32,000 nt of DNA, taken from the NCBI RefSeq assembly GCF_000014265.1, contig NC_008312.1:810001-842000 (forward strand), given 5' to 3'. This document shows positions 1 through 32,000 of the stretch, one piece after another. The translations under genes were made by a program, and so were the position numbers. The notes under the pieces were generated by a model. That model searched no databases. It was not told where the DNA came from and was given only the letters and a program-made list of their open reading frames with translations. The stretch comes from Trichodesmium erythraeum IMS101. GTDB lineage: Bacteria; Cyanobacteriota; Cyanobacteriia; Cyanobacteriales; Microcoleaceae. Positions within the stretch are counted from its first letter, which is position 1, and each line of letters starts with the position of its first letter.

Positions 1-30
1 GTATTTATCCATAAACTAGGATGAGTATAT

Positions 31-729
31 ATGTCAAAAATTGCTTATAAAATTGAACATTCTCCAGCTTATGCTTCATTAATTATTGATTTGCACTCGC
101 AGCAAAAAGTATTAGTAGAAGCCTCAGCTATGGCTGCCATGGATACCTCAATAAAAATGAAATCTAAAATCAAAGGTGGCTTAATGAAAGGAGTCGGTAG
201 GATGTTGGGGGGTGAATCCTTATTTATTAATGAATTTAGCACTCAAAACCAGTCAGGAAGATTGTATATTTCCCCTGGTGTTCCTGGAGATATTCAACAT
301 TATTATATCGAGAATGGTTGTGGTTTATTCGTTCAATCATCAGGATTTGTTGCCTGTAGTGAGACCGTAGAAGTAGATACTCAATTTCAAGGATTTAAAG
401 GCTTTTTTAGTGGAGAATCTTTGTTTTTATTAAGAGCTACTGGAAGGGGGGATTTTTGGTTTAGTTCCTATGGAGGTATTTTAGAAATTCCTGTGGAAGA
501 AAGTTATGTGGTAGATACTGGTTATATTGTGGCTTTTGAAGATACCCTAAATTATAATGTTGAAATGATTGGAGGTTTATCATTTAAAGGTTTAAAAACA
601 GGAATTTTAGGGGGTGAAGGATTAGTTTGTAGGTTTAGTGGCCAAGGCAGTTTATGGATTCAAAGCCGCGGGATTTATCCTCTATTAAATTTTTTAAATC
701 CTTTCCGTCCTACCAAGGGTAGTGATTGA
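31..729 (+). CDS. AIM24/DUF124 (TIGR00266-like) family protein
   Basis: 232-aa ORF. The blocks VLVEASAMAAMD, GGESLFINEF and GEGLVCRFSGQGSLWIQS match my recollection of the AIM24/DUF124 family. It lies 30 nt upstream of the next same-strand ORF, so the two are a likely operon. Confidence 0.7.
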   Translation: MSKIAYKIEHSPAYASLIIDLHSQQKVLVEASAMAAMDTSIKMKSKIKGGLMKGVGRMLGGESLFINEFSTQNQSGRLYISPGVPGDIQHYYIENGCGLFVQSSGFVACSETVEVDTQFQGFKGFFSGESLFLLRATGRGDFWFSSYGGILEIPVEESYVVDTGYIVAFEDTLNYNVEMIGGLSFKGLKTGILGGEGLVCRFSGQGSLWIQSRGIYPLLNFLNPFRPTKGSD

Positions 730-759
730 GGTTTTTCGGATTAATTATTAATTAAACTT

Positions 760-1599
760 ATGAGCAATCGCAATCCTTCACCAACTAATCGTCAACTTTT
801 AATTATATTAGGAATTTGGACGGGGATTATTGTCATAATGATTAGCTTAATGATTAGCTTTGTATCCCTGTTAGCTGATTGGGCAATTACTCATATTCCT
901 ATTAGTTGGGAACAAAAATTAGGAGAATTAATAGTCCCGGTTTATGAACAAAAAGCTAAAGATTCTCCTCAACAAGAAATCTTAAATAATCTCTTAGATC
1001 GTTTAGAGTCTCAACTCAATAATAAATTACTAAAAAATAGAGATTATCGAGTTATCTATATTCCCGAAAAAAATGTTAACGCTTTTGCTATTCCTGGGGA
1101 TGTTATTGGTATTTTTGAAGGGCTAGTAAAAGAGGTTAAATCAGAAAATGAATTGATGATGATTTTAGGTCATGAATTAGGACATTTTGCTAATAGAGAT
1201 CATCTTCGGAATTTAGGGAAAACTTTAGCTATTCGAGTTGCGATCGCTAGTCTTTTTGGAGATAATGCGACTTTAGCTAATAGTGTTGGAGTTGTTATTG
1301 AAACTATTAGTAATGCTCGCTATTCTCAGGAACAAGAATATCAAGCAGATGAATTCGGATTAATATTATTAAATAAAACCTATGGTCATGTAACAGGGGC
1401 AACGGATTTTTTTAAGAACTTTAAAGAGAAAGAAAACCTAGGCTGGGACTTTTTTTCTAGTCATCCTGCCGGAAACAAGCGTGTCAAAAGACTAGAAAAA
1501 TTAATTAAACAAAAACAATATAAATTAGGTGAATATTCTGATTTAGAGTTAAATTTACAGTTTAGTGATCAGGAGTTTCGGAAATATAAGCAGAGATAA
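760..1599 (+). CDS. M48-family Zn metallopeptidase (Ste24/HtpX-like), membrane anchored
   Basis: 279-aa ORF with an N-terminal hydrophobic helix (LLIILGIWTGIIVIMISLMISFVSLL). It carries an HExxH zinc motif in ILGHELGHFANRDH and a downstream EYQADEFG glutamate ligand block typical of M48. Confidence 0.8.
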   Translation: MSNRNPSPTNRQLLIILGIWTGIIVIMISLMISFVSLLADWAITHIPISWEQKLGELIVPVYEQKAKDSPQQEILNNLLDRLESQLNNKLLKNRDYRVIYIPEKNVNAFAIPGDVIGIFEGLVKEVKSENELMMILGHELGHFANRDHLRNLGKTLAIRVAIASLFGDNATLANSVGVVIETISNARYSQEQEYQADEFGLILLNKTYGHVTGATDFFKNFKEKENLGWDFFSSHPAGNKRVKRLEKLIKQKQYKLGEYSDLELNLQFSDQEFRKYKQR

Positions 1600-2022
1600 T
1601 TTTTGATTTTTCGTGATTGTTGATTAATTTAGATGACAGTTTCTAAATATTTATGGCAAATGATTTACAGGGTAAATGGTAAAAATTATATATTCCAGGA
1701 ATTTTACTCCCAACTTATTAATGTACCTCGCCAGTAACGGGAAATGCTGTATCTTTTTTTGTTAAAAAGAGGTATTTTTTCGAGTCTGTTTTATCGTTTT
1801 TATTAAAAGTACCGGGAGCAATAACAATTATTTGAGTTTCAGGGGAATTATCTCAAGACGATCAAAATCTCTAGAACTTTTGATTGTTAAGAATTTATGT
1901 TTTTTTGAGGTTAAAGTCTGTTTATGTGATCTCGAAAGTTTATTTTATACTTCTTTTTTGTATCAGTTTCAATCGAATTTAAATTTATTTTTATGACTTT
2001 AGTTAAAAAGCAATCTTAAATA

Positions 2023-2805
2023 ATGACTCCAATAAATCTGTTGATTTTAAGTATAGGTGGTCTAGGTTCGGGTATTCTAGCTGGAATTTTAGGAATTGGC
2101 GGTGGTACAGTTATGGTACCCCTATTAGTAGCATTGGGATATCAACCTATACAAGCGGTTGCAACTAGCGTTTTAGCTATTACAGTTACAGCAACTTCTG
2201 GTACCCTACAAAATTGGCGTATGGGTTACATTAAGCCTCAAAGAGTTCTTTTGTTATCCTTACCAGCATTATTGGCTACTCAAGGTGGGGTTTATTTAGC
2301 GGAAAAATTTTCCCCCACTCTATTGTTGTTAGGTTTCAGTTTACTAATGTTGGTTAGTATTTATCTATTAGAGTTACGCAAACGTGTTATTGCTCAATAC
2401 AAGAATGCTGGAAAAAACGGTGAAAAACAGCAATGGATAAATCCTGCTATTGCTAGAATTATTACAGGAGGAACAGTAGGGTTATTAGCTGGTTTGTTCG
2501 GCGTTGGTGGTGGGGTAATTATGGTACCTTTGCAAATTATTTTACTCGACGAACCTATTAAAGTTGCTGTTCAAACAAGTTTAGGTGTAATTGTTATTAC
2601 TTCTATCTCTGCTTCTTTAGGTCATTACTTTAATGGTAATGTTGTTTTTATTGGAGGTCTGTTTTTGGGTTTTGGGGGTTTGATCGGTGCTCAAATTGGT
2701 ACTCGTTTTCTACCAAAATTATCTGATTCAGTTGTGAGTTTTGCTTTTAAGAGTTTGTTGATAATTTTAGCTGTTTACACTTTTTGGAAAGCTTGGCAAA
2801 TATAG
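2023..2805 (+). CDS. TauE/SafE (DUF81) family anion exporter membrane protein
   Basis: 260-aa polytopic membrane ORF. The glycine-rich motif is duplicated internally (GILGIGGGTVMVPLL and GLFGVGGGVIMVPL), which is characteristic of the DUF81/TauE family. Confidence 0.8.
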   Translation: MTPINLLILSIGGLGSGILAGILGIGGGTVMVPLLVALGYQPIQAVATSVLAITVTATSGTLQNWRMGYIKPQRVLLLSLPALLATQGGVYLAEKFSPTLLLLGFSLLMLVSIYLLELRKRVIAQYKNAGKNGEKQQWINPAIARIITGGTVGLLAGLFGVGGGVIMVPLQIILLDEPIKVAVQTSLGVIVITSISASLGHYFNGNVVFIGGLFLGFGGLIGAQIGTRFLPKLSDSVVSFAFKSLLIILAVYTFWKAWQI

Positions 2806-2931
2806 GAACTGCTAAGGTGGGTACATTAATAACTTTCCATGCAACGTTTGTAAAAAATTTAGAAAAATTCACACGCTTCATGGTTAATAATTATCAAAAA
2901 GGTTATTACACCTGTGTTAGTTTAGCGATCG

Positions 2932-4077
2932 CTACACCTTACTTAAAACTAAAGCGGCATTTTGACCCCCAAACCCAAAACTCAAACATAAAACATTTTT
3001 CACCTGAGACTGACGAGCATACCTAACCAAGTCTAGGTCAAATTCTGGTGAATTCAAACCAACACAGGGAGGTAAAACCTGATGTTTGACCGCCATCAAA
3101 CAAAATGCAGCACCTAATGCTCCAGATGCTCCCAAAGTATGACCAGTCGCCCCCTTTGTCGAACTAACTGCTACTTTGTGAGGAAAAATTTGCTGAATTA
3201 AATTAGCTTCATGGCGATCATTTAATTTAGTTGCCGTTCCATGAGCATGAACATAGTCAATTTCTTCAGGAGCTAAACCACTTCTTGCTAAAGATCGAGC
3301 GATCGCTAACATTGCACTTTTACCACTCAAATCAGGAATTACACTATGAATTCCATCATTTGTCAAGCCAAAACTGCGAATTTGACCATAAACTTTAGCA
3401 CTTCTTTTCTTAGCAAAATTAGCAGACTCTAGTAGCAAAATAGCTGCTCCTTCCCCCAAAACAAATCCTTCTCGAGCTCGGTCAAAAGGATAGGCACCTA
3501 TTTGAGCTAAGGCTCCCATTTTTCTAAATCCTGCTATAGTAAGAGGTGTAATAGGAGATTCAACAGCACCCGCTATAACCTGTTGACATTGGCCAGTCTG
3601 AATTAATTCAAAACCACGAGCGATCGCTAATATTCCTGTAGCACAGGCTGCCATTGGAGACAAAACAGTGCCCTTTGTACCTATCTGACTCGCAGTTAAA
3701 ATAGCAGGCTGATGAGGCCAAAAATTAATAAATGATCCATAATCTTTTTGACTATGATCCTGACCATCATCAACAAACTGCTTTTTGGCTAAATTTTCTA
3801 GCATTCTTTGATAGGCACGGCTCGAACCAATAACGACACCACATTCAGGTAATGGAAGCTTCAGACCGGAAGACTTGACAGCAGTTTCCACAGTTTGCTT
3901 AATTAAGTTAGTTAAATCTACAGGCTGAGAATTAATTAAACCCAAAGGTAGGGGAGGTAATTCTGCAAAAGGTTTAACTAACCGAATAGCAGACTTACCA
4001 TCAAGTAGTTTTTCCCAACTTTGAAAGAGGTTTCCCAAACTAGAAGTTAGCCCAATACCCGTAACTAAAACTTTCAT
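2932..4077 (-). CDS. beta-ketoacyl-ACP synthase (KAS I/II family, short FabF-like paralogue)
   Basis: 381-aa ORF with the catalytic Cys in SPMAACATG, His in HAHGTATKLND and His in KGATGHTLGASG. The C-terminal SFGFGGQNAALV is typical of condensing enzymes. Confidence 0.85.
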   Translation of the reverse strand: MKVLVTGIGLTSSLGNLFQSWEKLLDGKSAIRLVKPFAELPPLPLGLINSQPVDLTNLIKQTVETAVKSSGLKLPLPECGVVIGSSRAYQRMLENLAKKQFVDDGQDHSQKDYGSFINFWPHQPAILTASQIGTKGTVLSPMAACATGILAIARGFELIQTGQCQQVIAGAVESPITPLTIAGFRKMGALAQIGAYPFDRAREGFVLGEGAAILLLESANFAKKRSAKVYGQIRSFGLTNDGIHSVIPDLSGKSAMLAIARSLARSGLAPEEIDYVHAHGTATKLNDRHEANLIQQIFPHKVAVSSTKGATGHTLGASGALGAAFCLMAVKHQVLPPCVGLNSPEFDLDLVRYARQSQVKNVLCLSFGFGGQNAALVLSKV

Positions 4078-4084
4078 AGTTAAG

Positions 4085-4852
4085 CTATGATTGGTTACGA
4101 TTAGTTTTTATGGTTAAATTTTCAATACCCTCAACTACTTTTGCTGACTCAATACGATCACCAGCTTGAATTTGATCAACAACTTCTTTCATCCCTTGTG
4201 TCACATTACCAAATACTGCATAGCTACCATCAAGGAAAGGAAGGTCAGTTAAAGCAAAATAAAATTGGGAAGAAGCAGAGTCAGGAGGCTGAGAGCGAGC
4301 CATGGCCACAGCACCCCTTTTATGATATAAAATAGGCTGCTGTTGAATACCAGCTACTTCAAAGGTTTTGCTGTAAACTGGTTCTTTAGCTTCTGTGGGT
4401 TTAATTTCTAGAGGGATATAACGCTCCCTTGAAGTTTTTGGATCGATAAAACCTCCTGTACCTAAATTATTTAGGGGAACATTGAGGTCTTTACTTTGAG
4501 GATCCCCACCCTGAACCACAAAAGGTTGAGGTTCACGCACTACCCGATGAAATGCTAACCCATCATAAACCCCTTGTTGAACTAGGTCCACAAAATTACC
4601 TGCTGTAATAGGTGCGTTATCACCATCTACTTCTATTGTTATAACAGAGGAATTAACAATCATTTCCACTTTTGCCTTACCGTTGAGTTTAGGTAAATAA
4701 TTATATTTAGTGGCGAGTTGTGTTTGACTTGATGAATTTGAGGTGGAAACTTCGGCATTAGAAACTGAAGTACCACTACATCCTGTTACTAATAAAGTTA
4801 CAATTAGGAACAGTGGCAATAACCACTGACTAATTTTTCTTTGCATTTTCAC
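4085..4852 (-). CDS. cyclophilin-type peptidyl-prolyl cis-trans isomerase, predicted lipoprotein
   Basis: 255-aa ORF with a signal peptide and lipobox (LLVTGCSG). The cyclophilin blocks are [29 protein letters not shown] and SQFYFAL. It lies 7 nt upstream of the KAS gene on the same strand. Confidence 0.85.
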
Positions 4853-5035
4853 TAAAAATTTAATCTTAATTGTTTTGAGACCTACCTACTAGCTGGTCGA
4901 ATATTGTGAGTTAAAAACTATTACCGTTTTACTAAACTTAGGTTTGAGTTCAAGCCGGAAGCCGGAGAAATTAATTAAGGTTAAGATATTTCCCAGGCAC
5001 AAACTACAAATTTCCGGTCTTATCTAATTTATGTT

Positions 5036-5214
5036 CCTTAGCTAAACTTGCATAAGTAGGAATTACATAAGCTTTGGAGCTAGTTTCGGTGTTTCACGCA
5101 GATACCACTGACTGCAGTCTGTAAGTTATCTTCGCTCTTGAGGCAACAAAATTGTAAGGAAGCTTAAGCTACTTATTCATATAGTTCTCTTTCATTACTC
5201 ATACTTCTAGATTA
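5036..5214 (-). repeat. dispersed ~180-nt repeat, copy A (inverted relative to copy B at 8749-8919)
   Basis: The reverse complement aligns by eye with 8749-8919. Conserved blocks are GTATGAGTAATGA, AGACTGC(A/G)GTCAGTGGTAT, GAA(A)CACCG, CTAGCTC, TTATGTAATTC and AAGTTTAG. The stretches between blocks have diverged, giving roughly 70% identity overall. Confidence 0.7.
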
Positions 5215-5306
5215 TCCATATATCTGTATAAGTTTAGGTAACTATAGTGAATTTTTATTGAACTGTCAAGTCCTCTCTCATAACATCTTTCTATCTCCCT
5301 ATCTCC

Positions 5307-5870
5307 CTATAACCCCTCCAAAGGAACTTGCAGAAACTTTGCAAGTTGAGCAGCTTCATTCTCTAATTTTGATAAGGCCAATGGCTGACCTACACGGGTA
5401 AGGGGTATTTGCCGACGATCTTTGAGGCAGAGATATATAGCTCTACGAGGATTAAGGCCTTCCTTAATATCTACTTTAATAGATTGGACATTTTCAGTAG
5501 TACAATTAAATTCTACTTTACGGTTCTTACCAGGAAATCCCCGGCGAAAAATCATAATCTGGCCACTCTCTTGGTTAAAGTCATTGTAACCACCGCCAAG
5601 ATCCCAAATCACTGTTAACCACAAAAATATTCCATATATAGTACCAAGCAGGCCATAAAAACTCATAGCTATTCCCTGGGGTAAGAAGTTGAGTTGGGTA
5701 GGGTCGGCAACAATTAATAAGTTAACTTTTAAATAGCTTGAGATTCCTGATAAAAGAAAGCCGATACCTCCCATGGTCACAATTATGGCCCATAAGTAAT
5801 TGCTAAGACGACGAGAACCAATAATTTCTTGATGTACTAAGCGATCGCCAGTCGAAGTTTGAGTAGTCAT
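5307..5870 (-). CDS. ycf4: photosystem I assembly protein Ycf4
   Basis: 187-aa ORF. The N-terminal RRLSNYLWAIIVTMGGIGFLLSGISSYL, two transmembrane helices and the soluble C-terminal domain match Ycf4. Confidence 0.9.
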   Translation of the reverse strand: MTTQTSTGDRLVHQEIIGSRRLSNYLWAIIVTMGGIGFLLSGISSYLKVNLLIVADPTQLNFLPQGIAMSFYGLLGTIYGIFLWLTVIWDLGGGYNDFNQESGQIMIFRRGFPGKNRKVEFNCTTENVQSIKVDIKEGLNPRRAIYLCLKDRRQIPLTRVGQPLALSKLENEAAQLAKFLQVPLEGL

Positions 5871-6444
5871 AAACCTTCCATAATATTTTTCTCAAGTTTA
5901 ATTTTTTTTAGCTAGAGTGTCGATTAATCTTATGCCATAATCACTCAGCAGTACTAGAGATGAATTAACACTTTAATAGTGTTTGATACCTTGGGTGAGA
6001 AGAATGTTAAAAATAATAAATTTGATTAAAAGACTTTACAGGAGATGTCCCTTTAATCAAAAAAATAATTTCCAACCGAAAAAATAGTAACGATTATTGC
6101 CAAATTTATTAAATATATATATACTTATGTTAAATTGCTTTACAAAGCAAACTATGGCCTCTGGTCATTCAAAGTTTAAAAAGTTGATTCACTTTGATTA
6201 GCTTCTGTCTAAGTTCAGATTGAAATTACCCATTTATTTAAAATAGGTATTTACAAAAAATTTGTAATTGATTCATTAAATCTCTGTGCTTTAAGGCCAG
6301 AGAGAACATCAAGGGCAGACAAAGCTCCAGAGTTAGAAACATTTTATACCAAAAATAATTTGCTGAGAGAGGACATCCAAACTGTGATAAATCCTTAACA
6401 TCAGCTAGATAAAAATTTAGTATTCCTATGGGAGGTTATACTGC

Positions 6445-7824
6445 GTGGTAACGCTGTCTAATTCTATAATAGGGGGTCGTGACCAACAATCCACCGGTTT
6501 TGCTTGGTGGTCTGGAAACGCCCGTCTAATCAATCTATCTGGTAAACTGCTTGGTGCTCACGTAGCCCACGCAGGTTTAATTGTATTTTGGGCCGGAGCA
6601 ATGACTTTGTTTGAAGTTGCTCACTTTGTCCCAGAAAAGCCAATGTATGAACAAGGCTTAATTCTAATGCCCCACGTTGCCACTATAGGCTGGGGTGTTG
6701 GTCCTGGTGGTGAAATAGTTGACATTTTTCCATTCTTTGTAGTAGGCGTTTTACACCTAATTTCATCTGCTGTTCTGGGTTTGGGCGGAATTTATCATGC
6801 CGTTCGTGGCCCAGAAACTTTGGAAGACTATTCTTCTTTCTTTGGATATGACTGGAAAGATAAGAACCAGATGACTAATATTATTGGCTACCACTTAATT
6901 ATATTAGGTTTGGGCGCATTCTTATTAGTAATCAAAGCTGTGTTCTTGGGTGGTGTCTATGATACTTGGGCACCAGGTGGCGGTGATGTACGAGTAATTA
7001 CTAACCCTACTTTGAATCCTGCTGTTATATTTGGTTATCTACTTAAAGCGCCTTTTGGTGGTGAAGGCTGGATCATTGGCGTTAATAACATGGAAGATAT
7101 TATCGGTGGTCATATCTGGATTGGCCTAATTTGTATCTCCGGTGGTATTTGGCATATTCTAACTAAGCCTTTTGGTTGGGCACGTCGCGCTTTCATCTGG
7201 TCTGGAGAAGCTTATCTATCCTACAGTTTGGGCGCCCTGTCTTTGATGGGTTTAATTGCTGCCGCTTTCGTATGGTTTAACAACACTGCTTATCCTAGCG
7301 AATTCTATGGTCCTACTAATGCTGAAGCTTCTCAAGCTCAGTCTTTTGTGTTCTTAGTCCGTGACCAAAAATTAGGTGCTAATATTGGTTCTGCTCAAGG
7401 TCCTACTGGTCTTGGTAAGTACCTAATGCGCTCTCCCACTGGTGAGATCATATTCGGTGGTGAAACAATGCGTTTTTGGGACTTTCGTGGTCCTTGGTTA
7501 GAGCCTCTTCGTGGTCCTAACGGTTTAGACTTGAGTAAACTGAAGAACGATATTCAGCCTTGGCAAGTTCGTCGTGCTGCTGAGTACATGACTCATGCTC
7601 CTAATGGTTCTATCAACTCTGTAGGTGGTATTATTACAGATATTAACGGTTTCAATTATGTAAACCCTCGTGCTTGGTTAGCTGCCGCTCACTTTATTCT
7701 TGGTTTCTTCTTCTTAATTGGTCACTTGTGGCATGCTGGTCGCGCTCGTGCTGCTGAGGGTGGTTTTGAGAAGGGTCTGGACCGTCAAACTGAGCCAGTA
7801 CTATCTATGCCTAACCTTGACTAA
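6445..7824 (+). CDS. psbC: photosystem II CP43 reaction-centre antenna protein
   Basis: 459-aa ORF that is near-collinear with cyanobacterial CP43 as I recall it ([39 protein letters not shown] ... [25 protein letters not shown] ... [12 protein letters not shown]). The full-length large lumenal loop means it is not IsiA. The start is GTG at 6445, with GGAGG at 6431-6435. Confidence 0.95.
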
Positions 7825-7872
7825 TATCTAGTCATTGTATGTAGCTCGTTTATTGCTAGAATTCTTAAAAAG

Positions 7873-7899
7873 CCTCACCAAAATTTAGGAGAGGTTTTT
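7873..7899 (+). terminator. candidate intrinsic terminator of psbC
   Basis: The stem pairs CCTCACC (7873-7879) with GGAGAGG (7888-7894) with one mismatch. The loop is 8 nt and is followed by TTTTT (7895-7899). It lies 49 nt after the psbC stop. Confidence 0.45.
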
Positions 7900-8748
7900 A
7901 TCTAAATGTTGGCAGGAGACCCGCGCTCTCTCGTAGGGGAGCGTCGGGATGAATGCCAATAATTTTATGGTTTTACAAATAATTTGTTGAGAATGTAAAT
8001 GTCGAAAAGTAGGCAGTAGATGGTTGAAAAAGTGTACAAATTTAATTTTACCCAACTCCTCAGAACTGTTAGTATGCTGAGGATAATCTTGGGATGTGTA
8101 CACGCAAGTCTACAATAAGGCCTTAGCTACCAGGACAGAACTTAAGCTTGGTATGAACACCAAAAACAAGTGAGCTACAAAAAAACCTCAGCTATGCTGA
8201 ATAACTGAAAAAAACAGGAATATTTAGATTTTCAACAGTGAAGTAAGTAGTCTACCACTCCAGCAAGGCTTAAGAAACTTACAAGCTGCTTTCACAAACT
8301 TTTTTAGGGGACGGCTGAATATCCTAACTTCTGACTCTTAATGAGTAAAGTTAGCAACTCCTGTTTGTAATTATGCTACTCATATTGATGATGTGCCTAG
8401 TTTAAAATTAATGGTAGAAAAAATTCCTCACCGCCATGTACAAACTCATGTACAACCAGAATAATATCCGATGCTGTGAGAATTTATGCCGGAAGCTATG
8501 CAGGATGTTTGGGGAGAGCTTGCAGACTCAGAAGTTATAGCTGCTTGGGCTGCAAGCTGATCATATATTGGCGGAAATTTATTATTTATTGACCGGGAAA
8601 ATCAAATATATGAGAAGGAAGGTGTCTTCTAACTTAATTTTTATGAGTCAAAAAAAAAGGCTATTAACTATTAGCTATAATTAAATAATAACCAACTTTT
8701 TGTTTTATGGAACTAAATATGAAAGTGCTATATAGTAATATCATAATA

Positions 8749-8919
8749 GTATGAGTAATGAGTGAAAACTATGTAATAGCTTCATCTTCTTGAGGGTAAA
8801 ATGCCTGGGTTGCAGATCAGTTAGAGACTGCGGTCAGTGGTATAAGCTTCGAACACCGCAGCTAGCTCTAAGGTTATGAAATCATGCTTATGTAATTCTG
8901 AGTAAGTTTAGTAGGAAGG
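8749..8919 (+). repeat. dispersed ~180-nt repeat, copy B (abuts the start codon of the FMO gene)
   Basis: See copy A at 5036-5214. The 3' end of this copy (AAGTTTAGTAGGAAGG) supplies the purine-rich stretch immediately before the ATG at 8920. Confidence 0.7.
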
Positions 8920-10263
8920 ATGATGACAAAAGTAGCAATTATAGGTTCTGGACCTTGCGGTTTATCAATTTTACGATCTTTTCAGCAAGCTGAAGAAAAA
9001 GGACAAATAATCCCTGAATTAGTTTGTTTTGAAAAACAATCTAATTGGGGTGGTTTGTGGAATTATAGTTGGAGAACAGGATCTGACCAATATGGTGATC
9101 CAGTTCATAATAGTATGTATCGATATCTCTGGTCAAATGGACCAAAAGAATGTCTAGAATTTGCTGATTACTCTTTTGATGAACATTTTCAACAACCTAT
9201 CCCTTCTTTCCCTCCTCGTGAAGTTTTGTATGACTATATTTTAGGTCGTGCAAAAAAAAGTAATCTTAAAAAATATATTAAATTTAATACAGTAGTAAAT
9301 AATGTTGTTTTTAATGATGATCAATTTGTAATTACTTCTTTAAATAAAAAAGAAAATTCAATTTCTCAGGAAAATTTTGATTATTTAGTTGTTGCTACTG
9401 GACATTTTTCAGTTCCTTATGTTCCTGAATATGAAGGAATGAATTCTTTTCCAGGAAGAATTTTGCATAGCCATGATTTTAGAGATGCAGAAGAATTTAG
9501 AAATAAGGATGTAGTTGTTTTAGGCAGCAGTTATTCTGCAGAAGATATAGCTCTTCAATGCTATAAGTACGGCGCCAAATCAGTAACTATTGGCTATAGA
9601 AATAACCCCATAGGTTTTGAGTGGCCAGAAGGAATGAAAGAAGTTCACTATTTAGATAAACTTGAAGGCAATAAAGCAACTTTTAAGGATGGTCACACTC
9701 AAAATGTAGATGCTCTTATTTTATGTAGTGGTTATCTTCATCATTTTCCTTTTTTAGAAGAAAGTTTAAAATTAAAAACACATAATAGACTATATCCTCC
9801 TAAACTCTATAAAGGAGTTGTTTGGCAAGATAATCACAAACTATTTTATCTTGGTATGCAGGATCAATTTTATACTTTTAACATGTTTGATTGTCAAGCC
9901 TGGTATGCAAGAGATGTAATAATGGGAAAGACTCAAGTTCCAGATGATGCAGAAATTGAAAAAGATATCAATAATTGGGTAGTAAAAGAGGAAGCTTTAG
10001 AGGACTCCATTCAAATGATTGACTTTCAAACTGAGTATACAAAAGATCTTCAGGTTGCTTCTGATTATCCCAAAATAGATTTTGAATTAATTAGAACACA
10101 TCTTAAGGAATGGAAACATCATAAGGAAGAAAATATTATGACTTATAGAGATAAATCATTTTCTTCTCCAGTAACAGGAACGGTTGCGCCACTTCATCAT
10201 ACACCTTGGGTTGAAGCGATGGATGATTCAATGACAACCTTTATGAAAGCTAAATCTTCTTAA
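8920..10263 (+). CDS. tmm: flavin-containing monooxygenase, bacterial trimethylamine monooxygenase (Tmm)-like
   Basis: 447-aa ORF with FAD GxGxxG (IGSGPCG), the FMO signature FxGxxxHxxxF (FPGRILHSHDF) and the NADPH site GSSYSAED. It also has long blocks I recall from bacterial Tmm (ELVCFEKQSNWGGLWNY, MYRYLWSNGPKECLEFADY, FNMFDCQAWYARDVIMG, EWKHHKEENIMTYRD). Confidence 0.75.
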   Translation: MMTKVAIIGSGPCGLSILRSFQQAEEKGQIIPELVCFEKQSNWGGLWNYSWRTGSDQYGDPVHNSMYRYLWSNGPKECLEFADYSFDEHFQQPIPSFPPREVLYDYILGRAKKSNLKKYIKFNTVVNNVVFNDDQFVITSLNKKENSISQENFDYLVVATGHFSVPYVPEYEGMNSFPGRILHSHDFRDAEEFRNKDVVVLGSSYSAEDIALQCYKYGAKSVTIGYRNNPIGFEWPEGMKEVHYLDKLEGNKATFKDGHTQNVDALILCSGYLHHFPFLEESLKLKTHNRLYPPKLYKGVVWQDNHKLFYLGMQDQFYTFNMFDCQAWYARDVIMGKTQVPDDAEIEKDINNWVVKEEALEDSIQMIDFQTEYTKDLQVASDYPKIDFELIRTHLKEWKHHKEENIMTYRDKSFSSPVTGTVAPLHHTPWVEAMDDSMTTFMKAKSS

Positions 10264-10619
10264 TTTTATACTATTAAAAGAAAAAAAGATGCAATAGAAT
10301 ATTGACTTAATTGATAATAAATATTTCAAATACTAATAATGGGGTACAACTAGACAAAAAAGCGCGAAACTATTGGCAAGAAGCTAAAGTTAAGGAAAAG
10401 AAGGACTTTGCCATTTTTTGGAGATGTCTAATGTTGAATGTAATTTGGTATTATTTATAATAATAACAAATTATCGATTTTATGCTGCTAGGGTTTAAAA
10501 CAGAATTGCACTAAATAAGCAGGAAAAAAGTTTTAGGATGCCCTGCAGTCGACGGTTATGGTTAAAGCAAGAATAAAGAACAAAGAAGTGATCATTAATT
10601 TAGATAATCTTATGTTTTC

Positions 10620-12119
10620 TTGATTTTTTGTGATAGATTTTTGGGAACAGATATATTGAGTTTAATAATTGCGGGTGAGCGTAGTGGAGTTGGCAAAACA
10701 ACTATTACCTTGGCGTTACTAGCTTATTTAAAACGGCAAAATCTTAAGGTGCAATCATTTAAGGTGGGACCTGATTACATTGACCCGATGTTTCATCAAT
10801 ATGTGACGGGTAAACCGTGTCGGAATTTAGACCCGGTGCTGACTTCTGAAGCTTATGTACAACAATGTTTTGAGCGTAATATTCAGGATGTTGATTATGC
10901 TTTGGTGGAGGGAGTGATGGGTTTGTTTGATGGGGTGAGATCTTTGGCTCCCCCTTTACTACCATTAGAAAGTGAAACGGAAGATGATAGTGATGGGTCT
11001 TTCCCTGATTTTGCTTCTACTGCTCATATTTCCCGGTTGCTGAATTTGCCTGTTTTGTTAGTGCTAGACTGCAGTCGGTTGTCTACTTCTGTGGCAGCGA
11101 TCGCTCATGGTTTTGTTTCTTTTGATCCTACTATTAATTTTGCTGGTCTGATACTTAACCGGGTAGGAAGCGATCGCCACTTACAACTACTACAAAATTC
11201 TTTAAGGCATATAAGTTTACCTGTACTTGGGGTTTTTAGACGGCATCAAAATATTAGTATTCCTGAGAGACATTTAGGTTTAATTCCCACTGATGAAATG
11301 CCGGAGTTAGATATTTTAATTAATGGCTTGGCTAATTTGGCAAAAACTTGTTTTAATTGGCTAAAATTACTGGATTTTTTAAAGGTTAAAAATGAAATGT
11401 CTCAGCAGTTTTTATCTACTCAGGTTGGCTCTGAGCAGAAAATACATTTACCGAGGTTAGTTGTGAATAGTGCTGAGAAAAAAAAGTCAGAAATTTTAAT
11501 AGGGGTAGCTCGTGATCAAGCATTTAATTTTTATTATCAAGACAACTTAGATATTTTAGAAGAGTTAGGAGCAAAAATAGTATTTTGGAGTCCTTTAAAA
11601 GATAACAATTTACCAGTAGGAATACAAGGTTTATATTTTGGTGGTGGGTTTCCAGAAGTTTTTGCTCAACAGTTAAGTGAAAATTTTCTGATGAGAAAAG
11701 CGGTTCAGGAAGCAATTATTTCCGGAATCCCTACTTATGCAGAATGTGGTGGGTTAATGTATTTATCTGAAGCAATTATTGATTTTAATAGTAACTCTTG
11801 GGAGATGGTAGGAATTTTGCCGACTAAGGCAGTAATGGGTAAAAGTTTAAAGTTAGGATATCGGCAAGCAATTACTAATATTGATACTCCTCTTTTAAAA
11901 GCAAATACACTAGTTTATGGTCATGAGTTTCATCGCTCAGAATTATATGAAGCACCCCTAATGCCACTATATAAAATGTGGCGAGTTTCTGAGAAAAAAA
12001 ATCAGAGTCAAGCAACTTTTGAAGGCTGGAATTTTTATCAAGTTCATGCTTCTTATCTTCATCTTCATTGGGGAAATAAATTAGATATTCCGAGGCAGTT
12101 TCTCAGGCATTTTGAATAA
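10620..12119 (+). CDS. cobB: cobyrinate a,c-diamide synthase (CobB/CbiA)
   Basis: The ATPase part has the P-loop GERSGVGKTT and KVGPDYIDPMFH. The C-terminal glutamine amidotransferase part has the nucleophile in YAECGGLMYL and the block HEFH. No in-frame ATG is available near the 5' end. Candidate TTG starts are at 10620, 10641 and 10656, and 10656 would give MSLIIAGERSG. Confidence 0.85.
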   Translation: MIFCDRFLGTDILSLIIAGERSGVGKTTITLALLAYLKRQNLKVQSFKVGPDYIDPMFHQYVTGKPCRNLDPVLTSEAYVQQCFERNIQDVDYALVEGVMGLFDGVRSLAPPLLPLESETEDDSDGSFPDFASTAHISRLLNLPVLLVLDCSRLSTSVAAIAHGFVSFDPTINFAGLILNRVGSDRHLQLLQNSLRHISLPVLGVFRRHQNISIPERHLGLIPTDEMPELDILINGLANLAKTCFNWLKLLDFLKVKNEMSQQFLSTQVGSEQKIHLPRLVVNSAEKKKSEILIGVARDQAFNFYYQDNLDILEELGAKIVFWSPLKDNNLPVGIQGLYFGGGFPEVFAQQLSENFLMRKAVQEAIISGIPTYAECGGLMYLSEAIIDFNSNSWEMVGILPTKAVMGKSLKLGYRQAITNIDTPLLKANTLVYGHEFHRSELYEAPLMPLYKMWRVSEKKNQSQATFEGWNFYQVHASYLHLHWGNKLDIPRQFLRHFE

Positions 12120-13261
12120 GGCAGAAAAAAAGATTAAAGTATATTTTTCTGTAAATTAAGGGACAGTTTTCTATGGCTAATATCTGATATTTTATTCATG
12201 ATCTAGCTATTAGCTATTTAGTCGTATTTTTTGATACTTGGTGTCATACAAATTTTAAGAGATAATGTATTTTACTAGGTACATCTAGATAAAAAAAGTA
12301 TTAAATAATCTGCCCCAATTTATGTAATATGGCTATTTATATTATTTATTCTTTTTTTTTAATGTTTACTTTAATTTCGATGTTCCTTCTAGTCTAGAGA
12401 AATTGTATACAAAGTCCATAAAATTTTTAACAAACATTTATTAGTATTTTGACATTTTTTAAGGACGAAAATACTGATCATTGCTCTTTCAGGATAAGGC
12501 AAATATGAAGCTATTGCTAAAAATTTATCCAAACTAGATAGGTTATTTCAGTTATCAGTTGTCGGTTATCAGGAAATAGTGTTTTTAAATGTAAAATAAT
12601 TATTATATAAAAGTTTAATATTATTTTAACATATTTTTTCTAAAGTACTGTTATTAAATTGGTTTAAGTAAAAAGAGACTAGAGGTAAAATATCAGATAT
12701 ATTTATATAAAAGTTCCTACACTGTTGAGGTACAAAATTTATTTGTTTTAGTAGGAAAGCTGTATGGAATGTCCTTTAAAGATTAGTAAGAAAGGAAAAC
12801 AGGGTATAGAAAAGAATAAAAAAAACTGTTCCTCAGTAATTTGAGAAACACTATATTAATTTCTAAAAGTAATGTTAAGCAGACAAACAAAATAAATTAC
12901 ACATTCTTAGAAGCTGAACTTCCTATCTTGTGTAAACATCGCCTTTTGCAAATAATTTTGTGTAGGTACTTAGTATTAAAGGTATGAACAAGTATGCTTT
13001 TTTTATACAAATTTTTGGTAAAATAAAAGTAGTTCAGCGCTAAATTAAAAAATAAAATGATTATATTTGTAGAATTTATTGAAGAATTGAATGAGTAAAC
13101 TACAGAAGCTAGTATTAAATTTTTCTTAATTTTTTTATTAATTAAAGTTTTCTACTTGCCTAAATGAATATATTATATTTTGCGGCTGTAGCGGCAATTT
13201 AATGTAAAAAAAAACTGTAGAGTAAATTAGATAAAAATTGAAACAATAAAAGGGATAAAAA

Positions 13262-13753
13262 ATGAGTAAATTGATAGTAGTTAAACAACTGGTTGCCCAG
13301 AAAATTACATCACATAATTTTAAACCTTTTGGGCAAGTAATTTGGGCTTCAAAAGATGGTAAACAATATGACGAAGATGATGCTCAATTAAATTTAGAGA
13401 ATGGTACTACACGATTCTATATTATGAGGTTGGAGAAAAAAGGTCGAAACTTTACGGAAATTACTCGTCATGTGAAATGTAGTCAATGTTTAGGTTCTTT
13501 AGAAGGAAAGGAATGGTTTATAGCAGTTTCTCCACCTTGTGCAGAGAAAGAACCATTATTAGAAAATATAGCTGCTTTTAAAATTCCAGGGAATTGTTTT
13601 ATTAAATTAGAGGTAGGAACTTGGCATGCAGGACCTTATTTTGATCAAGATTTTGTGGATTTTTACAATCTGGAATTAAGTAATACAAATGTTGTGGATC
13701 ATTTTACTCACGACTTTGCTAAAAGTCATAATTTAGAATTCAAAATTGTTTAA
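13262..13753 (+). CDS. ureidoglycolate lyase/hydrolase-family (AllA-like cupin) protein
   Basis: 163-aa ORF. The blocks FKPFGQVI, TRHVKCSQCL and GTWHAGPYF are positioned like the FxxxG, ERHPxxxQ and WH motifs of AllA-type ureidoglycolate lyases. This is from memory only. Confidence 0.5.
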   Translation: MSKLIVVKQLVAQKITSHNFKPFGQVIWASKDGKQYDEDDAQLNLENGTTRFYIMRLEKKGRNFTEITRHVKCSQCLGSLEGKEWFIAVSPPCAEKEPLLENIAAFKIPGNCFIKLEVGTWHAGPYFDQDFVDFYNLELSNTNVVDHFTHDFAKSHNLEFKIV

Positions 13754-14433
13754 TTTACTTGACTAAAAAAAAGATATAAATAATATTAGTTGTAGTAATT
13801 TGTTTCAGTTTTAGGAGGTTGATTAACAAAACTGCTTTTGGATAAAAAAGCACTATACAAGCTTTTCAATTAGTGTAATTATCAGATTTTTGCTCCTATG
13901 AGCTCAAATCTTTTTCTCAAATTATTCTATTGCTGTGATTGGTATAAAATATCTGATTTTTGTAACATTAGTATGGAGTTTTTAACTGTATCTTACTAGA
14001 ATTAGATGCCTTACGTTTATGTCTACTATATTTGGCAAAGTGTATAAATTCTTCTATGAGACGTTATTTTCTATATGAATTTTTGGCATTCTTAAAAGTA
14101 TTGTTGGAAGTTCTTATAGCTAATTCTAAGTTAACTTTTTTAGGACATTTTGAGGAAATTAGTTAATGAAACAGGAAATAAAAATAATTCAAATAAAATA
14201 TATTTAGGTCTGGTTGTCTAAGGCTTTTTCAGGAATAGATGAGTAAGCCCCTAAACTTGACTGTAGATGGTTTGAAATGTTCTATGAAAGTCTATAGAGA
14301 GTATTTGGGAGGAACAGGGAATTTATAGAGAAAATAGTCGAATATATTTGTCTCTTACTGCCCTCTGTTATAGTCAGCCCAAAGCTATATTTAACTCAAG
14401 TTTTTTAGATTAATTTTGAATAGGAGAAAAAAA

Positions 14434-15072
14434 ATGGTTCTTTATCTTGACTCAGCAATAGTAACAGAAGCAAGAGTGGCAAGTAAATTTGGTTGGATAT
14501 CTGGGGTGACAACTAACCCGACTTTGCTGGCAAAAAGTGATTTGTCTCCAGAAGCAACTTTAAAGGAACTTTCAGAAATTATTTCTGGAGAATTATATTA
14601 TCAACTTACTGCTACTAGCTTTGATGAGATGATAGCGGAAGGGAAGGCTGCATCAAAATTAATTGGCCATAAAATAGTTCTGAAAATTCCGGCAACTGCT
14701 ACTGGTTTTCAAGCGACATCTCATTTGTCTAAAAATATTGACTGTTCGGTGACCGGAATATATCATCCTGCTCAAGCATTAGTGGCTGCTGAAACAGGCG
14801 CTAAATATGCGATCGCTTATGTTAACCGGGCAACTAGGCTTTTGGGAGATGGTTTAAAACTGGTGAGAGAGATGGCAAAAGTACTTGAAGGTAGCTCTAC
14901 AGAAATTTTAGCAGCAAGTGTGAAGTCTCCTGATGAAGCTACTGAAACTTTATTGGCCGGTGCTCACCATCTAACGTTACCATTTTCTGTGTTGCAGACA
15001 ATAACTACCCATGAGTTATCAGAGCAAACTTTTAAGGAGTTTAATGAAAAAGGAAGAGGAATTATGTATTAA
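14434..15072 (+). CDS. transaldolase-family protein (small TalC / fructose-6-phosphate aldolase type)
   Basis: The N-terminus LYLDSA...GVTTNPTLL and the Schiff-base lysine context VLKIPAT are typical of the ~220-aa transaldolase/FSA subfamily. I prefer the ATG at 14434, preceded by AGGAG at 14422-14426, over the TTG at 14416 in the ORF track. Confidence 0.8.
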   Translation: MVLYLDSAIVTEARVASKFGWISGVTTNPTLLAKSDLSPEATLKELSEIISGELYYQLTATSFDEMIAEGKAASKLIGHKIVLKIPATATGFQATSHLSKNIDCSVTGIYHPAQALVAAETGAKYAIAYVNRATRLLGDGLKLVREMAKVLEGSSTEILAASVKSPDEATETLLAGAHHLTLPFSVLQTITTHELSEQTFKEFNEKGRGIMY

Positions 15073-15610
15073 TTGAAAATGATAAAATATCTATAGGAGA
15101 AAGCTGATATTGAGGAGAAATATATTTTTTTTAAGTTCATAAAAGGCTTGCTCCTAGATTTAAAATTTATCATTCATACCTATAGTTTTTTTTAAAAGGT
15201 CATTTGAAAAATATTTAATATGAATATTAGCATTTATTTTATAATGATTTTCATTCTAAATTAAGAAAAATAAAATAATAGAAAACAGGTGATTATAGTT
15301 TCATAAATTAAAATATAAATGTTATAAATTATAGGTGCTTTTTATTGCTAAATATGGGCAAGTTACAAGGGGTGACTGTTAATTTAATAGCTATATAATT
15401 GTTAGTATTCAATGCTCCTCTTTTGTCAATTTTTCTGTTGCTTTACCTACTGCTCTATGAGACTAATTCCTAAGTTTTTTATTACTCATTCATTATCCAG
15501 AAATAATATTATTTTAAGAGCTGAAATAAGAATCCTGAATTTGGGTTAAACTTTAATTATAAACTATGTAATCAGGAAAATATTTATGGTTAAATATGTA
15601 TTTGAAGCTA

Positions 15611-15657
15611 GGAGAAATTACTAGGATAAACTATCCTTACAAAAATTAAATTTCTCC
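15611..15657 (+). promoter_or_regulatory. nested stem-loop in the leader of the DUF4089 ORF
   Basis: The outer 9-bp stem pairs GGAGAAATT (15611-15619) with AATTTCTCC (15649-15657). It encloses an inner stem pairing AGGATA (15623-15628) with TATCCT (15632-15637). The structure lies 33-48 nt upstream of the candidate start codons. Confidence 0.25.
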
Positions 15658-15689
15658 CCTTAAGATAAAAAATGTTAGCTAAAAACTAA

Positions 15690-15887
15690 ATGAGGAAAAT
15701 TAATATGAAAAATGTTGAAAAATATGTAGAATTAACTGCGGAATTAATCAATTTACCATTACAGTCAGAACATTTTCCAGGGGTAGTAGCAAATATGGAA
15801 AGAATTGCAGCGATCGCTCAATTAGTAATAGACTTTCCCCTACCACCAGAAATAGAACCTGCACCCAAGTTTGACTTAGAAGAATAG
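15690..15887 (+). CDS. AtzG-like / DUF4089 small protein
   Basis: The 60-65-aa ORF has PGVVANMERIAAIAQLVIDFPLPPEIEPAPKF, which matches my recollection of the DUF4089 consensus (GV.ANL.RLAA.A..V.EFPLPDE.EPAPVF). The ATG at 15705, preceded by GAGGA 8 nt upstream, is the more likely start. Confidence 0.6.
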   Translation: MRKINMKNVEKYVELTAELINLPLQSEHFPGVVANMERIAAIAQLVIDFPLPPEIEPAPKFDLEE

Positions 15888-16030
15888 GAAATAGGGGAAG
15901 GGATAATTTATTTTATTTCATAAAAATGAAGGAATAGGAAATATGGAGCAGGGAAAGAAATTATATACTTATGAGTTGTTTTTCACCATAACTATATTTG
16001 ATGTCATACCAATTTCATAAAATATTGAGC

Positions 16031-16601
16031 GGTGCGTCAGCAAAATTTTGTAGTACATCAAGAAAGTGTGGGAATGGTGATATAATCGTTGTCTTTAAAT
16101 ACTTTCTATTATCATGGAATGTCCTCTATATCAGGAATTGACAGAAGGGGATTTTTGGGTTGGCAAGCCCCTACGCTTCATCCAGTAGATTAATTCTGAG
16201 TGCTAGAGTAACTAAACATACTGACCAGTTCATTGAGGAATTGCTCGTTAACACAGAAGGGAAAACTAGCTGTAAAAAATGGCTAACTGATTATTGGGGA
16301 GGGTCTGAACGAGTCTTGATCCCAGAAATAGAACACATTATTGGTAAAAAGTATACACAGCAATTGGAAGGCACAAATAGAATTATCAGACAGTAGCTCG
16401 GTCGATGGCATCGCCGATAGAATAAATTTGGCAAGCTCTGGCAACAAACTGAGGTAAAAGTAAGGTTGGCGAGGGCCTAATTTAATTGGATTTTGGTTCA
16501 TAGTTGCAAAGAAAATACTGCTGCGTAAAGAGCTGAGGAACGCGATCGCTATTTGGAGTTAGAACGGCTTAATTACTTATCCCATACTTTACTGACGCAC
16601 T
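16031..16601 (+). mobile_element. internally deleted IS1-family insertion-sequence relic with terminal inverted repeats
   Basis: The left end is GGTGCGTCAGCAAA (16031-). The reverse complement of the right end (16588-16601) is AGTGCGTCAGTAAA, so the two are imperfect inverted repeats. Internally there is a decayed N-terminal MECPL... start at 16114 and a C-terminal transposase fragment (next feature). At ~570 bp it is too short for an intact IS1. Confidence 0.55.
16160..16396 (+). pseudogene. IS1-family transposase, C-terminal fragment
   Basis: The translation ...WLTDYWGGSERVLIPEIEHIIGKKYTQQLEGTNRIIRQ* matches the IS1 InsB C-terminal pattern (TDxWxxY ... H..GK..TQ.IE..N..LR). Residual similarity continues past the stop codon (LGRWHRR). 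The N-terminal DDE part is absent. Confidence 0.55.
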
Positions 16602-16612
16602 ACCAGATATTC

Positions 16613-17206
16613 TTAGGCGGATAATTTGATAAAGAACCAAAAATACCTTACTAAAGATACACCAGAAGGTAAGCGAGCATGGTCAAATTTGGTAAACAGC
16701 CTTTTAGCGGACATAATTGATGATCTATCCAGGTCTGCACCTGTTAAATTAGCGTTATAGAGTAAAGTATTACTTAGATTTGTATTTCTTAAATCTGCCC
16801 AGGATAGTTGGGCATCTTTTAAGTTGGCTCGGCTGAGGTTAGCCCCTTTCAGATTAGCTGAGTCCAAGTTAGCTCCTAACATTTTTGTTTTATGTAATTG
16901 TGTGTTCATTAATGAAGCTTCACTCAGATTCACTTTGTTGAGATTTACTCCGGTGAAGTTGATCCCATCTAATTTGGCTTTGAATAAATTGGGCTTAATT
17001 AATCGAGTTCTGCGAAAGTCTTTTCTGCCCTCTTCGAGAGCTAAGTGAAGCTGTTCATTGTTCAGGGTTTCTATGCCAAGTAGGTTATAGAAACCTGTGG
17101 CTAAATTCTCAATGAAATTTTGTTTTTCTTGCTTACTTGGAACCATTTTTGTGCTATCATGATCAAGTTTATATTTGAAATTTACTGGTAATTTTTGGGT
17201 AGACAT
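16613..17206 (-). CDS. pentapeptide-repeat protein
   Basis: 197-aa ORF with about 20 consecutive A(D/N)LxX pentapeptides (GINFTGVNLNKVNLSEASLMNTQL...GANLDSANLKGANLSRANLKDAQLSWADLRNTNLSNTLLYNANLTGADL). Its ATG overlaps the upstream stop codon (TAATG at 17204-17208). Confidence 0.9.
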   Translation of the reverse strand: MSTQKLPVNFKYKLDHDSTKMVPSKQEKQNFIENLATGFYNLLGIETLNNEQLHLALEEGRKDFRRTRLIKPNLFKAKLDGINFTGVNLNKVNLSEASLMNTQLHKTKMLGANLDSANLKGANLSRANLKDAQLSWADLRNTNLSNTLLYNANLTGADLDRSSIMSAKRLFTKFDHARLPSGVSLVRYFWFFIKLSA

Positions 17207-18897
17207 TAGTGATTTCCTATGATGGTGTTATATTTTTTTTGAATAGCTTTCTTTAGGCGATCGCCTAAATTAATACTGGAAGTTAATAGCTCTTGCAGGT
17301 AGCCAATTTGGCGAGTTGCTAATGATTGATTTACATGGGAATGTTGTAGATATCCTTGTACATATTGTATTGTTTTAATTAATTCCTTAACCTGAGATTC
17401 CGTCTGGAAGTATTCTAAGGCTAAGAGTATGATAGAATCACATCCTTGATGAATAAGGTTTTTAGCATCGTTAGCGGCAGTATTTTCTGGGTCGTTGATA
17501 CTATCTGTTAACTGCTGAAAACCATTTTTAATTTGTTCTACAGCAGTTTCAACTGTTTCTATATTGTCTCTTAAATGCTGGGATTTTTCGATATCTCTGG
17601 CAAATTTGACGTACTTAACAAAGGGTGGATAATTGCACTTTCCAGTGCGTCTTAGCTCGCTAAAAAATCCTCTTAACAGCTTCTTGTCCAGTTCTTGCAT
17701 GTCTGCTTGGTTGTTGTCTAAGCTAGAAATAGTCTTATTAATGAACACATCTCTGGCGTTAATTACTGCTGTACTTTTAGAAAGTTGAACATCTTCTCGT
17801 TTTGAATAAGAAATGGTGATCCAGATAGCTACAGTTGAGGTGATCACGGATATGCTCATAACAAATAGACTCTGTCCGAGGTCTGCCCACTGAAGGCTAA
17901 ATAATTTCTTGGTGAATAATACTATTGCTACTCTTGTTGCTTCTGTTCCAGATTTAATTTCTCCTTTTTCATTAAACCGTGAGTCATAAATTTTGGGTCT
18001 AACCGCTTTGAGGTAGACTAGATCACTACCATAGTTTTTGACTTCTTTTATTTTTTGCTGGTACTTTTCCTTGGGAACTTTGAGATCGTTATCCCTTATA
18101 GCTTCTAGCTCGTTAGCTTTAGGACATGCAGGCCATTGTTCTATGTCCTTGTTTTTATAGTAGCTATAACCGCCCAGGTTAAATCTATCTGCATATGGAC
18201 CATGAGCAGCTAGGTAGAGTTCATCCCTTTTGGGGTCGTTGGGGGGCAGTTGTTCGAGCTTACGCTCTAAGGTATCACATCTGTTGCGAGTTTTCTCCAG
18301 AGTTTTATTATTTTGAATATCTGAAATTTCCTTTTCCAAAGGTTCAAAAATAGATTCTTGAACTAACTGTTCTCCCAATTTTCGACTCAAACCGGATTGA
18401 TTTAATAGTAGTTCTGAACCGACTCCTGATGTGATGGTTAGGATGAGGTTGATGGCAATGAAACCGCTGCTACCAATTCGAGCAAAGCGTATGCTTATGG
18501 GTTGATTGGAGGCGGCACCGGTAGCGAGAGCGTTGCCTAGTTTAATTAGCCCTATGTTAGCCAATACAGCAATAGGCCAGGTGAGTATTCCCATGCTGTC
18601 GAACATAAAAATTAAGAATGGCAAGGTTGTGAATGCATTCCACCAATTGGCAAAGGTTGTAACGGAGGCTGTTACTAGAGAGGATTTTTCTAATTCTTTA
18701 GATACATAACCGGTGCCATGTAGTTCATTGGGATCGACGCAAACCAGATTTTTTAACCAATAACACCAGAAAAGAGGGTTCTTTTTAGAGGTTTTGTTCA
18801 CAGACTCTAGGTTTTCAAGCTGTGAGGGGCTTTGGAATTTTAGCCAAGAGATAATATTTTGAGTATTCGGTATTGTCGGTTGTTGTGGTAGTTTCAT
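17206..18897 (-). CDS. hypothetical membrane protein with a long coiled-coil region (DUF4407-like topology, unverified)
   Basis: 563-aa ORF with hydrophobic helices at about residues 85-125, 140-165 and 340-365. Charged heptad-like segments separate them, and the C-terminal ~190 aa are helical. I recognised no catalytic motif. The DUF4407 resemblance rests on topology only. Confidence 0.55.
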   Translation of the reverse strand: MKLPQQPTIPNTQNIISWLKFQSPSQLENLESVNKTSKKNPLFWCYWLKNLVCVDPNELHGTGYVSKELEKSSLVTASVTTFANWWNAFTTLPFLIFMFDSMGILTWPIAVLANIGLIKLGNALATGAASNQPISIRFARIGSSGFIAINLILTITSGVGSELLLNQSGLSRKLGEQLVQESIFEPLEKEISDIQNNKTLEKTRNRCDTLERKLEQLPPNDPKRDELYLAAHGPYADRFNLGGYSYYKNKDIEQWPACPKANELEAIRDNDLKVPKEKYQQKIKEVKNYGSDLVYLKAVRPKIYDSRFNEKGEIKSGTEATRVAIVLFTKKLFSLQWADLGQSLFVMSISVITSTVAIWITISYSKREDVQLSKSTAVINARDVFINKTISSLDNNQADMQELDKKLLRGFFSELRRTGKCNYPPFVKYVKFARDIEKSQHLRDNIETVETAVEQIKNGFQQLTDSINDPENTAANDAKNLIHQGCDSIILLALEYFQTESQVKELIKTIQYVQGYLQHSHVNQSLATRQIGYLQELLTSSINLGDRLKKAIQKKYNTIIGNH

Positions 18898-18917
18898 GAG
18901 TTGTGTTTTTTTGGTTT

Positions 18918-19300
18918 TATGGGTTTGATCAATTGGGTTGAGTGAGGAATATTTTTCTATCGGTGAGAAAATTGATTTTGTTGCAAAAATAATTTCATGG
19001 TTTTGTTTGGTTCGATTTTATAGCACTACCTATTTAAGGCGGTGGGCGGTAAATGCTGTTTACGAAGCATTGCTGTAGAAAGAATTTGTCTCAGGGATTA
19101 CTTTTGAATGCATTCTTGTGTTTAGCACTATATGGGTTTGATATAGTGAGTTGAGTTAGGGATATTTTTCTATCAACAGAAAATGAATTTTGTTGCAAAA
19201 ATAATTTTCTGGTTTTATTTTGTTGGGTTTTATAGCACTACCCATTTAGGGCAAGGGTCTTGGTAAGTCATGCTTGCGGAGCGTTTGCTTGGAAATACCG
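18918..19300. repeat. tandem direct duplication (2 x ~170 bp, period ~213 bp) of the leader/promoter region of the 17206-18897 operon
   Basis: Copy 1 spans 18918-19085 and copy 2 spans 19131-19300. Both share TATGGGTTTGAT...GTTGAGT.AGG.ATATTTTTCTATC...TTTTGTTGCAAAAATAATTT...TTTTATAGCACTACC.ATTTA.GGC, with about 80% identity over the first ~125 nt. The similarity also covers the CAT...TTGTGTTT immediately 5' of each copy. Confidence 0.8.
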
Positions 19301-19420
19301 AAATTTAATAAAGAATTATTTGCCTTAGAAACACTCAGCAATAAATGGATATATTTTTGAAGGGCTGAAAACCTGGTAGTTTTTTCGATAAAAAAAATGG
19401 TAATACCAATATGAATTCAT
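19289..19420 (+). pseudogene. fragment of an Rpn-family (PD-(D/E)XK, TIGR01784-type) nuclease gene
   Basis: Positions 19289-19362 are about 90% identical at the nucleotide level to 23513-23586 inside the intact Rpn gene, which encode LELPKFNKELSALETLSDKWIYF. Weaker protein-level similarity continues for ~60 nt (F.KGAENLV). There is no start codon, and stop codons interrupt the reading frame. Confidence 0.75.
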
Positions 19421-19609
19421 GCTTTTATTCGGCAAGCCCTAGTGAGCACCAAAAAACTTTTTTATAACTTTTACTTATTAATCAAAAAAATTAGATGATT
19501 AAAAATAATCAAAATACTTGCAACAACAAGGAAAAAACTCTGAGAGAAGAATATGGGCTTTAGGTTTTCTCTGAAAACTAAACAAAGTAGGAAGGGGCGA
19601 TAAGTAAAT

Positions 19610-20479
19610 ATGGTCAAAACCAAAAACACCCTTTTGTCTCATACTGATTTAGTAAAATCCTATTTGGACATTGAAGTACTAGGGCAAGTTATGACAAAAA
19701 ATTCTGACTCACAAGATGAGTATCTAGCTAAAATTAGGAATGTTTGTAATGGGAGTGCTGAAGATTTAGAACTATATGAGGCGATCGCTAACTTTTGTCG
19801 GCAAACCAATGATAGAAAGCGCCGTCTAGCATTTGTTCCTTTATTTAAGAAAATTGAAAAATTAAGAGGACTAAAAAAAGTTAGCAATTCTAGCGAGTAT
19901 TATCATGACTACCAAGATATATTGCAGGAGACTTGGGAAGAGTTTTACAAAAAGTTTCCCGCTGAGTTTGAACCTGCAGGCCAATCTTTAAAAGGAAGTT
20001 TGGTAACTTGGATTAACGAAAAACTGCGTTTGAGATACAAGGTAATAGACTTATATCCCAAGTCTAGAGATGACAATAAAGGAAATAAACCCTTAACCCC
20101 AAAACAGAGATTTAACCAAATAATCAGAAGTAAACCAAAATCTCTGGATGCTCCTAATAGTACCAATGATTTTGATAATGATTTGACCATTGGCGATTTC
20201 TTAGAGAGTGAGGACCCTGGACCTCTGGAGGAGGCTATTGGGGAAGAGCAAAAACAAAACATTAATATGTTCTTGGAAATAGTCAAGGATAGTAAATATC
20301 ATATGCGCAGCTGTCCCGAATGTACTTTTCAGGCTGTTGCTCAACGTCTTTTTTTTGAGGAACCTTCGAAAAATTTGAAGCAAGTTGCATTGGAGTTCGG
20401 AGTTAATTATAGTAGTTTACGGACTTTTTGGCTACGGACTTGTAAGAAAATTTCTCAGGAACTATCCCCAGAACTATAA
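19610..20479 (+). CDS. hypothetical protein, divergent ECF/sigma-70-like (region 2 and region 4 HTH) with an N-terminal extension
   Basis: In this 289-aa ORF, the block DYQDILQETWEEFYKKF...GSLVTWINEKLRLRYKVIDLY resembles sigma region 2. An acidic linker follows, then FQAVAQRLFFEEPSKNLKQVALEFGVNYSSLRTFWLRTCKKISQEL resembles the region 4 HTH. This is a pattern-level call only. Confidence 0.4.
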   Translation: MVKTKNTLLSHTDLVKSYLDIEVLGQVMTKNSDSQDEYLAKIRNVCNGSAEDLELYEAIANFCRQTNDRKRRLAFVPLFKKIEKLRGLKKVSNSSEYYHDYQDILQETWEEFYKKFPAEFEPAGQSLKGSLVTWINEKLRLRYKVIDLYPKSRDDNKGNKPLTPKQRFNQIIRSKPKSLDAPNSTNDFDNDLTIGDFLESEDPGPLEEAIGEEQKQNINMFLEIVKDSKYHMRSCPECTFQAVAQRLFFEEPSKNLKQVALEFGVNYSSLRTFWLRTCKKISQELSPEL

Positions 20480-20514
20480 CAAAATTTACAAGAATTAATT
20501 CAGGAGAAATAACT

Positions 20515-21303
20515 ATGCAAACAGAAACTTTTGGGCTAAAAATACCTATTACTGAAGATGCTCGCCGATACGCTGAAAAATTTGCCGCTGAACAAAAAGG
20601 TAAAGCTAAAAGAACTAAGGTTTATTTAAACACTTTAGCTGTATGTGCGGTGCATAATTTCCTAAAAATTGTGCAGATAGAAACTGATCTAGAAAATAGT
20701 AGCGCCTGGAACCCCATAGAGCGTCTTTGTTATGATATAGCAGATTTATTTATTCCCCACATAGATATTTCTGTGGAATGTCGCCCTGTATTACCAGACC
20801 AAGAAGAAATAACTTTGCCACCGGAAGTTAGACGGGATCGGCTCGGTTATGTTTTTGTTAGGTTTGATAATGATTTACAGGAAGCAGAATTATTGGGATT
20901 TTTGTCTATTATGGATCCAGATGATGATTTTGAAGATTTAGAATTAGAGGAGTTGGAGCCTTTGGAGAATTTCTTGACTGTCTTGGAGCGAGTTGAGTAT
21001 ATGTCTCAGGTTTATGAGGACCCTGTGTTTGCAAAGGTTGAGGAGTGTTTAAATATAAAATCTCGACTGGAGTTGGTCCTTCAGTTGGAAAAAATACACC
21101 GCATGGAACCGCACTATTCCCACACGGCGAAGGCGACTGCGGTATTTTATAATTATCGCCCAGAGAGCAATTTGGCGACCGCGAGCAGAAGCAAGGAGAA
21201 AGTTAATGAGTTCACTGATGAGGAGTTAGAACAATTGCGAGAATTAGGAGATTTAGCGGAGGCATTAATGGAGAAATTGGCGCAGGTTTTGCCACAGAAC
21301 TAA
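20515..21303 (+). CDS. DUF1822-family protein (cyanobacteria-restricted, function unknown)
   Basis: In this 262-aa ORF, the N-terminal LKIPITEDARRYAEKFAAEQ...KVYLNTLAVCAVHNFLK matches my recollection of the DUF1822 N-terminal consensus. It is shorter than the usual ~390 aa and has a strongly acidic central segment (DPDDDFEDLELEELEPLE). It lies 35 nt downstream of the sigma-like ORF. Confidence 0.55.
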   Translation: MQTETFGLKIPITEDARRYAEKFAAEQKGKAKRTKVYLNTLAVCAVHNFLKIVQIETDLENSSAWNPIERLCYDIADLFIPHIDISVECRPVLPDQEEITLPPEVRRDRLGYVFVRFDNDLQEAELLGFLSIMDPDDDFEDLELEELEPLENFLTVLERVEYMSQVYEDPVFAKVEECLNIKSRLELVLQLEKIHRMEPHYSHTAKATAVFYNYRPESNLATASRSKEKVNEFTDEELEQLRELGDLAEALMEKLAQVLPQN

Positions 21304-21345
21304 TGGAGATTAGGCGATCGCTCACATCGCTATCATCACAACTTT

Positions 21346-21373
21346 GTAGGGATGTTCGGTGCAACGTCCCTAC
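21346..21373 (+). terminator. REP-like palindromic hairpin downstream of the DUF1822 ORF
   Basis: GTAGGGATGT (21346-21355) pairs with ACGTCCCTAC (21364-21373), giving a 10-bp stem with one G-T pair and an 8-nt loop. It lies 43 nt after the stop codon and has no U-tract. It resembles the short GC-rich palindromic dispersed repeats common in filamentous cyanobacteria. Confidence 0.3.
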
Positions 21374-21587
21374 TGTGGTTTACGGATATGAAAACTGTTG
21401 TCAAAGAGATGTTATTTTAGAGTAAAGTGCTTAGTTTAATGCAACACTTCTGGGAGTTCTATTGATAGAGGTTGGATTACTTTTAAATCAGAACGGTTGT
21501 ATAGCTTTTATATTTAGCAAGTGCAACATTTTTTTATTTCCACGGATAGTTTAATTATCATGTGAAGTTATTAATATTTTTAAAAGT

Positions 21588-22475
21588 ATGAAAGTTAATT
21601 TTTCGGAAGTGAGCCAACGCCATATCTGCATTGCTCTATTTATATTTTGTTCTCTTTTACAACGTTCGATTTCTCCTTTATTTTTACTTCCTTTGTTGTT
21701 ACAAGAAAAACGTAATTTATTGGGACAAATTGCTGAGGTTAAATTTAATAACGATAATAATAATTTACAATTTTTACAGCAACACAGTCAACAACTGAAT
21801 AATTTAGAGCGTCAATTTCAAAAGGGACAAAAAACTGTTGATAAACTACAACATAAAGTTCAGACTCAGGACACTCGCCAGAATTTAATTTTATCTAAAA
21901 GTAGTAAGCAAAGTAATCAAATTTGTTTGTTGGAAGATCGGATTAATTCTATTCAGGAAAGGTTTAAGTCGGTGCCTTCAAAGGTTGTGCCGATTCAACG
22001 TCGTACCCTATTGGCAATTGATTCTGCAAATTTGGATGGTGCTGCTAAAAGTTTGAATATGAAGGTTGATTATGAAAGATTAAAACGCTATGTTAATGTT
22101 CATTTTGGTTCTCTGGAAGCTCGAATTTATGTGGGGAAGTATGATAATAGTTCTCGGCAGAAATTGTGGTTTAATTACTTAGAAAAAAATGGATATGTGG
22201 TGAAGACAAAGCCTGTTACGGTCTATGGAAATACAGTTAAGGCTAATGTTGATGTGGATTTGGCTTTGGATATTAGGGAGCATGGGGTGAATTTCAAAAA
22301 TGTGGTTTTATGTAGTGGGGATGGTGATTATTTGCCACTTGTTGAACAATTACAAGGGTTGGGTATTAAGGTGATAGTTCTTGCTTCCCCAGGACATACT
22401 AACCACTTTTTGCAAAGGCAAGCGGATGAGTATATTAGTTTGATTGATATTATGGGGGAAATTAGCGATCGCTAA
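21588..22475 (+). CDS. NYN-domain (LabA/DUF88-like, PIN-fold RNase) protein with an N-terminal Q-rich coiled coil
   Basis: In the C-terminal ~160 aa, LLAIDSANLDGAAK ... VDVDLALDI ... VLCSGDGDYLPLVEQLQGLGIKVIVL carry the conserved acidic residues of NYN/LabA domains. The start codon is uncertain, because the first ~40 codons are hydrophobic and low-complexity. Confidence 0.75.
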   Translation: MKVNFSEVSQRHICIALFIFCSLLQRSISPLFLLPLLLQEKRNLLGQIAEVKFNNDNNNLQFLQQHSQQLNNLERQFQKGQKTVDKLQHKVQTQDTRQNLILSKSSKQSNQICLLEDRINSIQERFKSVPSKVVPIQRRTLLAIDSANLDGAAKSLNMKVDYERLKRYVNVHFGSLEARIYVGKYDNSSRQKLWFNYLEKNGYVVKTKPVTVYGNTVKANVDVDLALDIREHGVNFKNVVLCSGDGDYLPLVEQLQGLGIKVIVLASPGHTNHFLQRQADEYISLIDIMGEISDR

Positions 22476-22684
22476 TCAATTATAGGTATAAATAAGTTAG
22501 GAAAAAGTAGGGGCAAATCGCAGTTTTACTGGTGGATATTAAACGCCCCTAAATGAGTCAGAATAGAAGAGGGGTAAGTTTTTTTATTACTAATTATTTC
22601 CATATAATATTATATCCTAATAATCCTTTAAAATGGTAATCAAAATTTAGTGGTTTTCTAAAAATTAGAGGAGGTAATTATCGA

Positions 22685-23020
22685 ATGGATATCATCAGTA
22701 AATATCAACAAATAATCGAGAAAATAATCGGCGACTATGCTAAGTTGCGCTATTCCTATAGCGAAGTAGAGAGAAGAACGGTTTTCGACCGAGAACAAAA
22801 GCATTATTTATTAATGATTTTGGGAGTGGAAGGTCATAAAATGGTTCATGGTTGCATACTTCATTTGGAAATTAGAGATGATAAAATTTGGATTCATCGC
22901 GACGGAACTGAAGATGGTATTGCAAGAGAATTGTTAGCAGAAGGAGTTCCCAAGGACAAAATTGTTTTGGGATTTTATACTCCTGAAAAACGCAAGATAA
23001 CTGATTTTGCAGTTTGTTAA
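22685..23020 (+). CDS. xisI: XisI-family protein (fdxN-element excision controlling factor-like)
   Basis: The 111-aa ORF has YQQIIEKIIGDYAKL ... HYLLMILGVEG.KMVHGCILHLEIRDDKIWIHRDGTEDGIARELLAEGVPKDKIVLGF, which is the typical XisI signature. A strong SD (GAGGAGG) is present. No xisH lies upstream. Confidence 0.85.
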   Translation: MDIISKYQQIIEKIIGDYAKLRYSYSEVERRTVFDREQKHYLLMILGVEGHKMVHGCILHLEIRDDKIWIHRDGTEDGIARELLAEGVPKDKIVLGFYTPEKRKITDFAVC

Positions 23021-23049
23021 TTTGATAAATATTTAAAGGAGAAAATTTT

Positions 23050-23985
23050 ATGAGATTTATTAGTCCGAAAACTGACTTTGCTTTTAAAAGAATCTTCGGT
23101 TCTAACCGCAGTCAAAAAATCCTGATTAGTTTTCTCAATGCTATAGTTTATGACAATCAAAATATTATCCAATCTCTAGAAATTATTGACCCCTATAATG
23201 CTGGCTATACTAGCACTATTAAGGATACTTATCTGGATGTGAGAGCTTTATTAGATAATGGTTCAACAGTTATTATTGAGATGCAAGTCTTAAACGTAGA
23301 AGGTTTTGAAAAACGAGTAATTTATAATTTGGCAAAAACCTATGGAAGTCAATTAAGTCTAAGAACGGAACAACCAAGATTACAACCATTTATAACCTTG
23401 ATAATTACGGATTTTTTGCTATTTCAAGAGAGTGGCAAAATGATTAATAAATTTAGATTTAAAGAAGACACAGAGTTCTTTAATTACCGAGATGAATTAA
23501 CTTTAATATTTTTGGAACTACCGAAATTTAATAAAGAATTATCTGCTTTAGAAACACTCAGCGATAAATGGATATATTTTCTTAAATCTGCTCCTAGTTT
23601 GGAGATAATACCCTCTTCATTGGGAGAAGTATCAGAAATAGAAGCAGCATTAAATATCGCTAACCGAGCTGATTTAAATAATCAAGAACTAGAGGAGTTA
23701 CATAAACAAGAAATATTTATTGGTGATAGACAAGGAGAGGTGATTTTAGCTAAACAAGAGGGCGTAAAAGAAGGAGAAGAACAAGGGAAAATTCAGCAAG
23801 CAATTAAACAAGTATTGCGTCTAGCTCGGCGAATATTGGGGGAAGTTTCACCGGAAATTCAGGCTCGAATACAACAGCTATCTTTAGAAAAATTAGATTT
23901 ATTAGCAGAAGAGATATTTGAACTGACTACTATGGAAAATCTGGTGAATTGGTTAGAGACTGGAACAGAAAGTTTGGAGAAATAG
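23050..23985 (+). CDS. Rpn-family recombination-promoting nuclease / putative transposase (PD-(D/E)XK, TIGR01784) with a DUF4351-like tail
   Basis: The 311-aa ORF has the N-terminal ISPKTDFAFKRIFG, the nuclease core YLDVRA...VIIEMQV and LELPKFNK...SDKWIYFLK. The C-terminal tail is IQARIQQLSLEKLDLLAEEIFEL..NLVNWL. Confidence 0.85.
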   Translation: MRFISPKTDFAFKRIFGSNRSQKILISFLNAIVYDNQNIIQSLEIIDPYNAGYTSTIKDTYLDVRALLDNGSTVIIEMQVLNVEGFEKRVIYNLAKTYGSQLSLRTEQPRLQPFITLIITDFLLFQESGKMINKFRFKEDTEFFNYRDELTLIFLELPKFNKELSALETLSDKWIYFLKSAPSLEIIPSSLGEVSEIEAALNIANRADLNNQELEELHKQEIFIGDRQGEVILAKQEGVKEGEEQGKIQQAIKQVLRLARRILGEVSPEIQARIQQLSLEKLDLLAEEIFELTTMENLVNWLETGTESLEK

Positions 23986-24105
23986 CTCCAGAAGTTCGGA
24001 CTCAAATAGAGGGGTTATTTCTAGAAAATTTTAGATTTTTTAGGTGATGATTTTTTTGATTTGATTTAGCAACTATGTTAGTTTGGAAGAACTACTTAAA
24101 TCAAT
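23973..24105 (+). pseudogene. degenerate, frame-shifted tandem copy of the Rpn C-terminal (DUF4351-like) segment
   Basis: Positions 23973-24105 align with 23836-23972 at about 65% nucleotide identity. Translated across three frames, the copy reads FGEIAPEVRTQIEGLFLENF / GDDFFDL / ATMLVWKNYL, against LGEVSPEIQARIQQLSLEKLDLLAEEIFELTTMENLVNWL in the intact gene. Confidence 0.65.
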
Positions 24106-24223
24106 AAATCAAATCGCTGAATATAGGGAGGGATTTATGATTTTACCTGACCTATGCGGAGTTTACTATAAGTAATATTAATTTCGCAAAATATATTACA
24201 ATTTTTTTATGTGAGTGAAGTTA

Positions 24224-27200
24224 ATGAATAATAATCAACAAAGTTATCATCGTTTAATTGCACAGTTACGTCACTGCGCGGGTGAGGCAGAAGTTAAGCA
24301 GGTTTTAAATAGCTACCTTGAACTAAATACTTCGGAGTTATTAGAGGTAATGGCTCAGGAGGTTGAAGGTTTGAGAGATAATATGGACTGGGATGGGGCT
24401 AATTCTCTGTTAAGTCTGGCCCTAGAGGTGGGAGATGTGTTGGGAAGTTCTGAGAGGGAGGTTTCTCTAAGGAAGGAAATTGGGGATTTTTTGAGCAAAA
24501 TGGGGCGGCGTGAATATGAAGTTAGTCAGTTTTCTTGGGCAGTGCAGTTTTATGAACTGACTTTAAGGATATATCGAGAGATTAAGGACCGTCCAGGGGA
24601 AGTTGATGCTATTAATGGTTTGGGTAATAGTTATAGGTTTTTGAGAGAAAGGGAAAGGGCAACTGCTCTTTTTCAAGAGTCTTTGGCTATTGCTAGGGAA
24701 ATTGAATATGGCCAGGGGGAGGTTGATGGCCTCTATGGTTTAGGTGCCATGGAGCATTTTTTGGGAGAATATGAGTCGGCAAAAGCTTATGTTCAAGAGG
24801 CTTTAACTATTGCAGAGGCGATCGGGTATACAAAAGGGAAAGCTAATGCTTTTGATGGTTTGGGTCATGTTTGTGGAGGTTTGGGAGAATACGAAGAGGC
24901 GATTAATTTCTATCAACAGTCTTTACCTATCTTCCGAGAAATCAAAGATCGTAAAGAGGAAGCCAGTGTCCTGAATAATTTGGGTGCTGCTTACTATTCT
25001 TTGGGGAAATACGAAACGGCGATTAATTTCTATCAACAGTCTTTACGTATCTGCCAAGAACTCAAATATCGTAAAGGGGAAGCTTATGTTCTGAATAATT
25101 TGGGTCTTGATTACAATTCTTTGGGGCAATATGAAACGGCGATTAATTTCTTTCAACAGTCTTTACCTATCTACCGAGAAATCAAAGATCGTAAAGAGGA
25201 AGCCAATGTCCTGAAGAATTTGGATGATGCTTACTATTCTTTGGGGCAACACAAAAGGAGGATTGATGTCCTTAAACAGTCTTTACCTATCAAGCAAGAA
25301 CTCAAAGATCGTAAAGGGGAAGCCAGTGTCCTGAATAATTTGGGTGTTGCTTACCATCATGTAGGGCAATACGAAAAGGCGATTAATTTCTATCAACAGT
25401 CTTTATCTATCAATCAAGAACTCAAAGATCGTGAAGGGGAAGCCAATGTCCTGAATAATTTGGGTTATGCTTACGATAATTGGGGGCAATACGAAACGGC
25501 GATTAATTTCTATCAACAGTCTTTACCTATCTCCCGGAAAATCAAAAATCGTGAATATGAAGTTTGTGTCCTGAATAATTTGGGTGTTGCTTACTATAAG
25601 TTGGCGCAATACGAAAGGGCGATTAATTCCTATCAACGGTCTTTACCTATCTCCCGGGAAATCAAAAATCGTGAATATGAAGTTTGTGTCCTGAATAATT
25701 TAGGGGATGCCAACTACTATCTAGGACAACACCAAGAAGCCATCGACCTTTACCACAAATCTCTCGCCATCTCCCAAAAATACCAATACCGTTGGGCAGA
25801 AGCAGACTCCCGCAACGGTCTAGGCCGCATCTACTACTCCCAGGAAAAATACCAACCTGCCCTAGAATTTTATCAAGAATGCTTTGCCATCAAAGCAGAA
25901 ATAGGAGACATTCCCGGAGAAGCCAAAGGCCGAACCAACGTCGCCCTCGCCTACAAATCCCTCCAAGAACCCCAACGAGCCATCGAATTCCTCCAACAGT
26001 CCTTAGAAATTTTCCAACAAATCTCCGACCCAGAAGGACAAGCAGACTGCCAAAATCACTTAGGAGTAGCCTACCAAGACCTAAAACAACACCAACAAGC
26101 CAGAAATCACTACCAAGCATCCCTGGAAATAGCCACCCCCGAAGGAATGCCCACAATTTGCCTCAATGCCGGCCAAAACTATGGCCACCTAGAATTTCAA
26201 GAAAACAACTGGTCAGCAGCGATCGCTCCCTACCAAAAAGCCATCGAAGCAGCAGAAATACTGCGAGTCCGTTCCCTCACCGATAACCGCCGGCAAAAAG
26301 TAATGATTGATGCCATAGAAATATACGCCAACACCATCCAATGCCACATCAACCTCCAACAATACGACCTCGCCCTCGAATACACCGAACGTTACCGCTG
26401 TAAACAACTAGTAGACCTAATAGCCAGTAAAGACCTCTACCAAGACGAGAAAATGCCCGAAAAGGTGAGAAACCTAATGCAAGAATTCGAAAAACTCCAA
26501 GGGCAAATAGAAAACATTCGCGATCGCGACACCAGGGAAGACAGTAACAATAACCGCAGTAGCATCCTCCCCGCAACCAGATATTGGCGTGCCCAAAACG
26601 AAATTCGCAACAAAAGCATCATCGAAAAGGAAATCGCAAAAAGAAAAATCTTGGAACAAATCAGAAAACAAGACCCAGTCATCGCCCAAGGCATCCAAGT
26701 AGCCCACCTAAAATTTAGCCAACTGCAACAACTCATCAACAACGAACATAGTGCCATCCTCAGTTTTTACAGCACCAAAACCGACACCCACATATTCATC
26801 CTGCGGCAAAACAGCATCCAGCTCCACTCCTGTCCCCAGCAAGGCAGAGACAACCTGCAACAATGGCTCAAAGAAAACTGGTTCAACCTCTACGTACCCG
26901 ACAAAAACAAAAACGACAACGAGAACAAAGAAAACTACCAAAAATGGCAGCAACAAATGCCCGACCTTCTCGCAGAACTAGCCAACCGCTTAAACATCCA
27001 AAAACTGATCCAGAATCACCTAGAAGATATCGAGGAACTGATCCTCATCCCCCACCAGCAACTACACCTAATCCCCCTAGGCGCCCTGCCCATCAGTGAT
27101 AGCGAATATCTCCATGACAAATACCTCATTCGCACCTTAGCCAGTTGCCAGATCCTGAGTTTTTGCCAAGACCGCGTTCAACTCCAAACAGCTCCCACCT

Positions 27201-28024
27201 ACGGCATCGTGGAAAACACACAACTCGACCTACCCTTCAGCCAATTAGAAGCCGAAACCGTCGCCCAACTATGTCAAGTCAGCCCCGACAAACATCTCCA
27301 AGGAGCAGAAGCCACAGTCCCCAAATACAGAGAACTCTTAAAACAAATCAACCGACTCCTATCGAGTCATCACGCCGTATCTCGAATAGACAACAACCTA
27401 GAGTCAGCCCTCATGCTAGCCGAAAACCAAAAAATAACCTTAGGAGAACTCCTCACCCCCGCCTATCGTTTCCCGGAATTAGAAGAAGTATTCCTCTCGT
27501 GCTGCGAAACCAACCTAGGCACCCCCCAACCCACCGACGACATGCTCACCCTGAATACAGGTTTCCTATCTGCAGGTGCCCGTGGAGTGATCAGCACCCT
27601 CTGGGAAGTAGATGACTTAGCATCCTGCATTTTTTCCATTATCTATCACCGACTGCGGGCAGAAGGTATAGACAGAGTCAGGGCAGTGCAAAAAACCCAA
27701 CAAACCATGGTCAAGATGACAGAAAAGCAACTCCAACAAGAAATCAAAACATTCAAAAAGCAACAGAAAAAAAGATACAAAAGGGAATTAGAAGCACTCA
27801 CCGAGGAACAAAGGGACCTCGAAACTCAAGAACCTCAAAGCAAAGATTCTCCAGAATACCAAGCCTGGAAGGAAAAGCTAAATAATGCCATCCAAAAATA
27901 CGTTCGCAAAGACCAAGAACAACGGGAGTTTGAACTTCGCTTAAAAGAAGCCCGCAAAAGAGAATATCCATTTTCCCATCCAGTGTATTGGAGTAGTTTT
28001 ATTTGTGCAGGTTTGAGAGATTAA
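24224..28024 (+). CDS. TPR-repeat / CHAT-domain (caspase-like) protease, 1,266 aa
   Basis: There are about 14 consecutive 40-aa TPR-type units (…AINFYQQSLPI.REIKDRKGEA.VLNNLG.AY..LGQYE…). A helical middle region follows, then a C-terminal CHAT domain with the His (LLSSHHAVS) and Cys (EVFLSCCETNLG) dyad contexts and the terminal HPVYWSSFICAG motif. I prefer the ATG at 24224; GTG at 24215 is an alternative. Confidence 0.9.
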   Translation: MNNNQQSYHRLIAQLRHCAGEAEVKQVLNSYLELNTSELLEVMAQEVEGLRDNMDWDGANSLLSLALEVGDVLGSSEREVSLRKEIGDFLSKMGRREYEVSQFSWAVQFYELTLRIYREIKDRPGEVDAINGLGNSYRFLRERERATALFQESLAIAREIEYGQGEVDGLYGLGAMEHFLGEYESAKAYVQEALTIAEAIGYTKGKANAFDGLGHVCGGLGEYEEAINFYQQSLPIFREIKDRKEEASVLNNLGAAYYSLGKYETAINFYQQSLRICQELKYRKGEAYVLNNLGLDYNSLGQYETAINFFQQSLPIYREIKDRKEEANVLKNLDDAYYSLGQHKRRIDVLKQSLPIKQELKDRKGEASVLNNLGVAYHHVGQYEKAINFYQQSLSINQELKDREGEANVLNNLGYAYDNWGQYETAINFYQQSLPISRKIKNREYEVCVLNNLGVAYYKLAQYERAINSYQRSLPISREIKNREYEVCVLNNLGDANYYLGQHQEAIDLYHKSLAISQKYQYRWAEADSRNGLGRIYYSQEKYQPALEFYQECFAIKAEIGDIPGEAKGRTNVALAYKSLQEPQRAIEFLQQSLEIFQQISDPEGQADCQNHLGVAYQDLKQHQQARNHYQASLEIATPEGMPTICLNAGQNYGHLEFQENNWSAAIAPYQKAIEAAEILRVRSLTDNRRQKVMIDAIEIYANTIQCHINLQQYDLALEYTERYRCKQLVDLIASKDLYQDEKMPEKVRNLMQEFEKLQGQIENIRDRDTREDSNNNRSSILPATRYWRAQNEIRNKSIIEKEIAKRKILEQIRKQDPVIAQGIQVAHLKFSQLQQLINNEHSAILSFYSTKTDTHIFILRQNSIQLHSCPQQGRDNLQQWLKENWFNLYVPDKNKNDNENKENYQKWQQQMPDLLAELANRLNIQKLIQNHLEDIEELILIPHQQLHLIPLGALPISDSEYLHDKYLIRTLASCQILSFCQDRVQLQTAPTYGIVENTQLDLPFSQLEAETVAQLCQVSPDKHLQGAEATVPKYRELLKQINRLLSSHHAVSRIDNNLESALMLAENQKITLGELLTPAYRFPELEEVFLSCCETNLGTPQPTDDMLTLNTGFLSAGARGVISTLWEVDDLASCIFSIIYHRLRAEGIDRVRAVQKTQQTMVKMTEKQLQQEIKTFKKQQKKRYKRELEALTEEQRDLETQEPQSKDSPEYQAWKEKLNNAIQKYVRKDQEQREFELRLKEARKREYPFSHPVYWSSFICAGLRD
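24885..25710 (+). repeat. seven near-identical in-frame 120-nt tandem units (TPR units 4-10 of the CHAT gene)
   Basis: GATTAATTTCTATCAACAGTCTTTACCTATC recurs exactly every 120 nt, at 24901, 25021, 25141, 25261 (diverged), 25381, 25501 and 25621. Units 9 and 10 share an identical 50-nt block coding NREYEVCVLNNLG. Confidence 0.9.
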
Positions 28025-28103
28025 AGACAGGGAGTGTTTAATTTCTTCAACCTAGGTCTGGCTGAGGGAGGAAAACCAATTACAATAAAATTTTTCAGGA
28101 GTA

Positions 28104-28132
28104 TTGACTTAATCCTAGAATAAGGATATTAT
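28104..28132 (+). promoter_or_regulatory. candidate sigma-70-type promoter upstream of the DUF2817 gene
   Basis: TTGACT (28104-28109) and TATTAT (28127-28132) are separated by a 17-nt spacer. The site lies ~200 nt upstream of the ATG at 28332. Matches like this arise easily by chance in AT-rich DNA. Confidence 0.3.
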
Positions 28133-28331
28133 AAATTAATAAGCATACTATTACACTGCTAATACTTATAAATAAAATCCATAAGAACTAAGCTCAAACT
28201 TAATAATAAGCATAAAAGCCTGATGTCTCAACACGCAGGTGATAGCAGGTAGTGTTCAACTGGGGGTTAAGCTTGACCGAATGCACCTGACCGGAATGGT
28301 TGTAAACCTACTATTCTATTAAATTTATATT

Positions 28332-29417
28332 ATGATGACTTCACAATTCTATAGTTCAAAATATTTCTCTGAAACTTATAACGAAGCCAGAAATAAATTT
28401 TGTGATGCCGCAAAAGCTGCAAATGCAAAACTTGAAACAATCGAATTATATTCTCAAAATTGCCCAAATAATTCTTTATATACTGATATAGCATGGTTAG
28501 GAAATTCCAAGCCTCATAATGTAATCTTGCATTCTTCAGGTTTACATGGAGTCGAGGGGTTTGCTGGTTCAGCAATACAAACCTGTCTCTTAAAAAATTT
28601 ACCCGTTTTAAGGGATGAAGATGCATTAATTCTAGTACATTGTTTAAATCCTTATGGAATGATCAACTTGCGTCGTGTTAATGCTTCAAACGTTGATTTA
28701 AATCGAAACTTTTTATTTTCCAGTGACGAGTATACCGGTTCTCCAGATATCTATAGTAAGATTAACTCCTTAATTAACCCTGACTCTCCTCCAGCATTTG
28801 ATTTATTTTTTCTCAGAGCATTAGCAATAATTCTAAAATATGGTTTTGTAGCTGTTAAGCAAGCAGTAGCAAATGGTCAATATGATTTTCCCAAAGGATT
28901 ATTTTTTGGTGGAATAGAACTTCAGGAAGAATTAGTAAATTATAAGGAGTGGCTTCTCAAAAACTTACCTTTAGTCAAAAATATTTGTGCCATAGACGTT
29001 CATACAGGTTTAGGTCGTTTTGCCGATGATTTACTTCTTATAGAAGAAAATTGTTCTCATTCAGATTTGGAAAAACTGCAAAAACACTTTGGTAAAGAAA
29101 GAATAAAAACACTAAATCCCAATAAATCTGTAGCTTATAGCATAAAAGGTAGTATCTCTGAAGCTATTCCTCAACTTTTAAATCAAGCAAAAGTTAATTT
29201 ATTAACACAAGAATTTGGCACTGTTTCACCTATTTCGGTTCTTTTTGCATTACGAGAGGAAAATAGAAATTATTATTATAGTAAAAATGATCAGTCCTAT
29301 TCATCAGTTAAGACTAGACTTAAAGAGGCTTTTTACCCTTCTTCAAATATATGGAGAAAAAAAGTTTTGTTGAAAGGAGTTCAATTAGTACACCAATCAA
29401 CTAAATTTATCTCTTAA
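28332..29417 (+). CDS. DUF2817 / M14-like (succinylglutamate desuccinylase-aspartoacylase superfamily) protein
   Basis: In this 361-aa ORF, VILHSSGLHGVEGFAGSAIQ..LL, LVHCLNPYG and NVDLNRNF match the DUF2817 pattern as I recall it, with zinc-ligand-like H and E retained. Confidence 0.65.
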   Translation: MMTSQFYSSKYFSETYNEARNKFCDAAKAANAKLETIELYSQNCPNNSLYTDIAWLGNSKPHNVILHSSGLHGVEGFAGSAIQTCLLKNLPVLRDEDALILVHCLNPYGMINLRRVNASNVDLNRNFLFSSDEYTGSPDIYSKINSLINPDSPPAFDLFFLRALAIILKYGFVAVKQAVANGQYDFPKGLFFGGIELQEELVNYKEWLLKNLPLVKNICAIDVHTGLGRFADDLLLIEENCSHSDLEKLQKHFGKERIKTLNPNKSVAYSIKGSISEAIPQLLNQAKVNLLTQEFGTVSPISVLFALREENRNYYYSKNDQSYSSVKTRLKEAFYPSSNIWRKKVLLKGVQLVHQSTKFIS

Positions 29418-30297
29418 TACTTATTATTACCTTATTAATAAAGAACTTTAACTATAGCTATACAATAAACTATACACTATAAATTAAAACAAAACTCAAA
29501 CATTTAAAGAGCTGTAAAACAAGCTTTGCAAATCTTAGAGTAAAATTAAAAAAACCAATTTTTTTATTTGTTTCATCAATAAAACTAGATGAAAGACAAA
29601 CAAATTGTCCTGACTGTGGTTTATCAATCTTATTGAGACTTAAACGCCAGTATAAATTTAAGAAATGCGGTTAGCTGGACCGTGAATGCCTGTGGATGAG
29701 TCACTGCCGACGGCCTCAGTTGAAGCAGGAAGTAAACATCAATTTGTCCGTTATGTGAGGCTTTGTATCAGTTTTATAGAGCAGGCCTATTAATATTCTT
29801 AGACTATTCAATGACAGAGTTAACAAAAATGACTATGTACTCACTCCTTTAGCCTAAGTATTTGTACCAAAAATTGATATTTCTCGTGTTAAGACTTACG
29901 TATTAAGACTTACGCACGCAGATAAAACGATACATCGTTTGCAGGGAGTTCCTCACTATATATAGTGGTTATGCATCCTGTTATCATAACTGAGTATCCA
30001 AATTTGATCTGACTGAGTTTGAGAATTTATAAAAGTCCGCGCCCTGTTTGCATAGTACTATATTACTAGACCAACACAGCTAAAATATTGCCATAAGCGT
30101 AAGTAGAGTTTCAGAACTTAGCCAGATATCATGATATGAATTCCCATGCATGAATGCTATGCTTAGGCAAAAATTCAGAAATTTAAGTAATTAACACAAA
30201 AGGAATAACTTTTTTATACCATTAACGCTCTTGAATTTTGTTAATTATTATTATGTTATGTGAACATTGTATACAGCATCCTTATTGCCACTTTGTC

Positions 30298-30419
30298 ACA
30301 CCCCATAACCCCATACCCTCAAACCCTCACAGTTTTATACCCTCACACCCTCAAACCCTCAAACCCTCAAACCCTCACACCCTCAAACCCTCACAGTTTT
30401 ATACCCTCACACCCCCCCA
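30298..30419. repeat. C-rich octamer tandem repeat tract (CCCTCA[A/C]A)n with a ~60-nt higher-order repeat
   Basis: Positions 30298-30419 read CACCCCATAACCCCATA CCCTCAAA CCCTCACAGTTTTATA CCCTCACA CCCTCAAA CCCTCAAA CCCTCAAA CCCTCACA CCCTCAAA CCCTCACAGTTTTATA CCCTCACA CCCCCCC. The motif CCCTCACAGTTTTATACCCTCACACCC occurs twice. The complementary strand carries GGG runs spaced by 5 nt. Confidence 0.9.
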
Positions 30420-30598
30420 CTAAAGAAAATGCAAAAAAATTTTTGAGAAATGGCATTAGAATAATTCACAACACCAAAAAAAATGAGGTAGGTATCTGGG
30501 TTTAACTTTTATCTTTAAGGGCCTATATTTGAAATGGAGTTGATATAATAACAAAAGTTAAATTTAATTAAGATTAATAGTAAATCTGAAGATTTTCT

Positions 30599-31864
30599 AT
30601 GCAACGACCAATTGGTATTGATTTATTTGCAGGCGCAGGAGGTATGACTCTTGGATTTGAACAAGCAGGATTTGATATACCTATTTCCGTAGAATTAGAC
30701 CCTATTCACTGTGCTATTCATAAGTTTAATTTTCCCTTTTGGTCCATATTATGTCGTAATGTTGTCGAACTCACAGGGAATGAAATTAGAGAGAAATTAA
30801 ATATTCCAAATAGAGAAATTGATGTAATTTTTGGAGGTCCTCCATGTCAAGGATTTTCTCAGATTGGAAAACGTGCTTTAGACGATCCTCGAAATGCGCT
30901 TATATCTCATTTTTTACGAATAGTTTTGGAATTAAAACCCAAATATTTTGTCATAGAAAATGTTAAAGGTTTAACTGTAGGAAAACATCAAATTTTTCTT
31001 GAGGAAGTTATTAATAAATTATCTAAAAATAGTTATCAACTACAACTGCCTTACCAAGTTTTAAATGCTGCTAATTATGGTGTACCACAACACCGAGAAA
31101 GATTATTTATACTAGGATGTAAAAAAGGTTTAAAATTACCAAATTATCCACAAATTCAAATACATAAAAAATCAGAAGCCTATATAAATGTCTGGGATGC
31201 AATAGGAGATTTACCAGAAGTAGAAAATTATCCAGAATTATTAGAAATAGACTGGGTAAAAGCAGAAAATGACTATGATAAACCAAGTGAATATGCTAAA
31301 AAACTCCGTGGAATTGAATATTTTAACAATGATTATTCTTATGAACGTGAATACGACCAGACAATATTAACCTCTAGTTTACGCACAAAACATACACAAC
31401 AATCAATAGCAAGATTTGATGCTACAGCACAAGGAAAAACTGAGCCAGTAAGTCGCTTTTATAAACTGAATCCTCACGGTATTTGTAACACACTCAGAGC
31501 AGGGACTCCAAGTAGTAGAGGTTCATATACTTCTCCTAGACCAATACATCCATTGACACCCAGATGTATCACAGTTAGAGAAGCAGCAAGACTACATTCA
31601 TATCCTGATTGGTTTAGATTTCATGTGACAAAATGGCATGGTTTTAGACAAGTAGGTAATTCAGTTCCACCACTATTAGCAAAAGCAGTTGCTCAAGAAA
31701 TTATTCATGCTTTAAATATTCAACCATTTAAACCTACAAAGACAGAATATGAGTTAGAAAATCTCAAAAATTTAGAGCTTAATATGTCTAGAGCCGCCGA
31801 TTTATATGGTATTGATAGATATACTATTGCACCCAGACTAAGAAAGTTAAAATTAAATAATTAA
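30599..31864 (+). CDS. DNA (cytosine-5)-methyltransferase
   Basis: The 421-aa ORF has motif I DLFAGAGG, motif IV GGPPCQGFS, motif VI ENVKGL, motif VIII QHRERLFILG and motif X GNSVPPLLA. A variable target-recognition region separates VIII from IX/X, and there is a ~60-aa C-terminal extension. Confidence 0.9.
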   Translation: MQRPIGIDLFAGAGGMTLGFEQAGFDIPISVELDPIHCAIHKFNFPFWSILCRNVVELTGNEIREKLNIPNREIDVIFGGPPCQGFSQIGKRALDDPRNALISHFLRIVLELKPKYFVIENVKGLTVGKHQIFLEEVINKLSKNSYQLQLPYQVLNAANYGVPQHRERLFILGCKKGLKLPNYPQIQIHKKSEAYINVWDAIGDLPEVENYPELLEIDWVKAENDYDKPSEYAKKLRGIEYFNNDYSYEREYDQTILTSSLRTKHTQQSIARFDATAQGKTEPVSRFYKLNPHGICNTLRAGTPSSRGSYTSPRPIHPLTPRCITVREAARLHSYPDWFRFHVTKWHGFRQVGNSVPPLLAKAVAQEIIHALNIQPFKPTKTEYELENLKNLELNMSRAADLYGIDRYTIAPRLRKLKLNN

Positions 31865-32000
31865 TTAATAATTAGTCAGTTAATTTAGGAGTATATTATA
31901 TCACAATAAAAATTATAAAAAATGGAGATTATAACAAAATAAGATAATTTTTATTTATAGATAAATATGGATAAAAACCAGAAGTAAATCAAATAAGCTT

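Follow-up and report, generated by a model that had tools for sequence, protein, structure and literature searches.

The closest described relative of the locus analyzed here is a cyanobacterial gene neighborhood in which an ECF σ factor and DUF1822 are encoded with a caspase ("EACC2-caspase"), described by computation only (Kaur, Iyer, Burroughs, and Aravind, eLife 2021; PMC8195603). For these DUF1822 neighborhoods, the same authors proposed caspase-to-σ signaling, and both they and the NCBI annotation treat the partner of DUF1822 as a σ factor. Precedents for a protease that releases a σ factor are provided by Craspase, CalpL/T/S, and SAVED-CHAT/PCaspase (bioRxiv 10.1101/2023.06.23.546230). 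Here, we find that a locus of Trichodesmium erythraeum IMS101 (Tery_0524 to Tery_0526 onward), contained in a 32-kb stretch of DNA that we analyzed as a whole and call the window, is a variant of this σ-like/DUF1822/CHAT system, previously noted by computation only. An earlier, sequence-only reading knew of no described system with the composition of the locus; the combination of an ECF σ factor and DUF1822 next to a caspase-domain protein had, however, already been reported by Kaur et al.

The six ORFs to which that reading drew attention have the coordinates and domains it gave (Table 1), and the DUF1822 start lies, as it noted, 35 nt past the stop codon of the σ-like ORF. It had also called the locus CRISPR-less. 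Indeed, the 32-kb window contains no CRISPR array and no cas gene or domain, and therefore activation of the window protease cannot be RNA-guided. The sole sizeable tandem array in the 32 kb is a 120-nt TPR unit within the CHAT gene, and the remaining window ORFs are housekeeping genes.

Table 1. Features of the T. erythraeum locus, with positions counted from the first nucleotide of the window
Feature	Position (nt)	Strand	Details
Pentapeptide-repeat protein	16613-17206	-	Paired with the 563-aa protein; both transcribed divergently from the module
563-aa membrane and coiled-coil protein	17206-18897	-	PADLOC C3a124, E 1.7e-68
σ70/ECF-like protein, Tery_0524	19610-20479	+	289 aa; TIGR02937 sub-threshold
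DUF1822, Tery_0525	20515-21303	+	262 aa; Pfam PF08852, E 1e-56
DUF1822 N-terminal alpha+beta domain (N-domain)	20515-20949	+	Tery_0525 aa 1-145
CTM, C-terminal module of short DUF1822	20950-21303	+	Tery_0525 aa ~146-259
Terminator-like hairpin, 11-bp stem	21346-21373	+	Consensus scan only; just 3' of DUF1822
NYN/LabA-type RNase-domain protein, Tery_0526	21588-22475	+	Pfam NYN, E 1.6e-27; PADLOC "NYN LabA-like", E 1.6e-26
XisI	22685-23020	+	E 1.4e-41
Rpn/PDDEXK_2 + DUF4351	23050-23985	+	Domain match
TPR - coiled-coil - CHAT protease	24215-28024	+	Pfam TPR and CHAT
120-nt tandem TPR unit	24880-25775	+	6.8 copies
CHAT domain	~26990-28012	+	aa 926-1266 of 1269; Pfam E 3.2e-34

Several concordant lines of evidence suggest, weakly and with no curated family match, that Tery_0524 is a σ factor, as the sequence-only reading had supposed. 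The true start is probably M28 (nt 19691), which gives a protein of 262 aa and is the start used by RefSeq and by an Okeania homolog. In the 289-aa ORF, a σ2-like block (aa ~93-150) and a σ4-like HTH (aa ~240-285) are joined by a linker that contains a conserved SLD motif. A Pfam search with Tery_0524 returned no match even at E 10, and the NCBIfam sigma70-ECF model TIGR02937 was matched at E 5.9e-6 with 26 bits, below its 42.9-bit cut-off; of 33 members of the σ-like family, only four match this model, all below threshold. In hhalign, Tery_0524 aligns with Escherichia coli RpoE (1or7_A) collinearly from σ2 to σ4 at E 0.0017 and a probability of only 15%, and the family profile retrieved no σ factor from the PDB sequences. 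The AF2 model of Tery_0524 is poor (pLDDT 53). When the PDB was searched with this model in Foldseek, nearly all of the 50 matches listed were chains of RNA polymerase-σ complexes, the best with an E of 5e-3 and a TM of ~0.23. A σ fold is thus weakly supported, and the sequence-only proposal, for which its absence would have been fatal, survives this check. By phmmer alone, homologs of the window ORF were found in 71 loci. When the regions upstream of 101 σ-like genes were screened by k-mers for a promoter motif in common, only HIP1 and a clade-specific hairpin emerged.

The σ-like gene and DUF1822 are a tightly coupled pair: of the 81 DUF1822 genes in 80 genome loci, 78 are immediately preceded by the σ-like gene, and the median distance between the two is 2 nt. 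The hairpin that follows DUF1822 in the window may mark the end of the pair's transcription unit, its T-tail being weak and hairpins in the region being no more numerous than in shuffles. Across the genome collection, the number of confirmed DUF1822 stretches is at least 583. The proteins come in three builds, composed of the N-domain and a C-domain (N+C), of both with the CTM between them (N+CTM+C), or of the N-domain and CTM (N+CTM). The last is the short form, to which the window protein belongs, Tery_0525 aligning to positions 1-161 of the DUF1822 profile and to a second stretch; in a rough NJ tree, short forms do not form one clade. D77, E88, and C89 of the N-domain are nearly invariant columns. 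The AF2 model of Tery_0525 is confident (pLDDT 88.4) and consists of the alpha+beta N-domain and a helical bundle. The sequence-only reading had suggested comparing DUF1822 with Csx30, Csx31, and anti-σ folds. Comparison of the model with the PDB library by Foldseek gave nothing significant, and none of the matches listed is labeled Csx30 or Csx31; neither protein was retrieved from the PDB sequences with the DUF1822 profile. Anti-σ proteins (ASD/ZAS type, with an anti-σ domain fold or an HxxxCxxC zinc motif) gave no significant match either, the sole one being Rsd at E 4.7.

In its model, the DUF1822 N-domain looks like a restriction endonuclease. The top Foldseek matches in the PDB are PD-(D/E)XK folds (DpnI, HincII, Hjc, and the Eco15I N-domain), none of them significant (best E 0.043), and those in BFVD are small phage proteins, with E values down to 3e-5 and a TM of ~0.6, one of which is named as a restriction endonuclease. 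D77 and E88 are located on neighboring strands in a manner resembling a PD...ExK motif. A canonical PD-(D/E)XK active site does not appear to be conserved, however, because the Lys-equivalent residue, R90, is a Cys in many members, including many short forms.

The CTM is a helical module of ~110 aa. It comprises four helices, a loop modeled at low confidence, and a last helix that follows the pattern ELxDLAEELLEKLAEIW. In Tery_0525, the loop carries the conserved R225 (ATASR|SKE). This Arg is the most conserved column of the CTM (93%) and is embedded in a segment (pLDDT 52-71) that is otherwise variable and disordered. A CTM HMM retrieved 74 carrier proteins. Besides DUF1822, the module is carried by an Xre-type HTH protein encoded after a HigB/Gp49-like gene, Pfam confirming this fusion as well as the Gp49 partner, and it also occurs with no other recognized domain, after an uncharacterized 231-aa protein. 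Alignment by hhalign of a stand-alone 155-aa family with DUF1822 columns 172-263 gave a probability of 90% and an E of 1.6e-6. The CTM is a portable module, found almost only beside TPR-CHAT proteases of the window lineage.

The window protease begins with a helical head, which is followed by a TPR array, a linker and coiled-coil region, and the C-terminal CHAT domain. Its length is 1,266 aa, as first read, when counted from the first ATG and 1269 aa from a GTG. The His and Cys contexts of the CHAT domain are kept, as had been noted, with H1053 in SSHHA and C1097 in LSCCET aligning with canonical THG and SAC CHAT proteins. This domain has its closest solved relatives, and its only ones, in the Csx29 proteins of type III-E loci (E 2e-7). 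The TPR array varies in copy number; the ortholog in locus L002 contains 20 units compared with the 6.8 of the window, while the flanks are 97-99% identical. In 60 loci, the CHAT protein starts with a constant module of ~360 aa. The HMM of this module did not match the window protease even at E 10, and hhalign gave a probability of 0.4%, with the alignment covering the His/Cys segments alone.

The build of DUF1822 follows the type of protease encoded nearby: the CTM pairs with TPR-CHAT and the C-domain with the constant-module CHAT lineage. A constant-module CHAT gene lies directly downstream of 47 of 50 N+C and 9 of 15 N+CTM+C forms, but of no N+CTM form (0 of 27; Fisher 1e-16). The DUF1822-centered genome set shows a close TPR-CHAT gene at 7 of 10 N+CTM loci, 5 of 15 N+CTM+C loci, and none of 56 N+C loci. 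Overall, window-type TPR-CHAT was found in 12 of 24 CTM-bearing loci in this set versus 0 of 57 CTM-less loci, the latter (~1 Mb) serving as the internal background (Fisher 3.8e-8); these counts ignore shared ancestry, and related Microcoleus genomes contributed several of the loci. The reverse set comprised 41 metagenome loci centered on window-type CHAT, each with at least 1 kb of upstream sequence. A same-strand CTM gene is present in 36 of them (23 DUF1822 and 13 other fusions), ending no more than 1.8 kb upstream of the CHAT gene in 30 of the 36, and five loci have no CTM gene. Thus, the σ-like, DUF1822, and TPR-CHAT genes are linked far above chance and well above the internal background, and the proposed association stands. 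Because window-type TPR-CHAT tracks the CTM specifically, DUF1822 is best read as a partner or substrate of the protease. The sequence-only proposal had DUF1822 as a possible anti-σ factor or protease substrate; the substrate part agrees with this reading, and the anti-σ part gained no fold likeness. Gene arrangements vary. The order σ-DUF1822-TPR-CHAT, with gaps of at most 311 nt, is seen in more than 16 loci; the protease gene directly follows the pair in L053 and L073, is convergent to it in L021, and in Okeania an ortholog lies upstream of it. In L007 and L020, TPR-CHAT adjoins complete σ/DUF1822/constant-module-CHAT triads. In the window, DUF1822 and the protease are ~2.9 kb and three genes apart.

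The three intervening genes differ in their relation to the module. Tery_0526 has an N-terminal hydrophobic segment followed by a coiled coil, a tether-like region also seen in NYN homologs, and its motifs IDSANL, DVDLALD, and SGDGD align with theirs. Homologs of the same layout stand on the same strand beside a TPR-CHAT or σ gene in ten loci (L007, L011, L016, L018, L020, L031, L044, L149, L152, and L159), and outside Trichodesmium the NYN gene directly precedes TPR-CHAT. The NYN gene, which recurs in several lineages, is a recurrent accessory gene of the module. XisI and Rpn, on the other hand, are found between NYN and TPR-CHAT only in Trichodesmium (the window, L002, and L003), and decayed Rpn fragments are present on the locus flanks; these two genes are an insertion outside the module. 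The interleaved nucleases had been proposed as effectors or hitchhikers, and the latter term fits XisI and Rpn. XisI is a lone copy, as previously noted, since the interval from NYN to XisI is free of ORFs that reach 30 aa, which leaves no adjacent XisH partner. Among the sampled loci, the 563-aa/pentapeptide pair is kept beside the module in Okeania sp. KiyG1 and nowhere else, and its membership of the module is uncertain.

Our main reading, which we hold tentatively and regard as almost as likely to be right as wrong, is that the locus encodes a σ-like/DUF1822/CHAT variant in which the protease triggers σ release via the CTM. The DUF1822 N-domain would keep the σ-like protein inactive, and TPR-CHAT would dock on the CTM. 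The fast-evolving TPR array may sense a signal, either an invader or a stress cue, upon which the activated protease would cut the CTM at the conserved loop Arg, R225 in Tery_0525, and the freed σ-like factor would redirect transcription. In the Xre-CTM version, a toxin would be freed by the same logic. The membrane-tethered NYN RNase could be an optional effector or a second substrate, whereas XisI and Rpn are unrelated insertions. Both the cleavage and the σ release we infer for the window system. The nuclease-like N-domain model argues against this reading, as DUF1822 may not sequester σ. Also counting against it are the weak σ assignment, the lack of likeness of DUF1822 to anti-σ domains or to Csx30 and Csx31 among the PDB matches, the complete triads that TPR-CHAT adjoins in L007 and L020, the five CHAT loci with no CTM gene, and the distance between DUF1822 and the protease in the window. 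A broader formulation, possible but doubtful, is a CRISPR-independent, Craspase-like family in which TPR-sensor CHAT proteases would cut a CTM handle at its Arg loop on varied "keepers" (the DUF1822 N-domain with the σ-like protein, an Xre antitoxin with a HigB-like toxin, or a coiled-coil protein with the 231-aa cargo), with the DUF1822 C-domain as the equivalent handle for the other CHAT lineage.

The CTM might be a docking adaptor and not the substrate, with TPR-CHAT cutting the σ-like linker, the NYN coiled-coil tether, or, in abortive infection, host proteins. Co-occurrence data mean partnership, not cleavage; the linker of Tery_0524 (aa 145-204) is long and of low confidence in the AF2 model, a tether-like region is available in the NYN proteins, and PCaspase-type proteases cut many targets (bioRxiv 10.1101/2023.06.23.546230). 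However, an Arg as the top-conserved CTM residue in a variable, disordered loop is more in keeping with a scissile site than with a docking surface, and most short-form loci have no NYN. We consider this alternative unlikely. Rather improbable is a mere sharing of one variable island, in which NYN and TPR-CHAT would be self-contained and the σ/DUF1822 pair would have no biochemical link to them. Besides the three genes that intervene in the window, this explanation can draw on four loci (L007, L012, L018, and L020) in which NYN-TPR-CHAT lies 2.8-4.4 kb from a pair with its own downstream CHAT, and on the absence of DUF1822 from 7 of the 20 TPR-CHAT loci with both flanks informative. Yet those seven mostly have a CTM on another protein directly upstream, short DUF1822 is almost always accompanied by window-type CHAT and in 0 of 27 cases by the other type, and neither the tight gene order described above nor the lack of a close TPR-CHAT gene at all 57 CTM-negative DUF1822 loci accords with it. 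Finally, DUF1822 could be an effector nuclease, with the σ-like HTH protein as a partner that targets it to DNA or inhibits it and with cleavage by CHAT leading to DNA damage rather than transcription, which the PD-(D/E)XK and phage-protein matches and the placement of D77 and E88 favor but which the nonsignificance of the PDB matches, the frequent Cys at R90, and the view of the partner as a σ factor by Kaur et al. (PMC8195603) and NCBI make quite improbable.

If the main reading is correct, a sensor built of protein repeats would control σ release, and no Cas component would take part; under the broader formulation, a single protease design would free either a transcription factor or a toxin. 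To our knowledge, every protease so far demonstrated to release a σ factor acts downstream of type III CRISPR sensing (Craspase, CalpL, and SAVED-CHAT). Trichodesmium is a bloom-forming nitrogen fixer studied for caspase-like cell death, and we know of no substrates assigned to its CHAT proteases. The domain-to-partner rule yields a specific, experimentally testable prediction, with R225 as the candidate scissile residue and C1097A as the catalytic mutant.

Classical ECF σ/anti-σ pairs are under regulated proteolysis, an example being RpoE-RseA with DegS and RseP. The window resembles them in that a co-translated gene for the partner comes right after the σ gene and in that the trigger is proposed to be proteolysis of this partner. 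In contrast, the window partner harbors neither a recognizable anti-σ domain nor a transmembrane segment, the locus itself encodes the protease, a cytoplasmic caspase-like enzyme, and the σ-like protein is too divergent to reach the threshold of any curated ECF model. The CalpL-CalpT-CalpS system (type III-B; SAVED-Lon, anti-σ, and σ) and SAVED-CHAT/PCaspase/PCc-σ likewise combine a defense-linked protease, a σ factor, and a cleaved partner. However, they are triggered by cyclic oligoadenylate via SAVED, whereas the window has no SAVED domain, cyclase, or CRISPR, and their protease families or architectures and partner proteins are different.

The type III-E Craspase system (Cas7-11, Csx29, Csx30, Csx31, and CASP-σ/RpoE) shares with the window the N-terminal TPR, C-terminal CHAT layout of the protease, alongside which a small partner protein and an ECF-type σ are encoded in both, and its logic, in which the partner is cut and σ is freed, is by analogy the model proposed for the window system. 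The differences are that the window lacks Cas7-11, that DUF1822 is not recognizably Csx30- or Csx31-like, and that the window TPR array is much longer. In the system of Kaur et al., a variable sensor lies C terminal to the caspase; the window protease is reversed, with TPR N terminal and CHAT C terminal, and contains no detectable counterpart of the constant N-terminal EACC2 and caspase module. DUF1822 proteins usually carry the C-domain, in place of which the window protein has the CTM, and Kaur et al. label DUF1822 "a TPR protein" (PMC8195603), whereas the model obtained here combines an alpha+beta N-domain with a helical bundle. The canonical σ/DUF1822/constant-module-CHAT form was recovered in ~60 of 80 loci, the constant module being equated with EACC2 by position and description and not by reference sequence, and the window contains the same σ-like and DUF1822 families as an adjacent pair near a CHAT protease.

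All six ORFs that the sequence-only reading had placed in the run are present with the domains it gave them, the first alone having no Pfam match, and exact look-up identified the 289-aa ORF, the DUF1822 protein and the NYN protein as Tery_0524, Tery_0525 and Tery_0526, respectively. As that reading held, the window contains no CRISPR array or cas gene, and its XisI is a lone one, with no XisH partner found.

The likely start of Tery_0524 is M28 (nt 19691), which is common to RefSeq and the Okeania homologue. No Pfam model matches the protein, even at E 10, and its match to the NCBIfam model TIGR02937 (sigma70-ECF; E 5.9e-6, 26 bits), which aligns model positions 23-165 with aa 93-285, falls under the 42.9-bit cut-off. 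Among 33 members of the family, Pfam returned generic HTH families only, the sole specific sub-threshold matches being to sigma models such as TIGR02937, SigF, SigK, RpoH and SigW, and the family profile gave only weak HTH matches against PDB sequences. E. coli RpoE (a sequence identical to PDB 1or7_A) aligned collinearly with the family in hhalign, from σ2 to the σ4 HTH (E 0.0017, probability 15%). The AF2 model of Tery_0524 is poor (pLDDT 53) because the alignment held only 12 (single sequence) or 15 (profile) homologues gathered by word-indexed search; nearly all of the 50 PDB matches that Foldseek listed for this poor model nevertheless belong to RNA polymerase-sigma complexes, as single chains (best E 5e-3). 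The Okeania homologue is named a sigma-70 family factor by NCBI. HMMER, run in full against 1.84 billion representatives, found only 79 related clusters at E 0.001 or better, and thus the family is small and specialised. Individually weak, these matches point one way: Tery_0524 is probably a highly divergent sigma-70-family protein, as first proposed, but one recognized below the curated cut-off. Just ahead of its σ4-like HTH lies the motif HMRSCPEC (H-x3-C-x2-C), where the family consensus is CHPRxxPECNCQ; judged from the sequence, the sigma could have its own site sensitive to metal or redox state here, an unusual feature if so.

In the AF2 model of Tery_0525, which is confident (pLDDT 88.4, pTM 0.83), aa 8-145 form an alpha+beta N-domain and aa 150-258 a helical C-terminal part, whose loop at ~aa 215-234 is modelled with low confidence. 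We call this ~110-aa helical module of short DUF1822 proteins the CTM. An HMM of the CTM identified 74 proteins that carry it, and the most conserved column over all 74 is an Arg (93%) located in the variable, low-confidence loop, ahead of the final helix ELxDLAEELLEKLAEIW; the window residue is R225, the last of ATASR and followed by SKE. The suggestion that DUF1822 could be an anti-sigma factor gained no support, nor did a Csx30 or Csx31 fold: searches of the PDB with the model and the profile gave no significant match, to an anti-sigma fold or otherwise, and none of the matches listed carries a Csx30 or Csx31 description.

Three DUF1822 builds could be told apart with HMMs of the CTM and of the C-domain, the usual DUF1822 C-half, and build tracks protease partner. 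The forward set comprised 80 DUF1822-centred genome loci with 81 DUF1822 genes; here and in the other loci, each ORF is taken to begin at the first start codon that follows a stop. A sigma-like gene lies directly 5' on the same strand of 78 of the 81 (median gap 2 nt), and directly 3' of 60 of the 81 lies a CHAT protein of another lineage, the constant-module CHAT, in which the first ~360 aa are constant and the C termini variable (Pfam CHAT confirmed on examples).

DUF1822 builds and their CHAT partners
Build	Count	Followed directly by constant-module CHAT	Genome-set loci with close TPR-CHAT
N+C	57	47/50	0/56
N+CTM+C	19	9/15	5/15
N+CTM (window type)	29	0/27	7/10

With loci counted raw, kinship included and several from related Microcoleus genomes, the C-domain is associated with the constant-module CHAT (Fisher p 1e-16), and a close TPR-CHAT (one that scores below E 1e-90 with the window CHAT model) occurs in 12 of 24 loci with a CTM compared with 0 of 57 without one (Fisher 3.8e-8). 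Short DUF1822 proteins are not one clade: a rough NJ tree built on the N-domain scatters them, and nearest neighbours are concordant for the TPR-type partner in 18 of 31 cases. In the reverse set, built around the window-type CHAT domain (80 metagenome loci, some on contigs that duplicate genome contigs, such as L104 = L011), sigma and then DUF1822 stand directly 5' of the CHAT gene in 16 of the 32 loci whose upstream sequence spans 2 kb or more. A same-strand CTM gene is found in 36 of the 41 with at least 1 kb upstream, ending no more than 1.8 kb upstream in 30. The TPR-CHAT protein is probably the cognate partner of Tery_0525.

The window protease carries its TPR array at the N terminus and CHAT at the C terminus, and the His/Cys contexts noticed earlier are indeed kept (H1053 in SSHHA and C1097 in LSCCET). 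It gives no match to the HMM of the constant N-terminal module, and in hhalign the His/Cys segments alone align (probability 0.4%). The array consists of a 120-nt (40-aa) tandem unit. Its repeat number is changing fast between Trichodesmium strains, as comparison with the TPR-CHAT of another Trichodesmium genome (L002) shows; the flanking protein parts are 97-99% identical, and copy-number change with near-identical flanks fits a fast-changing sensor surface.

Reverse-set loci that seemingly had no partner carry the CTM on proteins other than DUF1822. These are an Xre-type protein (Pfam HTH_3, 236-247 aa) with an overlapping Gp49/HigB-like gene ahead (L090, L115, L117, L118 and L121), a protein of 155-162 aa in which no second domain was recognised (L085, L090, L115 and L135), and a few further carriers. 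The 155-aa stand-alone family aligned with columns 172-263 of the DUF1822 alignment in hhalign (probability 90%, E 1.6e-6). Ahead of the stand-alone CTM gene beside TPR-CHAT there is always a gene for a conserved protein of 231-238 aa that no Pfam model matches. This protein was rejected as a sigma (hhalign probability 0.4%) and could be a third type of "cargo".

The gene linkages, the domain-to-partner rule, the intact protease dyad and the conserved loop Arg are observations; from them we infer a scheme in which the DUF1822 N-domain would hold the sigma-like protein, activated TPR-CHAT would dock on the CTM and cut at the loop Arg, and the sigma-like protein would then be released. By analogy, the fusion of the CTM to an Xre antitoxin beside a HigB-like toxin supports reading such proteins as a "keeper protein with a cleavable handle". 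We hold the full cleavage-and-release mechanism tentatively, at slightly under even chances; the CTM handle offers a precise entry point for experiments. The CTM might instead be an adaptor that is not cleaved, a reading compatible with the same domain-to-partner counts, but with the near-invariant Arg placed in a loop, we judge it unlikely.

A further alternative is that sigma/DUF1822 and TPR-CHAT are only neighbours in an island. The sequence-only reading had also named the high CHAT copy number of filamentous cyanobacteria as a concern. The 57 CTM-negative loci, which together cover ~1 Mb of cyanobacterial DNA, provide an internal background, and since none has a close TPR-CHAT, that concern is answered. 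In Okeania sp. KiyG1 an orthologous, frameshifted TPR-CHAT lies directly 5' of the sigma/DUF1822 pair, in two loci (L053 and L073) TPR-CHAT is directly downstream, and in another (L021) it is convergent; the linkage thus persists though gene order changes. We judge simple co-location quite improbable. Similarly improbable is a nuclease effector role for DUF1822: the weak top PDB matches of the Tery_0525 model are all PD-(D/E)XK folds (DpnI, HincII, Hjc and the Eco15I N-domain), BFVD matches are small phage proteins (E 3e-5, TM ~0.6), one named a restriction endonuclease, and D77 and E88-C89 are modelled on adjacent strands in a PD...ExK-like arrangement, but activity is doubtful because R90, at the Lys-equivalent position, is Cys in many members.

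The interleaved nucleases, earlier left as effectors or hitch-hikers, divide. NYN homologues keep a hydrophobic N terminus, a coiled coil and an NYN domain with acidic motifs, and recur on the same strand, usually just 5' of TPR-CHAT, in Chroococcales, Aphanothece, Brasilonema, Microcoleus and metagenome loci; most short-form DUF1822 loci have no NYN, which is therefore an optional accessory. XisI and Rpn between NYN and TPR-CHAT are found in Trichodesmium only and are insertions, and two Rpn/PDDEXK_2-DUF4351 remnants suggest that Rpn genes have inserted and decayed here more than once.

Several further features were observed. The 563-aa protein matches C3a124, a family of four members and unknown function that Shah et al. 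2018 (PMC6546367) included among possible accessories of type III-B CRISPR; its gene and the pentapeptide-repeat gene are kept beside the module in Okeania only. The ~125-nt direct repeat, whose 20-nt core is found nowhere else in the window, lies between the membrane-protein and sigma-like genes and could be a regulatory or repeat element. IsrR is a known iron-stress regulator unrelated to the sigma/DUF1822/CHAT finding. Two membrane-protein genes separate TPR-CHAT from the sigma gene in L007 and L020, with equivalents in L012, L015 and L040. One encodes a ~245-aa transmembrane, vWA-like protein in which a DxSxS motif is invariant; the product of the other, 436-465 aa long with membrane and coiled-coil parts, ends in a tandem GDLGDAA repeat. 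Both may be further components of larger islands. Relaxed HMM searches did not support these Microcoleus-type genes as divergent sigma/DUF1822 copies, and the ~450-aa family is unrelated to the 563-aa protein. Apart from HIP1, the only common element found 5' of sigma-like genes was a terminator-like, clade-specific hairpin ~30-60 nt 5' of the sigma-like start, in which GGGGGGTGCTTTC...GGAAGCATCCCC precedes a T-run and the loop contains a TATAAT-like hexamer. This hairpin is kept in N+CTM+C type loci (L007, L008, L012, L015, L016, L020, L024, L025, L031, L040, L067, L132, L149, L152 and L159) and may be an attenuator. The window has none, and a promoter/terminator scan of its locus gave no more matches than shuffles.

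Coordinates of features in the window and in related loci
Feature	Sequence	Position (strand)	Remarks
IsrR antisense RNA (Rfam RF01419)	window	6853-7039 (-)	185 bits, full length; inside PSII-family (IsiA-like) gene 6445-7824
Pentapeptide-repeat gene	window	16613-17206 (-)	overlaps 563-aa gene
563-aa membrane and coiled-coil protein	window	17206-18897 (-)	divergent; PADLOC C3a124, E 1.7e-68
~125-nt direct repeat	window	18918-19040, 19131-19252	86-87% identity, 212-nt period
Rpn remnant	window	~19305-19355	encodes ELFALETLSNKWIYF; intact Rpn, ELSALETLSDKWIYF
Tery_0524, sigma-like	window	19610-20479 (+)	
HMRSCPEC motif	window	20300-20323	Tery_0524 aa 231-238
Tery_0525, DUF1822	window	20515-21303 (+)	262 aa
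Tery_0526, NYN	window	21588-22475 (+)	
XisI	window	22685-23020 (+)	
Rpn/PDDEXK_2-DUF4351	window	23050-23985 (+)	
Rpn remnant	window	23949-24047	32-aa ORF like DUF4351 tail
TPR-CHAT protease	window	24215-28024 (+)	
TPR array	window	24880-25775	6.8 copies, 84% identity
TPR array	L002	15284-17687	20 copies, 89% identity
AACCCTCA-like units	window	30296-30414	short tandem array, 8-32-nt periods; just 5' of C5 DNA methyltransferase gene 30599-31864
231-238-aa protein	L085	5785-6501	
231-238-aa protein	L090	11042-11737	
231-238-aa protein	L115	4158-4853	
231-238-aa protein	L135	6550-7254	
Two membrane-protein genes	L007	6713-9128	
Two membrane-protein genes	L020	6259-8607	

The literature search found no paper naming Tery_0524-0530 and no substantive mention of DUF1822 beyond Kaur, Iyer, Burroughs and Aravind (eLife 2021, PMC8195603); Kaur et al. 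2020 mention neither sigma, CHAT nor NYN. The 2021 study described a constant N-terminal "EACC2" followed by a caspase domain and a variable C terminus and called the DUF1822-neighbour family ECF sigma, so that the view that no system of this composition had been described does not hold. The sigma/DUF1822/CHAT linkage is real and specific, but its general form was already known. Indeed, the sigma-DUF1822-constant-module CHAT order of 60 of the 81 forward-set genes is the same architecture, EACC2 being equated with the constant module by position and description rather than by a reference sequence. Precedents for proteases that control sigma factors include Craspase, where cleavage of Csx30 by Csx29 sets CASP-sigma free, as well as CalpL/CalpT/CalpS and SAVED-CHAT/PCaspase (bioRxiv 10.1101/2023.06.23.546230). 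In contrast to the computationally described EACC2-caspase kind, the window protease lacks the constant N-terminal module and its DUF1822 partner is short, at 262 aa; the window thus represents a variant of that kind, and the variant itself is new.

Follow-up and report, generated by a model that had tools for sequence, protein, structure and literature searches.

Array spread as the probable origin of an abrupt codon-usage switch within a TPR-CHAT gene of Trichodesmium erythraeum

A caspase-like TPR-CHAT gene of Trichodesmium erythraeum IMS101 changes its codon style abruptly and in frame within a conserved TPR motif, and comparison with three other Trichodesmium alleles places this junction at the front of a spreading tandem TPR array. 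All positions refer to the window, that is, the whole 32,000-nt stretch of DNA that was analysed. We consider it reasonably likely (probability about 0.6) that this is a fast-evolving, mobile conflict-system gene with an old two-part composition, in which the junction was sharpened by extension of the array, and the compositional skew was inherited and is now relaxing.

The open reading frame (24215/24224-28024, plus strand) encodes 1266 amino acids counted from the ATG. Pfam assigns TPR_12 to 10 stretches of the N-terminal part (E 2.7e-119) and a CHAT domain to residues 926-1266 (PF12770, E 3.2e-34, exceeding the curated cut-off). From 5' to 3' on the plus strand, the gene comprises an N-terminal domain with diverged TPR units (24224-24879), G3/T3-rich and C3-poor (third-position G.24-.40, C.02-.08); a tandem array of 120-nt units, one TPR each, with T- and G-ending codons (24880-25701; 6.8 copies with 84% matches by TRF); and an A/C-rich module of non-array TPRs, a linker and the CHAT domain (25709-27964). 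This module encompasses a stretch (27368-27505, plus strand) bounded by a His-His pair (27368-27373, SSHHA) and a Cys-Cys pair (27500-27505, LSCCETN), both invariant columns in alignments of 14 homologues; we take the SSHHA His and the LSCCETN Cys to form the putative catalytic dyad of clan CD in this CHAT domain. The gene appears functional rather than decayed, and because the exact protein is recorded on 7 contigs, one of them longer than 1 Mb, it is not an assembly chimera.

Third-position composition is A.23, C.12, G.24, T.40 in 24224-25708 and A.37, C.43, G.09, T.11 in 25709-27964 (chi-square 276, p 1.7e-59), and the single change point estimated by maximum likelihood is 25709. The in-frame switch described by the first-pass annotation is thus real; its two hand counts (24601-24660, A18 C2 G20 T20; 25921-25980, A19 C26 G10 T5) were exact on recount, the reading frame and the 120-nt periodicity continue across the 5' junction as it had claimed, and T- and G-ending codons do return at the 3' end (last 20 codons A.25, C.05, G.15, T.55). 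The A+C content of the patch, 0.669, lies 7.5 sd above the mean of same-length windows elsewhere in the 32,000 nt (mean 0.475, sd 0.026, maximum 0.543). All 20 of the other ORFs in the window have C3 of 0.05-0.23 and T3 of 0.29-0.48, so that the window holds no second gene of patch-like composition; nor does it contain a second copy of any patch segment. The bias amounts to a synonymous swap of C for T: the third-position C/(C+T) is.78 against a background of.22, in agreement with the earlier view that the patch is compositionally foreign to this genome. At its 4-fold sites (A.27, C.56, G.09, T.09), T is.09 versus.44 in the host and C is.56 versus.14, and leucine is encoded by CTN instead of TTR. 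The 5' part had been described as resembling the rest of the window, which holds for its T3 but not for its G3 enrichment (4-fold G.27 versus.11 and A.12 versus.31 in the window's other genes). The skew ends inside the reading frame, some 60 nt ahead of the stop codon, and the intergenic flanks of the gene do not have it.

The recombination breakpoint and the composition change point together occupy 25696-25709 (plus strand), in the TPR L-G motif (…CTGAATAA|TTTAGGGGATGCC…). Identity of the window allele to the three other Trichodesmium alleles, L095, L002 and L005 (the last from a sister species), is about 55% upstream of 25699; from that position on, some 10 nt before the change point, it is 100%. 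Such an abrupt change of identity against three alleles, at an in-frame point inside a conserved motif, is the mark of a mosaic gene and bears out the proposal of a homologous-recombination breakpoint within the TPR 'N-x-L-G'. Upstream of 25699, the TPR units of the three other alleles remain A/C-rich over about 520 nt, a place that additional copies of the T/G-type 120-nt array occupy in the window allele; in gapless three- and four-way alignments, the last ~4.3 array units (about 25200-25698) replace the A/C-rich units. In L002, third-position C remains at.33-.52 throughout the region upstream of the breakpoint, and in L005 the composition flips about 500 nt earlier than in the window allele, after 26 array units compared to 6.8 (TRF). 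The array units are 84-90% identical, with the final two in the window allele being near-duplicates, and beyond the junction, 25720-26440 is 99.6% identical to L005 and L002. Because the other alleles stay A/C-rich upstream of 25699, the junction marks the front of array spread rather than the border of a CHAT patch brought in from elsewhere; judging from these alignments, the replaced side was apparently the TPR side and not the CHAT patch. The result is a base-pair-resolved case of an internal repeat array overwriting adjacent units, visible only thanks to their opposite codon styles.

The first-pass annotation had instead proposed that the 3' 2.25 kb of a resident gene, CHAT domain included, were swapped for a xenologous or paralogous CHAT sequence, with breakpoints at 25708 and 27965. 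Consistent with such an import, there is a true breakpoint in a conserved motif at 25699, and the patch is foreign by composition and near-identical between species. However, in addition to the A/C-rich upstream sequence of the other alleles, the N-terminal part was common to both species as recently as the patch: synonymous mismatch between the window allele and L005 is.03 in both gene halves versus.24-.26 in neighbouring genes, a comparison that covers two neighbours only and calls for caution in describing the gene as less diverged than its surroundings. The two ends of the gene also agree in their relationships. L003, whose host has 45% GC, is homologous over the whole gene, N-domain and CHAT module alike; against it, the N-domain is 60-69% identical (synonymous mismatch.35-.47) and the C-terminal module 58-70% (.25-.49). 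The N-domain of 24224-24879 shows 62% identity with the L003 N-terminus and 38-45% with its Okeania homologues. No incongruence between N- and C-terminal relationships was found: L003 is the closest relative of the N-domain and of the CHAT module, with amino-acid and synonymous divergence similar for the two, and only the middle TPR region turns over. Moreover, L003 has the same polarity, with a G3-rich 5' end and a C3-rich 3' end, as does L005. Congruent ends and a composition flip common to relatives are the result that the first-pass annotation had itself named as refuting a horizontal patch. These observations, together with the nature of the 3' boundary, largely refute the import of a CHAT patch, which we now consider improbable.

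The supposed 3' junction with host-type DNA proved to be something else. The T-ending codons there belong to a G/T-rich element at 27986-28015 (plus strand; TAT TGG AGT nnn TTT ATT TGT GCn GGn TTG), identified in alignments of clades I-III, whose synonymous sites are fixed in every clade I-III sequence even though these clades have only about 40% protein identity in common. Exactly one copy of the motif is present in 22 of 22 clade I-III loci and in 0 of 74 other loci, and the window holds a single match versus 0.01 expected. The boundary is therefore an element conserved in all three clades rather than a junction, and its T-ending codons are, as judged from this sequence conservation, held by nucleotide-level constraint on an element of about 30 nt.

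Across the wider family, the C-for-T bias follows the gene phylogeny. Third-position C/(C+T) is.67-.78 in clade I versus host backgrounds of.22-.42 and.39-.60 in the Okeania and Dapis clades versus.19-.37 in their hosts, and no excess was seen in the Nostoc and Microcoleus homologues. Polarised substitutions run toward the host in two lineages, with C>T exceeding T>C both in Okeania (17 vs 7) and in L003/L004 (15 vs 4), accompanied by net A>G change toward the host equilibrium; the equilibrium C/(C+T) calculated from substitution and third-position base counts is about.32 (Okeania) and about.39 (L003/L004), matching the host background. In neither lineage do the polarised substitutions show a sign of active upkeep of the bias. 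Among the Trichodesmium alleles, C<->T flux is balanced rather than C>T-dominated (3 vs 4 synonymous, 6 vs 5 overall), which counts against the preferred reading, on a tiny sample (n=7-11) confounded by inter-allele recombination.

We propose that the ancestral gene was already bipartite, with an N-domain and first TPRs leaning toward G and T and a 3' TPR+CHAT module with C- and A-ending codons, in which C would have replaced T at essentially every synonymous site. In the window allele, the T/G-ending TPR array would then have been extended in register up to 25698, with unequal crossing-over or gene conversion inside the conserved L-G motif as the mechanism, overwriting some 520 nt of A/C-rich units and turning a softer transition into the abrupt in-frame switch. 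The A/C-rich composition would be non-native to Trichodesmium, travelling with the gene between genomes and drifting toward host composition over time, so that the bias in Trichodesmium is probably a relic. The patch composition is foreign to all sampled hosts. It is striking that a 2.3-kb sense strand has almost no G or T at synonymous positions and that no donor with a patch-like background (C3/G3 about 5, A3/T3 about 3.4) was found among the 96 loci, plasmids and viral contigs sampled; this counts against the preferred explanation and makes its 'donor codon usage' hypothetical.

Movement of the gene family between hosts, as the earlier annotation supposed, is supported by clade I synonymous sites that have not reached saturation between 35%-GC and 45%-GC hosts and by relatives of the gene in plasmid and defence-island contexts, including plasmids on which they have DUF1822 partners; synteny is broken between the window and L005 loci. 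Together, these observations suggest a caspase-like, immune-type gene that passes among Trichodesmium species and, beyond them, among marine filamentous cyanobacteria, with a composition foreign to all of them. Upstream in the window, a gene for a 289-aa sigma-factor-like protein and a DUF1822 gene (19610-21303, plus strand) form a pair found again with the CHAT homologue of L004 and with that of a Picosynechococcus plasmid; ECF sigma factors and DUF1822 have been linked to caspase-type conflict systems (PMC8195603). Between the window and L004, both partner genes are host-like in both hosts at a synonymous divergence similar to that of the CHAT gene, which is awkward for a simple co-transferred relic. 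An NYN-domain nuclease gene of host-like composition (21588-22475, plus strand) is 63% identical to the NYN gene adjoining the CHAT homologue in L085, so that in two unrelated contexts an NYN gene adjoins a CHAT gene of clade I. Partner genes that are transcribed divergently in Okeania likewise have C3-enriched and G3-poor sense strands.

Several processes could in principle produce the skew itself, among them the two alternatives that the first-pass annotation had named, strand-specific mutation and selection for an A/C-rich mRNA. A gene-intrinsic, strand-switching mutational process, which we regard as doubtful, would expose opposite single strands in the two parts of the gene, raising G and lowering A on the 5' sense strand and raising C and lowering T in the 3' part (A-to-G on the antisense strand), in each case relative to the host; such exposure might come from convergent sense and antisense transcription or from recurrent breakage and resection around the unstable TPR array. 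The 4-fold compositions on both sides of the junction, the shift at the synonymous first position of leucine codons, which places the effect at the nucleotide rather than the tRNA level, the polarity common to L003, the balanced C<->T flux among Trichodesmium alleles and the instability of the array (6.8 vs 26 copies) all fit. Against it, the bias decays in Okeania and L003/L004 rather than being maintained, the skew stops inside the ORF with unskewed intergenic flanks beyond, conserved columns lack an excess of T>C-type amino-acid replacements, promoter-like sites occur at chance frequency, and the skew is far larger than that of the highly transcribed psbC. Selection on the mRNA, to which we give little credence, would favour a G/U-poor, A/C-rich message unable to self-fold and lacking targets for an endoribonuclease specific for U or G, which could be the linked NYN nuclease or another RNase of abortive infection; the executioner protease could then still be made amid RNA destruction. 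That only the coding region, and in it only synonymous sites, carries the bias agrees with this idea, as do the recurrent NYN neighbours and the composition of the Okeania partner genes, but the first 1.5 kb of the same mRNA are G/U-rich, the bias decays in other hosts, and an RNA family and structure search of the message found none.

Translational selection, with the patch composed of the organism's optimal codons, can be given next to no credence: psbC does favour C in 2-fold boxes (C/(C+T).49 vs.20 in other genes), but its 4-fold boxes prefer T (.63: GCT, GGT, CGT, ACT, CCT), opposite to the GCC, ACC, CCC and CTC codons of the patch (T.09). The patch bias is therefore not the style of highly expressed genes, and this explanation is rejected. 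That the skew is nevertheless an active footprint, of array-centred A-to-G exposure or of an RNase-proof message, with 27986-28015 as a functional RNA or DNA site, is unlikely; under it, the element could be, for example, a recombination anchor for CHAT cassette exchange or an antisense or regulatory site. Either feature, the sense strand with almost no G or T at synonymous positions or the frozen 3' element of about 30 nt, could point to regulation or diversification specific to these conflict systems.

The array-spread reading combines features of several known phenomena. Mosaic genes arise by homologous recombination between diverged alleles, as in the penicillin-binding protein genes of Streptococcus and Neisseria, and the TPR-CHAT gene likewise matches different alleles block by block, breaks sharply and in frame within conserved motifs and has segments far less diverged than the sequence around them; unlike in those genes, its blocks differ in strand composition, and its junction derives from internal array spread instead of the import of a foreign block. 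Tandem arrays in repeat proteins (TPR, ankyrin, LRR) undergo concerted evolution, expansion and contraction, matched here by 120-nt units with 84-90% identity, the disparate copy numbers of sister species and in-register replacement of neighbours. In contrast to the usual case, the homogenised units are opposite in codon style to those replaced, which lets the front of the conversion be seen as a step in composition. Composition-based calls of an 'alien patch' in repeat proteins can thus reverse the direction of the event.

In the Lawrence and Ochman model, horizontally acquired genes of atypical composition ameliorate toward the host, which agrees with the host-foreign composition, the net C>T and A>G change in two lineages and the defence-island and plasmid contexts; the TPR-CHAT skew differs in being strand-asymmetric (C >> G, A >> T) and bipartite, with no donor among the sampled loci, and we know of no genome-wide codon usage with a strand-asymmetric skew that is bipartite within one gene. 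In vertebrate mitochondrial genes, deamination of the exposed strand makes the sense strand A/C-rich; they too are G- and T-poor at third positions and transition-dominated. This is a resemblance only, as the TPR-CHAT gene is chromosomal and bacterial and its skew reverses within the ORF; replication-linked strand exposure is, to our knowledge, not known for such a gene.

With its TPR+CHAT architecture and conserved His/Cys motifs, the protein is similar to caspase-type conflict systems, which its sigma-like and DUF1822 neighbours also recall (PMC8195603), and to Csx29 of type III-E CRISPR (PMC10028731). In contrast to Csx29, the locus is accompanied in the window by neither Cas7-11 nor any other cas gene nor a CRISPR array, and a type III-E Craspase locus was rejected on these grounds: Pfam scans of 18 window ORFs found no cas families, the record's Pfam labels for the ORFs at 14416-15072 and 16613-17206 are TAL_FSA and Pentapeptide, and the window has no CRISPR-like repeats. 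A diversity-generating retroelement target was likewise set aside, with no reverse transcriptase domain among the scanned ORFs and record labels and no second patch-segment copy in the window.

Overlapping ORFs pile up in the patch (25792-26286, 27145-27615 and, on the minus strand, 26437-26757). In the corresponding regions of L085 and L003, compared by length and order and not mapped residue by residue, the off-frame ORFs are shorter (80-128 aa) and unmatched in both respects, and the extra ORFs therefore fit the by-product of T depletion that they had been taken for. The most variable part of the CHAT domain is a K/E/Q-rich insert (27714-27953, plus strand), hypervariable in an alignment of four alleles, which fall into three distinct haplotypes at about 82% identity.

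The TPR-CHAT gene (24224-28024, plus strand), which encodes an N-terminal domain, ~10 TPR units and a C-terminal CHAT domain, changes composition abruptly and in frame. Third codon positions are A.23, C.12, G.24, T.40 in the N-terminal part (24224-25708) and A.37, C.43, G.09, T.11 in the A/C-rich body that follows (25709-27964; chi-square 276, p 1.7e-59), with a single maximum-likelihood change point at 25709 and a return to T-rich usage in the final 20 codons. The switch reported in the first-pass annotation is real, and both of its hand counts were exact on recount. The A+C content of the body is 0.669, compared with a mean of 0.475 (sd 0.026) for windows of the same length elsewhere, and none of the 20 other ORFs in the window even nearly matches its third-position share of C (C3) or T (T3). 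At 4-fold sites, C stands in for T (C.56, T.09 vs.14 and.44 in other genes), and Leu is encoded by CTN, not TTR. The N-terminal part, previously described as similar to the rest of the window, is not simply so, being shifted at 4-fold sites from A to G (G.27, A.12 vs.11 and.31 in other genes). With no excess of T>C-type amino acid changes at conserved protein columns, the bias is confined essentially to synonymous sites. Elsewhere in the window, A/C-richness recurs at a single spot, an intergenic tandem repeat upstream of the DNA methylase gene (30301-30422; ~15 units of 8 nt, CCCTCAAA / CCCTCACA).

An assembly chimera was rejected because the exact protein is recorded on seven contigs, one of them >1 Mb. 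We compared the window with three further Trichodesmium alleles: L005 (Trichodesmium sp. MAG_R02), L002 (on a contig from a marine metagenome, with 96% identity to L005) and L095. All three match the window identically from 25699 onward (99.6% identity across 25720-26440), and upstream of this point identity falls to about 55%. There, the TPR units of the other alleles are still A/C-rich, whereas the window carries additional copies of its own 120-nt T/G-type unit instead. The alignment is gapless, implying that ~520 nt (4.3 units) were swapped in register, with the crossover within a conserved L-G motif (…AATAA|TTTAGGGGATGCC…). The array comprises 6.8 copies in the window and 26 in L005, and the last two units in the window are near-duplicates. 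Given the A/C-rich upstream units of the other alleles and the in-register array copies, the switch appears, from these alignments, to be the leading edge of a homogenising tandem array where it meets the A/C-rich body: the 120-nt T/G-type array would have replaced ~520 nt of A/C-rich TPR units up to the breakpoint. We assign a probability of roughly 0.6 to array spread, inside a gene already divided into two compositional halves, as the proximate cause of the abrupt switch. On this reading, the earlier proposal that a 2.25-kb CHAT patch had been imported inverts the event, the TPR side being the one replaced. A metagenome scan for additional close alleles recovered distant relatives only. In L095, the called gene begins only at 824 (625 aa, CHAT alone), and neither the window nor L005 has a match to the opening ~130 nt of its contig; this allele may be 5'-truncated or rearranged (1-823).

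The two-part composition itself probably predates the array spread. L005 shows the same flip ~500 nt farther upstream, and L003, a whole-gene homologue on a 45%-GC contig, has the same polarity as the window, with third-position G (G3) of.27-.30 and C3 of.18-.20 at its 5' end, and C3 of.39-.51 and G3 of.13-.16 at its 3' end. Divergence between the window and L003 is congruent across the gene, with amino acid identity of 60-69% and synonymous codon mismatch of.35-.47 over the N-terminal 200 codons, and 58-70% and.25-.49, respectively, over the CHAT module. Such congruence, together with the shared flip in orthologues, argues against a horizontally acquired patch. The Okeania homologues are headed by the same N-domain as the window gene, and those at L004 and L085 by a different one; a protein search with the N-terminal part returned generic TPR-level matches only (42-56%).

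We retrieved 80 genomic loci of CHAT-module homologues and annotated a neighbour-joining tree with third-position C/(C+T). In clade I (the Trichodesmium alleles, L085, L003 and L004), the module reaches.67-.78 against a host background of.22-.42, and in two Okeania/Dapis/Trichodesmium-paralogue clades,.39-.60 against.19-.37; Nostoc and Microcoleus homologues show no excess. A/C-rich tracts >2 kb were confined to the Trichodesmium alleles in a scan of 1.55 Mb of cyanobacterial DNA, a background composition like that of the body was absent from all sampled hosts, plasmids and viral contigs, and a viral origin was rejected, as neither relatives nor the motif were found in IMG/VR. To Trichodesmium, the A/C-rich half is foreign, and it is carried along with a fast-evolving, probably mobile gene.

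The terminal return to T-ending codons, formerly read as a second junction, is part of a G/T-rich element of ~30 nt (27986-28015; TAT TGG AGT nnn TTT ATT TGT GCn GGn TTG) conserved at the nucleotide level, whose synonymous sites are frozen across three clades with mutual protein identity of only ~40%. Among 121 amino-acid-invariant columns in 15 representatives of clades I-III, 11 use one codon in all sequences, and four of these are the consecutive T-ending AGT, TTT, ATT and TGT of the element; none of the other ~31 invariant two-fold pyrimidine-ending columns (hand count of the list) is uniformly T. Each of the 22 clade I-III loci has a single copy of the 20-nt core, which is missing from all 74 others; the element lies at the 3' end of the CHAT gene in the window, L001-L016, L023, L031, L032, L085, L086 and L095, and the corresponding sites vary freely in Nostoc and Microcoleus. 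It had no Rfam match, and long-range pairing with 26852-26864 or 26918-26938 lacked covariation support and was taken as chance.

Several explanations for the bias could be rejected. Translational optimisation fails because psbC, which lies in the window and is highly expressed, favours T at 4-fold sites (.63), so the codons of the body are not optimal. GC-biased gene conversion would not give a body that gains C alone and an N-terminal part that gains G alone, never both. A replication-type strand skew is not consistent with associated genes (those of Okeania and a 563-aa/pentapeptide pair) being C-enriched on the sense strand regardless of DNA strand, and the different location of this pair relative to CHAT in the window and L005 also counts against it. 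No conserved overlapping gene was apparent from a comparison of ORF length and arrangement: in the equivalent stretches of L085 and L003, ORFs in alternative frames are shorter and differently arranged. Promoter and terminator scans gave chance-level matches, and no DGR or template repeat was found. Candidate origins for such extreme strand-asymmetric skew are an unsampled donor or replicon, strand-switching A-to-G mutational exposure, and selection for G/U-poor mRNA. In favour of a relic, the bias is decaying in the Okeania and L003/L004 lineages, with a net loss of C and A: polarised synonymous changes are C>T 17 vs T>C 7 and A>G 11 vs G>A 4 in Okeania, and C>T 15 vs T>C 4 in L003/L004, and the equilibrium C/(C+T) of ~.32 and.39, calculated from substitution and third-position base counts, equals the host backgrounds. 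Among Trichodesmium alleles, C<->T flux is balanced (synonymous 3 vs 4, overall 6 vs 5), although the numbers are very small and recombinant blocks account for many of the differences. The DUF1822 and sigma-like partner genes have host-like composition at similar divergence, keeping non-relic explanations alive.

Synonymous sites in clade I are unsaturated (window-L085 mismatch.30 vs.51 expected at saturation; L003-L004.10 with 83% protein identity), indicating a fast-evolving protein and a clade that is young compared with its hosts. Comparison of the two Trichodesmium species gives a synonymous mismatch of.03 in both gene halves vs.24-.26 in two comparable neighbour genes, and the gene neighbourhoods differ, which points to a recent exchange between species. 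Over the whole module, replacement changes are about as common as synonymous ones. A hypervariable K/E/Q-rich insert within the CHAT domain (27714-27953) has three haplotypes (~82% identity) among four alleles that are elsewhere 96-100% identical.

By gene content, the neighbourhood appears to be of conflict-system style. The sigma-like and DUF1822 genes near the TPR-CHAT gene, a pair noted for caspase-type systems (PMC8195603), also adjoin the L004 homologue; a Picosynechococcus plasmid carries the pair too, next to a further CHAT-TPR gene (locus 1-2096) that is separated from the match by ~5 kb. The NYN nuclease in the window is 63% identical to one adjoining the L085 homologue; other neighbours are XisI, a PD-(D/E)XK protein, DUF2817, a C5 DNA methylase, and PADLOC candidate C3a124 with a pentapeptide protein. 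Unlike type III-E Craspase loci, the window contains neither cas genes nor a CRISPR array, so this is not such a locus. The C3a124 candidate (563 aa) and the pentapeptide-repeat gene (16613-18897, minus strand) have the highest C3 (.23) among ordinary window genes; the pair lies directly downstream of the CHAT gene in L005 (7243-9527) and 5 kb upstream in the window, so synteny is rearranged. Okeania loci carry two divergently transcribed partner genes of ~516 aa (with a C-terminal membrane region) and ~159 aa (L012 7431-9453, minus; L007 7611-9618, minus; matching positions in L006 and L010), with C3-enriched, G3-poor sense strands compared with their neighbours; neither matched a Pfam family, and the 516-aa protein showed no homology to the 563-aa neighbour. 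Upstream of the minus-strand 563-aa gene, an intergenic ~213-nt segment is tandemly duplicated (18918-19252; 86-87% identity). A 69-nt stretch inside the PD-(D/E)XK (PDDEXK_2) gene recurs intergenically upstream of the sigma-like gene at 94% identity (19289-19357, 23512-23580), and is probably a paralogue remnant.
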